A DNA stretch of 63,483 bases, filler included, from Klebsormidium nitens (lineage: Eukaryota > Plantae > Klebsormidiophyceae), in assembly GCA_000708835.1 (NCBI GenBank). It is 4 parts of 4 records of this genome, joined end to end, with 100 filler letters (N's around TTAATTAATTAA, not from the genome) between each part and the next. Parts side by side here need not be neighbours in the genome. Positions count along the whole stretch, not along the records: positions 39,601 to 59,811 come from DF237651.1; 3 more parts are not named here. One strand, written 5' to 3'. Shown piece by piece: positions 1 to 63,483 of this stretch. Numbering within the stretch: the stretch's first letter is position 1; the number at the start of each line of letters is the position of its first letter. The notes beneath the pieces are model-generated. The model was not told the origin of the DNA, did not search any database, and saw nothing but the letters and a program-made list of their open reading frames with translations. Both the position numbers and the translations under genes were made by a program.

Positions 1-169
1 CCCGGCCGGTAACCTCGGCGGTCTACCACTAACCACACACTAGTGGACTAACCCTAGACTCTACCCGCGGCGCGCGCGCCAGGCTCGCAAGCCGGCCGCG
101 GCTCGCCCTATCGCCGCCACGTGGCACGTCTGCGCCACGTGTCGCTATCTGGACACTACCCGGCACGGA

Positions 170-340
170 CTGCCCTCGGCATGGCACTCTCCAGTAAGTG
201 GCTGCCCCCTTATCCAAAAAGGTTAGGGCCATGCCCACTCGCCGGTGAGGGTCACATGACCCAGAGTCGAGCCACTTCGTAACAGTGGCAAGCCAGTCCT
301 TAACATGGTATCTCTTATCCTCCCCTGTGATTTTAAATAT
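170..340 (-). pseudogene. Ty3/Gypsy-like gag (capsid) fragment
   Basis: Translation VKDWLATVTKWLDSGSCDPHRRVGMALTFLDKGAATYWR fits the retrotransposon gag W..A...L.G.A..W pattern; no pol or LTR seen. Confidence 0.4.
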
Positions 341-420
341 TAACGGCCTGACGGCCGGACCTTCAAGTAACAATAAAAGCGGGACTGGTCTCATTCTTGG
401 ATATCTTATAAGATCGCTTT

Positions 421-563
421 CGTCCTTAAAACTTAGCTTTACCCATTTCAGAGCGGCGGCGACATGAAAGACAGGCCGCTTGAGAATTCAGTACGTTTCG
501 TACTTAATGGTATACCTTTTCAGTACGGATTCGCCCTACTTGGCCGGGTCAAGGTTTATAGTG
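421..563. repeat. Dispersed repeat ending in a CACTA-type terminus (copy 1)
   Basis: Clearly similar to 37215-37368; both end in GGGTCAAGGTTTATAGTG (reverse complement CACTATAAACCTTGACCC). Confidence 0.65.
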
Positions 564-600
564 TATTCACCTGTTATTAATTCACAGGAAGATTTGCTCT

Positions 601-630
601 TTACAGCAGTTGGCCGGGCCACTGCTGTAA
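601..630. other. Perfect 10-bp stem hairpin
   Basis: TTACAGCAGT-tggccgggcc-ACTGCTGTAA. Confidence 0.8.
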
Positions 631-694
631 AGAGCCGGGGTACCTGGTCGGCTTATACCCCGGCTAAAATTCCCGGCTCAGCTGTGAGCCGACC

Positions 695-770
695 CAACCC
701 AGACTCACGGTCTACTTTGAGAAAACCTCTCAAAACAACAAGGCATTGATATCGATCGAAAGCTTCGTAA
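695..770 (+). repeat. Left terminal inverted repeat of KDZ element
   Basis: CAACCCAGACTCACGGTCTACTTTGAGAAAACC...GCTTCGTAA; reverse complement of 12478-12553 at 75/76. Confidence 0.9.
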
Positions 771-1053
771 ATCGTTCTTGGAATTTGAGGTTTTCTATCG
801 TATTCCGTGCGGCAAATTTGGGATTTTCATCCAAACTTCGCGGCCTTACTATGGTAAAAACCTTCAAAATATGTGATGAATGAAACACCCAAAATAGTTT
901 GAAATCTGAGCACGAAGCAGGAGTCGGGGCAGATCTGAGGCTCAGTAGCCACCAAGGCGGGCGGCTGCTTCCTTTCAAGCTGAAGAGGTGGAAAATACTG
1001 CCACACAGGAAGCATTGTTTATGAACAGCATGTAAGGTCAGAGCTGCTATGCT

Positions 1054-2872
1054 GTGATGGCTCTACTGGCTGCGTTAAAGTGCCCTTTAAAGGATTCTGG
1101 AAAGAGAGCTGTGGAGACCGCTGTCAAGAAGGTGGTCAAGGATTACAAGGTATTCTGCAAGGAGTACTATCAAGTTTCTCCAGCTGCAGAGAGCTGGAAA
1201 CAAGAGGGCTTCTTTAGCCTGAGCTTGTGTTTCACATCCCGTGTGAACGTTGGATACTTGATAATTTCAGTTTACCAGGGAATATGCAGTGAAACCAGTA
1301 CAATGGCAACGTCCGCTTTTGCTTCAGCGATAAAGCATGAGACATGGGCCAGCATTGCTTATGCACTTCTGGTAGGAGGTTTGGGGATGGCAGCTGAGAA
1401 AATTGAGAAGGGGACCTTCAAACTGGTGGGGAAGGAGCTGCGAAAGGTGTTGATGTCAGGCAAAGGGCACCTTCAGGCGTTCCTGCTGTCCTTACTTCAG
1501 AAGGAGGAGGACTTGCCTGCCAAGGTCAGTGCACAGTTGATGCATAAATGTCATGGCTCCCTTCTATTCTCTTACTTGTGCGTCGCATTAAATGTCATGG
1601 CTCCCTACTACTCTCTTACTTGTGCGTCATGATGTACACCTGCAATCTGGTACTATATGCAGCTTGCTCTGGTGCCCTTCTATCTGTCTTACCCTGCGTC
1701 AAAAGACAGATAGCTTTTTTGAAAAGCATGAAGTACTGGTTGATTGTGTGGAAAAGTAGGATTCTTGTGCCTCTGCAAGGCACCTTGCTTGGATACCTCT
1801 TGGTCTGGCGTCGCCTGCAAGTGCAAGGGCTCAAGCCCTTCGACTGGTTGCAGGAAATAGGGCCACGCAAGGGGTAGAAGCGGGATGCAGCAACAGAGGT
1901 AGATTGTGGGGATGCGGGTCCAGAAGGTCCTAAGAAGAAGGCCAGGTCAAAGGTGGGTTTCTGGCATGGCACCTGGATCTTCCATGAAGCGAAGTGGTCA
2001 AAGTTAGACAAGTATTGGAGTCCTTGGGGCACCCTAAAGCAACCTCTTATTCTTCGTACAGAACGTCCTTTCAATGTGAAACCATCACAACCTTGTAATC
2101 TGATGGTTGCGCATTACCAGCCTTCATTTACTCAATGAAGAATATTGCAGCTACAATTGCAGATCAGAAGCTTCCAGTCAGCGTCACTTGAGGCGTCTGC
2201 TTGCAGAAACGTTTTCATACATGCTTCCCCATTCCCTGTGCAGGAGCGTGCGAAGGGAAAGGTCCCCAGCAGCGTCGAAGAAATGCACGAACCGAAGGCT
2301 CCTGAAACTGCAGGTGAGAGGGTCCAGTGTAACAAAAAAAATTGGCTGTTACATATGCTACCGCTTCATACTGTAGGTTAGAAGGGGCAGTTCTCATTTC
2401 TTGCAACTTGTTGATATCTGTCCTTCATAACTCTGGTTTGTCGGATCATACGATCAACAGTACTGCCCACACATTCCACAAAAAGAGTGATAGGTGTCCT
2501 GCCTATGTTGCTGCATCGGTGACCTTAGGGAACCAGATATAAACAACCAAGCCTGGACGTTTCGGGTCATGAGGGTTCAGGGCTTCGATTGTTCAGGATC
2601 AGACTTTCCTGGCACAAGTCATCGACCAACCACGTTCCTAGAGTCTCATATATCTAAGACTTTTGCAAGACTGGAATTACGGTTTTGGACGTGTGAAGTG
2701 CCGCCCTTGCATTCCTCACAGAGCCTACTTCTTTACTTTCACCTGAGCTCCTAAGCGGACATGGCATCGATGGATGCAGGACCTGGGGACCAACAGGCGG
2801 AGACCAGGTCTGCTGTGCGAAAGCCGGGCCCTTCACTTGAGACTGACGACGAGGAAATTGACGCAGAGGCAG
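1054..2872 (+). CDS. Possible multi-exon hypothetical cargo gene inside KDZ element
   Basis: Protein-like ORF pieces (LKDSGKRAVETAVKKVVKDYK; AEKIEKGTFKLVGKELRK; LETDDEEIDAEA|GTAAG) bounded by splice-like sites; exon structure unresolved, no family recognised. Confidence 0.3.
1545..1628. repeat. 44-bp tandem duplication
   Basis: TAAATGTCATGGCTCCCT..CTCTTACTTGTGCGTC twice, probably intronic. Confidence 0.8.
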
Positions 2873-3987
2873 GTAAGTTTCACTTCAGGGACAGTGCTGA
2901 TCTGGTTGATAGGTAGCCATGAAGCACTTGGAGGGGCCATCTTTCCGTAAAATCCCCATTTTATGAAGTGCTAGTTAGCAGAAGAGCTGACGCTGCAAGC
3001 CCACTGCGGAATGAGCGCTCATAATACTGGATTTGATGGAATAGGGAGCTGACGAAGCAGTCTACCAGCTCCATGAACTGCACCATTTGAATGATTCGAC
3101 CAGACTTGGGAAGTGCATCGTGCAATAGAAGCCCGTCCAAATAGTTGGAATGCTGTAATCGACGATCTGATGGTTTATTGTTACTGTTCGCAGATCCCCG
3201 AAAAGCACAGAGCAGCTCACCAACGCCAACGCCCTCAAAACGCAACGCTTCGAGTGAGTTCGATCTGCTGAAAGTTCCTTCTTCGTTTCACAACAGCTTT
3301 CTACTGCCTCAGCGTCAACGAATCTTTTACGAGCGGAAGTTTCTTGCCAAGAAATCCGCTTTCGCCCACCTCATCTAGCATGCATGCGACTAACTTCTTT
3401 GTGAGCGGGCTCACTGATTAGCTGAGCCATCATTTCAGGATCTGCGATGTGCTTCACAAGTTTCCTAAACCAGATTGATGTGGTGCCGCCACCTTTTGAT
3501 GTGTCGCTATGTCGAACCTGTTTGTGTTTCCTCCTAAGTCTGGGAAATTTCTTTCGGGCCCCATCGTCCCTGTAAGCCAGAGAACGACGTTTTGTGTGCT
3601 CTTGATCAACATCGGGTTCAATTTGTCCTCATTAATCGCTTCACGTCACCCAAAACGGAAAGAAAGCGGAAATTAGGCGCACGCGTTCAGAAATTTTCAA
3701 CCGCTACACAAATTTACACCGTAACAAAGTTGTACAGGTCCGCTATGAAGCCTTTAAATTGTCTGAAACCTGACATAAGGATCTTGGTTATTTGCTCGTA
3801 GGAACAACATTGTCGTGCCAACGGGTGTAGTACCGATTCTCCACAACTGTTACGAGGGTGTAATCTAGCCCCCATATCATCGAGATGGGGTCTTTCGGAT
3901 GCTACAGGAAAGACCCAGCTCTCTTTTTGACAGATTTGAAGCAGGTTTACTATACTCCCAGTTGACATCTCTTCTTATCTTCGTTTG

Positions 3988-5859
3988 TAGCCGCGGCAGG
4001 GGAGAACGTTGCGGCAAACGTTGAGGCCGGACCACAGACGGTGTCCGGCAGGGCCACAGAGAAGCCTCCGACGGGTCCAGTCCCGACCGTGCGGCTTCCA
4101 AACAGTCCGCCGGTACAATCGCGAGCACGGCAAGCCTCGGCCGCAGTAGGTGAGCGCTGGTCCCAAGCTTCGGGAGCGGGTGACAGCCAGTTTGACGAAA
4201 ACAGCCTTCATGTGCATGCGAGGACTAAGCCGAGCACTCACCTCAGTCGGTGGCCTGTTGTTTCCTGCTTTGTCTAGTAAAAGCTCATATCTTGTGTGAC
4301 TCCCTTCAACCTCGGTTGGCCCGGAGGTTCCGTCGCAACCGTTCTCAAGCGGGCTTTCTCCTTGGTACTCTGTCTCGCGACGACACTCCATTGCTCATGC
4401 CATGATGGCACTGAGAGTCTCAGGAATTGTAACCCTTGCAGACGGCGCCGGCACTGCGTCCCCCTCAAGGGATACTACATCACCGGCCAGGAAAGAGGGC
4501 ACCCCCCAGCGATCCCGAGAACGGCCACCCCTCAGTCCTGGTGTTGGAGTCGAGAGGCGGATGTCGCCCCGGTCGAAGGGGCCTGCTCAGCAGCCGGCCT
4601 CCCCAACCCCCAGCAGGTCGTCATCCAAGAGGACGCCACTGAAGAAAGGCGATGGAAAGACTGGTAAGTTCACTGCTTGATGCGCCTTTTTGAAGACGCG
4701 AGTCGAAGTTCAAGCGGAGCTGCGCTGTCGTTTGATTCGGTCTTACAATTTTGCTCAGACCGCCGCCAACGATTGGTAAGCAGCGCTATACTTTAGGACG
4801 TTCGTCCGGTTTGTGAGTCTTGTTAGACGTACTTTTTGCTTGATTAAACGAACTTGTCTGCTCCAGTGCAAGCTTCTGGTCGGAGCATCGTCCGAAACCT
4901 TGGACCGATAGCGCTCACTGCCCAAAGCCTAAGCGAACGCTTTGAAACGTTGCGAATCTACATGCTCTCGTTGCTGACCCGCCAATTTTCGAGGGCCGCT
5001 TACGACGGTGAAAGGGCAGGTCACAATATCAAGATTCATGAACTTCTGTCTTTCACTCTAGGACCCAAGGAGCGAGGCGGTTTCAATCGGAAGGAGGCGT
5101 TGTCGAAGATGTCCCCCACCTCTCGGAAGCAGATCATGAAGAAGCAATGTGAAGATTGTGACACGTGGAACGGGATTAGGGCGAAGAAGTGTTCAAACGA
5201 GGAATGCGGGGTAGAACTAGGAAACAAGGCCGCAGAAAAGAGGGCGGCCGCTCTTCAGAAAAAGCTAGCAACGAGGGTAAGTCATAAGAAGGCGTGGGAT
5301 CAGCTCACGTTAGCCGCTCAGGTGCTGGAAAACTCAAAACCGACAGGAGCTCGGATTTCAGTCTTGGTCATGAAAAAAGGTGAAACGGTCAACTCGGTAC
5401 AAACCTTCGGGTTGGGAGGAGGCCAGCGCTTTGTTAGCAGTAAGAGGGTACAGGATGCGTTTCATAACCTCCATGCGAGAAGAGATTTCGGAGGAAGCAA
5501 AGGCCCGGAGAGCAGCCGAAAAGCCTGCCCGAGATGCTGCCAAAAATCCCACCCCGGTACAACAGACTTCTGACGAACGTGCGCAAGCACGTAACGCGGC
5601 AAGGGGCCCAGCAACCAACGCAAGTGCTGAGCCGGTCGGGAACGGGGTGTCTCACTCAGGGCAGACACTCGAGTCCGTTGTCTACAGTCTGGATCAAATA
5701 TCTGATGCAAACAAGAAGGAGATGATGTCTTGTCTAGAGAAGGAGGAGTTCGATTTGCAGACCGCAAAGGAAACGACAGCAACCGAGTTTAAAGTGGAGT
5801 TCCCCGACATTCCGTTTGCTCGTTGGAAGGCTCTTGAAGCACGGTTGAGTAAATTATGA
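3988..5859 (+). CDS. Multi-exon cargo gene: low-complexity N-terminus, treble-clef zinc finger (C2orf42/zf-tcix-like), C-terminal SAM-like domain
   Basis: Last exon from AG at 5060-5061; CEDCDTWNGIRAKKCSNEECG has CxxCxT[YW]NGxRxxxCxNxxCG spacing; C-terminus LEKEEFDLQTAKETTATEFKVEFPDIPFARWKALEARL is SAM-like; 1-nt frameshift at TTT 5460-5462 (possible homopolymer error). Confidence 0.55.
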
Positions 5860-6027
5860 GGACGGACTTGGGATGGTTGTACTCTTCTTGTAGTGTGTTT
5901 CTCCATCCTGTCTAAGTTGTTCATAAAGCGTTGCAATTGAAAGAAATCAAGAGTTGCAGAGAAGCTTCAAGATCGGACCCATAGCAGCATATGTGCAATT
6001 GTTGCAATGAACCAATCAGCAGTGACC

Positions 6028-6053
6028 GATATGATATGATATCATATCATATC
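6028..6053. repeat. Perfect 26-bp palindrome
   Basis: GATATGATATGATATCATATCATATC equals its own reverse complement. Confidence 0.9.
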
Positions 6054-7109
6054 ATATATCTTCACTTTGAATGTCATTACATAGCAACAGTGACGTTCGG
6101 CTTAAAGAGAGGTCTTCTCTGGATATTGTGAAATGAAGTTAATCTCGTTGAACTAACTCGGAACCGTTTTAGTTTTGAACGATGTTCATCATATCATGAA
6201 CGATGCACCAATGATGGCTTCCGCTGCGTCACATCTGAGTCCAATATTTCGGCGCGCTGCAAACGGGCATTTGGATATTGACAATTGGCTTGATATGGGT
6301 TCATGACATAAGCCGGCAAGACATTGCGTTCTTGGTAGCCACTCGGGTCGCTACAACAATTAGTGTCGGACTGGGTGAATGATGACGGTCAAACTGTTTG
6401 GCATTCAGAACCGTGAAATACATACGGCTAGGGGTATATTGCGCAATCGCTTGCACATAAATGTTTTATCATGCAACAACGTAACCAGCTTGATAACCGT
6501 CAATAAAATATATGGTTGACATACTATACTGGGCCCGGCCAATTGCCAGCATGCTTGACGGGGGCTTGACGTAACATGTACGGTATGTGCATGACTTGCA
6601 ATTTTCAAGGTCGGAAGCTACCACTACTGTGATGCTGTAGATATAACAAAATGCTTGGTTGGCGCGACCCGGCACGCGCAAGCATGCGCATGAAAGAAGT
6701 ACGTTTTGACGTACCAACTCGTTCATTCATTTGCAGATGCACCGGGGCCGGCCAACACGCTGCCTAGTATGTATACATGCCATGTGGCACTGCATGGATA
6801 TTGGCTTAATGACATCTGACTAGACACAGATGACTCAAGGTGGTACGGTACAGGCTTGCCGGTGCGCCGCGCGGGGGGCCCATATTTGCAACGATGTGAA
6901 TATAAGCGAACGGTCTGATGATGAAGACGGTTGCAACTAACCTACCATTTCAAGTTTTACAAGGATGTCAGAAACCGACGAATAGTACTGTCGAAGAAAA
7001 AATGTTCAAAACGGTGCAATGATGCATGGCCGGCGACTTCGCAACTTGAAGTGACTTCTTGTTGATCGCTGTTTCGCCAATAGGCAATGAGAATAACGAC
7101 TTGTTCAAT

Positions 7110-10100
7110 TTAATACTCTTCATCATCGGCTTCAACAAAAGGATCCGGCTGCCCTAAAAAAGAGTCTGTCCTGCTTTTCGGCCATGGCAACCCTTGTCCC
7201 CCTGCACCTTGTTGGAAATGTAAACGACCTTTCCTAAGTTGTCTTTCGGCCTCGATGTGTGCTTTCCACAACCGAGCGATAGTACCCTCGATCAAGTCTC
7301 TTTCGCTTGCTATATCGAAGTCGACAACGGAGTATCTACCTGTCACCTCTGGTGCACTAGCATCTTCAGGTTGTTGTGGCCTAGTCTCAGGTGCTTCGGA
7401 CAGTTGCTCGTTCCATGACTTAATCCTCGCCTCTAGTTCGCTCTTGCAGGCCGTGTAAAACGATAAATAACTCCGTTGCTCTCGTAATAGTAAATCGCTT
7501 TCCTCCCTCAGCCTTCTCACCTTGTTGAAGGCCTCGACCAACTCGTACTTCTGCTTAAACCGAAAAGTTCTGTGCACTCCCGAGCTTACTTCTAGCTGAA
7601 CGTCGAGACACCGATCAAACTGCCACGGGAGCTCGCTACCGGACAACAGGTCTTCTAGAACAGCCGGCTGCCGTTGAGAAGGACCTTCGACCTGGACTTT
7701 TGGTAGGATGGTATTGTACCGTTCGACAACCTTTCCTAGCTGTTTTTTTACTACCGCTTCTTTCTTCCTGAGGGCTGATCGCATGGTCGAGGAGTCAGCT
7801 TCACTAGTCACTCGCAAACGGAGCTTCTCTAAACTATGCAGCATGCCCTCCATCTCTTCTTGTAACGCGTGCACAGTTTCCTCGGCTAGCGTAGCACGGC
7901 TGCGAGCTTCAAGTATCATCAACTCTTCTACTCCTACCGGTTGCCCCCGCAGCTCGGGAAACAAATGTTTCTCTAGTTCTCTAACATTCCGAGCTTTTGC
8001 ATCTCGGCCCTTCAACATTTCCTCGGTTGCGCAACTAAGATTCTGCAGGGTTTCCGAACATAAGGCACTATCTTTGAAAGCCTCAGAGTTCACGAACGGG
8101 GAGATGCTGTCAGCGCTTTCCACCTCGCGCTTGAGCACAAAGTACTGGACGGCGAGGGAGCCCTTGGTTCTTCGGGAGTCGCGAAGTTGCGCCTCTGCAA
8201 CCTCGCGAATCTCGTTCTTCCACCCCTCGAGCTTTTCCGTTGGTACCGCCCCAGCACTCGTGCCAAAAATGTCCCGGCACGCGGTCTCGAAGGCGACCAC
8301 GGCGGACTCGATCCTCTTCTGACATTCCAGGAACCTGCATACGACATGATCTCACCATTATGAAACGTACGTGACACTATGCTGATCAGCCATCTGCATA
8401 TGTTGTGACTTGGCCACTCAGTATTTCAAAGTACAATCACCATGTGCCCATTCCTTCTCGAGTAAGGTGTTCGGAAAAGGACAGAACTTTCAGTTCTCAG
8501 TTTCTCCCGACGATCAACGTCTGGTGAGGCTTTCGAGTTATTCACACCACAAGCTTAACCAACGATACTTCCAACGCCTGGTTTTTGCAACGATTTCACT
8601 TCTCTAGATCAGGAACAGACAACTTCTTCACCTACAACGAGGGCACCCGGACGACATGCAAATTTTGTAGCTAGTCGCGCAAAAAACGCCTAGGATGAAC
8701 TTCCAACGACCGTTCTAGCTTTCTAAACCAAATCCGATGATTATCCGTTCTCGACCTTTCTTGAATGCACACTCGCTCTTCCTGATAAGGCATTTGACGA
8801 CAGTCACCTGTTCACTAGGGACCGAGCAAGGTCACGGGCCTTCGCCTCGTTCCAGTGAAGCACCGCTTCAGTGATGGCGTCCACCCTCCCTGCGTGTAAA
8901 GGAGGATACACAATTCGCAGCTGCACCTTTAAGATGACGCCGTTAAGAGCGATCAAAGCTTGATGCACGAAAGGAATCAGATTCGCGGCAACAACTACCG
9001 CCGCAGCACCCGCATCTCAGCTTGGAAGAACGTGCATCAGCAAAAAGTTCATTTCATATTTAGTGGGCCCAAGCGGCAATCTCGGGTGATGATAAAGGCT
9101 GCCTACCAGACAAAGCGTGCATCGCTCCAACCAGAAATTTTGAGAACGACAACAGCTTTCGATCAGAAATCTTCGCCTTACTTGCGGGACCCATAACTTT
9201 CGTGATTACTCCGAGTCGAGAAAGGTAGGAGAACAGCAGCTCCATGTCTTCTCCCGCACCCGCAGCTGCACCTTCCTGCCAATGTCCTCCAAACAGCACC
9301 TGCGGAAGCAAAAAATGTACGCACACGTGTGACTGCAAATAGTTAAGCAACCCCTACAAAACAGCGGAGCATACGAAAGTGGCAGGACAAGCGTCGAAGT
9401 ACACGTGAACAACAGTGTGAACGGCGGGTGCAAGCACGGAAGAAAGAATTGACAGTACCAATAGCATTCGAAGTGGGACCCCTTGAACAATCGCCCACTG
9501 AGAAGCAGTGCGGAATGGGCTAAAGTAAATAGCAGAGAAGTCTAACCTGGCCCGGAAAGAGGTTATTTGCCGCCCACGCTGTGTGAGTTGCCTGCATGTT
9601 ACATCCCCGACACAAGACCAGACGAGGACCAGACGACTCACAACCACTCTTCTAGTCAGTAGAAACTACTGAGCATTTGCGTTTTTCTTTTGTTTCGTGG
9701 TGATCCGAGTAACGCAACTGACGGGGAGATACATACCTAGGGAAAAGCGAAGCTGGGATCAATACGAAAGATGATTGTCCAGAACAACCCTTCCGCAGAC
9801 CTTCTGTACTCTGTATAACAGCGACCTTCGCTTTGACAGACCTTCTGTACTCTGTATACCAGCAACCTTCGCTTCGACAGACCCATCACTACAATCGTCA
9901 GACTACACTCAAGCTGAAGTATGGCAACATGATTAACACAGAGCAATTGGAAAACTTTCCTCCAGACTTTTGAAGAGTTTGCACATAACTCATCTGGCAC
10001 TGCCAAGAGTGGAGTTTGCCATGCATGAGGTTCAGCGCGGGCTTGAGACCGCCTCCGGAGCCATGATTCATGGCCTCTAGCGTCTTCTCCCGCCACACCC

Positions 10101-12230
10101 AATACTTGCACACTATATCCTGCCACTGAAACTCAACCCCCGTTGGTTGCATGAAGTTGCGGTCCAAGTAGTACGCATTAGCGTACCGCTCCCCCATCTG
10201 GATAATGTTCACAGCCCGCTGCGCAAAAACATGCCGACAACCGCACACCGTGCACCCCGTTTCGTCTTGCCCGCGGATGGCGCTCTTCGAATCCCTTGCC
10301 GCTTTCCAATCACCCGCTCCACACGCCCTGTCCGGCCTCTCAATACCCCGCGCCTCGTCTATGGCCTTAATGCTCGCTTGCACCTCAGCGTCTGAAGAGA
10401 AGAAAAGCTTCTCGTAGTATGACTTGCGACTGGGATCGTACGCGCGTGCCCATCGGTACAGCTTCCGGTTGCTGTCCACCGCGCATGAGTGCTGCTTCGC
10501 CCAACAGGCAGGGCAGACAAGGCCAGATTGTAGAGCGGCGGGGTACTTGGCGCTGTGCTGCGCCATCTTGAATTCCCCAAAGGCGGTCGTCATCGTGTGA
10601 CGGTTGATGCTGGGCACCTGATTCAATTAAAATGAAGAAGTTCATCCCAAGATGCCCTCACAACTGGACTCGCCTGACAATGATTCAAGGATACTGGAAT
10701 CCAAGATACAAAAGAGCGCTAGCAAACAGGCAATTGTGCCCCAGGTTCGATACTGGATTGCAGGTCCATGTCACGAGACAAGTAGCGAAGCTCAGTCGAA
10801 CAGCAAACCAGATCTCCTTCAGAAGCCCTCACATCCATAGGGCTTCGGTTACAGAACGCAAGCTTCTGACTGCAGCGTCTAGCAACAACCGATTACATCT
10901 AGTTGCAGGAACCATGAACCCATCCCTTCTTATGTTTGCCACTGCAAGCCAGACATCTCCTTGAAAGCCGTTCCATTGAAAAGCAGCCAACGAGCTGACT
11001 TCCGTACTTTCTTTCACATACTGCATGGGCACAGACATAAAAAGAAGAGAGCGCAAGCAGTACATACTGGGACAAAGGCTGAACCTGCCTTACTCTTCCA
11101 TGATCGCGAGAGATGCCTTCCAAGACTTTCACGAGCGCTGTCATGGAAGCGCCGGGCTGGTCTTTGCTCATCTTTCCCCAAAACTCGAGAAGCGCGGTAT
11201 CATACATCGTTCTACAGTCGGACACCGTTCCTGGCCAGGCCCCCAGGTCAATAGCATCGAGTGAGCCCTGCTCATGTGACCCTCCGCAGCCCGCAGTCTG
11301 GCAAAGGAATGCCGCCCTCACAAAATCAAACCTCCCGGCTAAAGTGACAACTGTGAGTGGCTTATTAGTGGGGCGAGCTGCTCCCCAGAAGCACATGCCG
11401 CAGCCAGCGCAAGCTGCAGTGGGAGGCTTGGCAAAGACCTTGACGCTGCGCACCAGCTTCCCATTCTGCACCTCAGAATCGGGGCCAATTGGCTGCCAGC
11501 ATTGGCCCTCTAGCGTAAGATATTCACGGCGGTGGAAGTGAGCGTGCGGGTGCAGCAGATGATCGCACGCGGAACACGTTGGCTGACCTTGAGTGCAGTC
11601 AAAGCACCTCACTGCTTGCAGCCCTGCGCATCCCGGTGTGCTGCACTTTTCTTTACAAGCCCCAGGTCCCGCAGCTTGACGACGCAGCAATGACGCTGCG
11701 AAGAGATGCCGACTCTGCTCCCACTCTCTCAACTCCCTTTCAGTCCTGCGTGACCAATTGGGGTTCCGTTTAGCTTGTTCAGCAGTCTCCTCATCGTCGT
11801 AGAGGTCCTCCTCAAACTCTTCAACAAGATCCTCATCCCAACCAGTGAAACCACCCCCGCCAAAGTCCTCCCTAACCCCGCTGCCAAGGCTGTCTCTCCG
11901 AGCATCTGCAGGCCCCTCGCGCTCTCGCTCCCTGTCTCCCTGCCCACCGCTCTCAGCCCGTGGCTTTTGCGGCCGCGGGGCTTGCTCACTAGGTAACCGC
12001 TCCCCTCGTTCATCATACTGATAGACCGGAGGAGCGCGCGGTCCTCGGTCCCTTCCAGAGCCTTCAGCTGCTCCGCCCTCAGATGGGTCATCTAGCAATG
12101 ACCCAGAATGGTGACTCTCTGCTCCAGAGTCGCCGCTGAGTACCTCATCAAACCCTCCACCTGGAAAGCCTAAGCTGTCTGAACTGTCAGATTCCCGGCT
12201 TCTCTTGCGAGAATCCGAGGAGTCCGCCAT
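7110..12230 (-). CDS. KDZ transposase with CxC cysteine clusters, 5 exons (12230-11094, 10617-9994, 9299-9182, 8889-8808, 8334-7110), ~1061 aa; intron-2 donor is non-canonical
   Basis: CFDC..CSACD..H..HFH; CPAC..AVDSNRKL; DETG..CGCRH..GERY..QDIVCKY; HGKLHSWQCQ|VLFGG..AGEDMELLFSYL; RVDAITEAVLHWN. Intron phases are mutually consistent. Confidence 0.88.
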
Positions 12231-12477
12231 ACTGAAAAGATCGGGGCTACTAGGATATCCCACAGGCAAGAAGGATGTGCAAACAGGAGCTTTACCAGCA
12301 GATTGCGTCCTCCCTGGCTAGCTTGCTGCTCAAAGACTGAAACGGTGTTGGTCTCGTCCAGGACTGGCAGGAGGAAGGTTTTGGAGATTTTCTCCAAAAT
12401 CGTTGCTTTCGGTTTGACTAAAAGTTTCGTATTGGCAAGTCGAAATTTGATCGAATCTTCCAAAACCGGGATCAGAC

Positions 12478-12553
12478 TTACGAAGCTTTCGATCGATATC
12501 ACTGCCTTGTTGTTTTGAGAGGTTTTCTCAAAGTAGACCGTGAGTCTGGGTTG
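12478..12553 (-). repeat. Right terminal inverted repeat of KDZ element
   Basis: Reverse complement of 695-770. Confidence 0.9.
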
Positions 12554-12814
12554 GCCGACCACAGGAACCACGCAGGGTTGGCAGCTCACTCACGAGCAGG
12601 GTTGGCAGCTCACTCACTCCCAAATCATGGCCCTCGGCTCATGCCTTCGAACACCCTTCGAAGCCCGGCTCACGTTCCACTCACCGGCTCAGTACCGGGG
12701 GATCCCCGGCCTACCGGCCGGGGAGCCGGGCCTGGCTGACCGCCGCCGCCCCGCGCGGCCGCGACTCACGCAGTGACTCATACACAATCCGATCGTACAT
12801 ACGTTGCAAATCAT

Positions 12815-13613
12815 AGGGTAAGTCATTTTGAAGCTGACCCCCTATGTTCAGTCCAGAGGGTGAGGGTTGGGGGTTTGGAATCGTAAGGGCAGTGGGAGGG
12901 GGGGGGGGCTCGGGGTTTCTGCCATGGGCGAGCCGCAGGCTTGGAACATCTCGCAATATCGGTATAAAAATGGCGATTTAGGGGCAAACTAAGCGCAAAA
13001 TACACATATTCATACANNNNNNNNNNNNNNNNNNNNNNNNNNNNNNNNNNNNNNNNNNNNNNNNNNNNNNNNNNNNNNNNNNNNNNNNNNNNNNNNNNNN
13101 NNNNNNNNNNNNNNNNNNNNNNNNNNNNNNNNNNNNNNNNNNNNNNNNNNNNNNNNNNNNNNNNNNNNNNNNNNNNNNNNNNNNNNNNNNNNNNNNNNNN
13201 NNNNNNNNNNNNNNNNNNNNNNNNNNNNNNNNNNNNNNNNNNNNNNNNNNNNNNNNNNNNNNNNNNNNNNNNNNNNNNNNNNNNNNNNNNNNNNNNNNNN
13301 NNNNNNNNNNNNNNNNNNNNNNNNNNNNNNNNNNNNNNNNNNNNNNNNNNNNNNNNNNNNNNNNNNNNNNNNNNNNNNNNNNNNNNNNNNNNNNNNNNNN
13401 NNNNNNNNNNNNNNNNNNCGCAATATCGGTATAAAAATGGCGATTTAGGGGCAAACTAAGCGCAAAATACACATATTCATACAGCCGGAAGGGGGGGGGG
13501 GCTCCGCTTATCACCGGGTACCAGACAGCGGGAGGGGGGGGGGGCTTGGCCGTTCGGGTCTCGAGGGGCTCTGGACTGAACATAGGGGGTTCACTACAAA
13601 ATGACCTTACCCT
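12815..13613. mobile_element. MITE-like element (possibly PIF/Harbinger Tourist-like), spans an assembly gap
   Basis: ~45-bp imperfect TIRs AGGGTAAG(G)TCATTTTG..ACCCCCTATGTTCAGTCCAGAG at 12815-12858 and 13569-13613; TSD imperfect (ATA/TTA). Confidence 0.65.
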
Positions 13614-15902
13614 TAGAATGCCTGGTAAAGTGGCTGTAGAAATGGCGGACCGTAATTTGTCACTACTTCAACCAAATTTCTTTCCTGAAGCTGAAGCTGA
13701 AGCTGAATGTGGTAGTTAAAAATTGAAAGCTAGCCTTATGCCAGAAGGGTTGTCCTATAGAAGTAGTGGCTGACATGTGAGAGCTGGGGACTCGCCTCTT
13801 GTTCAATTTGCAAATTAGAGAGCTCTGGAATGCTCGTGTAAGAACTTATAATCTGATTTTGAATCATGTCATGAGCTGGCTAGAGGGTGGACAAGCATAA
13901 TGTTCAGCTTCTCATGCGTTGCTAGCAAGTTGCAGGACCTTCTGGTATGGCACTACTTCCTTCTTAAAAGCGCCGCAGGCCGGCTTATAAGTTCTCCACC
14001 ATTTGTGAGCAACGCTGTTGTCCACCGTGGCAGCGCGTCTACAACGGAGTGGCATACACTTGATATGAAGTTGGTACTGAGGCCTGTGATGCTTCATTCA
14101 AGGAATTGAAGGTGACAGAAGGTCCAGCATGCAGGCTGCGCGAGTTTGCGGAGATGCAATTTCATCTAAAGGAGCCGGCATCGCATTGAATTTGAAGGTG
14201 GGCATTGAAAGAGCAAAAGACTGGCCTCGACGATTTGACCCCCCAGACTTTCTTCTAAGTTCTCGCGCATGCGGCCATTCAGAACGTACACGCAGATCAA
14301 ATTTGAACAAAGCACTTGTTATCTGCCACCTTGAGCATGTCAACATAGAGGTACTGTGACTGCTCAACATCACAATTGTGGTTGGTTCAGGAATGGATTG
14401 TGTGGAAAGGAGTTGAGCCAGCAGACCTTGATGCCTGTAGATTTAGGGTCCAAGTTTGTCTGACGCTTCTGAGAGGATCCGCAACATCTTTGTCACGCGG
14501 CTAAGTTGTATCCAAAAACTAACTGCCAACCTCATTCGCCATAAGTATCTGGGGAAAGCTCAATTTGCCTCCAGTCATTTGAACCGACGCTCCGTAGTTT
14601 GAGGTATTATCCAAGCGTTTATCCTTCAAAGGCTTGGTGTCTGCGTTGTGGAACTTTGCTACTGGCTTCAATCTTTGTTCAATCTTACCGTCCATCTGCT
14701 AAATGATATCTCTGACTTTTTGAAAGTTTCCAAAACTCTATTCTGCTAGCTACCCTCCTTTCCCTCAGACCAGATCACAAGGAAATCAATTTCTTCCAAG
14801 CTCAGCATCAAAAACCCCTGACTCCAGCAATCTGCACACACAGTGTTAGTTGGTGTGCCCTAAAGTTTCATTGTTTCTAGCAATGCCGTACGTTGTCCTG
14901 TCACGGTGTGGCTGCACCAAGGGGAGTAGTGCCCATGGATACACATGGGTGCCAAGAACCATCCCCAGGATGCATGCGCACCACCATGCATAAGGGTCCA
15001 GGAGGGCGCATTGACGTCAGTCGCCGCTGCATCGTCATTAGGTGGTGAACATAAATCCTTACACAAGTCCATATTACTAGTTCAGGCGGTCTGAACCTGA
15101 CTTGGTAGCCAATTGTTTTTCTGAAGTAGCCTCAATGCGTTGACCGGAGGAGTGTGGCATAGCTATAGCTAACACAGTGTCTCTGACCAGAGGGCCCTAC
15201 TTCGTTATTTTGAAGCTTATTGCTATCTAGAACAGATCTTGAGGGTTGATAGTCTGCAGATGTGCTGCTGGTTCAAGTTTCACTATCTTATCGTCTCAAG
15301 CGATACTTATCCCAAAACAGACGTGATGCTGCCAGAGGGATCCCTTTCATGTAAAGGCCCCGTGGCTTCTTAACCCGTTTTGCATGCAAGCAGCCATGCA
15401 GTTTGGAACCAATCCTTCAGTGACAGATGTCCAGAAGGGACCTTTGGCCTTCCTTGACAGGCATCATGGCCAGTCTGTGGTCAGCTCAAGCTGGTGGAGC
15501 GACGACAGCTCCACTAACAAGCTTCTGCGTTGGCTACAAATCTTTCTCTGAGGATCTCAGTACCTGTCATTGGATTCTCATTTTCAAGAGAAGAGGAAAG
15601 AGAGCGGTTTAGTTTTTAGGTTCAGGCAATCCTTTCAACACATCGGTGCCCTATGTAGCGGGCTTTGGAGCCGGCAACAAAGCTGCGACACCTTTATCGC
15701 CGCAGAAAAACCGGCCTCTTTGCCGTCATCAACACACCTGAGGCTTCACTTCGTGTTCTCCACTCAGCTCTCCATCGATTCGGACACCTGTGACCTCTTC
15801 ATAATACTTGCTATTTCAAAACCCAGGTCCTCATCGAAGCTGCACGCGAGAGAACCGACTTCAAGGGCAGCATCTTCTATATTGGCGCCGGAGAAGCCGG
15901 TC

Positions 15903-15986
15903 TCGGCGGAGTCATGGACGAGTCTAGATAGGTGCCCACGTTCGGCGGAGTCATGGACGAGTCTAGATAGGTGCCCACGTTCGGCG
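15903..15986. repeat. 39-bp tandem repeat (2 copies plus partial)
   Basis: TCGGCGGAGTCATGGACGAGTCTAGATAGGTGCCCACGT x2; reads SAERGHLSRLVHD on the minus strand. Confidence 0.85.
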
Positions 15987-16202
15987 CTGCGCCCACGGAC
16001 TTCCAGGCGTTTGTGGAAGGGGCTTGCCCAGGCTCCACTCGCGAGGCCGCCAGCCATAAAGCGGTCGCTGTTGAGCATGTGTATTGAGCTTCTGAAAACT
16101 GTCAAGCCTTAGGGGGTGAGCTTTCAATCAGTCGCCTACTCTCAAGTTACCTGTTCGATTTTGAGCCCTCTGGAGTGAGCTGTTGAGTTCATTACCTGCT
16201 CC

Positions 16203-16398
16203 TCGGTTGAGCGTTTGCTGCCGAGTTTTATTGGTTGAGTTTCCGAGGCTATCGCTTAGGTTCGGATTAAGTGTTTGCTGTCCAGGTGTATGAGATGGAT
16301 CTCCGAGTTTATCGCGTATTCTCGGGTTAAGCCTTTGCTGTCCAGCCCTACAATGTGAGCTACCGCACCTTGTCACTCTTGGGTTAAGTGCTTGCTGG
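16203..16398 (-). repeat. Degenerate ~60-bp repeat, possibly coding (QQxLNP motif x4)
   Basis: TTAAG..TTTGCTG recurs at ~60-nt period; ORF 16128-16376 has QQRLNP/QQTLNP/QQTLNR. Confidence 0.55.
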
Positions 16399-18812
16399 GC
16401 ACGTGTTCCTTTGGGGTGAGTTTCAGACTCCGTCTCCTTTGATCTTTGGAAGCAACTCAGGATTGAGTAATGGAGTCTCGCTGGCAGGCTCTCGTTCCTG
16501 GGAACTTAGAAGTTGGATAGACTCAGTCTCGTACTTGCGTTGGTCATGTTGCCTGAACTTGAAGCGGCAGTAACTGCGCCGATGCATTGCGCCTTGAGTT
16601 TCGTGTCCTGACGAGCTGTGTGTATTCAATCTTTCAACTTGGACCGTTCTCAGGGGCACCCTCTTGTACTACATGGGGGACAATTTTGAAGAGTCCCTGT
16701 AACAATCCGCAGGGGTGCTTGAGAGCTTAGAACTTCGTTAGACAGCCGCCTTGGGGCAAAACTCAACGATCGCTTCGTCCCCTACCACTTGAGCACGCTT
16801 GTCCTACCCCTCCCCCTTCTCCCCCCACCGGACGCTTTCGGACAGCCCCCGGTAGTTCTTAGGCGACAGCAGGGTAGAGAGCGTGGAAAACGGGGTCGCC
16901 CAGGAGAAGCTGGCCGCGCTCCCAGCGTCGCCCCCCTCCAAAGTCCTAAAACCCTCCTCACTGGCAGCCCTTGCGCCGCGCGCCGACCCCCGAAACAGAA
17001 GGCGCGCAACCTTGGAGGCGAAGACCATCCGAGCGGAAGCTTTCGGTGTCAAGATTGCTTTCTGAAGCAAGTACTTCCTCGGGCGCCTCACACCAATACG
17101 GGGGGGGTACAGGGGTGGTTCTCCGGGGGGGCTCAGGCCGGGGCAGGCGTGAGACAGAGGCGGTGTCATGGAGCAGAAGAAGTAGCCTGGGAGGTCTACC
17201 ATCATCTGTATCGTACATGTACTAAATTTCGTTTAGTACTCGTTTAATCGTTAATTGGATGGGTTACCGGCGAAGTGCCTCAGCAAGTTTGCTGCGAGTC
17301 CCTGTCTCTTGTCTCTTGTTCTCCTTCTGCCCGTTCAGTTCTTCTGGACGTCAATTGTCATTTCTAAAACGGTGTACGTTTCAGGAGAGACAATCCATCA
17401 GGACTACGGTTAAATGTTGGATTTAGTTTCGATTCTTGTACCGGGCAGTGCACGGAGTATTTCCTGCCCTCCCACCCACCCATTATGATGTCACCGGGCC
17501 GCGGCCCTCCCACTGGCACCCACCGTCAGCCTTGCCATTTGAAGGATATTGTGCTTTCTTCATTGAGGCGAGCTGCAAAATCCGCCGGAGGCGGATTGCT
17601 TCGTCCACGACTTAATTGCAGATTTTGGACATCCGGGATGTACCGGACGTCAGCAGAGACTTGGTCGGTATGAATTGGATGAACCGGAAAATGAAGAACA
17701 CATATACAAGCCAAGCTACATGCTCTCTCATTTCCACTCGTATTTACGGGACGAGTAAAACCGTTTTGCATCCATGCCCTCTTGGCAACATGCTTCAATG
17801 AAACGACGAGCTGAAGATAATGATGGAAAGAATCTTCAGTTATGCATGTGCTTTGCAGGTGTCCCTATGATAAACCCATATTGTAACAGGTATGGTGTTT
17901 GTTCAAAGCTAATGCTAGAAGACTAGGAGGCTATGCTAAATGTAGCATGTTATGTTTAACTACTGGCCTGGTCCGTTATCATTTGACGCTCAGTCTTTTG
18001 GGCTGTGTCCCATGACTGCTGCCGATGGAGCCTGTTCCTATAAGCTATGGGACCGGGTCTGGGGGTTTTGAGCATAGAGATGCAACCAAGATTGGATACA
18101 GAAGAAGAAAGGGCAGTCTCCTCTGGGCATGCAACTAAGGAATCAAAGATCATTGATGCGGGTTTAAGCAGCAACTAAGTTGACGTCAGATTGTCCCTGC
18201 TGCTTTCATCGTTTCATAGTTGATTCAAATTACTGTCCGGGAGTCGTGCATACATGTGAAGCAGAGAGGAATCTTGGTCAGGAGATGTTGTCAGAGAAGG
18301 GGTCTTCTGAAGATGCCAAAGGAAGTTAGTTAAAGCCCTTGCAGTGGTGGAACCTGTTGCAATAGGCTCCCCAGACCCGGTCCCTTGAGCTAATTGGTGA
18401 CGGTAGCGAAAGCTGAGAGTAGCCGAAAGCTAGAGCGGGTGAAGTTTGGTGAGGCAGCGTTTGATTCTTCGTTTAGTCTGACTTTTGGTCCCTATTTACA
18501 GTGGTGTTTTCATCAAGTGTCTTCTCTGAAGTCTGAGATCAGGAAGGCAGAGCTCAAGCTCATGAAAATCGACAAAAAGAGAGTAGTTGCGGTAGATCAT
18601 TGAACCACTTGTGTCGTCGAAAAATGCTCACGGCTACCTGCAAACGGCTGGAGACTATCCTCGTCAGCTTCAAAAGAGCGCGGGAGGATCTAAAAACTAG
18701 CCGTTGAGGTAAAAACCGTTTGTCAGATTCCGTTAAGTTGTGAATCTAGGTCGGAGCGGCCTGGTTTTCGGCGCGACAAATTCGCGCACTGAACTCGGAG
18801 CAGCCGGTCCGG

Positions 18813-18842
18813 CCAAATTTCGGTCGCGCGATCGAAATTTGG
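18813..18842. repeat. 30-bp near-perfect palindrome
   Basis: CCAAATTTCGgTCGCGCGAtCGAAATTTGG. Confidence 0.8.
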
Positions 18843-18941
18843 GTCCGCGGAATCCTGGTCGCGCAGTTCAGACCGGCCCTAAGCCGGTCCGAGCGGAACT
18901 TCACTGATAAGACTTTCTGCTCTTGCGGGGCTGTCGAGAAC

Positions 18942-19521
18942 CACGGGGTTGCAACCGTCTCCAGTTTTAAAATAGAGGGCGTTTTTATTTTGCCTTCATC
19001 CAAAACGAGCTAAAACGACGGAAAAACAAATGCATCCAGTGTTTTGTTTCTTGCCATCGTATAACCCTTCGTCTATAGTTTCTAAAGCACTACTCGTTTT
19101 GAAATTCGGCACCCCCCACAAAAAGTAAAACGATTTTTAAACATTTAAAAACGCCAAAATCTTAATACATGTATCTGCGGGTTAGGCGGACTTCAAAATA
19201 GCCCGTTTTATAAAACAAACGAAACAGCAAAACGTTTTAAAACGCCTGTAAAGTGTATTAGAGGAAAGGCGACAACCCGAGGCCCTTATGGTCTGTTTTG
19301 TCACCCTAATATACATAAAAGTGTATGGATGCCGCATACGAGCTCTTGACAAGCCGATAGCCGCCATAAAAAGAAGGAAAATGATACAAATTGGACTTTT
19401 CATGCCGTTTTAAAACCGTTTTTAAACGTTTTAAAAAGCAGTTTCAAAGTTTCAAAACAGCCAAACCCCTTGTTTTAATCCGCAGATAACATGTTTTGAA
19501 ACTGAGAGTTGCCACCCCGGG
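18942..19521. mobile_element. Non-autonomous hAT-type element (MITE A)
   Basis: 14-bp TIRs (CACGGGGTTGCAAC / CCCGGGGTGGCAAC, 12/14), 8-bp TSD TCGAGAAC at 18934-18941 and 19522-19529, AT-rich interior with many TTTTAAAAC motifs. Confidence 0.8.
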
Positions 19522-19633
19522 TCGAGAACAGTGCAGTGATGAACAGGGACAAACGTGAGAGCACAGGTAAATTAAGATTTGTAGAAAGTAAGTCAATTGA
19601 GGCTGTTCGGATGGCACCTACTGCTTCGCCGTC

Positions 19634-20180
19634 CCCGGGGTGGCAACTCCCGTTTTGAAACATGTCCTCTGCAATTACTAAAACAAGTCATTTGGCTTGC
19701 TTCGTCTGTTTTAAAACAGGCGAAACTATTTTACAACAGTTCTAAAACGTTTTAAAATGATAAAAAGGGCCCTTTGCAGACCTCATATTGAAGTCTTATG
19801 TCTTCTTTTCGGTGTTTATGTGCATATCATTTGTAACTGCACAGAACGAATGAGGCCCGCTTATGTCAAATAAAACATGAAATTGTACGTTCTAAAACGT
19901 TTTGGTCGATTTTCTGTTTTGAAACACGGGATATTTGGAGCCCCATCTTGCACGCACATGTCTTACAGGTGTTTCGACTGTTTTAATCTGTTTTGAAACC
20001 GTTTTAAAAACAAAGGGGGGGTCCATTTTACAAAGCAATGGGTGTTTTAGGCTGCTCTCGATGAGCTCTATCTGTTGGCTGCATTTGAAACTTCTTTGCG
20101 CTTCGTTTTGAAGATGGTCTGAGGATTAAGAAAACTAAAACAAGCAGCGTTTTAAAACACGAGTTGCCAGTGAACTCGTG
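19634..20180. mobile_element. Related hAT-type MITE B, right end degenerate
   Basis: Starts CCCGGGGTGGCAACTCCCGTTTTGAAA, same TTTTAAAAC-rich interior, ends near GAGTTGCCA at 20161-20169. Confidence 0.55.
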
Positions 20181-22199
20181 TCGTAGTCTTGCTCGGACCG
20201 GTTGGCACCAGGCTTTGCGCCGAGTGCGGCTTGAGCGGAATCCTTCTTACTTGCGAATCTGCACGCCTTCGTTTTGCGTCTGTGCCTGAGCCTTTGTCAT
20301 TGCGTGCTGTCCACGACTGTCCAGGTCGTGCTGGAAAGTCCCCGGAAAAGTCTGGAAAGCGATTGGTTCCGATTCCATTTGGATCATTCCGTACAAAGCG
20401 TACTTCATCGTAGCCACTCATACGACCACTGTCCACACATCCCACAAATCTGATCGAGCTCTGCTTTACATGTATATATATTTTTCAGTCTCTCCAGAAA
20501 GTTGCGCGGGTACGTAGCGGCGAGCCTCAGTGTGTCAGTGGGCCAAGTTTCTCTATGTGAGCGAACGTGAAGCCCAAACTCGTAGATAATCGCTATCATC
20601 CCGCGTTTTGTGTCTTTACATAAGAAACGTTCCTACGTTCAGTATGAGGAACTTTTGCAAACCTACTAAACGATCTCCATCATTGGGCCCTCCTTATTGT
20701 CGCAACTGGCAGTGATGATGATCTCTTTTCAAAACGCCGTAGCCACATGGGCCGTAGGCTCCCATGGCATACAGGAGGATCAATGTTTGAGGTGCTAACG
20801 CCTAACGTAAAAAAAACCACATTGAATGCTAATAAGATGTGCATAATAGAGGCAACCGGCGGCCGGCGAAGGTGTACCGGCAGACACGAGAAGGTACGCC
20901 GTAACAAACCAGAACTATTTACATTCATGCATTAATTGAAGCACAGGACTCGGCAAATCAGGTTGTGTTAACCAACAAAGGAATGGAGCCTGGGCAAGGA
21001 ACACATGGTAATGCCTATCCTGGGCCCGGAGGTTGCCAGAGTTGCCCGCAACGTTGCGCGACTTTCCGCGATTCTGCGCGACTTTACGCGACTGCTCTAT
21101 GGTAAGCATAAATTCTTTTAACGGTTTTGGGGCCCAGCTGCATTGCGGTTTTAGTGAGTCTAGCTGGTTTTAGCTTGTGTTTGAGCATTGAACGTCACAG
21201 TGACGTCACGGTCACCTTAAGTAGGCCAGCCGCCAGCCGGGCGCCGGCCCCTCTACTCATTCTCAATTAATTCATGACTCAGGAATACGGTCATAAAAGG
21301 CTTGGGTTGTGTCGTATACCGGTAAATCTAATCCGTATTTTGAATGTTGAATGTTCATGAATCATAACCGTACGGCGTAGAGACATTCCTCATTCGCACC
21401 ACCTTGGTGCGAATATTTAATCATGAAGGTTTTGTCATTTCGCACCAGAATCGTCGACTTTATTTGGATTTTCATTTTTGGCTATTTTCTGGCGTTTTTC
21501 CCCTGGTTTTGCCACAGTTTGGACTGCCAAAGGATTTATATTTTTATTTCGCGTTTTCGCACCTGAGTCGATACTTAGTTTTATATTTTTCGCAAGGCTT
21601 AAAAATAATTAATTTAGGAATGTCTCTACGGTAGGGCTGTATTAAAAACGGTCGGTTGCGAGATGGAACCATACGATATTCGAGACGGCGTCCGGCCGGC
21701 GGGCCGCCCCGACTGGATCTCAATTAATTTGCCGGCACAACGTCGACGATTAAAATTTGGGAGCATCGGACGCGGACGCCTTTGTTGGACGCCGATGCAG
21801 GCTCGGGTGCAGGCTCGGGTGCAGGCTCGGGTAACACCAAACGAAACGCGAAAACCCTAAGCTCAGTGGCTTTGCCGTTGGAACTCTAAACGGAAAGCAG
21901 CCTAAGGAATGCGGGCCTGCCACACGATCTGAGGGCGACCGTCTGATCTTGTCGAAGTTTAAAGGCACCAGATTGCCCTGCAGACCAAACCCCTAACCCC
22001 GGCCGACTGCCGCGGCCGCCTAAACCTCGCTGCCGGGGTTTAGCGCGTTTGAATTCAAAGCAAACTTGCTGACGAGGCCTCGCCGCGTCTGAACTGCTGA
22101 GCAGGATCAGCTTGAAGTGCTGAACAAACCCCGAGTGTGATTCTTTCAAGTCTTCATTCTCAAATTATTCAAGCGCCAGCAGCGGCGCGTCTTGGCGCT

Positions 22200-23556
22200 G
22201 CTGATCAGGCGCCATTTCTTTCTTGGGTGTTTCGAGAAGAAGCCCTGGCCTACTAAGGACCGTCAAGTGACCTGAAGGATGGATCACCATTTGAAGGCCC
22301 TGGTGGTCCTTTCAGGAGGGTCAGAGGCTGTTCTCAAGGGTTGCAATCTTCTGCATAAAACAGAGAATGGCGAAATCTGGTGTGAAGTCATTGATGTGAC
22401 TCAAGACCCGCAGCAAGACGTGGAGGCACCCGTTCGTGTCAAGGATGCCTATGGCTTTGAGTTCCCTCGACCTGTGCCTCTCACAGATTTGAACATCGGA
22501 TATGGAAGCAGGCAGCTGAAGGACCCTCTGATCCAAGCTATGCTAAGACACTGCATCGATGTTTCCCTTTTCTTGCAAGCTGACGTCAATGGAAACAGGA
22601 TTGATCCCGTCTTCCACACAGTTTGGAGCAGGAGGATCTCAAGTCCCAAGCAGGCTTGGCACACCGACCAGAAAGGAGATTCATCCAGGTTTCTGGGAGA
22701 AGTTCAAAGGTCCTCAAGAAGGCCCCTCCGAAGACTTCAACTTTGATCTACTGAAGGAAGCAGTCTCGCAGATTGCGATGAGAGGGTCCCTGACTGATTA
22801 CATGGAAGTGGTGATGCAAGATTATCCTGATATGCAGAAGTCATGGAGATCTAAGGCCCGCTTCCTGCTGGACGTATACAAGGAACCTGATGCAAAGACA
22901 GCTAAGCTCATGGCTGCAACATTCTTCTTTGCTTCGAGAATCAACTACATCTCTACCGGATGTGAGTACATGGCCACTCAGTATTGTGCAGAAGTCAGAG
23001 CAGAACTGAGGAAGTTTGGCAAGAGCGAATCATGGTCGAAGGACACAGTGCTCGAGATCGAAAGCATGATCAGGGAGAAGTATTTCAACTTCAAGGCCAT
23101 GGCAGAAAAAGAGCTCTCCAGAGGCAATGTGAAACCGATCAATGGATGGGGTGATGCCAGGTGAGACACCCTAAATGCGATCCGGCGGACTGGCTTCATC
23201 ATAATGTTCGAGAGTTGGCAGGAATGCTTCCCTCTAGTAAGGCTTCTGTTGCTTAAAGCTGCTCAGGATGAATTCCCGGAGCGTCCCTTCAGTGGGTGAC
23301 ACAATTTGTCCAATCTTCATGAACCTGGCTTCTTGATGAAGCATCTCCTGGTTTGATACACAATAGTCGACCAGCTGTATTCGGGCGGTCGCGTGCAACA
23401 GGCAGATCATCTCATTGATGATCTGTGATTGCTTGCAGGAAGAATCCTCAGACCAGAGGTCCCGGGCAAAGAGGGCCCAACCGTGCTCAGCATGAAGAAA
23501 GAGACCAAGATGACCACCGGGATGATCACGTTTTGGGGAAGAGAGCTCGAAGGTAG
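22200..23556 (+). pseudogene. ORF1 (gag-like position) upstream of DIRS pol; internal stop, frameshift, one predicted intron
   Basis: ORFs 22279-22746 and 22559-23164 overlap in different frames; in-frame TGA at 22273; intron 23161-23438 (AG|GTGAGA..TTGCAG|G) joins to KNPQTRGPGQRGPNR..KRARR*. Confidence 0.45.
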
Positions 23557-24526
23557 ATAACTTGATAGTGCCTCAAGTTCAGAAAAGATCCTCTAGCAGA
23601 CTGTAATGTTGTTGCTGTTTAGATTCTCCCTGGTACTTAGGAGCAAAATTACGCTCACATTGCCAAATACAATTGGCACTCGACAGGCAGATGAACCAGA
23701 ACTTCTCTTGTTTCGTCTCATTGGCAGCGCAATTATTACATTTTACTGAGTTTGATTCAGTCTCTTCATTCAGAGATGATGCATCACCCCAGCACCGAGA
23801 AGCGGAACTACAGAATGAACGGAATGCTCACGATGATCTGCAATATGAGTAAGCATTCGCAGTGCTTCAAATGATCCTCGTTGTGTGCATCTGAATATGG
23901 ACCTGCAAGATGATGTATGTAACTCAAGATATAACATTTCAGCAGTCGAATACTGCCATATTGCTCCGTGCATACAAAGGCTCCTACTGAGCATATCATG
24001 GTCTTCTGAATCACCAGGATGCTGGTCGAGACCGACGCAAGGGACAAAGAAACTCCCAGCAACAGTAACGCCTTTCAGGGCTCGCAGAATGGGTAAGAAG
24101 CAACTACAATAGAGTCCTATTCTCTTAGTATGAATTGGCAAATCATTTGCCTGTAGATGAATAATGCTCGCGCACTGCCGAGGAAGAACATATCTTTCGA
24201 AACTCACTCCGCAAAGAGTGAGTTTGAGTACGCCCAGCTCTCAAATTGAGCATGAGCCCTGCTCTAATATGCAGGTCTTCGAAGACCGAGGTAGCCAAAC
24301 CCGAGAAGACGCGTCAAGCCAAAGAATGCACGCGCTCAGGGTGAGGACGTGCATATAATGCTTCCATTTCCCGATGTTACTCAGGAGCAATTGCTCGCAT
24401 TGATGGCTAGAATAAGCCTGGCAAGGTCCTAAACTTCGCCAACCGTCGGTCACAGGTTTTTGCATGGATATCCGCTACGATCGATTCCCAATTCTATCTC
24501 AGGCCTGAATATGCACGTACAGGCCC

Positions 24527-26700
24527 TTGGCCGAGCCTCGTTTCGACCCGGCTGCAATGAGAGAAGACTTCAATCACGCTGAAGAAGACTCACCAGACGG
24601 AGCTCTCTCAGAGCGTCAGATTGAGGACGTGGACTGTGAAGCAGACCCACTCATGGCCGATTCTGCAACCGAGCGAGACGAGTCGACATTGAGCGAGCTC
24701 TGCACCTTCGAAGAAGTGGCCGCTATTCCGGTCAGAGCACCGTTTGACTACGACTTAGAATGTCTCAAGGATGGGGTGAGAAGAGTCCTTGGAGAACTAG
24801 AGGAATTCAGAGACGGCAGACTCGAGGTGAATGAAGAAGAGGATAGGGCTTGGCTCCAAAACGTGGAGAAAAACGTTCTGAATCCGGACCAGTTCAGAGC
24901 CGGGAACTTCAATAGAACGATTCCCGCGTGGGAGGAGCTTTTGAAGGACTCCAAAAGAAAAACATCGAAGATGGTTTTAGGAGCCTTGAAGGAAGGACTG
25001 AAGCCATCCTTCGAAGGAACGGATAATGCCCTCGAATCCAAACGAAAGGTCGTCAAGGCCATGTTGCTCAAGACGGTTCCCAAACGAGAGGTCAGCTCAT
25101 TCCTCACCGGAAAGTTTCCTAGCGAGATAGAATTCTCGAATCACCAATCCGCAGAGGACAATGCAGACTTCGTCTGGAATGAAGTCAAGAGCAACCTCGC
25201 TTCTGGAGCCATCTCAGCGTACCCTAAAGGAAGCAAGCCCAAAGTGGTCAACCCGATTGGAGTGGTCTTCAATCCTAAGCCGAGAAGGATCCTCAATGCT
25301 CGGTACATCAACCTCTTCATGAAGAGGTACGACTTCAACTACGAGAAGCTTCGTGATGTGCTCGTCTTCCTGAGAAAGGCAGGCTTTATGGCCACTTAAG
25401 ATCTCAACTCTGGTTACTTCCACCTCCTCATTCATCCAGACTTCAGAACCTACTTCGGCTTCAAAGTTGGAGAGGTCTACTTCCATTACAACGTCGTGAG
25501 CTTTGGGTACGCTCAAGCCTGCTACTTCTACACAGTGGTTTCCCAAGAACCGCTTCTCGAGTTGCGGGCCAGAGCAGTCTACGTCTCGGATTACGTAGAT
25601 GACGGCCTGACGGCACACCAGGACAAGGCGAGTGCAGATGGGTCCTGATCAGAATACTAAGGCTTCTTACACTGCTGGGGGCTCACTTCAGCCTCCCAAA
25701 ATGCCTCCTGGAGCCTGCCCAGAGTGCGGACTGGCTTGGCTTCGTTGTGGACTCACTTCTCGAGATCTTCCGGATCTCCGAGAAGAAAAAGCTCAAAGTC
25801 TTTGCAGTGTTGGAGCAGATCCTCGAGTCTGATGAAATCACTGCCAGAATGCTCGCCTCCATGGCGGGGAAGCTGGTCTCGTTGGGTCCAGCAATGCTCC
25901 CCGCTTCTCTCTTTAGCCGCCCGCTCTTCGCAGCCATGCAAGGAAAGCTGACGTAGGACGAAGTTTTTGAAAACCCCGCCGAGGTCAAAGAAGCTGCTCA
26001 GCTTTTCCTTGACAACTTCGACAAGTGGAACGGACGAAGATGGCATACATTCCCAGTGGCCCTTCAGACATCATCTGATGCCTCAGACGTAGGGTTTGGA
26101 GGCTACGTCCAGATTCCCGGCAAAAGCAGGCTGCAATTGGCTGGAACGTTCAGCAAGGAAGAAGCGGCACTCTCCAGCACGGCTCGCGAAATGAAAGGCC
26201 TCCTGAAGATTCTTCAAAGAGCCTTGCAAACAGCCGGATCTGCAGCTATCAGGAACTCTTGCATCGTCATCACCACTGACAATCGGGGAGCGACCTACGC
26301 TATTAACAGCATGCGTAGCAGCAGTCCCGACGTCAACAAGATTCTGCAAGAGTTTTTCCGTTTCTCGTGCGAAAACGGAGTGGACATCAAAGCTCAGTGG
26401 AAGCCGCGAGAGGAGATGCAGGAGGAAGATGCGCTGAGTCGCCAGCCAGATGCCTCAGATTGGGGCTTGAGCTCTTCTCTTGTTCAAAAGGTGACGACTT
26501 GGTTTGGTGTCGAGCCTTCAGTCGATCTCTTCGGTTCGGACGTCTGGCACGTGACCAAGAGCTTCGTCTCGAAAGACTTCACCCCGGGATGCCTCGCAGT
26601 TGATGCTTTCGTTCAGGACTGGAAGCAACTGGTTCCGGAAGGAGATTACGCTTGGATTTTCCCTCCGTTCCGACACGTGGCGCTGGCAGTCCGACTAGTC
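24527..26700 (+). pseudogene. DIRS-type retrotransposon pol: reverse transcriptase, RNase H, Dam-like N6-adenine methyltransferase
   Basis: NHQSA..FV, ILNARYIN, DLNSGYFH, SFGYAQA, YVDD (RT); SDASDVGFGG, STAREMKG, TDN, DALSR (RNase H); VDLFGS..DAF..DW..WIFPPF (MTase). Stops at 25397 and 25954, frameshift ~25636, truncated by gap. Confidence 0.9.
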
Positions 26701-26744
26701 NNNNNNNNNNNNNNNNNNNNNNNNNNNNNNNNNNNNNNNNNNNN

Positions 26745-26756
26745 TTAATTAATTAA
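26745..26756. other. Assembly linker TTAATTAATTAA inside N gap (also 39545-39556, 59856-59867)
   Basis: Identical 12-mer with stops in all six frames embedded in N runs. Confidence 0.9.
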
Positions 26757-26800
26757 NNNNNNNNNNNNNNNNNNNNNNNNNNNNNNNNNNNNNNNNNNNN

Positions 26801-26960
26801 CCGGTTCATGGGAAACGGCTCCGATTTGCATGAACCGGTTCCTGTTCCATGTGAACCGGGCGCGAACCGGGGCCTCGCTCCGGTTCGTCCGCCACTTTTC
26901 CGGAGCGGAATGCTCCGGTTCGGCCCCTGTTGAGCTCCGGTTTGGAGCCAAGCTGCCCTG
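26801..26960. mobile_element. Right end of a hAT-like element
   Basis: Dense GAACCGG/CCGGTTC subterminal motifs ending ..AAGCTGCCCTG (reverse complement CAGGGCAGCTT); left part lost in gap. Confidence 0.45.
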
Positions 26961-27997
26961 TGAACGCAGCTCTTCAAGAGTTTCTACGACTCATGCGCAC
27001 CTTTCCAGATCCAAGGCGAGCAACATATATAACTGCAAGAACCCACATAGTCAAAGACTATCCTCCTGAGACATAAATTAAGACCGTATCTACCGACACC
27101 TAAACAACTAAAGTCAAGCGCCTGCGTAAACAACCCCTGCACTCCGTTGTCACCGGCACACACTCCTCTTCACAAAGGCGACACCACAATTCTTTGTCCA
27201 GAGCTTATGCTAATTCGTTGGCCAAATTAGCACTAGCTACTATCAGGGCTGTGGCCGCAAGCGCAACGGAGGGCCCCAAGCGCAAGTGGACCCTTTGGTA
27301 TCGGTTTTGGGGTCTTAGGGCGTCATCACAACACCGGCTATCAGAGCTGTGACGTTGACCGAGGTGCGATTTGACGCCGTCGTAGAACGGGTCAGGTTGG
27401 CAATAATGTTGGTCACCGTTGCGTTCAGTGTGGCCGTCAGATTGACTGCAGATGAAGCCGCGGAAATCAGCGCAATCAGTTGCCCAGACTCCGACGTTTG
27501 TTCTCGAACAGAAGCGTTTTTGGGCGGAACATGCTCTACGAACCCGTGTTCGCCGCATCAACTACGCATCAACTTGGTCCAATACAAGAAGCGTGTGATG
27601 GCACACTTGCTTGCGGTGCTCCAGTAGCAATTGAGAGACAAGTCGAGCAAAGAAAGTCCTGGCCGCCCTTTTCGTGAGTAATACTTTTACACCGATCATA
27701 GCCGGTGGGTATCTAACCGGAACCGCAAGATCCGGATCACGCGTAAGACCGAACGATCGCGAAACGAGCGGACACGAACACCGCGCGGACGCCTCTGAAA
27801 CGAGTGAACATGATGCTCATTTTGCACGTCAACAGAATCTGGACGCACTGCACTTGCAGCTACCAAATATTCGCCCAACGCGTCTCGACCCATGCTACGG
27901 GCCTTCTGATGAAGAATCTGAGGTAAGACACCTCATCGAACTAGGATGTGTAAAGTAGCGTAGCCTCGAGATCAGACGCAGGGTCTCGCGGACTCAC

Positions 27998-30900
27998 AGA
28001 AGGTCCTGGCGTTATAGCCGAGCGGATAGCACGCGTAGCCGCTGCCGTAGAAGCCCGCGTTGCACGTGCAGTTGACGCCGCGGGGGGTAAGGATCCCGGT
28101 CGCGTTCTTATCGCAGATCAAGCTGGGGTTGCAGTCGACGCAGCCTGGAGGAAAATGGTTGAGAAAGATTGGTATAGCAAAGGGAGGATGTTCCGTCAAC
28201 CATACCTGGTTGGTGTCTGTTTCAATGCCCTCTTACCAGGCGGGCATGTTTTTAGGCCGGTTGCCTCTTAATTAGCCCGATTGAAAACCAGAGCTTTGTT
28301 TGTCTAGGAAGCCCTTGAGATCTCAGCGAGTGCCCTGCTCTCAGGAACAGCCCATGAGTTCTCCAGCTTAGTACTTTCCCTGAAGTGGCAAACACGGCAC
28401 CGAAAACGAATTCTGAGAAAGCTGCAATTTTGAAAGCTACGACGGACGGAAGGCAATGGGCGTGCGCTGGCAAAACAGCTGCTGCAGAACAAGTGAATGA
28501 CTTCCTTTTGCGAACAGGATCCCCTTTTGCTCTTACGTCTATATGGATGGGTTGCACTTGCACTACGAAGACTGTAGAAAGGAAACACGAGAGAAAAGGA
28601 AGGTGAAAATGACGCGGTGGCGGGCCCCAACCTTACGAGGAGACAAAACAAGGAGAGCAGAGGAGAAGCTCCACGAGCCGAAAAGCTGAGAATGGAGCGA
28701 AAGGAGGAGAAAGAAGAGGACGAGAAGGAGAACACTTAAGCGAGCAATCTTGAGAGTCCCCTCACTTGTGTTAACGTAGGCGTCGAAAGGCCTCCGCCTG
28801 TTAACCATTCCGACGGGAATCGCGGGGCAGAACGACGTGACAATCGTGACGTCATTAGTGAACTCCGACTCGACGTAGACGTTGTCGCCCAGGCTCTACG
28901 ACGTGTCGAAAAAGGAGAAATGTAAAGAAGCGAATTGCTTGAGTGAGCGCGAGGAAGATCGGGTAGGATCCTGATGCGACGGAACGAAAAGACTGTTGAT
29001 GTCGGACTCCGACGGAGGGAGATCAGCAGAAAAGCTCTATGGTCACTTCGAAACGAGAAACTCCTTTCCAGCCACGGAGTGATTCCGCTTCTACTAGATC
29101 GTCCTTCCGTTTCCTGATACCAGCGACTTCCAATCGTACCCGTATGAAAGCAGCCAGAGCCTGTTCCTCTATCATTCTTCCCAGATGGTGTGAACCAGCC
29201 CACGTAAACGAAGCCGTTGTCAGAAAAGAAAGCAAGTCGCCAAGCTACCAGCCCATACGTTAACCAAGTATTGGATACTGCAAACCCTTCCGATATTTGC
29301 ACTTCGCGTCATCTAATCGTAACCGTAAACTTAAGCAACAGTGAGTGACCAATGTAAACGGGTCTACGCCAAGCTGCATGTGTTTATCTACTCCGTCACC
29401 TGTGCTACGACATCAGGATTGGCTGTGTTACGGTACTAGGTTGGCTAACCCACCTGCGCTTGCGCCAAGTTTGCCGTAAAGGTATCCCCGCCGCAGAAGG
29501 ACGTGCTCGCTGAGCCGTAAGTGTGGACCGCGCCTCCACGTGGCGCATGGTTGTTCTCGAAGAGGTTATCGGCGAAAAGACCGCAACCATGCATGTAAAC
29601 GGCTGCGCCTCCGATCTGCATCAAACGACAATGGTCAAAAGTTTTGTGAAGGTTTGATGGTCAGTCGAAGAAGACTCTCCGGGAGGATCATTAAGCTCAG
29701 ACCGGATCAAGAGAGTTCCCTACCGAAACTTTTTGCAGCCAGCTTGAGCACATGCGGAAGCTGGGCATTGCAAAGTGAAGCTTTTGGCTGCGAATCAAGT
29801 ACCACTTGAGCGTCGTCTATGGCAGAGTCGGAACGCTTGATACTGGGTTGATATTCAGATACAAGCTCTTGAAACAGCACAAGTGTATTGACCGAAGGTT
29901 GACTACCTACACATGACGTTTCTCGCAACATTGCCCAGTGACCCTTTATCGTATAAGACGCCTCCAAACTGAACCAACAATCTCTTCACATGTCCGACAA
30001 TCGCTTCTCATGTTTAATAGAACACCATCCTCAAATCCGCTGCTTTTGTGGGCTTGTCTCCGTCAAGGGGACCGTGCTAAGCAAAAGGCAGCTGAACTCA
30101 TGAATTTGGGGAGGGAGTACTAACCGCTGACGTCCCGTTGATGAAGTGGTTATAAATGATGGTCGCGTTGGATCCAGAGGGCACGTAGATAGCACCTCCC
30201 TCCTGCAACGGTAGAACGCTTACGTAAATGTCAGTCATCGGCAACTTTTCTTGCAGCTCCAGGCTGCCACGCAATTGCGCTTCTATGGGATATCTTCTCC
30301 CATACCTCGCTCCTCGCTCTTGTTCTAAGAATCGTACAGTTGTTTCTTAGGAGACGGGTTTAAGAGAAAGTTGGAGGCTCGTGGGCAGTCTGACATCGAC
30401 TTACATAGAGCTGTTCGTCCGACCTAGTGTTGCAACTAAGTTTGCCAACCCTAATTCCCTCCTTCGAGACGTTTCACCAGGGTCCAGAACCCTTAGCTCT
30501 GAGAACCCTGATTCCCTGACACCTTGAAGGTCAAAAGTAGCCTGAGTAAATCGACGTACATGATACCCTCTAAACTCCATGGAAGCTAAGCCCTTGAAGC
30601 ATGCGTGCATCAACCCGCGACATTTGCCACCTCTATGCATATGCATGTCATACTCAACTGAGAATCTTGCAAGCCCTGGTTACCTACATTCTGAGACCTT
30701 ACGACCCAAAAAGCTTCATATTTCTTCAATCTTTTCAAGCCACGCATGCAGATCCCTAACTCCTAAAACCCCCGAAACCATGTGGTTTCCGTTGATAACC
30801 CACCTCAGTAGCTTCGCTCTCGGCAAACACGCTGTCCGTGACGAGGACAAAATTCCCGACGTCGGGCAAAAAGATTGCGCCCCCGGAGCTGCCAGCAGTG

Positions 30901-33900
30901 GAAGCGTAAAAGAGGCTGTCTTTTACAGTCAACACAGTCAACGTCTCCCCTCCAGAGGGGTTATGCTGGTAGACAGCACCTGTAAGAGACAAAATGAAAT
31001 CGATAGATCTGAACAGGTTGGTCGGACTGTGTCCGTTCTTGTCTGTCTGGGTTGTCCGGTGTTTTCATCGTTTTGCACGTCTCAATTTCAAGGCGACTTA
31101 CACCTGGGAAGGCCAAATCAGTTGCCCCCGTTTCTTTCCAACCAAACAAGAACAAAAACAGGGGATTGCATGGGCAAGAAACAACAAACGGACAGTCGAC
31201 AAGACGATCAGCCTCCGGATGTCAGTTGAACCCGTACCTGTGTTGGTTACGCTGGAAACCGATGGAGCATCCTCGAAAATACGTGGAAAATACTGGCTTC
31301 TAAGCTCAAGCTGACACCAGTCCCGGAAACATTAGACAGCTGCAACAAACTAAAATGATACATCGAGAGTTTTGCCAAATCCCTCCAGGACGTTGGTAAC
31401 GCATCCTGATGCGGATCATGTAAGGTCTCAGGCTGAGAGAAGAAGGCCGTTACCTCCAGCACTTTCCGCAGTATTGTTGACGAAGACGCATCCGAGGAAG
31501 GTCGTGTTCCCTCCAGTATACACGGCCCCACCGTACTGGAAAGGAAAAGGGCCGTTTTACACCAGTGCAAAACACAAACGAGAAGGCATTGGGAAGCGGC
31601 ACGAGTGCAACTGCATCCCATGCAGGCGGCAGGGATGGAGCCCAGACACCTACATTTCTGGCAACTTTAAGTTTCAAAAGCGTACGGAGCCTTTCCTGAC
31701 TGATTTTGCACTTGCCGCTGGAGACTTGATCAAGTGACCGGTACCACAGAATTCGCAGAGTCAGAACCTGTCTTCGAGACCATCTGACTCGAGGGGCCTC
31801 TTCAACCGATTTCTTGACCTCAGCATGCTTGTGGGTGGTCGGACAGAAGCTTCAGAGGGTCCTCAAGTTGGGATGCAAGAGGTTCGACTCACATAAAGAG
31901 CATAGTTGTTGGTGAAAGCGACGTTGATAAAGCTGGCCACGGCTTCGTCTCCGACTTGAACCGCACCGCCGTAGAGGGAACCCTGCACAGAGAAAGGTAA
32001 TTAACCAATGTTTGCCTTCACGAGGCTCAGGAAACAGGGTCCAGGGGCTGTAAGGTATGGAGGATCGCGGCGCTGAGGTGGCTTCTTTCGAAAAGCCTAG
32101 CTAGAGGCGCCTCATTTACAGCACACACTTCTTCTTACACGCACTCCTTTTCGAAAGCTCTGCTTAGCAGTCCCCCAGACCTAGTAAGCGGAGAAGCTCA
32201 CTAAACTTCTCTTTATCATGGAAGCTGATAGAGAGGCAGAGAATTGATACAACAGACAGGGAGCGGGGACCGGCAAAAAGGGCGAATTTAGTGGGTAGAA
32301 AGGTTTCAACATGAGAAAAGCTTTTGTCTTGGTCTCCTGGGACCCCTCACCAAATTACCTGCACCAATGAGGTCATGATGTGCAACCTTGCAGTTCCCCT
32401 GGACACAGTATTGTGGAGGTTGCTAAACACGGTTGCTGCAAATAAAAGCGAACACGACCTATCGCTTCCTCGGAGATATCAGAAAAGAGGGGCCACTTAC
32501 GTAGCCATCTGAGAGCTCCAGGTTTTGAAAGACAACAGGCCCCACCAGGTCTGCAATCTCGAACAGTTCAAGCTGCACCAAGGAAGATGTGGTCAGGTCA
32601 ATAACTGCGATAATTGGTGGTGATTTTGGATGAGATTCTGAATGGATTGAACGTGATTGGCTTCAATTGTTTCAGGTGGGGAGTGGGTGTATGATCTTTA
32701 AGCAGACCCCCTGGTACAGGACTCTGAGCCTCCGGTTCCAAAGTCATCCACACTACCATTAACCTTGACACCCAAGCTTATGGAAGGCTCTTTGATTATG
32801 CAATTAAAGTGATCCAACACCTCATCTCTGCTATACTACAGGATCAAGGAGCTTGATAGCTTCATCCTGTCGTTCGTTTAACCTGGTTAATTGTCATGGG
32901 ACTTTGCAAGCAGAAGATGGTTTCTGTCTTTGAAAAGCCGAGACATAGAGCCGCCATTCTTGCATCGGAGTCAACCTTCCACAGTGATTTCAGAGGTTTA
33001 GGCCGAGCTTAAAAACGCTCCTGCTGAAGTATGTAGGGATTGGGTTTTTATAGTGGAAACAACAGATGCTTGAGGACTCTCAAGCGTCCTATATCATATG
33101 TGGTGTAGCCCGCAAGGTTAACGCAGAGTTTGCTCACATATGTAGTGGAGGGGCTCCTGTAGATCTTGCAGGGCCTTCCGGTGGTGGTGTTGGCTCCAAC
33201 GATTGTAACCGCCTCGCTGACAGCCAGGGTTACATTAACCTCGATGTCACTGCAAGGATGAACAACGGGCTTAGAAGAGCAGGACATAAGCCAAGTTGGT
33301 GAAGTTTGCCTAAGCAGCGTGTAAGTTTGTGAGGGCATTGCCTTGCATATACCACTAATGATTAACGTGGAAAGGTTGATTTGCAGAGGATTTGTGACAG
33401 ACGCGATGAGAAGAGCGGCAACGTGGCAATAAGGAGAATCAAGGTGGTGAGACCATTTTCAGGAAGCTGTCAGATCTTGCAAACTGTGACTTGCGGGTCG
33501 CTTGAGGGACCAGCATTGTGATAGAAGCTCAAAGCGGAGTTCCGTGCGCAAGCTTGGCATTGCAGACAAGCATCGCTGTCGGTTGAACAAAGCACATTGT
33601 AGTGACAGTAAGAAAGAAAATGCCGGAGTGCAAGAAGCCCATCTCCTTACTATAGTAGGATGAACAGCGACGCAGCCAAAGAAAGTCCAACTAGGTCACA
33701 CCTTACCAGATGAAAAGCATCCAGAGGTTGACGCACTGGGACCCACCAGGAATCAGCTCCTGCTTCAAGTAGTCTGAAGCTTCTTTGCACCATTCTTCGG
33801 ACACTTCTTGTCACGTCATAAGTCATACAGCCTTCCGTTTCATGATCAACCGCACTTTACCCTTGAAGGACTGGTCACATTGCCTCTTGACAAAGACCAC

Positions 33901-34420
33901 AATCCAGCATTTCCAGCGTTCCCATCTGCTTTCTACTCTACGCCTTTACTGCGCTCCCCCCACTTGAAACACTCTTACGCCAAAACATCATAAGGTGGGA
34001 GCTTTTCCAAGTGTTTGTCAGTTCCTTTCTGGGGTGTTCAGTCTCACCTGCAGATTACGATGACCTCCCCCAACCTTGCAGAATCAAGCTTTGCCTGCAG
34101 GGTCACCGCGTCGGTGTACCCCACGCAGGTGGTGTTTAGCCTCACCGCAGCCGCATTTGCTGGGAGTGTGGCATTCAGGAGTTGCGCTGCAGGAAAATAT
34201 AGAAAGGTCGAAATCTGCTTAAGAGCGTGAGCGCTTCCGCTCTTGCTCGCAAATCGTCAGCAGCTGATGTTTTGCTCAGCTGTGAACAAGAGATAAAGAT
34301 GGAGTGCGTCAACATCGACAGTTGTTCCTCGCAGCACCGAGAGGATTCTGTCCGGTAGAACAGTCCCATCTTAGGAAGAGTTTCTGGAGTTGCGCTGGTC
34401 GTCAATAGTACCACCATCAA
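27998..34420 (-). CDS. Multi-exon secreted beta-helix (pectin-lyase fold, PMP-type GGAI repeats) protein with EGF-like domain
   Basis: Splice-bounded exons: DIEVNVTLAVSEAVTIVGAN (~33245-33138); GSLYGGAVQV..FINVAFTNN (31982-31893); GAVY..SSGGAIFL..DSVF (30979-30804); EGGAIYVPSGSNATI..HFIN (30202-30125); EGF-like CDKNAT..CTCNAGFYGSGYAC (28144-27998). Ends and exon linkage uncertain. Confidence 0.55.
28385..29340 (+). pseudogene. Decayed charged-residue-rich ORF, antisense within an intron of the beta-helix gene
   Basis: Protein-like frame (EKLRMERKEEKEEDEKENT*..DVISELRLDVDVVAQALRRVEKGEM*) with scattered TAA/TGA; the antisense frame is open for 188 aa. Confidence 0.3.
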
Positions 34421-37144
34421 TTACAATGCAGAAGACCAGCAGTCCAGACTTCTGTGGTACTCAAGAAAGATTTGATGGCGCATACGCTTGTGTGATGATG
34501 AAAAGTCGCAGATGACGAATTAAGCACAGTGGGCTTCTAGAAAGCAGGCGCCTTGAAATAACATACCACGAAGCAAGTCATGCCCGCCCACTGCAATGAA
34601 GATGGTTTACCAGATCAATCTCCTGTCAGGATGATTGCTAAAAGCATACAACTTCTTTGCTCAAGTCCTCCGTTCTGCAAGACCTAAACTTCTGTCGCCC
34701 GGCTACTTGCCTTTTTTCTGCTAGCTATATGAGAGCTGAGGCATTCTTGCAACTGATACACAATGAAGTTAAACTTCGTTCCTGGTTTTGGACAAGCCCG
34801 TCACCCATTTTAGCTAAGAAGGATCAGGGAAACAAGACTTAGAAGTGCAAATGGACGTGCGATATCACTGAGCAGAAACTAGGCATTACTTACCTTCTGT
34901 CTGGCAAGCCAGCAGAACGGCCACCGCGCACAGGGCAACGGCAACAAATGTCAGGCGCGCTATTCCTTGCGACTTAGGCTCTTTTGCAATGCAGGTAAAG
35001 GTCGATAGCGACTGAGCAAGAACTTCGGGCGCCTTTCTGACGATGGGGCGATGTACTGAAGTATCTGGTGTACTTGAACGAGAAACCTGATTCAGCTGTC
35101 AACGTCCTTCCCAGAGAAATGTCGTCAACAACTGCATGAGGACGTTGAGAGAGGCGCCACCAGGAACCTTGCGCGACTGACCGCCGGGATCAGGTGAAGC
35201 GTGAAGTCAACATGCAGCATGATGCAGTGCTGAGTGAAGGAGTGGCGCGCCCGGGCTTGGGTGCCCCAGGGAAGCATACCTAGCCGGCGCTCCGGGGCGA
35301 AGCCCAGGGGCGCCACTGCGCAAATTCCGGCCTGCTAGCTAGACCTACCGGTAGGTATCACCAGGCATAGGGGTGGCTCGCGGCAGGCCCGGCAAAAGTG
35401 TTGACACCCATGGCAACTTCCTGGCCTGCAAGTCAATGCGCAAACAACCACACTGTACCAGGTTTTTCGAAGTCCCTTGCTGCTTGCCACTTGGCAGTTA
35501 GTTGTGAGTTCCTGAACAGGTACGGGGTTTCCGATTTCGTCGGCTTCGGCCAATAGCGGCTGCTAGTCACTTGCGGCTTGCCTGTTTCCGGTACAGACGG
35601 TATTTCCGGGTTACTTATGGATCATTGATACAATACCGGCCATACGATCGACGCGCCTGTCTTACGTACGCCGGGTGCATGATACGGTACCGTAGGTATG
35701 TGATGGTATGCTTGATTGCAGGCAGCCCGTATACAGAGTACGTAAAGTGTGTTAATGCCTTTCCTATTTGTAAAATCTGACACGACAAAGTCCAGAAAGG
35801 TTCCCGAAAGCAACCGTTCGATATTTTTTGGCAAGCTGCGCGCTATGCCGTTCAGGCGTGCTAGTTTTTTAAAAAGGGATGAAAGGGATGGCATCGATCA
35901 GCCCTCCTTCACCCCTCCGATAAGCGAGTCTGCCTAGGCAATCAGGGTACAATCGGATATTACCCTCAGCTATGGCTATGATGGATGGGATACAATGGGT
36001 ATCATTGACAGTGTGACACTATTGCCGCCATAGATTGATTATTGTACAATACACAATCCGGTGTATGGAAGACTCGGGACGTGCCTACCAGGCCGTGCTG
36101 CCCGCCGTAGCTCTGCTGGAGTGATTGCGAGCAATTGCTCAGGGCCCACAACCGGGTCCCTCAGGCTGCAATAAGCAGCACGGTACATTTGTACTACATT
36201 GTAGGTAAGAGTGACCAATCATCCGATTGCAATACGGAGGGAGTGCGCTCCGCATGCTACTGACACTGAGATGCGCAGGGACTTAGTGCTAAGTGAAAGC
36301 TCCGCGCATTCTGGCTTCTGGAAGAAGCGGCACACCGCTTACCCAAGCGGCGTCGAGTGAGCGGCAAACGCACTTTGGGTCATGCCGCATGCGAGTGTAT
36401 ACTTCCTCGTAAGTCGGGTACAGAGCAAGTTGCTCGCGTCCGGTACTGATCGGTCCAGGTTGGAAGAAGCGCGCGGGACGGGAAGGCGCTAAAGAATGTG
36501 TTACGCGCGCTTTGGCATTTGAACATCGGCTTCCGACTCTGCGCGATTGTACTCATGAGTCTTTTATCAAATGGACAGTGTGACCTTGATGCGTTTCAAG
36601 CAGTGAGTGCTGGAGACTTGAAGGTTGCTGGTTCTCGCCAACAGTGTTTTCAACCGGTCACGAAGCCAATTCACGTGTCCACTTAGCGCTTCGCCAGCTC
36701 TACCGCTGGAGTGCCGGAATAGTATCAGCATAAAGGACCTAAAAACGGTTGGGCCTAAAGCTGGTACGTACTGTATTGCGGGCAAGAGATACAGTACGTC
36801 TACTTTCTCGGGCTTCCTCACTGTGAGAGGCTCACTGCTTTGTTTGCTCTTCTTTTGCTTTGTTTGTTTGTTTGCATACACTAGCGAGTGGAAGAGTGGA
36901 TTACGGATTCGAAGGCAAATGCTAGTTGGATCCACGGCCTGTGCGCGCGTCGGGTCATTGTCTACTCTGCGTAATTCTGCAACACCGGAGCAGAAGTTTA
37001 GTGGGTTGTGGCTATGACGTCAGGGTAAGATGCATGCATGCCAAATCAGTTTTTGGCCGAAATTCCGTCCCTATTCCGTATGCCACGGCCCCAAAATCCT
37101 TTTAGACCATATGCTAATATGCATGGTCCGGGGCCCAGAAAGGC

Positions 37145-37368
37145 AGTCTACTTGACCTTTAAGAGCGGCACTGTACTTGATTTACCTTATGATGTCATGA
37201 TGTAGGGTCGCCTCCGTCCTTAAATTATAGCTTTACCCGTTTCAGAGCGGCGGCGACATGAAAGAGAGGCCATTTGAGAATTCAGTACGTTTCGTACTTC
37301 GTTGTCCGGATTTTCAGTACGGTCCCGTCCTACTTGACCGCTCTTAAAACGGGTCAAGGTTTATAGTG
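37145..37368. mobile_element. CACTA-like MITE (copy 2 of the 421-563 repeat)
   Basis: Right end ..CCGCTCTTAAAACGGGTCAAGGTTTATAGTG; degenerate inverted left end CTTGACCTTTAAGAGCGG. Confidence 0.55.
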
Positions 37369-39780
37369 ATATGATCTCGGCAAAACATGGCACCTTGCCA
37401 CAGCCTTCCAAGTCGTATTCTGACGCTACAGCTACCGGTTATTTGGATTTCACGGGACAGATTTTTCCGATCCGCATCGCTTTTAGTAAAGGGTATCTGC
37501 ACGCAGCTTGTCAATGTGATCGGTGAACTTGATAAGAGACGTATTACGCTCTGCCTGTCTCGGACTCACCCTTCCGCAAACCGCAAGCAATCTATCCGCA
37601 GTTTTTTGATGAAATCTTGATCTTCCAACACCCTTGCTATCAGTCGGAAACAGTCCCGTTGGCGTGCGTGAAAGGACGCTGTTTCGACAAGGCCTCTACG
37701 AGTCTGCACAGCCCCCAAAAGCCAGCGTCGCTTTCACCCCGGACATCACCACGTGTCACGATCGAGGAACGGCAATACCAGTGCGCTGCGAGCATCGGAT
37801 ATGCCAGCTTGCTTCTTGAGTTTCTGAACGCTCTCTCAATTGGCCTCAAGAAGGAGAAACATGACATTCCGAAACCGATGTTCCTGTGGCTACAAAGTCG
37901 CACAGCACCAGTCGGAGCTGTCAGGGTGAACTTTTGCGTTGCCTTTCTACGATATTTGCCCATCTTCATTCTCTAATACACTTGCTGGCGACTTTGTCCT
38001 TCGTTAAGATCTCCGCCACAATCACGCATGCGCTTCGGTCTTGAGTGACCACAAACCAGCCTCTCGACAATCTATGCGTGAGAAGCTGTGCAGAACGGCC
38101 GCGCAATGCGACTCAGGCGCAAAGGCATCTCGACTCTTGGGAATGAGTGACGACGTGGCAAGGGCTCATTTGAGAGCCGTAGTGGATAAGCATGTATAAT
38201 TTGGCAGCACGCCACTCCACTGGAAGCTGACAGTACTTGACGCCGCAGCTCTAGAAAGCGTTCGTGCGTTTATGCGTTATCTGAGACGACGCTGTGACGC
38301 TGAAAGACTCCTTCTCTTTCTGTTCTTAGCGTCTTCTCAGAAAGTTCTGTGCCATCCAGACGAAGCCGCGAAAATCCACCTGCCAAGTCCTTTTACCCGT
38401 TATACCCGTTTGTTATATCCGGAGCCAAAAACATGTCGCTCTTTGTGAAGTTCTGACGCATGGGCTACTTCCCGGGGGTAGGCCGATCGTTTTGAGGTCC
38501 TCTGTGGCTCGTTAGAGCAATTAATATTTAAACTTGAACTGGGACTTCGCGAGGCTTCGCTTCATAAGTCGAGGCTCCGGCGGGGCCATGCTGCAAAGGC
38601 AATGATGTTTCACTTGGTTGGCAGAAGACTGCCACGTCACCATTAAAGTCAGCGACAGATGCCTTATCAGAAATGATAGATTGCAGCACGATCTTACTTT
38701 GGCATGCTTGCACGCTCGATTTTGCTAACCCCGAAGTCCCAAGACGTTCTCTTGAGGCAACTCAAAGGTGATTGAAGCTGCCGACTGCAAGCCTTCTATG
38801 ACTAGTGCTCTGCGTCTGTTCAAGATTCTACCTCTCATGTGTTTATCAGTGCGGATGGTGAATGTCACAAAATCCTCAAGTGCTATTCAAAACGTCTGAG
38901 GTCGACCGTCTACCAGGCAATGATGGAATATTCTCTTGGTGGTGCAGTCTTTCTCCACCAAGCAGAGTGATGAACGCGCACTGAGCTGCTAATGAAACTC
39001 TGTAACCTACTCAAGAATCTGTTGCTCCTCGTTTTTGTCTCCAAAATATACCAACAAGAATGGAAGTGACTTCCAGAAAACTCCGGGGCTCCGTTCTTTG
39101 GCGACGTGTAGCCGACGTCGTTAACAACTTTGAAGAGGTTGGCTTGGACGTTATTCGGTCATTAGACGCGCACAAAAGCCTTGTGGTTCTTCGAAAAAGC
39201 GTTCCAAATTAACCTTCGGGTGAGGCAAAGGCGGGGAAGCACGCGGCCGCATCCTGGTAGGTGCGCTCCGCGCGGCCGCGCTGCCGCGAAGCCATTGCCG
39301 TTGGGGCGCGGCAATCTTTCTAGGCTCCGGAACCGTCCTCCAGAACACTAATCTTCTGAGATGCAAACCGTTTTCGGGGGCGCGGGGCGCTGCTCAAACT
39401 TTGGCATCGGTTCCCGGGCCGATATAAAGTCTGAATTTTAAACCGTCTCCGGGGCTTTCTCCTGATTTTCTGATCTAACCGCTTGCCGCTTGTCTGACTT
39501 NNNNNNNNNNNNNNNNNNNNNNNNNNNNNNNNNNNNNNNNNNNNTTAATTAATTAANNNNNNNNNNNNNNNNNNNNNNNNNNNNNNNNNNNNNNNNNNNN
39601 TCTGAACAGACTGTATGAGTCCTGATGTCCAACCCCCAGCTCCACAGAAGACATCCAAGAAGGTTACCATCTGTCTTGAGGTGGAAGTAGGAGAATAAGT
39701 AGCCTTATAGAGACGCGCAGTGGTATTTGAAGAGCACTCGGTTCAGACCGACTCACTTCTCTCTCAAGTCATGCTATGCT

Positions 39781-40288
39781 ATGGATCTGCAAAAGTTAGT
39801 GAGAGCGCTCCATCAGCGACATGATGACGCCGTCCTCAAGTCCATGTTGAAAGCACAAGCGAAGACCAAGTCGGCAGTGGCTTGGATCAAAACGCACTTC
39901 AATCGAGCAGAGACGAGCACAGGCTTCAGGTTGCATCAGATCGCTGGCCTCTATGAGCACACCACAGGACAATAATGCGACCATCTCGGAAGTCGAAGAG
40001 TGGCTCGATGAGATGGGCATCCATGCGAAGAGCTCTTTCAAGGACAGCAGAGACAGAGCTACCACACCGCTCGTCTGCAAAACCCATCGCCATGTCTCCG
40101 TCATGCTACCATCTAGATGTGCGTCCATATTCCATCCACTCACAAGAGGTGCATTGACGGCACGGGATCTGCGTGATGCGTTGGTCCATGAGCAGCTCAT
40201 ACTTCCCGAAGAAGCGAGCAAGATGGATTTCATAGACCCTTGGAAGAAAGAGCGCGAGGCTCTGGATGAGATCCCCGAGGATGTCTAA
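39781..40288 (+). CDS. Hypothetical protein(s), two overlapping frames
   Basis: MDLQKLVRALHQRHDD.. and MSTPQDNNATISEVEEWLDEMGIH.. look protein-like; no family recognised. Confidence 0.35.
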
Positions 40289-40389
40289 AGCGTGTGCGTG
40301 AAGCAAAAACTGAAGTTGGTCAATGTTCTAGCGTAGCAAGGACGAGTCGTCCTATCTCCTCTCCACGCTCTACACGAATATCATCTCAG

Positions 40390-41995
40390 TCAAACCCGCT
40401 GCGATCGATAGCGGGCTACTTCTTCTGCCAACCGTTGATGGTGGTACGCGTCCTTCCTCGCGCGCGCCTCGAAGGCTTCCAACTTCTGGCGCAACACGAC
40501 GCTCTCCTCCTGCAGAGAGCACGCGTCAAATCACTCAAGGACACGGCTTCTTTCAAGAGGCCTGTGCTAATGTAATCAAGACAGACTACGAAGCGAGTCC
40601 TTGATATGCATTGGATTCCGGTGTCCTTACCTCGACCCTCTCAGCGCGGCGGCGACAATTTGCCGCGATGACTTTCTGCTCCTTCACCTCTGCTTCGAGA
40701 GCAGTCATTCGCTTCTCCATGCTCGCCTTCTGAGCGATCAGAAGTGCAGCGTCAACACCGAAAGACACGAGACCATCCGCCAACCTGTACGGCAGCAAGG
40801 CTTCCTTGGTACCTGCACTCGCCCAGTCCTGTACGAGGCTGCTTTTCAGTTCCCAGTTTGTCCTACGAGCATCGAATCGTTAGAATTTCCAGAACTCCAA
40901 AAATCCTTGATCTCAGCAAAGTGATTGCTGACGATGAGGGTCAACTCGTATCGGCAGCTTTTGCAGTACCAACACCGGAACTTCTCGTACCAGCCACTCA
41001 GTTCTTTGTTACCTTTCAAGAGCGTTTCGAATTGCCACTGTATCCAGACACAGCCAAAACTCTTCTCACACAAGTAAAAAATCTTGTCGACCAGCGTACA
41101 CAACTCATGCAACTCGGCAAGGGAGTCCATGTCAGTGAAAGCCAACAGTACTTTCCCGCGCAAGCTTGAAAGGCGTCTGGGTGTGGTATCTTTCCCTATA
41201 CAAACAATGTACAATGTTGTTCCAAGGAACCCTGCAACTTGGCATCGCGGGTGCAGCGCCCTGCCTAGAACAGACTCACTCTTTTGTGTCTGTTACGAGG
41301 GTTTCCATAGGGTCCTCCTTCACCAGAGGCTGCTCCACGCCCACCTCTGCTGCGAAGGCTTTTGCGTCCGCAACGAGTGCTTCCAACGAGTCCTGCTTCA
41401 CCTTCAGAGGCTTCACCTCGCTGTTGGTGATATCTTTGAGCAGCGAAGGATCCTCTGTCTCCAGCTTCCTCAGGCCCACGTAATGACCATTGTTCCTGAG
41501 CTTTGTGAGCTGAAGATGAATAGGGTCACCACCCGAAAGCCTGGGTGGAGTGTAGACATCTGCCCCTCCTTCCCTGTGAACGATGATGTCCCTCCCCAAG
41601 AATCTGGCTACGCACATAGCCTCCAGGTCACCGGACCACCGTCCAGCTTTCGCAACATTCTACAAGGAAATCGGATGGTAGTCAGCTCAGCCTCTTCTTA
41701 GATTCTCAACCACTCATAGCATGGCATCATACAGAAGACTCACTCTTTGCAGCGATGATGCAGGAGCTCAGAGCCTCACCTCCACTTTGCCAAACTGGAC
41801 CGCCAACTGCAGCTCTTCATCCAGCCCGGCATTGAGCGCAATCTCATGTGCTTTCTTCCTCAGGTGTGGCACGTCGATCGACAGGTGCGCTGAAGCGATG
41901 ACAGCCGAGAAGAAGCAGTCTCCATCACGGGGAACGTCCATCACCTCATAGCCGGCTACCAGAGAGACGGGCGCGTGCCTCCTGCGCGCTACCAT
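40390..41995 (-). CDS. OTU-family cysteine protease with coiled-coil tail, 4 exons (41995-41780, 41659-41280, 40862-40631, 40509-40390), 315 aa
   Basis: DVPRDGDCFFSAV (Cys loop), WSGDLEA, NNGHYVG (His); all GT-AG with consistent phases 0/2/0. Confidence 0.75.
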
Positions 41996-42333
41996 GGTGC
42001 TCAAAGATATGAATCCCTCGATAAAACGTGACCGGGACGACCTGGAATCCTCTTTCTCTCCTCACATTCTCTCCTCAACCCTATTCCGGGCTCTTTCAAG
42101 TCTTGATTACCACCCAGTCCGATTCTTTGGGCAGTGACCGAATAAGGGCGAAAAATTTGCCGCGCAAATCCTACGCGGCAATAATACGAATTTTACACGT
42201 GCAAAAAGTACCGACCGTCGATATTCGCCGCCAATTCGTCAAACCCTAGACCACAGTGCTGTGTGGTTCTGCCTACATTATGGCTGGAAGTTTGATTTGA
42301 GAAGCAGACTGAAGAGTAGGCACCAGGGGGGAG

Positions 42334-43473
42334 ATGGCGCCGCGAAAGCGCAAGAAGGGAACCGCGCGAAAGCAGGAGCAGGAAGGTAGTCCTGGAGCGG
42401 CGGTGGGCCAGGATGTGCTTCCGCGGTCTTGGCTGGACCTCCCTCCTGAAGTGCTGGCCCTCGTGCTGTCCAAGATGACGCTCAGGGATCTGGTCTGCTG
42501 GGGTTCCACCAGCAAGGCGTATGCCCGGGAGATGGACGAGGTGCTGAAGAGGGAAGTGCGCGTGACGGCTGAGGAAGTGCTGGGGCACCCAAAGTGTCGG
42601 ACCAGGGAGAAGAGGGCCGTCAGAAACTTCTTCGTCGATTTCTTGTTCAAGAAGGCCGATGTGATCTCCAAGGTTACCATCGATTGGGAGGAGGACTACA
42701 GGCCCATGGTCCAAGAGAGTCGGCTCTGTGGTGGGCAGTGCCGCTGCGGAAGGTGCAGCGGGCACGGGGTATTGAGCGATAGGGACACGCGCAAGCCTGC
42801 CCTGCCTGGAGTGGTGTGTTGTTGTTGCGAGGACAGACTGTGCCTGGCGGGTGCCGGGGACCTCGCAACGCTGCCCAAGGCTACGGACGTGCGCCTGCTG
42901 ACCCTGGTGCCGGCGGAGTTGGTGCCCCTGTGGATGTTTCCCAACGTGGAGCGGCTATATCTGGCGGTGCACGACGGGGGTTACAAGGGCTTCGGAGTGC
43001 CCTCTTTCCCGAGGCTAGAGGCGGTCACCATATGCGGCATCCTGGAGGGGCATCTGCCTTTCGACCTGAGCGCTCTAAAGTGCTCTCCCCGCCTGCGAGA
43101 GGTGACCCTGCTCCGCAACAAGGAGAGCTGGACTAACTCCGTCAGTTGGTTGGGTGACATGGACGGCTTCAAGAGTGCTTATATCCTGAGGATAGGGTCC
43201 AACCCCGCCCTGGAGCTAAATGTCCGCTTGCAGATCTTCAGGGACACCTTAAACCCTGTTCCCTTAAATCAGCGGGCCACGCCGGTCTGCACGCGTGTGG
43301 ACAAGTTCCTCGTAGAGGATCCAGAGAAGCCCAGGTCGGGCGCGCCTAGGGTGATCCTGTTGTTTCCTCCGATGCCCTTCGAGACATACTTGTGCACAAC
43401 CGATCAGGAGTTGATTGAGGCAGCCAAAGATGCGAGAAGTCGAGGTTGGGAAGTAGCTACGCAAGATGAGTAG
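42334..43473 (+). CDS. F-box domain protein
   Basis: WLDLPPEVLALVLSKMTLRDL..WGSTSK F-box motif; LRR-like C-terminal half; intronless 379 aa. Confidence 0.75.
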   Translation: MAPRKRKKGTARKQEQEGSPGAAVGQDVLPRSWLDLPPEVLALVLSKMTLRDLVCWGSTSKAYAREMDEVLKREVRVTAEEVLGHPKCRTREKRAVRNFFVDFLFKKADVISKVTIDWEEDYRPMVQESRLCGGQCRCGRCSGHGVLSDRDTRKPALPGVVCCCCEDRLCLAGAGDLATLPKATDVRLLTLVPAELVPLWMFPNVERLYLAVHDGGYKGFGVPSFPRLEAVTICGILEGHLPFDLSALKCSPRLREVTLLRNKESWTNSVSWLGDMDGFKSAYILRIGSNPALELNVRLQIFRDTLNPVPLNQRATPVCTRVDKFLVEDPEKPRSGAPRVILLFPPMPFETYLCTTDQELIEAAKDARSRGWEVATQDE

Positions 43474-43660
43474 GGTTATGTCAGGCAGGAAGGCCCGACT
43501 GGCAGATTTTCTAAGTTGGCAGAGCTGGAACTCGTCATAAACACGCAAGCCAACTCTAACTACTAATATCGACTCAAATGATTTCTTGCATGAGATTTGG
43601 CCCCAACCCCATCTTGCGTCCATGAGCACTGCATACTTATCATGAATCTTTATAGCGAGC

Positions 43661-44287
43661 ATGGGAGACATCATGCAGTCTTTCGAGACTCGCGAGGACA
43701 TGATGCGGCACCTCGTGCAGCCAGGATCGAAAATCTTGGAAGTAGGCGTCTTCAGAGGCAGATTCGCAAAGTTCTTGCGCAGCTTGGACCCTGCCGAATT
43801 GCATCTCATAGATCCCTTCGAGGGGAACTTATGCAGTGGAAACGCGGATGGCGTGAGCATAGAACATATCAATGGCGAAGCAGCTTTCGAAGAAGTGCGA
43901 GACATGTTTCGAGACGATGAGCGTGTGCACATATACAGGGACTGGTCGCCAAAGGCGCTGGAACAATTTCCGGACGATTACTTCCAAGCAGTATATTTAG
44001 ACGGGGACCACACTTACGAGGGAGCACGTAAAGACCTCGAGGCGTCCTTTCGAAAGGTACGAGACGGAGGCTATATCTGCGGTCACGATTACGACAGGAA
44101 TCCCAGCAAGTGCCCATACGAGTATAGCTTTGGAGTCCGTCGAGCCGTACGAGCGTTCACGGCCGACAAGAAGCAGAAGATACAATACTTGGGATTAGAC
44201 GGTTACATCAGTTTTGCCATCCGCGTCGACAAGTGCAAGAATCGAGTAGCACAACCGGTCAGCCACAGCAACATTTTGTTGGTATAG
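43661..44287 (+). CDS. Class I SAM-dependent methyltransferase (Methyltransf_24-like)
   Basis: ILEVGVFRG, LIDPF, VYLDGDHTYEG..DL, GGYICGHDY. Confidence 0.85.
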   Translation: MGDIMQSFETREDMMRHLVQPGSKILEVGVFRGRFAKFLRSLDPAELHLIDPFEGNLCSGNADGVSIEHINGEAAFEEVRDMFRDDERVHIYRDWSPKALEQFPDDYFQAVYLDGDHTYEGARKDLEASFRKVRDGGYICGHDYDRNPSKCPYEYSFGVRRAVRAFTADKKQKIQYLGLDGYISFAIRVDKCKNRVAQPVSHSNILLV

Positions 44288-44291
44288 TTGA

Positions 44292-44840
44292 ATGATGAAG
44301 CTGCTCTTTCTCTTTTCCATCCTGCTCCTCGGAGCTACCGCGTTCGCGCTCTCTTGCATCCCCTGGAACGCCCTCGGGGAGCGTATGAACGCACCTACCG
44401 AGAGTCAAAGGATCGTGATAGTGCCGGTCCTGCAGGGCGGTTCACCGACTCGGTTACTCAATAGAGAGTGCGCGGACACGAGGGGAAGAAAGCACAGCGA
44501 GTACAGACAAGTGGGCACGCTCTCCGCTCGAGGCGATGCGAGCAACGACGTATTGCCGCTCTTCGCATCCAAGAGCTGCATGCATAGAGATCGATACTTC
44601 TACCACACTCAGACGGGTGCGTACGAGCCGATCAGGCTCCCCGTGCACTATAAGAACCGTAATTGCATGAAGGACGACATAGGCTGCGAAACGGTCTACG
44701 AAGACGACCAGATGACCGTTCCCATCCTAGGTGGGGATAGAGCATATTCGGTCGCTCTATACGAAAACCTGTATTATTACCCTTTTCGTCCAGAGTGTCG
44801 CACTTCGAACGTAACGCTTGGAAATTCTGAGCGCGTTTGA
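44292..44840 (+). CDS. NCLDV DUF5755-like membrane/secreted protein
   Basis: N-terminal hydrophobic segment; YRQVGTL..VLPLF..DRYFYHT..IRLPV..NC..IGCETVY.DD..V pattern recalled from giant-virus proteins. Confidence 0.7.
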   Translation: MMKLLFLFSILLLGATAFALSCIPWNALGERMNAPTESQRIVIVPVLQGGSPTRLLNRECADTRGRKHSEYRQVGTLSARGDASNDVLPLFASKSCMHRDRYFYHTQTGAYEPIRLPVHYKNRNCMKDDIGCETVYEDDQMTVPILGGDRAYSVALYENLYYYPFRPECRTSNVTLGNSERV

Positions 44841-45266
44841 CCGCGTTTGTATGGACTAACTTTCTTCCTTAAGGGATAGTATGCTAACACATGTTGCATC
44901 ACTGGGCTTCGCTGACCTTGGACCTTTGCTCCTAGAATACCCCGTCGCAAAACGGATAGAGACCTTCATTCAAAAGGCACCATCTCAGTCCTCCGATGGG
45001 ACCTCAGTGATTCAGCTCGCGAGGTGTTCCGCAGGTGTACTCGTTATGGGCCGAAGGTCTACGGTATAGCTAGGGAGTCACAGCAAGTGATGTCCTAAAA
45101 ACGAAAAGTTTCTTCTGGTACCAGGCCAGCCCTGGCGGCCAGAGGAAAGCCAGTCAACTCTGGTATTATTATCATTTCTCGCTCCGATTCGTCACCTGCG
45201 TTACGTCAAAGAGGCGACAGTTTGGGCGAAACTGGTAATAACGAGAGAATGTGTCTTTCAACGGTG

Positions 45267-45725
45267 TCACGTATGGATCGAGCATGAGAGCGACGCTAAA
45301 GCCAGCGTTCCGTAGATGAATGTAGGCCACATGGTCACGAGTGCCCTGACGAATGCTCTGTCCAGCAACATCCCAAAAATCTTGCCGAGTCCGGGCACCA
45401 TCTTCATCATTCTCAAGAGGCTCACGAGGCCAGGAATCGACGGAGCTATCGATGCGAGAGCTACCGTACGCATCGTGATACAACGGAGGGGCTTGGCGAC
45501 CCGGAGATAGATGGTGACGAAGTTGACGGCATACAATAGGATGGTCGTGACGATGGCACACGCGATGTATTCGCCCATGCCGTGAAATCCACACGACTTC
45601 GTGATGAAGTCGCCGATGAGAGTGGTCACGAAAGCGCCACCGACCAGCATGAGTACGTTCTCGTACATCGCAGGAGAAGACGCGTTCCTCCACAACCCCT
45701 TGAAGAATGACTTTATGTTAGTCAT
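45267..45725 (-). CDS. Hypothetical multi-pass membrane protein (may extend to 45172 via a 1-nt frameshift)
   Basis: Three to four hydrophobic segments; alternative frame gives a plausible C-terminus AGFSVALMLDPYVTPLKDTFSRYY. Confidence 0.65.
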   Translation of the reverse strand: MTNIKSFFKGLWRNASSPAMYENVLMLVGGAFVTTLIGDFITKSCGFHGMGEYIACAIVTTILLYAVNFVTIYLRVAKPLRCITMRTVALASIAPSIPGLVSLLRMMKMVPGLGKIFGMLLDRAFVRALVTMWPTFIYGTLALASLSCSIHT

Positions 45726-45780
45726 CGCGTATGTTTTCAGTGCAGTAATTTAAAATCTCTCCTTATGCTATCGGAGATAC

Positions 45781-47835
45781 ATGCCAACGTTCAAGGGAGA
45801 ACTGAGTGCGACCAGGAACCCTTCAAACGAGCTGGCTTTCATCTTTAAGGCGTGGACCAGCGACTCTGCGGGGGATCCCGTCCACGAAAAGGCCGACACG
45901 TACCCGTTTCCCGGTGTGACTGATTTCGAAGCTCTATGTGCTGAAATCTTCTCGACGGTCGAGGAGTTCTGCAAGAGGAGCTCTTCAGACACCACGCCGG
46001 CGTCCGAGGACCAGCCCGCGTCCGATTCCACGCCCTCCGATCAGCCCCCGGCTGCGGACCAACCAGCTGCAGACGAACCCGCCGACCAGCCCCCGGTTGC
46101 GGACCAACCAGCTGCAGATTCCACGGCCTCCGATCAGCCCCCAGCTGCAGACCAACCAGCTGCAGATTCCACCCCCTCTGATCAGGTCCCAGCTGCGGAC
46201 CAACCAGCTACAGATGAGCCCTCAGACCAGTCCCCGGCTGCGGACGAACCAGACCAACCAGCTGCTTCAGAAAAGCCCTCAGACCAGCTCCCGGCTGCAG
46301 ACCAACCTGCTACAGACAAGCCCGCCGACCAGGCCCCGGCTGCAGATCAGCTCGCGTCCGAATCTACGGCCTCCCCAGCTGCAGATTCCACGCCCTCTGA
46401 TCAGCCCCCAGCTGCAGACCAACCAGCTGCAGAGTCCACGCCCTCTGATCAGCCCCCGGCTGCGGATCAGCCAGCTGCAGATTCCACCCCCTCCGATCAG
46501 CCCCCAGCTGCAGACCAACCAGCTGCAGATTCCACGCCCTCCGACCAGCCCCCAGCTTCGGACCAACCAGCTGCAGATTCCACCCCCTCCGATCAGGCCC
46601 CAGCTGCAGACCAACCAGCTGCNNNNNNNNNNNNNNNNNNNNNNNNNNNNNNNNNNNNNNNNNNNNNNNNNNNNNNNNNNNNNNNNNNNNNNNNNNNNNN
46701 NNNNNNNNNNNNNNNNNNNNNNNNNNNNNNNNNNNNNNNNNNNNNNNNNNNNNNNNNNNNNNNNNNNNNNNNNNNNNNNNNNNNNNNNNNNNNNNNNNNN
46801 NNNNNNNNNNNNNNNNNNNNNNNNNNNNNNNNNNNNNNNNNNNNNNNNNNNNNNNNNNNNNNNNNNNNNNNNNNNNNNNNNNNNNNNNNNNNNNNNNNNN
46901 NNNNNNNNNNNNNNNNNNNNNNNNNNNNNNNNNNNNNNNNNNNNNNNNNNNNNNNNNNNNNNNNNNNNNNNNNNNNNNNNNNNNNNNNNNNNNNNNNNNN
47001 NNNNNNNNNNNNNNNNNNNNNNNNNNNNNNNNNNNNNNNNNNNNNNNNNNNNNNNNNNNNNNNNNNNNNNNNNNNNNNNNNNNNNNNTGCAGATTCCACC
47101 CCCTCCGATCAGGCCCCAGCTGCAGACCAACCAGCTGCAGATTCCACGCCCTCTGATCAGCCCCCGGCTGCGGACCAACCAGCTGCAGATTCCAAGCCCT
47201 CCGATCAGCCCCCGGCTGCGGACGAACCAGCTGCAGTTTCCACCCCCTCTGATCAGGCCCCATCTGCGGACCAGCCAACTGCAGACAAGCCCTCAGACCA
47301 GTCCTCGGCTGCAGATCAGCCCGCGTCCGAATCAACGGCCTCCCCAGCTGCAGATTCCACCCCCTCCGACCAGCCCCCAGCTGCGGACGAACCAGCTGCA
47401 GATTCCACGCCCTCTGATCAGCCCCCGACTGCGGACGAACCAGCTGCAGATTCCACCTCCTCTGATCAGCCCCAAGCCGCAGACAAGCCCTCAGACCAGC
47501 CCCCCGCTGCAGACCAACCAGCTGCAGATTCCACGCCCTCCGATCAAGCCCCAGAGGAAGCTGAACCCACCGAGCCAGAAGCAGCAGCACGCGAATATGC
47601 TTATCTGGATGATGATGCTAGTACGTTCCAGATCAAACGTGCTGGACCTACGAAGTACGAGGTGTCCACTACCTACGAAGTCTGGGCATCGGAGAAGGAT
47701 CATGCAGATGGACGTCCTTCGATCCGGACGGAACCGATCCGCATCGTCATGTCTCTGTGGGACTTCCCACACATGTACGGTCGCATGCACGCGGAGATGA
47801 AAGAGAAGCATGCGGGGAAAACCAACCCATTATAA
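45781..47835 (+). CDS. Pro/Ala/Asp/Ser-rich repeat protein spanning a gap
   Basis: 16-aa unit ADSTPSDQPPAADQPA (48 bp) in many degenerate copies between short unique termini. Confidence 0.8.
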   Translation: MPTFKGELSATRNPSNELAFIFKAWTSDSAGDPVHEKADTYPFPGVTDFEALCAEIFSTVEEFCKRSSSDTTPASEDQPASDSTPSDQPPAADQPAADEPADQPPVADQPAADSTASDQPPAADQPAADSTPSDQVPAADQPATDEPSDQSPAADEPDQPAASEKPSDQLPAADQPATDKPADQAPAADQLASESTASPAADSTPSDQPPAADQPAAESTPSDQPPAADQPAADSTPSDQPPAADQPAADSTPSDQPPASDQPAADSTPSDQAPAADQPAXXXXXXXXXXXXXXXXXXXXXXXXXXXXXXXXXXXXXXXXXXXXXXXXXXXXXXXXXXXXXXXXXXXXXXXXXXXXXXXXXXXXXXXXXXXXXXXXXXXXXXXXXXXXXXXXXXXXXXXXXXXXXXXXXXXXXXXXXXXXXXXXXXXXXXXXXXXXADSTPSDQAPAADQPAADSTPSDQPPAADQPAADSKPSDQPPAADEPAAVSTPSDQAPSADQPTADKPSDQSSAADQPASESTASPAADSTPSDQPPAADEPAADSTPSDQPPTADEPAADSTSSDQPQAADKPSDQPPAADQPAADSTPSDQAPEEAEPTEPEAAAREYAYLDDDASTFQIKRAGPTKYEVSTTYEVWASEKDHADGRPSIRTEPIRIVMSLWDFPHMYGRMHAEMKEKHAGKTNPL

Positions 47836-49476
47836 GTCGCGGCTCTGAAGTCCAAAGACTTCGTCCGATACGTCCGCGTCTGCTGAATACATCGGTGCTT
47901 CGTATCTATGGATGGCATTGGGTCCTGCCATCTCTAACTCATCTTCGCTCTCCGAATCTAGTTCTTCCTCGGACGTGGCCGAATCGCTCTCGTCCCCGTG
48001 TAAGCCATCAAGCCTCCGCAGCGGATCTGGATCGTAGAAGGGGTTCAAGACCTTGTCGTCGAAATGCCCCCTCATCTTCGGGATGAGGTACCTCACTACC
48101 ATGATCAGGTTGTGATTCACGCCGTGAAACATGTACAGCTGCTCCCCGTTGGGTCTGTAAAAGTTCAGCGTCATGGAACTCAGTTGTCCTATCGGGTGGA
48201 ATCTCCTGTAAGGCACGCTCGAGTAATCGAAGCGGGACGTGGCATAACCCACTACGGCCAGTTTGAACAGCGCAAGTCCGAAGCTGTGCTTCTCGTAAGA
48301 GCGGCCTTTGTAGATGTGGGACTCGATCTCCGGAATTCTAAGCACGCAGTACGAGTCTCCCACTAGATTCAATATACCAGGAGCCTGGATGGTCTGCGTT
48401 CCTTGAGAGACCACTACGGTCATGACGACGCTCTTGTTCGTTATGTCCTGACCCGAAACGGCCGCGTTGGTCCAAGTGCTTCCGTCGGTAGAGTAGAGAA
48501 GTTGATTTGCACTGGCTATGATGGGCGTGCCATAGTACAGATCCACCTCTCCGACCGTAGTCGAACAAGAATACACCAGCCAGTATTCGACGCCCGCGGT
48601 TATCGCCGCTCCGATCGAACTTATGTCGCCACTCGTGGTGAACCCGGATATGCTCTGATCGGGGGTCGGGTAATTCAAGGCGGGGATTTGCGCGCCCGAG
48701 TAGAGAATCGCACCGGGTTGCTCTTGTACGGGATCGTTGCTGGTTATGAACCAATCTATGACCCTATCATCAGCGTCGCTCGTGACCGCGCAGGCGATGC
48801 GGATCTCTTTCAAGAGACCCGTCTTGGTCGCTACGAATTTCTGAGCGATGTACTCGACTGTAGAACCGTTAGGGCCTGCGAAAGGAATGGCTAATTCTAC
48901 CGCTTGAGGTCCCTCGAAAGCAAACACTTGTACTTCGTTCTCGGTTATGCTGCTATACGTGCCGGGACTCGAGTATGGGTCCAAGCAGCGGAACCTATCG
49001 TTCAAGTATTCGTGTCCTGCAGCATCCTCATCGAATCCCAGGACGGCGCGTATGGTCGAAGAGCCCATGAGAAAGTGAAATGGCGTCGGAGATGTGAATT
49101 TCAGCATGTTACGCAACTCTGGCGGGTTCGATTCTGCTACCGTAGTGATGCCACGTAGAGATAGTTTGTCATTCAGAGCAGCGATGAGCGAGGTGTCCGT
49201 ATGATCTCCGTTTGCAATCTGGATGATCTCCGGTCCATTGCCAACATCTACGACGAGACTGTTATTCACTTCATCGACGCTGTATTGCGTCCTAGGAATC
49301 GTTGCATCCACGACATCTATGCCGATGACTTGACGGAAAGGCGAATCGAAAGTGATCTGATACTGGTTAGGATAAGGCCAAGTACGTCTGTCACGAGTAC
49401 TCGAATTTACATTGTACATGTAGCTCTCTTCGATACTGTTCTCCATGAGATACTGAATATCTTCTATACTCCCCAT
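47830..49476 (-). CDS. DUF5901-like / putative penton (minor capsid)-type NCLDV protein
   Basis: N-terminus SIEDIQYL..NSSTRDRRTWPYPNQY.I.F..PFRQVIGIDVVDATIPRT; C-terminus FHPIGQLSSMTLNFYRPNG.LY.FHGVNH. Confidence 0.75.
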   Translation of the reverse strand: MGSIEDIQYLMENSIEESYMYNVNSSTRDRRTWPYPNQYQITFDSPFRQVIGIDVVDATIPRTQYSVDEVNNSLVVDVGNGPEIIQIANGDHTDTSLIAALNDKLSLRGITTVAESNPPELRNMLKFTSPTPFHFLMGSSTIRAVLGFDEDAAGHEYLNDRFRCLDPYSSPGTYSSITENEVQVFAFEGPQAVELAIPFAGPNGSTVEYIAQKFVATKTGLLKEIRIACAVTSDADDRVIDWFITSNDPVQEQPGAILYSGAQIPALNYPTPDQSISGFTTSGDISSIGAAITAGVEYWLVYSCSTTVGEVDLYYGTPIIASANQLLYSTDGSTWTNAAVSGQDITNKSVVMTVVVSQGTQTIQAPGILNLVGDSYCVLRIPEIESHIYKGRSYEKHSFGLALFKLAVVGYATSRFDYSSVPYRRFHPIGQLSSMTLNFYRPNGEQLYMFHGVNHNLIMVVRYLIPKMRGHFDDKVLNPFYDPDPLRRLDGLHGDESDSATSEEELDSESEDELEMAGPNAIHRYEAPMYSADADVSDEVFGLQSRDL

Positions 49477-49527
49477 GGTTCTACTCGCTGTCTACGAAAA
49501 AGAGCGCCTATACCTGGACGAAGGCAC

Positions 49528-51338
49528 CTAGAGTATGCGCCTGCGCTTGGCGCTTTCCTCTTCTCCTGAACTATGAAATTCTTTGATCTCCTTCAGGAGG
49601 ACTGCTCTGATGTTCCGTTCTGTGACCTCCACCGTGGAGTCTTCGTAGTAGTCGGTCGTCATCTCCTCTCCGCAGTCGGTGTCGGTCCGGGCGTCCCCGA
49701 AGTAAGGGTGCCTCAACGCTTCCTACAGCAACACGAGACTCATAAGAACTTATAGTACAACCTGATCTCTGCTTCGATGGGACACACGGGAAGCTCATCT
49801 ACGATGCTCCATCCCCGTTTCTCGTAATGACGCCGCAGCGCAGCTTTTCCTCGCAGGAACTTCCCGTCCAGTGGATCCCGAAACACGAATTCTAGCTGAC
49901 CAAGCGCGCTGTGCTCCATGTATACCTCTACACCGTGCTTCCTAGCATTGCTGAGAGTTGGTAGGCGAGAGGCTTTGTCCTTGACGGTGCTTTGGAGACT
50001 GAGAGTTTCGACGTATATGTGCAGCGTGCCTATGTTTGACGTTGAGAGCCTCTTCTTCCTGGCATTGTTGCGCTTCTGGACGCCTTGTGGAATCTTGACC
50101 TTGATCTCCATCTTTGAAATGCCACTGAGAAGCTTCTAAAGTTCCTTATATGGCCATCGTGTGACTTTCGGGCGCTCTTTTCGGACGCTTCGGTCGTAGG
50201 GGCCCGAACATCTTTTCGTGTGCCGTTTTTCGGACGGTGTCTATCGATATACGGACGATTCGGTTTCGGACGCAAATTTTCGGGCGCCAGAGAAGTAGCT
50301 CACCTTGGCCGTAATCCTCTTGGACGGGTCGAATCGAAGCAGCTGCTCGAGCAGGTCACGTGCCTCCGCGGAAGCACTGGGGAAACGGGCCTCCAGCGAA
50401 ACACCGGCAGAGTGGGGAGCTAGATCCCAGATGTAAGCCTTGGCTCTATCGTTCCCCACGAACTCGAGGTCCTCTTCCAAGGGGGTTCCCACGAACCTCA
50501 CGATCAAGCGCAGCTGTTCCAGGTAGTTTTTCCCAGGGAAAAGGACTGACCCAGCAAGCAACTCCCCAAAGATGCAACCCACCGCCCAGATATCGATCTC
50601 CGGCCCATACATGTCCTGCGAGATGAGCAGCTCTGGCGCCCGATACCACCTGGTGACGACGTATTCCGTCATCGGCCCATAGAGATTCTGGTTCCGTGCC
50701 AGGCCTAGGTCGCAGATCTTCAAGGTGCTGTCGTAGTTGATCAGGCAGTTGGAGGGTTTCAGGTCCCTGTGGATCACCCCTCTTTCGTGCATGTACTGGA
50801 CCCCTTTCAGCAGCTGCACGAACAGAACGCTCCTTTGATTTACGCAGAGAAGAGCGATCGTTTGCAACCAATGCACAGAAGCGGACCGATGCTGAGAGAT
50901 GCTCACGCGAATGAGAGGATGTAGAAGTATTCATACCTGATGGACGAGGATCCTGACGTGTTCCCCGCTTATGGCCAGCGTCCTCATCGCTCTGTGCAAG
51001 TCAATGTCCATGAGCTCTGTGACTATGTAGACGTCATGAAAACCCTTGTCTGCCGGTCTCATTACGTCTTTGATGCCGATGATGTTGTCGTGCTTTAGAT
51101 TTTTCATGATGCGCAGTTCTCTCACTGTCCTCTGCGCTTCCAACTTATTTTCCGTCGCATTGATGATCTTTTTTATGGCGACTTCTGCACCCGTCCTCAC
51201 GTCCTTCGCCGCACAGACCACTCCGAAAGCGCCTTTGCCTACAAGTCTGATGCACTCGTATCGCTCGTCCACCTCGAAAAGGTGACCCTCCAGGCGGTAG
51301 CGGCGCTTCCCAGACGGGCAATCCTTGGAGCTCGCCAT
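49528..51338 (-). CDS. MPK: MAP kinase, TEY type, 3 exons (51338-50937, 50813-50304, 49722-49528), 368 aa
   Basis: GKGAFGVV, VAIKK, HRDLKPSN, DLGLAR, MTEYVVTRWYRAPE; splicing restores HQ|LLKG and RITAK|EALRHPYF. Confidence 0.92.
49740..50111 (-). CDS. MBD-like (methyl-CpG-binding fold) protein nested in MAPK intron 2
   Basis: LGQLEFVFRDPLDGKFLRGKAALRRHY aligns with the MBD motif [25 protein letters not shown]; basic NLS-like RKKR; 123-aa ATG-to-stop ORF. Confidence 0.65.
   Translation of the reverse strand: MEIKVKIPQGVQKRNNARKKRLSTSNIGTLHIYVETLSLQSTVKDKASRLPTLSNARKHGVEVYMEHSALGQLEFVFRDPLDGKFLRGKAALRRHYEKRGWSIVDELPVCPIEAEIRLYYKFL
50166..50286. promoter_or_regulatory. Array of five TTTCGG[AG]CG motifs upstream of the nested MBD-like ORF
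   Basis: Copies at 50166, 50179, 50228, 50264, 50278; TATA-like CATATAAG just upstream of the ORF on the minus strand. Confidence 0.55.
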
Positions 51339-51701
51339 CCTCTCCCGAATTAAAAAGTCAAAGGGTCCCTACTTTCGGTCTTAAATACCCACACCCATCT
51401 CGGACGCCTCCCTCTGCCCGAGCACCCGAAAGAGTTTCACCGTCCGAAAGTAAGCGTACTCTACTCCTCTGATCGCAAAAAGAAGTCTTTCCGATCGCAG
51501 AATGGAGAGATGGATCAGCATACGGTCTATTCGCCGACACCTAGGAAGCGCTGCGTCAGCATAGAGGCTCTGGGATGTAAGCTGCTCATCAAGCACGCGA
51601 GGATAGCAGAGAAGCCAGCAGAGAATGTCGTCGCGCTGAGGATCCTCGATCACGAGTCCAGACGGGATCGCGGCATAGCTAGAGAGAGTCTTCGCAGTCG
51701 A

Positions 51702-52085
51702 TTACAGCGGCGGAAGCTCCTGGCGTCGGCCAGAGATGTCTGCGCCTCGGAGGTGGAATCTCTTCAGTCTGGCAAAGGTCGCTTCGTCGATCTTGATCTT
51801 GATGTGGCAATGGAAATGCGTCTTCCACTGCCCCAAGTTGTAGGTCAGAGAGCAGTCGCTGCAGCCAGAATAGGCTCTGACCATCTCGATGGCCTCTAGG
51901 AGGATGGCTTTGAGGTCTTCTCCAGGCAGGTCCGTCAGGTGTTCCACGTGCAGGAAGGGTGTATAGATGAAGTACCGTCGATTTTTTAGGTCAAAGTGCA
52001 GGCGTCCGAGCTTACCATCTTTGATTATATGGGACACTATACGAGGCGACACGTCTGGTGAACAAGTGTAACAGACTCTTTCCAT
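51702..52085 (-). CDS. HIT-like (histidine triad) protein
   Basis: N-terminal CYTC, PFLHVEHLTDL, NLG..THFHCHI (HxHxH). Confidence 0.7.
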   Translation of the reverse strand: MERVCYTCSPDVSPRIVSHIIKDGKLGRLHFDLKNRRYFIYTPFLHVEHLTDLPGEDLKAILLEAIEMVRAYSGCSDCSLTYNLGQWKTHFHCHIKIKIDEATFARLKRFHLRGADISGRRQELPPL

Positions 52086-52387
52086 CACTTTACCTTCCGC
52101 GTTCTATCCAGATAACTCGACAGTGCACCCGTGAGGGACCCTGCCACGATGAGAGTGCTCGTGAGTGTCGCATCAGAGAGATGAGCGGAAGCGTTTCTCA
52201 GAGTGATGCATGTGCCGGATGTGGACGTGATCATGGACCGGAAGAAACCAGCTGAGCAGTAATTCTCGTGCAGCTTGTCGAGGACGAATCTCAGTGAATG
52301 ACAGCTCAAGAATACCCCGCCGGCGGAAAGGATGGGCGAAATAAAAGTGTATCCTAGTCTTACAGCAGCTTTGGCACAGTCCTTCAT
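52085..52387 (-). CDS. Small hypothetical membrane protein, NCLDV-like
   Basis: Two hydrophobic segments around LHENYCSAGFFRSMITSTSGTC; stop overlaps the next ATG (TGATG). Confidence 0.6.
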   Translation of the reverse strand: MKDCAKAAVRLGYTFISPILSAGGVFLSCHSLRFVLDKLHENYCSAGFFRSMITSTSGTCITLRNASAHLSDATLTSTLIVAGSLTGALSSYLDRTRKVK

Positions 52388-52446
52388 AGAGGACTTGCCC
52401 TATATAGTGACCGTATACTAAATTTCCACCGCAGGAACGCAGTTTC

Positions 52447-52998
52447 ATGGACGAAATAGCGAAAATACCTCCTAAAGCTCGGATCATGCACGTCCCTGGC
52501 GACGGGAGTTGCCTCTTTCACAGCGTCTTTCTAGCTTTCTATGACTGCTGCAAGGGGCTGCATAACGTGAAGTATACTGAGAAGGCACTCGTAGATGCCT
52601 CCAGTCACCTGAGGGGATTGGTCGTGGATTACGTACTCGAGCACTACAGGAAACCCCTCGGGGGCATTCCTGGGAACATGTGCGGGCGAGAACTGATAGC
52701 ATTAGAGTATGCATCAGACGCAACGGACGGAGAAGGCAGCGTACGTGGACCTTCTACGTATGCGCGCATGATGAGGAACACCAACAAGTATGCGGGGATC
52801 ACGGAGCTACATGCATTGAGTGCCTTGTTGGATGCCGTCATCGTGGTCCATTACTCGGGAGGGGATGGGCGGCACGAACTCTTAGACACTCTCAAGAGAG
52901 GACCCTCGCACCTCATCATCTTGCACGTGTTGTTCGACCCCCAGACTAAGCACTACTCGCCGATCCTATGCAGCGAGCTTTCGACCGAGAAGGGTTAA
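52447..52998 (+). CDS. OTU-family cysteine protease, intronless
   Basis: HVPGDGSCLFHSV, YAGITELHALS, KHYSPI. Confidence 0.88.
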   Translation: MDEIAKIPPKARIMHVPGDGSCLFHSVFLAFYDCCKGLHNVKYTEKALVDASSHLRGLVVDYVLEHYRKPLGGIPGNMCGRELIALEYASDATDGEGSVRGPSTYARMMRNTNKYAGITELHALSALLDAVIVVHYSGGDGRHELLDTLKRGPSHLIILHVLFDPQTKHYSPILCSELSTEKG

Positions 52999-53046
52999 AA
53001 GTTTCTCTTCCCAGAGATCTCATCGTTTATGTCTCTCAGTAGCTCT

Positions 53047-55798
53047 TCATGTCGCTGCCAAGTCTATCGGAGCGGTCCACACATACCCTTGGATGGGGTT
53101 GTAGATGCTGATCCTGTTGACCACCATCCCCTTCAACCTCGCCAGAGCCGCATACGTCAAAAGCTGCAGCACCCACGGCGCTTGGATACCACTCTTCTCC
53201 GCGCTGCACTTGATGTCGAGGATGCAGTCTCCCACGATGAGGTCCGCCACACCACGCAACGACTCGGTGGAGAGGTCCGTGTCGGTCGCCACCCCGAACA
53301 ACTGGTACATATCGTCCGGGGTGATGACCACTGGCAGCATGTCCACGGCTCCGTGCGACTCCAGGTGCTTTTCGATGATCGCCTCCACGAAGCGCTTCGT
53401 GCAACCGAATAGGCCTAGGTTCTTATCCTTGGACAGATCTCCCAGGTGGAGGTCGGTGAACGCGAAGTAAGTCCTGGCCAGTGGATATACCAGGTGCGCG
53501 CACACCGCTACGTCAGTGATCTTGCGGAGCGCTCTCCTACTCTCCGTGTCGTGGTCGAAGCCGATGTACTCCTTGTAACTCTCCCGGATGCGCTTCAGCG
53601 TATCCTCGAACCGCTTCGTGCGGAGCAGGGAGTCCTTGCTGCTCTTTGCAAATGCAGGAAGGCTCCTCCCGTCAAAGTGCATGACGATCCTCGTAGGGTC
53701 CACATCGAACTCGGCCGCCAGGGAGCGGACCATGCCCTCCACCTGTTCGGGGGTCGGCTCCGGCAGAGTCCAATTGTCTTCGAATGCCTTTACCCAGAGG
53801 AAGCACTTGTCCGCGAAGTGATCCGTCATCTTGACGGGATGCCCCTCCAAGTGGCTCAGACGCAGACACGCAGACATGACATGCCTATATATGACCCTTT
53901 CCACCGCAGAACCGTAGAGTATGTTGGTGTCGCCCGAAGCTGGGAAGCCGTGCACGGCGTGGAGCCTTTCGAAGGTCGCTCCGGGGTACGTCCGAGGGAT
54001 GACCCCACGCTGCTTCGAGCGGTCGTAGAATTCGCCCGAAGCGTGGCGGACGAAGTTGGTGACCGACCTGTTGGGCGGCAGCTGCCCGTCCGTGTCTCCG
54101 AACGTCCCAAAGATGGGAGTGGAGGACTTTTCGTCGTCCGTCACCAGTTCGTACGTAGTCCGGCTCGCCGGGAACAGAAGCCGGGTGATGCAGCGGCTGG
54201 GGCTCGTGATCAGCAGGGAGTCCTTGGCTCGCGTACAGGCCACGTAGAAGAGGTTGCGTTCTTGCTCCAGCTCTTCCTTCGTCAAGCACCGGTTGAGCAT
54301 GTCCGTGCAACCTATGACGATCACGGAACGCCACTCGAGCCCCTGCAGAGGATTTATTTTCTGCTGAAAACAATAAAATGGCTTTCAACCCCGTAGATCT
54401 CGCAGTACAGGCGGCATCTGGAATGAAACCGATCAATTGGACGGTCGTCTACGTCCTCGCAGGAGTGGGTGTCTTCTTCGCCCTCCTCATCACAGGCATC
54501 ACGTACGTGGTCATCCCAGCTACGAAGGTGGATCATGACACCGGGCGAAGGAAGAGCAACATGGGAGTGCGTCTTGCGATCACTTTCGTCGTGCTGTCTT
54601 TCTCCATACTGATATGCGGAAGTATCGGGTGGTCCCAAGGAAAGGATCTGGCGACGTGCTGGGCCAATCCGAAATTCTGCGCTGGAACGACGGCGATGGG
54701 CATGGCCGTAGACGATATCTTTGGTCGATCCTAGCTCACCTTCGCTCCGTGCATCGTGCACAGCGTGATCCAATCGCACTGGTCGCCTTTCCTCTTGACG
54801 GGTGTCGGTTCCGAGTCGCCTGTGTAGATCCTCGTCGCGTAACCCAGCTCCGTGAGCTTGTGAGCCAACGTGTACACCTCTCGCTGCGTCCTCGCTATCA
54901 CAGCTATGTCACCCAGGTCCCCTCCCGTCTTCGAGGCATGTGCGGCTACCTTCTCCGTCACGAAACGGACCTCTTCCGCCCGATTCTCGAAGACTGCGAG
55001 TCTGGGAGGCTCGGACGCGCAAGTCCTGACGTGTTTCATGGCATGACTGGATCGATCCGGGCGGATCTCGTTGCAAAAAGCTACCAGTGCTTCCGTACTC
55101 CTGTAGTTGTTCAGGAGCTCGAACGACTCGCAGGGGTAGGTGCCCAGCCGTGCGACCTTGGCCAGGAGGGTCGCATCGGAGGCGCGGAAAGCATAGATGT
55201 TCTGGTTGACGTCGCCCACCGCAAACACCCTCGTCGAATAACGCTCGACCAGCAACCGTATGACGTCGAACTGCGTCTGGTCAAGATCCTGAGCCTCGTC
55301 GACCAGCAGGAAATGGGGCACGAGAGACCGGATGGAATCGGACGTCTCCTGGTCTACCACAGTCCGGAAGGCCCTGAGCAGCCTGTAGATGTGCTCGTCC
55401 GGGAGGAAGACCTCCGATTCTGCGTTGCAGAAGTACGTCTCCTTCTCGCTGGCCACGAAAGCAGCCTCTAGCTTCTCTCCGTCCGCAGACCAGGGGCACG
55501 CATTAGGGAGGGTGAAGCGAGCCCGTCTGAGGATCGGGTCGAAAGCCTCCGCTAGCTCAAGACAGAATGAGTGAATGGTCGATGACTTCACCCCATCGGG
55601 CAGCCTAGCAGACACATCTGCGCTGGCTTGCCTGGAGAAGGTGACCACCCTTATCTTGGACGGACGTACGTCCTTGCACGTCACGAGATGTATGACTCTC
55701 TGCACCAGAGTCCTGCTCTTCCCAGCTCCAGGGCAAGCGGTGACCCTTATGTGCTTCTCGGTGTCCGCTTCTATGATGGGCCGCTGATTCGTGTCCAT
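53047..55798 (-). CDS. UvrD/AddA-like SF1 helicase fused to a PD-(D/E)xK nuclease, 2 exons (55798-54740, 54342-53047)
   Basis: ACPGAGKSRTL, TFSRQA, TIHSF, LVDEAQD, VGDVNQNIYAFR, NYRST, TMHGAK|GLEW, ERNLFYVACTRAK; C-terminal GVADLI..ILDIKCS..LQLLTYA. Confidence 0.9.
54378..54734 (+). CDS. Two-TM membrane protein nested antisense inside the helicase intron
   Basis: 118-aa ATG-to-TAG ORF with A-rich leader AAAACAATAAAATG and two clear hydrophobic helices. Confidence 0.8.
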   Translation: MAFNPVDLAVQAASGMKPINWTVVYVLAGVGVFFALLITGITYVVIPATKVDHDTGRRKSNMGVRLAITFVVLSFSILICGSIGWSQGKDLATCWANPKFCAGTTAMGMAVDDIFGRS

Positions 55799-55904
55799 GC
55801 TGGTAAGCAATATGCATTAACGTACATGTGTCACGCCATCCTTCCTAAGTTGGAGAAAAGAGACGGTTCGGTTTCATGTTGTAGGAAAATCACTTTGGAA
55901 CAGA

Positions 55905-58399
55905 TCAATTGTACATACGGAGGACGTATTCTGGGAGACTGGAGGACTGTAGCCACGGGGCCAGTAGTTCTTGTGTACAAGCGACTCTCTCATTCTCTGG
56001 CACGAACGGTAATATGCTATCGAGCTGCTCCAACAGTCCAGAGGAGGGCGCAAGAAGCCGCAACTTTTTCAGAGGGTTCCTGAACTCCTCCGGAGTCCCT
56101 TCCAGACGGAGCCGTTTCTCCACTGCCACAGGGCTCTGCAGTAGCAGCTGTGCTTGCTTCCAGTAAGCTTCCGTTGGACTCAAACCTTCCCAAATAGTGA
56201 TGAACCCGTCTCGCAAATGGAGTAGGTTGTGCTTCTCCCCGTCGCACAGGTCATAGATGAGAGGAAACGAATTCACTGCCAAAGAAGCAAGATAGCAAAC
56301 CAAGGCTTGTCCTCTGTGTGATCCATATTGGACGGGTCCAGAAGATCCTGCCGACTTGCCACTCTGCAAGAACAAAAATTATCATTTGCGCTCAATCAGT
56401 ACTGCAGCTAAATGCCCAATGCGGAACTCAATTCCACAAAGGTGTATGACTCTGCGTGTTATCCAGTAATTTGTGCATGAGTACTACAACAACGTGCCGA
56501 TTGGTTCATACAACAATCCATGCACATTTGTCGTGCAAACATTGAGAACAACTTACCGCTCCTGCGGAGGTCGAGATACGCTCTCTGTAACGCTGCCTCT
56601 GGTCTTCGGTCTGCTTATGCTCGAAGAGCACTCTGCATTGTCTAGCAGCAGACTCAGCGTACAGACCAAATGGCGCCAGAAGTCCATCTGCAGTGCCTGT
56701 GAACTGGGCTTCATCTGGAGCAGTGATGGCGTAGAGTGTCCGATTTGTATGAATGTCATATATCTGGAAAGCCCCCCGTCCAAAAGGCACCCCATACTTC
56801 TGAAGCTGTCGCTGATGGTGTTCGAGTAGAGCAGGAGTACCAGCGTCTTCGTTGGGGTAAAGGGAGTAATCAAAACTTTCTGCTTCCGGCGTATCTTTCT
56901 GAGGGCGGGACGACTGGATCCTCAGAGTTCCCAGATTCTTCAGCAAAATCCAGTTGGGCCAGGAGCTTCTGAGCTTCCACGGAACCGACCTTGGAGAAAC
57001 TCTTTGGTTTTCTCTCCTCCTGCTTTCGCATCTCTTCAAGCAGCGTCTGCAAGCCTGCTTGGAACTGGTCCACCGTAAGGACCCCACTCATATCAGCCCC
57101 ACCTGCAGCTGCAGAAAGCAGAGCAAGTAATGTATGTAAGCAAGTTCCCCGTAACGCAATTGTTGATTTATTACCATTTTCGCCCAAACTGTCGCCCCTG
57201 TTATGTAATGGGGGTCACAAGAAAAGGCGATGAATAGCAATAATGCCGGAGTTAACTGGCTATCCCTCAGCCGCCCAGCGTCCTTGGTAGGCAGAAACTG
57301 ACCAGAGTAAANNNNNNNNNNNNNNNNNNNNNNNNNNNNNNNNNNNNNNNNNNNNNNNNNNNNNNNNNNNNNNNNNNNNNNNNNNNNNNNNNNNNNNNNN
57401 NNNNNNNNNNNNNNNNNNNNNNNNNNNNNNNNNNNNNNNNNNNNNNNNNNNNNNNNNNNNNNNNNNNNNNNNNNNNNNNNNNNNNNNNNNNNNNNNNNNN
57501 NNNNNNNNNNNNNNNNNNNNNNNNNNNNNNNNNNNNNNNNNNNNNNNNNNNNNNNNNNNNNNNNNNNNNNNNNNNNNNNNNNNNNNNNNNNNNNNNNNNN
57601 NNNNNNNNNNNNNNNNNNNNNNNNNNNNNNNNNNNNNNNNNNNNNNNNNNNNNNNNNNNNNNNNNNNNNNNNNNNNNNNNNNNNNNNNNNNNNNNNNNNN
57701 NNNNNNNNNNNNNNNNNNNNNNNNNNNNNNNNNNNNNNNNNNNNNNNNNNNNNNNNNNNNNNNNNNNNNNNNNNNNNNNNNNNNNNNNNNNNNNNNNNNN
57801 NNNNNNNNNNNNNNNNNNNNNNNNNNNNNNNNNNNNNNNNNNNNNNNNNNNNNNNNNNNNNNNNNNNNNNNNNNNNNNNNNNNNNNNNNNNNNNNNNNNN
57901 NNNNNNNNNNNNNNNNNNNNNNNNNNNNNNNNNNNNNNNNNNNNNNNNNNNNNNNNNNNNNNNNNNNNNNNNNNNNNNNNNNNNNNNNNNNNNNNNNNNN
58001 NNNNNNNNNNNNNNNNNNNNNNNNNNNNNNNNNCTGTAATAATGTTATAGTTTGCGCAGAACAAGATAATGTTCAGTGCAATGTGCTGGACAGACTCGAA
58101 CTTTTTGAAGGATGTACCCTCGAACAGATAGATAAATTCATACTCCAAAGGTAAGGTCACAAACCTGCAGATTGCAGTCGGACCCTCTCGTCTAGCAGCT
58201 TGTTCTTCTCATCGCGCATTTTGTTCTCCGTCTCACGCAACTGCTGTAGCTCTATGGACCACCGTCGCACAGCTTCCAAATTGTTGATTCTCTCCGCACC
58301 CTCGACCTTTTCCTTTGCTTTTTGAATCTGCGGCGCTAGAAGCTGGATACATTCATTCACCTGAGCTATTTCCGAGTTGACTGCCTCCACGGAACCCAT
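55905..58399 (-). CDS. Crinkler-like / restriction-endonuclease-fold protein with coiled-coil N-terminus; 3 exons (58399-58165, 57108-56557, 56363-55905), 1-nt frameshift ~56886
   Basis: N-terminal VEAVNSEIAQV..W..ELQQLR..E; FTGTADG..CRVLFEHKQ; QALVCYLAS..FPLIYDLCDG; GT-AG sites with consistent phases; assembly gap in intron 1. Confidence 0.6.
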
Positions 58400-58972
58400 C
58401 TTGGATGGACGTTCTCACTTGCACAAGCGGCATCATAAGGAGGGAACCAGCGACGAAGATATGCTCAACACGCTACCACAAAAAGCATAACAGGACCAAC
58501 AGCACGGTATGGTGGTAATCTGACCGGAGAGTACCACACGAGGCGCTTCAAGTCCACTATTTATATAATAAAGTGGACAGCAACCCTAATGACATGTGGC
58601 ACACAGGCCACCAAAAACCCCTTATTATAAAGTGCCCCTGGGCTGCACAGAGCCCCTAGAAGCCGTTACCGATGGCGTCCGTGACCATTACCGTATAACA
58701 CAAAAACGGAACTTCTAGAAATTCCTACTCCAGAGAATATATCATCATCGGACGCTGGCGTCCGAGAATCCAGCTCCAGATCGCCACGTGAGACGTGGTG
58801 GTCACAGGCGTCCGAACTCCGAGAGCTTCTAGATCACCACGTTGCAAAGTCAGGCGTCTGGACCCAAAGGGCTATTATGATTTTTATCACAGCACTTGCA
58901 GAAATTTCGAAACCTTCAATGACCGTTACCGTCCTGAGTTCAGTTGCAAGAGTAGCTTGGTAGGACGAGATC

Positions 58973-59811
58973 ATGGCCGCCATGTCCGAGCCCGAAGGCG
59001 CCCAGCCATTCGACATGCTTATCAAGAGGTTGACCGACATGGAGGAGATCTCATTCCACCAGGAATGCAGACATACCGGGCGCCTGCAACACCCCATGTT
59101 TGGACCCAATATTAGCTACATTGCCAAGTTCACAGAGGGGCCATTCCTGGAGCAGGAGAGCTATTTGTACATAGACTTTGCTGCAGAAGGTATCGGTGCT
59201 CACAAGATGCTGACGGAGTGGAGAGAAGAGGGGAAGCACTCATTGGGAGGTTGTGTAGAAGATGAGTTCCGTCTGCGGGATAAGGAGGGGGTTCGGTATC
59301 TCAAAGAAGTTTGGAACATCCACACTTACGCCTACAAATTCACAGGGCAAGCTATCGAATATGAACTCGCATCCCAACTGACAAGAAGCGAAAGGTATTG
59401 CTTTAGGGTTGTCCAAATCAGGTCTCAGGATACCAGAGGGACGCTGGTAGTAGAAATGAAGGCAGGTCCAGAACCTTTCAGAGGGATGCAGCCTTTTCAT
59501 TTTTCCAAACTCGTTGCGGACTGCGAAAAGCTGCTCTGCGAGCTGCTGGGAGCGACGGGTGATATATCCCTTCAGGTCTACCCTATCACCTCATCCCTGG
59601 AGCACGCATTCGACGAGGTCATGTCCTGGCTTTGGGAGGAGGAGAAACCGAAAGAGCTGCTGGATGATTTCAAATCCATGTTCAAGGGCTTAGGAAATGC
59701 TAAGAGAGTAGATGAGATTCTGGAAGAGTTAGATACATTGGAGAAGGCCAGTCGCGAAGACTATATCAGTAATCCCAACTTGAGGATCTGCATCAATACA
59801 GTCTGTTCAGA
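58973..59811 (+). CDS. Hypothetical protein, intronless, truncated by gap
   Basis: Open frame of ~280 aa with natural composition; family not recognised. Confidence 0.7.
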
Positions 59812-59911
59812 NNNNNNNNNNNNNNNNNNNNNNNNNNNNNNNNNNNNNNNNNNNNTTAATTAATTAANNNNNNNNNNNNNNNNNNNNNNNNNNNNNNNNN
59901 NNNNNNNNNNN

Positions 59912-62900
59912 ACGGCGGGCGGCTCCATAACCGCTTCCAACGGCCTCACTGTGTCCGGAGGCACGGTGTCCCTTCCCGCGAGCTCCGTCGTCAACGCCGC
60001 CATCGCGTCCGGCCTCGACGCCACCAAGATCACGACGGGCACATTCGGAGTGGGCGCCTTCGGGGCATGCAACATCTCGACTACGGGCACGCTCGGGGCG
60101 GGCGCCTCTACCCTCGGCACGCTGTCCTGCACGACCATCACCACGAACAATAGCAATCTGACATTGGGATCGGGCGGAGTCACCAGCGGGCAGCTCAACC
60201 CCACGACCACCGCCACCTACGATCTGGGAGCGAGCGGGACGGCATGGAAAAATGCTTACCTGTCCGGAACCGTGTCGGCGGCGGGCGGGCTGAGCACGTC
60301 CAACGGCCTGGTGGTCGCTGGGGAGTCGATCAGGTCGTACACCACGAGCTTCGACTCGACCACGTCCAACGCGTGCCGAGACATCGCACAGTACGTCGGG
60401 TCGGTGGGGTCCGCGACATTCGTAATATCGGTGGTGCAGTCGGCGAGTTCCCAGACGAACACGACTGAGTATTCCTTCGCGGCCGGCTACAACATGACGA
60501 GCGGGGCGTGGCAGCGCTGCATGCCGCGGAGTGCGTACAACGGAAACGCGGACGCGTGCGAGCTTCAGATATGGTCTTCGGTCTACACGATCAAGTTTCG
60601 CCTAGTGCACTCCGGAGTGAGCCAACCGGCGACCCCCACCGTCACCATCCACGCGTTCTACAATCAGAGCGACGTGCCGACGATCACGAGCCTGACGGCG
60701 AACGCGCAATATACGGATGCAAGCTGGGCGACCTACGCGTACGCAACGTCTACGGTCCTGACGCAGACCGGTGGAAAGGTCGGTGTGGGCACGGCGGCCC
60801 CTTCAGCAAAATTCCACGTCTCCAACGGCTCCGCCCAGTTCGACAGCAACGTCACGGTCACCAGCGCGCTCAGCACCAGCAACTTCACCGCCACCGGAAC
60901 GGTGTCCCTGCCTACGAGCTGCGTGACGAACGCTAACATCTCGAGCGTCGACGCGTCGAAGATCACATCGGGCACATTCGGAGCGGGCGCCTTCGGGGCA
61001 TGCAACATCTCGACGACCGGGACCCTCGGGGCGGGCTCGTCCACTCTGGGAACCCTCTCGTGCACGACCGTCACCAGCGGCCAACACAATCCCACCACCG
61101 CCGCCACGTACGATCTGGGCGCGTCCGCAACCGCATGGAGGAGCGCCTATCTATCGAGCAATCTGACTGCGGGTGGCTCCATAACCGCGTCCAACGGCCT
61201 CACGGTGTCCTCGGGATCCGTATCCCTTCCGGCTGGGTCAGTCGGCAATGCCGCCCTCGCATCCGGCCTGAATGCCACCAAGATCACCACGGGCACGTTC
61301 GGAGTGGGTGATTTCGGGGGATGCAATATTTCGACGACGGGGACCCTCAATGCGGGCTATTCGACATTGGGTGATATTTCGTGTGGTAGCCTGTCCCTCT
61401 CGGGCACGACGTTGATCGACGCTTCGCTCTCGGCGTACAATTCCGGGCACGACATCGGCAAAGCCCAAGACATGTCCTCGGTGTTCACCCCAGATTCCTC
61501 GGACATGACCTGGAACGACGTACACATCACGGGCGGCGTCAATATCTACGCCTCTGACCCCGGGTATTTCCTATCACTCGACTACCTCAACAACGACACC
61601 TACGGCTTCGGGCAATGGAGCGGGGGTACCGCCAGGGCTGTGTTCTCGGGTTCCAACGCCAACGCGACTTTCAACATCTCCAAGCCGACCGGCGCATCGA
61701 CCTTCGACGACATGGTCACGGTGACCAGCAGCGGCAACATGGGGCTGGGGGTGTCGCCCTCCACGACCTACAAACTCGACGTAGCAGGCAGGATGCATGC
61801 GACCAGCGGGGCTCAATTCGACAGCAACGTGACCGTCTCCGGGACCTTATCCGCCACGACGTACTCGGGTCTACAGAGGAAGGTGTGGAACGCTTCCACG
61901 CTCGGCTTCGCGAACACGACGAACACCGTCAAGTACCACAAGATAGCAACGTTCGGGGGCACGAACGCCGGCAACACCGCGGGATCCGTCTACATAACGG
62001 GAACCATGGGCGGATACATAAGCAATCAGACGACGAAAGTCGAGATCGACATAGCCAACAGAGGCGGTATCACGATCACCGGATCGGCGTTCGGATATCC
62101 GAGTACGACCTCGACCATCACCGACCTCGTCCTTTACTGGGAAGGGAGCAGCCTCGCCACGTCTCCGTGGTCGCTCTACATAGTCAGCAAGGGGCAATCC
62201 CAGGTTTGGGACCTGAGTGTTTCCGCGTGTCAATTAGGAGTAGTTATATACGAACCGAGTACCACTTACGTGACCGATCCAACTAACGGCGGCGCCTACA
62301 CACAGGTATGCTCTTCGGTGATAGGTCGATTGAATCAAGTCACGGAACTTTCGTCGGGGACCGCGGTCACATCGTACAATAACTATTCGTATACGTACAG
62401 TGCCGGTTGGGCGAGTGCGGGGACTNNNNNNNNNNNNNNNNNNNNTTCGGGCAATGGAGCGGGGGTACCGCCAGGGCTGTGTTCTCGGGTTCCAACGCCA
62501 ACGCGACTTTCAACATCTCCAAGCCGACCGGCGCATCGACTTTCAACGACATGATCACGGTGACCAGCAGCGGCAACATGGGGCTGGGGGTGTCGCCCTC
62601 CACGACCTACAAACTCGACGTAGCAGGCAGGATGCATGCGACCAGCGGGGCTCAATTCGACAGCAACGTGACCGTCTCCGGGACCTTATCCGCCACGACG
62701 TACTCGGGTCTACAGAGGAAGGTGTGGAACGCTTCCACGCTCGGCTTCGCGAACACGACGAACACCGTCAAGTACCACAAGTTAGCAACGTTCGGGGGCA
62801 CGAACGCCGGCAACACCGCGGGATCCGTCTACATAACGGGAACCATGGGCGGATACTTAAGCAATCAGACGACGAAAGTCGCGATCGACATAGCCAACAG

Positions 62901-63483
62901 AGGCGGTATCACGATCACCGGATCGGCGTTCGGATATCCGAGTACGACCTCGACCATCACCGACCTCGTCCTCTACTGGGAAGGGAGCAGCCTCACTACG
63001 TCTCCGTGGTCGCTCTACATAGTCAGCAAGGGGCAATTCCAGGTTTGGGACCTGAGTGTTTCCGCGTGTCAATTAGGAGTAGTTATATACGAACCGAGTA
63101 CCACTTACGTGACCGATCCAACTAACGGCGGCGCCTACACACAGGTATGCTCTTCGGTGATAGGTCGATTGAATCAAGTCACGGAACTTTCGTCGGGGAC
63201 CGCGGTCACATCGTACAATAACTATTCGTATACGTACAGTTCCGGTTGGGCGAGTGCGGGGACTGCAAACAGCGGCACCATCCAATGCGGCACTTTGTCA
63301 TGCAGCACACTCTCTTCGAGCGGCGCGATAAGCGGAACCACTATCACCGCGAGCGGAGCCGTCGCCTGCGTTGGTCTCAACGTCACTTCGTCTTCGACCG
63401 CAACCATCAATACCATGACGTCAATTTTAGCCCCATCGTTGGCAACTGGGAATTACATGCTCAACGTCTTTGGAACCGGTCAA
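59912..63483 (+). CDS. Ser/Thr/Gly-rich virion fibre/adhesin-like repeat protein, partial at both ends
   Basis: Three copies of ..LDA[TS]KIT[TS]GTFG.G.FG.CNISTTGTL.AG.STLG; YDLGAS.TAW..AYL; GNMGLGVSPSTTYKLDVAG; frame stays open from 62446 to the window end. Confidence 0.75.
61607..63264 (+). repeat. 819-bp tandem duplication inside the fibre gene (61607-62425 and 62446-63264)
   Basis: 11 substitutions between copies, separated by a 20-N gap. Confidence 0.8.

Follow-up and report, generated by a model that had tools for sequence, protein, structure and literature searches.

The window analysed here, a stretch of 63,483 nt from Klebsormidium nitens, carries on its minus strand a MAP kinase gene that is divided into three exons by two GT-AG introns, both in phase 0. 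Exon 1 (50937..51338, 134 codons) matches the Pkinase family (E 5e-17) and is separated by intron 1 (50814..50936, 123 nt) from exon 2 (50304..50813, 170 codons), which encodes HRDLKPSN, a DLG triplet for DFG, and the TEY loop; intron 2 (49723..50303, 581 nt) contains a second, nested gene and is followed by exon 3 (49528..49722, 64 codons and the stop). The donor of intron 2 is GCCAAG/GTGAGC, with the first intron base at 50303, and the acceptor is TGCTGTAG/GAAGCG, with the last intron base at 49723; the KRITAK terminus of exon 2 is thereby joined to the EALRHPYF onset of exon 3. The pyrimidine tract of the acceptor is modest (0.6) and the branch-point-like match is weak. Judged by its GT donor, its AG acceptor, and the recovery of the frame and of a conserved protein on its removal, intron 2 has the sequence features of a U2-type spliceosomal intron.

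The exon-by-exon translation of the kinase is identical in 368/368 residues to the public protein P0127, labelled in the protein collection as GAQ90925.1, KFL_007020125, from Klebsormidium nitens. Public annotation thus already includes the spliced kinase, and the expectation of the initial annotation that automated methods would miss it was mistaken; the GAQ90925.1 gene model may itself be a prediction. The top solved-structure match, MAP kinase 4 (7w5c), is colinear with the spliced product over residues 13-353 (E 1e-98) and ungapped at both junctions, and the features of TEY MAP kinases are present, including the Gly loop, VAIK, HRD, the DFG-like DLG, TEY, and the C-terminal extension. The claim that the sites at 50303 and 49723 restore the canonical RITAK-EALRHPYF kinase end is thus upheld by the sites themselves, the phase, the identity to P0127, and the 7w5c alignment. 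The kinase shares with the plant TEY MAP kinases (MAP kinase 4, 7w5c; MAP kinase 6, 6dtl) the colinearity over 13-353 and the TEY loop, but differs from them in its identity of only ~45-53% to the best cellular matches (among the best 120 of 6,131), in its long branch, and in the DLG of its clade, where this triplet replaces DFG in all four members.

The nested ORF (49740..50111, minus strand, the same as the kinase) encodes a basic protein of 123 aa with a beta-beta-beta-alpha domain, and is flanked inside intron 2 by a 192-nt leader and a tail of 17 nt from its stop codon to the acceptor, as had been described from first inspection. Three full-length homologues were recovered (among 8 candidates) with 51-57% identity, 94-100% coverage, and E values from 3.5e-40 to 3.2e-26; their alignment with the nested ORF contains 44 invariant columns, and Met opens column 1 in all. 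The suspicion that a long but ordinary intron contains this ORF by chance draws on shuffled versions of intron 2, of which 21/2000 contained an ORF of at least 123 aa, on the lack of a family match, and on a low recognition score in the ESM Atlas, where no usable match was found. ORF size alone is therefore modest evidence, and it is the three homologues that settle the reality of the ORF; the base pattern is also coding-like (GC1/2/3 0.55/0.37/0.63), and a domain model was obtained at pLDDT 77. A chance frame is thus extremely improbable and already refuted by the homologues, unless these are untranslated; on this conservation of its sequence, the nested ORF is a real conserved gene. Its exact sequence is not in the protein collection, which is likewise the case for 10/10 other window ORFs examined, and a search of 1.84 billion protein representatives added nothing beyond repeat-protein noise. 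Three long repeat-protein matches (P0124-P0126) were rejected as compositional.

The leader of the nested ORF contains five copies of a 10-nt motif with a CGYCCGAAA core (50166..50287, minus strand), which may serve the nested gene as promoter elements. The pattern CG[CT]CCGAAA has 7 matches in the window, 5 of them in this leader at 50174-50286, and none of 3000 dinucleotide shuffles of the 192 nt (0/3000) gave five copies of any 9-mer with one free position, so that the motif array previously noted before the ORF is non-random. A TATA-like CATATAAG (50145..50152, minus strand), whose putative function is assigned by sequence, lies 41 nt 5' of the nested ATG. Related copies of the motif, two inverted and two direct variants, are found together with TATTTAAG upstream of the kinase ATG (51373..51449, minus strand). 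The combination of motif and TATA-like box occurs in 2/13 upstream regions, those of the nested gene and of the kinase only, the other 11 being devoid of the motif; a sigma-70 promoter signal did not exceed chance. The presence of one motif in both upstream regions suggests co-regulation of the two genes.

The same leader allows a different reading, in which the nested ORF is an alternative last exon and the donor at 50303 joins an AG at 50136, generating a fusion of the kinase with the small domain. This AG is in phase 0 with the ORF, with 131 open codons, and the AGs at 50076 and 49896 are in frame too; nevertheless, a frame match is expected by chance once in three for each AG, and the would-be pyrimidine tract at 50136 is weak (0.4) and overlapped by the TATA-like box. 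Moreover, all three homologues open with Met in the same column, and the fusion would be deprived of the HPY motif and of the C-terminal MAP kinase segment encoded by exon 3. An alternative last exon is accordingly regarded as improbable.

The nesting appears to be kept in relatives. The three best matches to kinase exon 2 show 96, 84, and 81% identity, the remainder of the 120 listed being at 56% or less, and the window kinase forms with its three relatives a single clade (100/100) on a long stem in an unrooted tree of 41/51 chosen rows, 10 having dropped out through a pattern mismatch, which names no donor because of the long stem and the absence of an outgroup. At the intron 1 point, the relatives P0004, P0005, and P0128 likewise start ...Q-L[LV]KG. 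At the second junction, the kinase ORFs of the relatives diverge at the same codon as exon 2 of the window and the next residue is V; ordinary MAP kinases read xAL there in 169/178 cases, while VS or VR is found in the four close relatives, as expected from translation into a GT donor. In the read-through tails of P0004-P0006, two motif-coded peptides each are found (PSEN, PVRK, PSEK, GVRN), and such pairs occur in 0.06-0.35% of random stretches without stops. Furthermore, the homologue P0002 and the kinase P0005 probably both belong to a 21,568-nt contig (Logan), and P0003 and the kinase P0006 to a 2,676-nt contig (ENA), a sharing deduced from the equal contig size and source of the protein entries. 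For the third homologue, P0001, from a 3,060-nt contig, the 120 listed matches include no kinase partner. The paired contigs, the common break codon, and the motif peptides are therefore the reason why the nesting looks conserved. Searches of IMG/VR with the kinase, the nested ORF, the penton variant, helicase exon 2, and the antisense ORF described below were empty, no relatives emerged from the JGI metagenomes in the locus searches, and the one GTDB match (L001) was rejected as chance, being a 25-residue match between stops, with no other GTDB relatives.

These data also bear on the possibility that the insertion broke the kinase, which would then be unspliced, truncated or dead, in a locus reduced to a silent relic. 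Endogenous viral DNA is often silenced, and no full-length spliced member of the kinase clade is present in the best 120 of 6,131 matches. Against this stand the canonical splice sites in phase, an exon 3 that is open and still aligns to MAP kinase 4, the intact catalytic motifs, and a break point and donor-coded residue that are the same in relatives 82-96% identical. A broken kinase is thus considered unlikely, although an arrangement that worked in the virus could still be silent in this copy today.

The full-length model of the nested protein is poor (pLDDT 49.5), and structure searches were carried out with the 60-residue domain model, consisting of a helix, three strands, and a helix. 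With Foldseek, MBD chains occupied 8/10 first rows, none at E <= 0.001, and in VIA the best match was AtMBD6 (Z 4.8, rmsd 1.8 over 44 residues), tied with a dsRBD (Z 4.5), no match reaching Z 5; the top 8 VIA rows comprise 5 MBD and 3 dsRBD, all within 1 Z. The identity of the nested protein is 15-24% to the MBD chains and 2-16% to the dsRBD chains, and a BFVD search returned nothing at E <= 0.001. By sequence, no Pfam family was matched at E values up to 10, and no MBD was found in PDB profile searches. The canonical MBD, as described in the consulted part of PMC8811898, uses two arginine fingers, R111 and R133 in MeCP2. In an inferred register to MeCP2, no Arg corresponding to the first finger is found in residues 60-77 or in the aligned stretch in any of the four sequences, and at R87, which probably corresponds to the second finger, the four read R/R/H/N. 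The assignment as MBD-like in the initial annotation is therefore retained only as a lead: the three strands and the helix predicted for it resemble those of AtMBD6, MBD2, MBD4, and SETDB2, its best structural matches, but the scores are below significance and tied with dsRBD, and the protein has neither a sequence match to MBDs nor the first arginine finger. In composition it is basic (23 K+R, 13 D+E), with an N-terminal basic patch that we take to resemble a nuclear signal. It may act as a small protein that binds nucleic acid and has the shape of an MBD or a dsRBD, and it is not classed here as an MBD. From the model, a basic nucleic-acid-binding protein is predicted whose MBD-like fold would not recognise methyl-CpG in the canonical manner; that its target is the CpG-rich motif array in its own leader is a guess.

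A second filled intron is predicted 4 kb from the kinase, in a UvrD-like helicase gene with exons at 55798-54740 and 54342-53047 (minus strand). This intron (54343..54739, minus strand, 397 nt, GT-AG, phase 0) splits motif V at HGAK/GLEW, with the donor at 54739 and the acceptor at 54343; helicase exon 2 aligns from its first residue with PcrA 569-621, and motif V is contiguous in 3/4 viral relatives compared (L002-L004). The intron contains on the opposite strand an ORF of 118 aa with two hydrophobic stretches (54378..54734, plus strand), which covers 357/397 intron nt and whose stop codon is 5 nt from the donor. No homologue of this ORF was found in the family and IMG/VR searches, and it is therefore less secure than the nested gene of the kinase. 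In the region 43.6-55.9 kb, AG/GTRAG occurs twice on both strands together, and the two occurrences are those of the two gene-filled introns.

An alternative is that the nested gene serves the intron and is no independent regulator, being a resident comparable to MING-1 of mirusviruses (PMC12768974, from the part consulted), whose protein would bind intron RNA or aid the persistence or spread of the intron. In agreement with this, both filled introns start with GTGAGCTA after AAG and have a G past the acceptor, the position of the kinase intron is apparently fixed in four loci, and the dsRBD folds tie with the MBD folds. On the other hand, the nested protein has no HNH, GIY-YIG, VSR or PD-(D/E)XK match and belongs to no nuclease, maturase or transposase family; no second copy is seen within the window and no intron-free kinase allele was found, and the MBD chains exceed the dsRBD chains in identity. 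There is also no Rfam match in 43-57.5 kb, and the intron ends are without terminal inverted repeats; on these two grounds a group I/II intron or an introner transposon was rejected. An intron-serving resident is considered an unlikely explanation.

The gene that adjoins the kinase indicates the origin of the locus. A DUF5901 protein (47830..49476, minus strand; Pfam E 7.7e-180), homologous to the penton variant P1v1 of PBCV-1, is encoded 52 nt past the kinase stop and matches PDB 8h2i_bG with E 1.9e-29; P1v1 in 8h2i is the penton variant of this chlorovirus (PMC9617893, in the part consulted). With a penton-variant neighbour the block is therefore nucleocytovirus-like, in line with the viral context earlier attributed to the MAP kinase. 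The dense block extends over ~43.6-55.8 kb and includes DUF5901, DUF5755, an OTU protease, a methyltransferase, and the UvrD helicase; no major capsid or polymerase gene is present among the ORFs scanned, and no paper naming DUF5755 or DUF5901 was found in the literature. The interval from 47088 to 57311 is gap-free and runs into host-looking sequence. The block appears to be an endogenous nucleocytovirus fragment, and giant-virus endogenizations are reported for Klebsormidium in the consulted part of PMC11244446; PMC5890265, cited there for Klebsormidium viral insertions, has no such passage in the main text seen. The CpG ratio is 0.96-1.17 across most of 44-56 kb, with several outside tiles also at 1.0-1.1, a weak and noisy contrast, and the CpG profile was discarded as a marker of the viral block.

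Other features of the window are as follows. Three identical gap markers, each composed of 44 N, TTAATTAATTAA, and 44 N, are located at 26701-26800, 39501-39600, and 59812-59911, and contiguity across them is therefore unsure. An inverted repeat pair of 108 nt (45134-45241 / 57168-57275; 73% complementary, with an exact 19-nt core) brackets 11.9 kb including the kinase and may represent the ends of a mobile element or two small insertions. A 684-codon ORF with 48-nt tandem repeats, rich in Pro/Ala/Asp (45781-47835), crosses an assembly gap. Two OTU-like ORFs are present, a weak one in the flank (41768-42061) and a clear one in the viral block (52447-52998). After the last gap, long GC-rich ORFs that contain repeats and match no Pfam family lie in the segment 59912-63125, which may be a second viral fragment, and a 300-nt duplication is found at 61607 and 62446. 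KDZ transposase and CxC3 ORFs are located at 9898-12230, away from the viral block.

Taken as a whole, the locus is probably, on the evidence of its sequence, a nucleocytovirus-like block in which a three-exon kinase and a conserved intron-2 gene give separate overlapping messages from the host nucleus. According to this mechanism, host RNA polymerase II would transcribe the kinase from an upstream promoter and the host spliceosome would remove both kinase introns, while the 192 nt at the start of intron 2 would contain a second promoter, with CGYCCGAAA repeated five times and then CATATAAG, from which a short mRNA would begin near 50125. Since only 17 nt lie between the nested stop and the acceptor, this transcript would continue across the acceptor and exon 3, sharing the 3' end of the kinase. 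The nesting likely arose once in the virus lineage and would have been kept since; the gene and its promoter would have landed at an AAG/G site or in an existing intron, an insertion tolerated because splicing removes the insert.

Nested genes are common in eukaryotes. The rarity of intron-nested genes in viral DNA, asserted in the initial annotation, was overstated, since >2,000 intron-harboured genes, MING-1 among them, are described in mirusviruses in the consulted part of PMC12768974. These mirusvirus genes are the closest precedent: there too a large DNA virus carries, within one of its genes, a GT-AG intron that harbours a protein-coding gene; the intron site is apparently the same in related viruses, and no nuclease active site is evident. 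In contrast, the block described here is nucleocytovirus-like, the intron lies in a captured MAP kinase gene and not in the mirusvirus terminase, and the insert has a repeated promoter-like motif in common with its host gene; it is by this location that the two inserts are set apart here. The terms MBD, methyl-CpG, and PF01429 do not occur in the searchable supplements of the same paper. The shintrons (spliceosomal homing introns) of PMC12768974, as presented in the part consulted, are also gene-filled spliceosomal introns, but the nested protein of the kinase does not match the homing endonuclease families listed above. In punuivirus, an endogenous giant virus of Chlamydomonas, 61 intron-bearing genes with a mean intron of 176 bp are reported (10.64898/2026.10.09.758095, in part); the likeness consists in nucleocytovirus genes with host-type GT-AG introns for which host transcription is proposed, whereas the word 'nested' is not found in its main text as consulted. 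The capture of MBDs is known from Copia elements (PMC6673714, in the part consulted). A literature search with most subscription papers outside its reach found no printed report of gene-carrying spliceosomal introns in nucleocytoviruses.

The locus corresponds to an annotated gene of a model alga that can be cultured, which makes its splicing, the intronic promoter, and the target of the protein directly testable. It also shows that gene callers of the prokaryotic and of the eukaryotic style can each miss one of the two genes. A more ambitious and rather unlikely extension is that a giant-virus lineage infecting streptophyte algae packs genes into spliceosomal introns by regular design, with a new MBD-fold regulator binding the CpG-rich promoter motif of the kinase and its own as a methylation-sensitive switch, and with the helicase intron hosting a second gene. 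Two filled introns within 5 kb would extend the mirusvirus design to the other giant-virus phylum and would imply dependence on the host nucleus.

Follow-up and report, generated by a model that had tools for sequence, protein, structure and literature searches.

Eukaryotic genomes contain nested genes, in which a host gene's intron houses an independent gene, in either orientation, that is spliced out of the host mRNA; the cellular introns that host them are usually many kilobases long. Giant-virus genes, for their part, can carry group I or group II introns with homing-endonuclease ORFs. The closest precedent for the locus described here is found in mirusviruses, with MING-1 and the 'shintrons', genes harbored by introns (PMC12768974, Nat Microbiol 2025). 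Genes inside spliceosomal introns have so far been reported for that separate phylum, Mirusviricota, and nucleocytoviruses are described as generally devoid of spliceosomal introns (PMC12768974). Nuclear-phase nucleocytoviruses that do have them include pandoraviruses (PMC5995976), chloroviruses and a Chlamydomonas punuivirus GEVE (bioRxiv 10.64898/2026.10.09.758095); as in our locus, the introns are short, of the GT-AG type and present in a minority of genes, which implies the use of the host nucleus and spliceosome. Unlike our locus, the passages of these reports that we consulted describe no protein-coding genes within introns. Finally, introners are intron-generating transposons, found also in integrated dsDNA viruses, that give rise to new spliceosomal introns and whose AG/G-type flanks (the slash marks the splice junction) can mimic target duplications, a resemblance that our introns share (PMC12166617).

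The window, that is, the whole stretch of DNA analysed (63,483 nucleotides, filler included), comes from an assembly of Klebsormidium nitens, and we studied within it the piece spanning 39601-59811 (DF237651.1). A block of ~8 kb in this piece contains a kinase gene and a helicase gene, each with a GT-AG intron that houses a smaller gene, nest1 and nest2 respectively. The features of the block, in window positions, are:

47830..49476, minus strand: DUF5901 protein (548 aa; PF19254, E=7.7e-180), 51 nt downstream of the kinase stop
51338-49528, minus strand: MAPK-like kinase, whole gene, three exons and two phase-0 GT-AG introns
50937..51338, minus strand: kinase exon 1 (134 aa), Pkinase profile positions 1-101; residues 13-134 match 6dtl_A residues 17-141
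50814..50936, minus strand: kinase intron 1 (123 nt, phase 0, GTATGA...GTGCAG), without an ORF
50304..50813, minus strand: kinase exon 2 (170 aa), Pkinase positions 107-255; matches 6dtl_A residues 142-308
49723..50303, minus strand: kinase intron 2 (581 nt, phase 0, GTGAGCTA...TGTAG), houses nest1
49740..50111, minus strand (same as kinase): nest1, gene for a 123-aa basic protein, stop codon 17 nt before the 3' splice site
49528..49722, minus strand: kinase exon 3 (64 aa plus stop), begins exactly at the point where 8 Pkinase profile positions remain
51702-52088, minus strand: 128-aa ORF between kinase and helicase, syntenic, 80-98% identical in relatives L020 and L023
52085-52387, minus strand: 100-aa ORF between kinase and helicase, with the same synteny and identity
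52447-52998, plus strand: OTU-like protease (OTU Pfam match), with the same synteny and identity
55798-53047, minus strand: UvrD-like SF1 helicase, whole gene, two exons and one phase-0 GT-AG intron
54740..55798, minus strand: helicase exon 1 (353 aa), UvrD-helicase, AAA_19 and UvrD_C matches
54343..54739, minus strand: helicase intron (397 nt, phase 0, GTGAGCTA...CTGCAG), houses nest2 on the opposite strand
54378..54734, plus strand, antisense to helicase: nest2, gene for a 118-aa predicted two-pass membrane protein
53047..54342, minus strand: helicase exon 2 (431 aa plus stop), matches the end of the UvrD_C profile

The locus resembles eukaryotic nested genes in that an independent intronic gene would be removed from the host mRNA by splicing, but the introns here measure 581 nt and 397 nt, are largely filled by their ORFs and lie in a genome with spacers of ~50 nt. 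It shares with group I and II homing introns an ORF-bearing intron inside a conserved viral gene, but has canonical GT-AG ends, no ribozyme match and no detected endonuclease domain. As in mirusviruses, a large DNA virus of protists has canonical GT-AG spliceosomal introns that enclose entire protein-coding genes and, like MING-1, the cargos have no known function and occupy one fixed site in one host gene, stable across deep divergence (PMC12768974). In contrast to mirusviruses, the virus belongs to another phylum, its relatives having VLTF3 and an NCLDV double-jelly-roll capsid protein closest to that of PBCV-1; the cargos sit in genes for a MAPK-like kinase and a UvrD-like helicase instead of in morphogenesis genes; and there are two cases only, with one cargo antisense and no endonuclease domain detected. 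Our literature searches returned no equivalent report of intron-nested genes for nucleocytoviruses.

The giant-virus context proposed by an earlier, sequence-only reading of this DNA is supported. A Pfam domain search finds only two viral signs in the piece itself, DUF5901 and DUF5755, and the hallmarks are on syntenic relatives, whose contigs carry the NCLDV major capsid protein, VLTF3, PCNA, RNR and RNase III. One of these relatives, L001, encodes VLTF3 and the Capsid_N and Capsid_NCLDV domains, with PBCV-1 capsid proteins as best PDB matches; since this capsid and VLTF3 are of NCLDV type, the virus of the window is not a member of Mirusviricota. The homologs of the DUF5901 protein (n=106) are mostly metagenomic, the nearest named one being in Klebsormidium nitens, and the clade of the window was unrepresented in a search of IMG/VR. 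The block is compact and virus-like, with spacers of 48-59 nt and 89% coding sequence, and its genes are all intact in the window, L020 and L023 (dN/dS 0.03-0.18). The scaffold has N gaps, and broken genes occur in the relatives L001/L002 and L017/L018.

All three introns of the block are phase 0 and run from GT to AG, and their removal restores contiguous in-frame homology. Exons were searched and aligned separately, not joined, so that contiguity here means adjoining endpoints of separate alignments. At the first kinase junction, exon 1 ends at residue 141 and exon 2 begins at residue 142 in MPK6 coordinates (6dtl_A is an Arabidopsis MPK6 chain); at the second, Pkinase coverage reaches position 255 of 263 and is followed by 8 residues in exon 3. 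In the helicase, the intronless L017 ortholog has residue 192 opposite K353, the last residue of exon 1, and residue 193 opposite G1 of exon 2, exon 2 being 56% identical to this ortholog over 431 aa. Phase 0 and the GT...AG ends are kept at the intron sites in diverged relatives (L020/L021, L022, L023, L001), and the surrounding intron sequence diverges. For instance, kinase intron 1, missing from the list of the sequence-only reading, keeps its site and its GT...AG ends in L020 (127 nt), L022 (117 nt) and L001 (157 nt), with a sequence that is barely alignable between relatives (z=4.2 versus 33-37 for exons). The counterparts of kinase intron 2 at the identical position measure 600 nt in L020/L021, 644 nt in L022 and 138 nt in L001/L002, where there is no ORF; those of the helicase intron measure 401 nt in L020 and 395 nt in L023, and L017/L018 lack it. 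There is no Rfam match at E<=1, and no group I or II intron, anywhere in 39601-59811. The introns thus appear to be of the ordinary U2-type spliceosomal kind, and are presumably spliced.

It could be argued instead that nest1 and nest2 disrupted the kinase and helicase genes on inserting, leaving halves that are translated apart or dead, as read-through from the upstream exon stops after 2 codons in the helicase and 21 in the kinase. We find this barely credible. The homology breaks off precisely at GT and picks up again precisely at AG, without the loss or gain of a single residue; every relative retains the GT-AG ends and the phase; and the downstream exons lack an initial start codon yet evolve under purifying selection (dN/dS of 0.06-0.08 in exon 2 of the helicase and 0.14-0.22 in exon 3 of the kinase, which is conserved directly 3' of the intron in L020, L022 and L001).

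The nested ORFs are themselves conserved. Nest1 fills 64% of kinase intron 2 and nest2 fills 90% of the helicase intron, where its stop codon is complementary to positions +6 to +8 of the donor; ORFs as long arise by chance in 81/5000 shuffles of the former intron and 11/5000 of the latter. Both remain open across synonymous divergence >1, nest1 in four lineages and always at the same position (window, L020/L021, L022 and the P0107 contig; 51-57% amino-acid identity), nest2 in three (window; L023, 95% identity; L020, 55%). Both are under purifying selection (dN/dS 0.12-0.26). For nest1, pN is 0.24-0.30 against a pS of 0.60-0.76; for nest2, the window and L023 differ by 15 synonymous and 7 non-synonymous changes, distributed 3/2/17 by codon position (dN/dS 0.137, P=2e-5). 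Alignment z-scores are ~17 for the nested ORFs versus ~4 for the ORF-free parts of the introns. The constraint is weaker than on the host genes, since the nested proteins are 51-57% identical between relatives and the host genes 78-90%.

As for their products, the nest1 protein has a pI of 8.8-9.9 and a K/R cluster at its N-terminus, and may bind nucleic acids and may be nuclear; because its structure model is poor (pLDDT 49.5), any function is a guess, and a profile search matched only its own clade and two repeat proteins. The nest2 protein has two hydrophobic segments and an invariant C-terminal block containing Cys. Domain searches reveal no family common to the two, no HNH, GIY-YIG, LAGLIDADG, VSR or PD-(D/E)XK endonuclease (Pfam at E<=5; PDB sequence search, none significant) and no transposase domain. 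The sequence-only reading had described two gene-filled phase-0 introns with unrelated cargos that are not nucleases, and had suggested dN/dS as a check on the nested ORFs. The introns are borne out by the contiguity of homology, the conserved sites and the open, selected ORFs; the description of the cargos agrees with our domain searches; and the ORFs proved not to evolve neutrally.

The same reading proposed that such genes are inserted into essential genes as spliceable cassettes. On this view, each gene would have entered together with its own splice sites, and the element could spread to new sites or intronless alleles in the manner of introners or spliceosomal homing introns. AAG/GTGAGCTA is common to the two donors in the window, and AAGGTGAGCTA occurs there exactly twice, at the gene-filled donors (50296-50306 and 54732-54742), although this excess is modest, as 3/100 shuffles reach two occurrences (expected count 0.34). 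The shared donor claimed by that reading is hence real in the window, but its extended form is confined to the window and to L023, the closest relative: L020 has GTGAGTCA at the kinase donor and GTCAGTCA at that of the helicase, and L022 has GTGAGGCC. Similarly, the acceptors of both gene-filled introns are AG/G, as the claim of AGG on both flanks requires, but these flanks are not a target duplication: the intronless L017 helicase reads ...GCC AAG/GGG CTC... at the intron site, so AGG was already there, as part of a proto-splice site (AAG/GG).

Cassettes could also find support in mirusviruses, which show that spliceosomal introns can bear homing genes (PMC12768974), and in the helicase intron, which is absent from the more distant L017 ortholog and accompanied by nest2 wherever it is found, so that here cargo and intron may have arrived together. 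The kinase intron can however exist without cargo, since L001/L002 hold a 138-nt version without an ORF; L001 is a decaying copy, in which nest1 could have been lost by deletion. Terminal inverted repeats were not found, intron end-to-end scores being no better than those of shuffles, and neither similarity between the introns nor further copies appeared in the ~20 kb piece and its relatives. By contrast, introners form multi-copy families, and many of these have inverted ends and target-site duplications (PMC12166617). Homologs of nest1 and nest2 occur only at these two intron positions (search of 5.8e9 proteins, profile search of 1.8e9 representatives, and IMG/VR), which argues for vertical rather than mobile inheritance. 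Nor is the distribution sporadic, as the presence/absence polymorphism envisaged by the sequence-only reading would be: among the few genomes available, the introns are present in every close relative covering the site, the only absence being that of the helicase intron from the L017 ortholog (46-56% identity). With no nuclease or transposase domain in the cargos either, a mobile cassette is very doubtful.

Another reading is that the locus is a dead endogenous element, decorated with introns and ORFs by host-genome processes after integration. The N gaps, the broken genes of L001/L002 and L017/L018, and the introns reported in decaying endogenous elements (PMC12768974) would fit such a history. 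However, the same introns and cargos are shared by at least four diverged lineages from different samples, the genes of the block are intact in the window, L020 and L023, and the spacing is that of a compact virus, making this scenario quite improbable. A more tangible possibility, which we hold tentatively, is that a MAPK-like gene was captured with its introns from green-lineage host DNA, and that nest1 arose in or was inserted into intron 2 later. The best solved-structure matches of the kinase are the plant MAPKs AtMPK6 and AtMPK4, both of its introns are older than the split from L001, and, among named DUF5901 homologs, the nearest belongs to Klebsormidium nitens. This origin would complement our preferred explanation for the kinase, but leaves aside the helicase, whose intron lies in a typical viral gene with an intronless ortholog at greater distance.

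The explanation that we prefer, and consider probable, is that nest1 and nest2 are long-lived residents of ordinary spliceosomal introns in a compact virus of phycodnavirus-like type that passes through a nuclear phase, with no mobile cassettes involved. The piece would belong to such a virus, within the Nucleocytoviricota, or to a copy that integrated recently, and at least some of its genes would be transcribed into pre-mRNAs that the host U2-type spliceosome then splices. Two of the three introns in the 8-kb block are old and have been passed down vertically, and each has become the permanent residence of a separate small gene, specific to the lineage, that splicing would cut out of the host-gene mRNA. 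Each nested gene would be expressed from its own short promoter. TATA-like boxes precede the kinase start (window, L020) and the nest1 start (window, L022) by 35-50 nt, with none upstream of nest1 in L020; the nest1 promoter would lie inside the intron, on the sense strand, and its transcript probably shares the kinase 3' end. Upstream of nest2, an AT-rich block at ~12-25 nt is conserved in all three relatives, and this gene would be transcribed in the antisense direction, starting shortly inside the intron's 3' end. Most likely the intron was there first, and the cargo either moved into it or originated in it de novo, rather than bringing the intron along. The net effect would be one of genome packing, raising the coding density of the block from 80% to 89%.

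A bolder scenario is that of an undescribed clade of nuclear-phase nucleocytoviruses that routinely uses introns as gene slots, with residents functionally tied to the introns or host genes. We think it unlikely. If true, the basic nest1 protein might, for example, act on the intron or on RNA or DNA of the host gene, along the lines suggested for MING-1, helicase expression might be gated by the antisense transcript of nest2, and splicing would decide which of two overlapping genes is expressed.

Selected and conserved nested genes in GT-AG introns are unusual for this phylum of viruses, and prokaryote-style gene callers fragment such genes and mislabel their parts. Being small and clean, the locus lends itself to studying the origin or settlement of orphan genes in the non-coding DNA of viruses. 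Three introns have persisted in a phycodnavirus-like lineage while synonymous divergence rose above 1, two of them as stable homes of selected orphan genes, which marks the clade as nucleus-dependent.

Two genes in the piece under study (39601-59811, with two N gaps inside it, at 46623-47087 and 57312-58033) are interrupted by introns that hold a further ORF. One encodes a MAPK-like kinase and the other a UvrD-like SF1 helicase, and we call the ORFs inside them nest1 and nest2. The sequence-only reading had described two gene-filled, phase-0 GT-AG introns, and this was correct: kinase intron 2 and the helicase intron carry one ORF each.

51338-49528, minus strand: MAPK-like kinase, three exons (51338-50937, 50813-50304 and 49722-49528)
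50814-50936, minus strand: kinase intron 1, 123 nt, phase 0, GTATGA...GTGCAG, without an ORF; overlooked by the sequence-only reading
Between 50304 and 49722, minus strand: kinase intron 2, 581 nt, phase 0, GTGAGCTA...TGTAG, carrying nest1
50111-49740, minus strand (that of the kinase): nest1 ORF, 123 aa, its stop codon 17 nt upstream of the 3' splice site
55798-53047, minus strand: UvrD-like SF1 helicase, two exons (55798-54740 and 54342-53047)
Between 54740 and 54342, minus strand: helicase intron, 397 nt, phase 0, GTGAGCTA...CTGCAG, carrying nest2
54378-54734, plus strand (opposite to the helicase): nest2 ORF, 118 aa, its ATG 35 nt from the 3' splice site

The helicase intron is 90% filled by nest2, because the TAG stop of the latter is the complement of donor positions +6 to +8. 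Exons were searched one by one and never joined. On the Pfam Pkinase profile (263 positions), kinase exon 1 covers 1-101 and exon 2 covers 107-255, with the last eight left to the beginning of exon 3, and on Arabidopsis MPK6 (6dtl_A) exon 1 stops at residue 141 and exon 2 starts at 142. Exon 3 alone had no significant match in PDB. The helicase can be read against an ortholog on L017, a 67.6-kb metagenome contig, that has no intron at this site: our exon 1 (46% identity) ends at its residue 192 and exon 2 (56%) begins at 193. An Rfam search of the whole piece returned no family match, group I and II introns included. We infer from these comparisons that the kinase and helicase introns are spliced out. 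The same L017 contig has, at 19044-19928, an ORF whose match to Cas12f1-like TNB (TnpB/Fanzor-type) is weak.

Relatives were found by protein searches with nest1, nest2 and the DUF5901 protein encoded downstream of the kinase, followed by contig look-ups. The syntenic ones are L020/L021 (~78% nucleotide identity), L022, L023 (92%) and a 3-kb contig with proteins P0001 and P0107, while L001/L002 and L017/L018 are more distant. GT...AG and phase 0 are kept at each intron site in all the relatives that span it. Kinase intron 1 keeps its position in L020, L022 and L001, with lengths of 117-157 nt; kinase intron 2 measures 581, 600 and 644 nt, and 138 nt in L001 alone; the helicase intron, where present, 395-401 nt. 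Some of these relatives are damaged: L001/L002 have two frameshifts in the kinase, one in DUF5901 and an in-frame stop in the capsid gene, the L017/L018 helicase has one frameshift, and DUF5901 is called as two pieces on the P0001 contig. It is likely that L001/L002 and L017/L018 are copies that have integrated or are decaying. The L001 capsid gene was considered as a third gene-filled intron and rejected, being a broken gene beside a convergent 2OG oxygenase. Searches for close helicase relatives in IMG/VR, JGI metagenome contigs and GTDB genomes gave distant matches or none, and nest1, nest2 and DUF5901 had no match in IMG/VR. There is no exact match on record to the DUF5901 protein of the window, the cluster names of its NCBI-sourced homologs are uninformative, and we found no report on DUF5901 in the literature.

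On the strength of their sequences, we regard nest1 and nest2 as genuine genes. The reading frame of nest1 is uninterrupted in four lineages (window, L020/L021, L022 and P0107) and that of nest2 in three (window, L023 and L020), with the intron position of each constant throughout. Shuffling the introns gave an equally long ORF in 1.6% of cases for kinase intron 2 and 0.2% for the helicase intron. In the DNA alignment of the window with L020, the ORFs reach z ~17 and the ORF-free parts of the introns only ~4. The possibility that the nested ORFs evolve neutrally, which would have undermined the proposal of gene-carrying introns, is contradicted by substitutions: between the window and L023, nest2 accumulates 15 synonymous and 7 non-synonymous differences (3/2/17 by codon position; dN/dS 0.137, P=2e-5 against neutrality), and nest1 has a pN of 0.24-0.30 versus a pS of 0.60-0.76, with dS saturated. 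A 141-aa ORF on the minus strand also spans the helicase intron, but the codon-position pattern favors the plus-strand frame instead. The nested proteins evolve faster than their hosts, being 51-57% identical where the host genes are 78-90% identical.

The nest1 protein is basic, with a pI of 8.8-9.9, a K/R cluster close to its N terminus and a conserved core, and it matches nothing in Pfam or, by sequence, in PDB. A profile search of 1.8 billion representatives recovered only its own clade and two repeat proteins, made of repeated helix-turn-helix-like units (Pfam). Its AlphaFold model is poor (pLDDT 49.5), with a core of three strands and a helix, and Foldseek found nothing significant, several methyl-CpG-binding domains being among the top matches (E 0.4-0.9). 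Nucleic-acid binding by nest1 may thus be taken as a lead only. nest2 shows two hydrophobic segments, and a block at its C terminus, which contains Cys, is invariant. No nuclease domain was detected in either protein, in agreement with the earlier claim that the cargos are not nucleases, and protein and profile searches, IMG/VR included, found no homologs of either away from these two intron positions.

How did these genes come to lie in introns? The sequence-only reading proposed that they are inserted into essential viral genes as spliceable cassettes, pointing to an extended donor shared by both introns and to AGG on either side of each. The donor is indeed common to the two in the window: AAGGTGAGCTA was found at the two gene-filled donors only, with 0.34 matches expected and two matches reached in 3/100 shuffles. 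It is not conserved, however, as L020 has GTGAGTCA in the kinase and GTCAGTCA in the helicase, L022 has GTGAGGCC and L001 has GTAAGTCG. Within the piece, the three introns lack inverted ends, mutual similarity and further copies. Mobile cassettes do not fit the data. Introners, known from integrated dsDNA viruses (PMC12166617), differ from these introns in that their defining features are absent here. As for AGG, the intronless L017 site already reads AAG|GGG, which makes it a proto-splice site, an alternative that had been entertained from the start, rather than a target duplication. What does agree with the data is that the genes are residents of spliceosomal introns of an ordinary, long-lived kind. 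Kinase intron 2 is older than the divergence from L001, whose version is short (138 nt) and has no ORF; nest1 would then have entered or arisen in an existing intron, or have been deleted in a decaying copy. The helicase intron and nest2 are always seen together, so either order of arrival is possible. The best solved-structure matches of the kinase are plant MAPKs (Arabidopsis MPK6 and MPK4), which hints that it may have been acquired from a host of the green lineage, perhaps along with its introns. A TATA-like box precedes the kinase, another precedes nest1 (in two of three lineages), and nest2 is preceded by an AT-rich block that is conserved; the nested genes would presumably be expressed. 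The spacer upstream of the kinase (51339-51701) is 363 nt long (376 nt in L020) versus ~50 nt for other spacers, and its TATA-like box is ~50 nt ahead of the ATG.

The surroundings are virus-like. The block at 47830-55798 is compact: its spacers measure 48-59 nt, and counting the nested genes raises its coding density from 80% to 89%. The piece encodes DUF5901 (E=7.7e-180), DUF5755, an OTU protease, a methyltransferase and an F-box-like protein. Syntenic relatives have an NCLDV capsid protein, best matched among solved structures by the capsid proteins of PBCV-1, together with VLTF3, PCNA, RNase III, an SNF2 helicase and an RNR with an intein (L020:1-1846, the large subunit, with Hint and Intein_splicing domains). 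Block genes are all intact in the window, L020 and L023 (dN/dS 0.03-0.18), consistent with a virus that replicates or with copies integrated recently. Elsewhere in the piece, a 684-codon ORF of 48-nt tandem repeats (45781-47835; 16 aa, rich in P, A, D, Q and S, with an N gap inside) has unique ends conserved in L001 and L020. Inverted repeats of 108 nt (45134-45241 and 57168-57275, 73% complementary, both in gene-free spacers) look like a small repeated intergenic element. The two ends of the piece (39601-39616 and 59796-59811) form a perfect inverted repeat of 16 nt, absent from all 24 loci compared; it may be a genuine terminal repeat of this 20.2-kb scaffold or else an artefact of adapters or assembly. 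Finally, 39601-42330 holds only overlapping ORFs on both strands, with no match in Pfam or in any relative, and may be non-coding, decayed or intron-rich.

The closest precedent is found in mirusviruses, for which one report describes more than 2,000 genes within spliceosomal introns; among these are homing endonucleases ('shintrons') and the orphan family MING-1, which is fixed at one site (PMC12768974). The same paper presents nucleocytoviruses as generally devoid of spliceosomal introns, the exceptions being pandoraviruses, a few chloroviruses and endogenous elements in decay (PMC12768974). Reports on pandoraviruses and on a punuivirus element, in the text available, describe introns and not genes inside them, and our literature search did not turn up any account of genes nested in nucleocytovirus introns. 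We therefore classify our case as the arrangement known from mirusviruses, in another phylum and with new cargo families.

Follow-up and report, generated by a model that had tools for sequence, protein, structure and literature searches.

Motif V of a UvrD/PcrA-type helicase gene in the DNA of the alga Klebsormidium nitens (assembly GCA_000708835.1) is interrupted by 397 nucleotides made up almost entirely of another gene on the opposite strand, which raises the questions of whether this insert is removed as an intron and, if it is, how a gene came to form one. The stretch of DNA that we analysed (63,483 nt with filler, hereafter the window) has these features at the interruption, a slash marking each splice junction:

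54740..55798, minus strand: exon 1 (353 codons) of a UvrD/PcrA-type (SF1A) helicase gene whose C-terminal domain is long; covers motifs I to the first half of V and ends TMHGAK
53047..54342, minus strand: helicase exon 2, a 431-codon frame with the GLEW half of motif V, motif VI and the C-terminal domain
52995..53063, minus strand: last 22 homologous helicase codons, out of frame; read in the other frame, they match the C-terminal ends of P0001 and P0013
54343..54739, minus strand: predicted spliceosomal intron, 397 nt, phase 0, GTGAGC...CTGCAG; no codon removed relative to 8 of 8 full-length relatives, and the same break in P0023 and P0024
54731..54742, minus strand: donor region, AAG/GTGAGCTAG, containing the antisense of the inner gene's stop and the stop of the unspliced helicase frame
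54343..54377, minus strand: acceptor region, where the antisense of the inner gene's A-rich leader is a T-rich tract, with two nearer in-frame AGs and a distal TGCAG/G
54378..54734, plus strand: inner gene of 357 nt, coding for 118 aa with two predicted transmembrane helices and a short hairpin between them; no Pfam family

The interrupted helicase and the gene within it

The two exons match different Pfam families (PF00580 at E 8.5e-32 for exon 1; PF13361 at E 1.3e-7 for exon 2), and the C-terminal part of exon 2, which has no Pfam match, carries a PD-(D/E)XK-like ending as far as the motif can be read by eye. Joined, the exons give 784 codons with none lost or duplicated at the junction when aligned with the eight full-length relatives described below, and they contain the SF1A UvrD/PcrA motifs I, II, III, IV, V and VI, motif V being complete only across the junction. 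In a structure model of an uninterrupted relative (mean pLDDT 54, with the helicase part confident) the position of the cut lies between adjacent strands in the C-terminal part of the helicase; a fold search with this model returned Fadolivirus, Hokovirus and mimivirus helicases as its top matches, the kin of mimivirus being best among viral folds. Core motifs I-VI followed by a long C-terminal extension are shared with PcrA and with the UvrD/REP helicases of mimivirus kin, whereas the window helicase differs from both in encoding motif V on two exons. There is a frameshift near 53063, at the 3' end of the helicase, and the integrated window copy is probably decaying. Past this frameshift, the homologous helicase stop would adjoin the stop of an OTU protease gene (52998), tail to tail.

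Since the inner gene has a family of relatives at 37-96% identity (P0011 at 96%, P0018-P0021 at 37-59%), all with two hydrophobic helices, it is by homology a real protein-coding gene, lying wholly inside the predicted intron on the opposite strand. Its GC3 of 0.66 is like that of neighbouring genes. The structure model of its product has a pLDDT of 67 and found no match under E 0.65 in a fold search; neither Pfam nor the fold search gave a nuclease match, there was no phage match, and the ESM Atlas held no usable match for this protein or for the 123-aa ORF of a nearby MAP kinase intron (see below). P0022, a low-complexity repeat protein, was dropped as a relative.

An earlier note on this DNA had read the insert as a spliceosomal intron that is essentially one antisense gene, and its geometry holds in nearly every respect. 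Exon 1 ends at AAG/GTGAGCTAG and exon 2 starts with GLEW after CTGCAG/GGG; the membrane-protein coding sequence takes up 357 of the 397 intron bases, leaving 5 nt noncoding at the donor end and 35 nt between its ATG and the acceptor; its stop lies inside the donor sequence, at intron positions +6 to +8; and its A-rich leader is indeed the T-rich tract near the acceptor. The two further in-frame AGs that had been described are also present, ending at 54364 and 54361, which is 21 and 18 nt before the AG that restores the motif. The statement that the downstream half has no ATG of its own is right for the sequence upstream of GLEW but not for exon 2 itself, where an in-frame ATG at 54300 (codon 15) opens a 417-aa ORF.

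The sequence of the insert holds further clues: firstly, all three minus-strand frames through it contain stops (3, 9 and 1), so that it cannot be read through; secondly, GT...AG ends with a U1-compatible donor, together with exact restoration of the homologous frame on removal, mark it as a predicted U2-type intron; thirdly, the window has just 10 strong donors of the form MAG/GTRAG, both strands counted (8e-5 per position), and in the interval from 35 to 58 kb there are two, the helicase donor and that of a MAP kinase intron. YAG/G has a frequency of 7e-3 per position, and for both splice-like ends to fall at a break defined by homology would by chance be of the order of 1e-6, a rough and post hoc figure. 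At the other end, the two nearer AGs lie directly behind the T-rich tract and their use would add 7 or 6 residues to motif V; the tract precedes these AGs, and only the distal acceptor has the form TGCAG/G, as in the plant consensus. We infer that the distal site is the one used. A self-splicing group I or II intron is argued against by the coding content of the insert (90%) and by a search for group I/II catalytic RNA cores that gave 0 Rfam matches at E 0.1 in 47100-57300. No RNA match to the locus is listed among 24 sequencing runs, and four of these, compared directly with the same interval, gave a single 35-nt partial match and no junction read; neither result is evidence on expression, and the comparison had no host-gene control. 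We propose that the host spliceosome likely removes the 397-nt GT-AG insert from a nuclear transcript, which would yield the full 784-codon helicase.

Uninterrupted and split relatives

A search for longer proteins (756 aa and longer) gave 10 matches, eight of them full-length (790-834 aa, 40-57% identical, covering 99% of exon 2). Motif V, as H.[AS]KGLE[WF], is unbroken in all eight, and also in two distant matches and in PcrA. The only named helicase relatives are two K. nitens gene models, P0006 and P0015 (GAQ92013.1 and GAQ90709.1), which as eukaryotic gene models do not demonstrate continuity of the DNA. These are further helicase copies of K. nitens with motif V unbroken in the models, and P0015 resembles a fusion of neighbouring genes made by annotation.

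A search with proteins of exon-1 length gave 3 matches at E 1e-30 or better among 6482 candidates, and two of the three end at the same residue as exon 1 of the window: P0023 (87% identical, Logan), in which HGAK is followed by VSQRYQITCQLRSS, and P0024 (78% identical, JGI), in which it is followed by VRD. The tails, starting Val-Ser and Val-Arg, differ in length and sequence, and both fit read-through of GTNAG. Both relatives were compared as protein sequences up to the ends of these tails; looking for the DNA context of close relatives in viral contigs, metagenome contigs and prokaryote genomes returned nothing or short generic UvrD motif matches. P0027, which is P0023 extended at its start, was counted together with it, and P0025 was rejected as a split relative, its break lying elsewhere (P0005 type). 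Orthologous helicases, which the earlier note had proposed to sort into continuous and split, thus come in both forms, eight full-length and unbroken and two broken at this residue.

The three split rows (window, P0023 and P0024) are set apart from 11 uninterrupted rows by a branch with 100/100 support, which indicates that the split is derived and arose once. Within this clade, changes are concentrated outside the columns that are invariant in the eight uninterrupted relatives used to define them (P0004, P0009 and P0010 were left out of the classing): one pair of split rows differs at 4/72 invariant versus 59/249 other columns (p 3e-4), a second at 3/72 versus 56/247 (p 1e-4) and the third at 4/72 versus 36/247 (p 0.04). 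Exon 1 of the window keeps 68 of 72 invariant columns and exon 2 keeps 92 of 99, and the end branch is 0.44 for exon 2 versus about 0.54 for exon 1. These substitution patterns indicate purifying selection on the split clade, with both helicase halves maintained long after the break, over 13-22% protein divergence.

Such maintenance bears on a very unlikely explanation, namely that the gene was merely broken by an insertion, in the virus or after integration, and has splice-like ends by chance, or that the window is mis-assembled. Integrated viral DNA does decay, the window copy is frameshifted, and introns of endogenous giant viruses have earlier been read as erosion (bioRxiv 10.64898/2026.10.09.758095); but the chance of such ends is as small as estimated above, two other assemblies break at the same residue, and both halves carry the signature of selection across the divergence just given. 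Because independent assemblies have the same break and both halves are maintained, mis-assembly, the objection that the earlier note had raised against its own reading, is excluded, and simple decay is unlikely.

The relatives also speak to a reading without splicing, in which two separate polypeptides, one with motifs I-IV and the other with motif VI and the C-terminal domain translated from the ATG at 54300, reassemble, the second being expressed from a bidirectional promoter that would also serve the inner gene. We consider this improbable. The ATG at exon-2 codon 15 is in frame and specific to the lineage (its Met is missing in 10 of 10 relatives compared, which have S, A, G, F, E or D there), and the layout is head-to-head with an AT-rich gap; yet the 50 nt before this ATG are only 38% AT, whereas the values for 10 neighbouring starts are 48-62%; motif V would be lost; and GLEW with the 10 codons after it would go untranslated even though they are conserved. 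The tails after HGAK, different as they are, nevertheless all begin with Val and then Ser or Arg. As the 14 exon-2 codons before the ATG share 8-10 identities with each of the 10 relatives, they are likely translated, and for this exon 2 would need to be joined to exon 1.

The P0023 tail carries information on the contents of its own insert. When back-translations of its 14 residues were read antisense against the C-termini of the distant inner-gene relatives P0018 and P0026, the best fit, ending MLFDIFD, scored 71, a value reached by 0 of 1500 random peptides (maximum 49) and 0 of 1000 shuffles (maximum 62); when each reference was used alone and a stop was not required, the score was reached by 1 of 400 and 0 of 400 shuffles. 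These data suggest that the P0023 insert likely starts with the same inner gene family, whose last codons would lie at most a few bases from the exon end. Should the inner stop come directly next, as in P0018 and P0026 and as the fit assumes, it would form donor positions +2 to +4. The 3-residue tail of P0024 is uninformative on the inner gene.

A virus-like segment with a probable second gene-carrying intron

The helicase belongs to a gene-dense, virus-like segment (43661-55798) with a methyltransferase, a DUF5755 gene, a low-complexity repeat gene with an assembly gap, a DUF5901 gene, a MAP kinase (MAPK), the OTU protease and the helicase. Both DUF families are characteristic of giant viruses of algae. 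Giant-virus hallmark genes (major capsid, PolB and A32 ATPase) were sought among 16 window ORFs, and none was present in this set. Intron-bearing, gapped sequence flanks the segment (about 43.6-55.9 kb), and a border between host and virus likely lies near 55900. Phycodnaviridae-like inserts have been reported in K. nitens (PMC5294986), and the locus is likely integrated giant-virus (nucleocytovirus) DNA in the alga. Two features of the segment bear on splicing:

49528-51338, minus strand: plant-like MAPK gene in three exons, best solved match MPK6 (E 3e-52)
49723..50303, minus strand: MAPK intron 2, gene-carrying, 581 nt, GTGAGC...GTAG, with a same-strand 123-aa ORF at 50111-49740

The MAPK gene, 4 kb from the helicase, is whole only after removal of two GT-AG introns, whereupon RITAK joins EALRHPYF. 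Intron 1 is 123 nt long; intron 2 has 192 nt of noncoding sequence before its ORF, the stop of which is 17 nt from the acceptor. The donor 11-mer AAGGTGAGCTA occurs twice in the window, at the helicase donor and in MAPK intron 2. Because the MAPK gene needs both GT-AG introns removed and the donor 11-mer is shared, the segment was evidently read by a spliceosome. Within the noncoding part of intron 2 (50166-50287), five copies of the 10-nt sequence TTTCGGRCGS stand upstream of the nested ORF and are perhaps regulatory sites. A possible resemblance of the 123-aa ORF to MBD proteins received no support from Pfam.

The intron reading of the earlier note is therefore supported by the uninterrupted relatives, by breaks at the same residue with donor-compatible tails, by purifying selection after the split and by the donor 11-mer shared with the MAPK gene. 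We consider it quite probable that the insert is a working, gene-carrying intron that arose a single time, in one clade of giant viruses associated with algae.

Origin of the insert and known viral introns

The split would be a single event in one clade of a giant virus that likely uses the host nucleus. For the order of events, we lean towards an origin in which the gene came first: a compact viral gene cassette may have landed backwards at an AG/G site, where, on the other strand, its last codon and stop could serve as a donor and its A-rich leader could provide the pyrimidine tract and AG; the insertion would thus be tolerated at once and the splice sites tuned later. We favour this order because the antisense of the stop end gives a GT donor, the A-rich leader gives a T tract, and there is almost no spare sequence. 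Transcription of the inner gene likely starts from a short AT-rich leader of its own and runs head-on into that of the helicase, so that the two genes are probably expressed at different times. The fuller proposal, that a whole ordinary viral gene became a spliceosomal intron with its stop end and leader supplying donor and acceptor, without a transposon, and in a lineage that packs genes into introns (the second case being 4 kb away), is tentative, and we put its chances slightly short of even.

In the reverse order, equally compatible with splicing, a small ordinary intron would have been gained and the membrane-protein gene would later have moved into it as a safe landing place. This is possible, if doubtful. 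MAPK intron 2, with a same-strand ORF behind its noncoding stretch, looks like an insertion into an existing intron; the window donor GTGAG is independent of the inner stop codon; and the C-terminus of the inner family varies (FGRS, FD, FGKVF), which leaves the polarity unsure. On the other hand, the noncoding intron amounts to just 5 nt plus 35 nt, the last codons of the inner gene in P0023 reach within a few bases of the exon end, and a short empty intron was seen in none of the relatives, which were compared as proteins.

Spread of a mobile intron element (an introner, a homing intron or a MING-1-like intron) by its own protein seems most unlikely to us. Three diverged genes do share one insertion site, as MING-1 introns do (PMC12768974), but a single origin accounts for this; moreover, the insert encodes a two-helix membrane protein without a nuclease match, not the homing endonuclease that characterises a shintron, and it has no terminal inverted repeats, no second copy in the window and no Rfam match.

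Among known systems, a close architecture is that of the herpesvirus terminase gene UL15, whose intron carries UL16 and UL17 on the opposite strand (PMC3079670). There, too, a viral GT-AG intron splits the gene for a DNA-handling ATPase and is filled from the other strand. The UL15 intron, however, is described as holding two or more genes, as occurring across herpesvirus subfamilies and as shown by RT-PCR, whereas the window insert is one 118-aa gene filling 90% of a 397-nt predicted intron, and a recent gain for which uninterrupted relatives exist. In mirusviruses more than 2,000 genes lie within spliceosomal introns, and nucleocytoviruses are described as generally without such introns apart from decaying inserts, pandoraviruses and some chloroviruses (PMC12768974). 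The intron-harboured genes of mirusviruses, shintrons and MING-1 introns resemble our case as protein-coding genes in the spliceosomal introns of large DNA viruses, some at a conserved site; in contrast, mirusviruses belong to a different phylum, and many of their nested genes are homing nucleases in morphogenesis genes (PMC12768974). We did not find in the text of that paper how the nested genes are oriented; its Supplementary Table 4, covered by word search, may list antisense cases.

Among nucleus-using giant viruses, GT-AG introns that are present in some relatives and absent in others are known from the DNA polymerase and pdg genes of chloroviruses (81-101 nt; PMC7019647), from pandoraviruses (PMC5995976) and from punuivirus, with 61 intron-bearing genes, a mean intron of 176 nt and latency genes, where the authors read the introns as functional (bioRxiv 10.64898/2026.10.09.758095). 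In this respect they are like the window intron, but those described are short and, in the portions of these sources consulted, come without mention of a nested gene (the word 'nested' has 0 matches in the punuivirus main text). In the literature searched, mostly outside subscription papers, we found neither this locus nor any gene-filled intron of a nucleocytovirus described. Gene-carrying viral introns are thus already known as an architecture; what is likely new is a recent gain with uninterrupted relatives, in a likely nucleocytovirus, of an intron that is almost only a non-nuclease gene.

The origin of new spliceosomal introns has long been debated, and it is rare for a gain to have a visible source sequence as well as relatives that retain the earlier state. 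For the helicase insert the source is a recognisable gene, and uninterrupted relatives (before) and three diverged split copies (after) are on record; if the gene did come first, this would be a route of intron gain that needs no transposon. The cassette, at only 397 nt, is short enough for a direct minigene test of whether a viral gene in reverse orientation is ready for splicing. Our results also suggest that the introns of giant-virus insertions in algae are not always products of decay but can be functional parts of the virus, maintained by selection. Gene callers that are blind to introns list such helicases as fragments, P0023 and P0024 being examples.

Some minor features of the window are recorded here. 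Directly upstream of the helicase, 55905-57214 (minus strand) holds a host-like gene with GT-AG introns and no Pfam match. At 52085-52517 (minus strand), overlapping 100-aa ORFs in two frames are possibly one frameshifted or spliced gene. Finally, 59864-63483 (plus strand) encodes a long Thr/Gly/Ser-rich repeat protein without a Pfam match, which to the eye resembles a viral fibre; ~840 nt of this sequence are duplicated internally, and several N gaps interrupt it.
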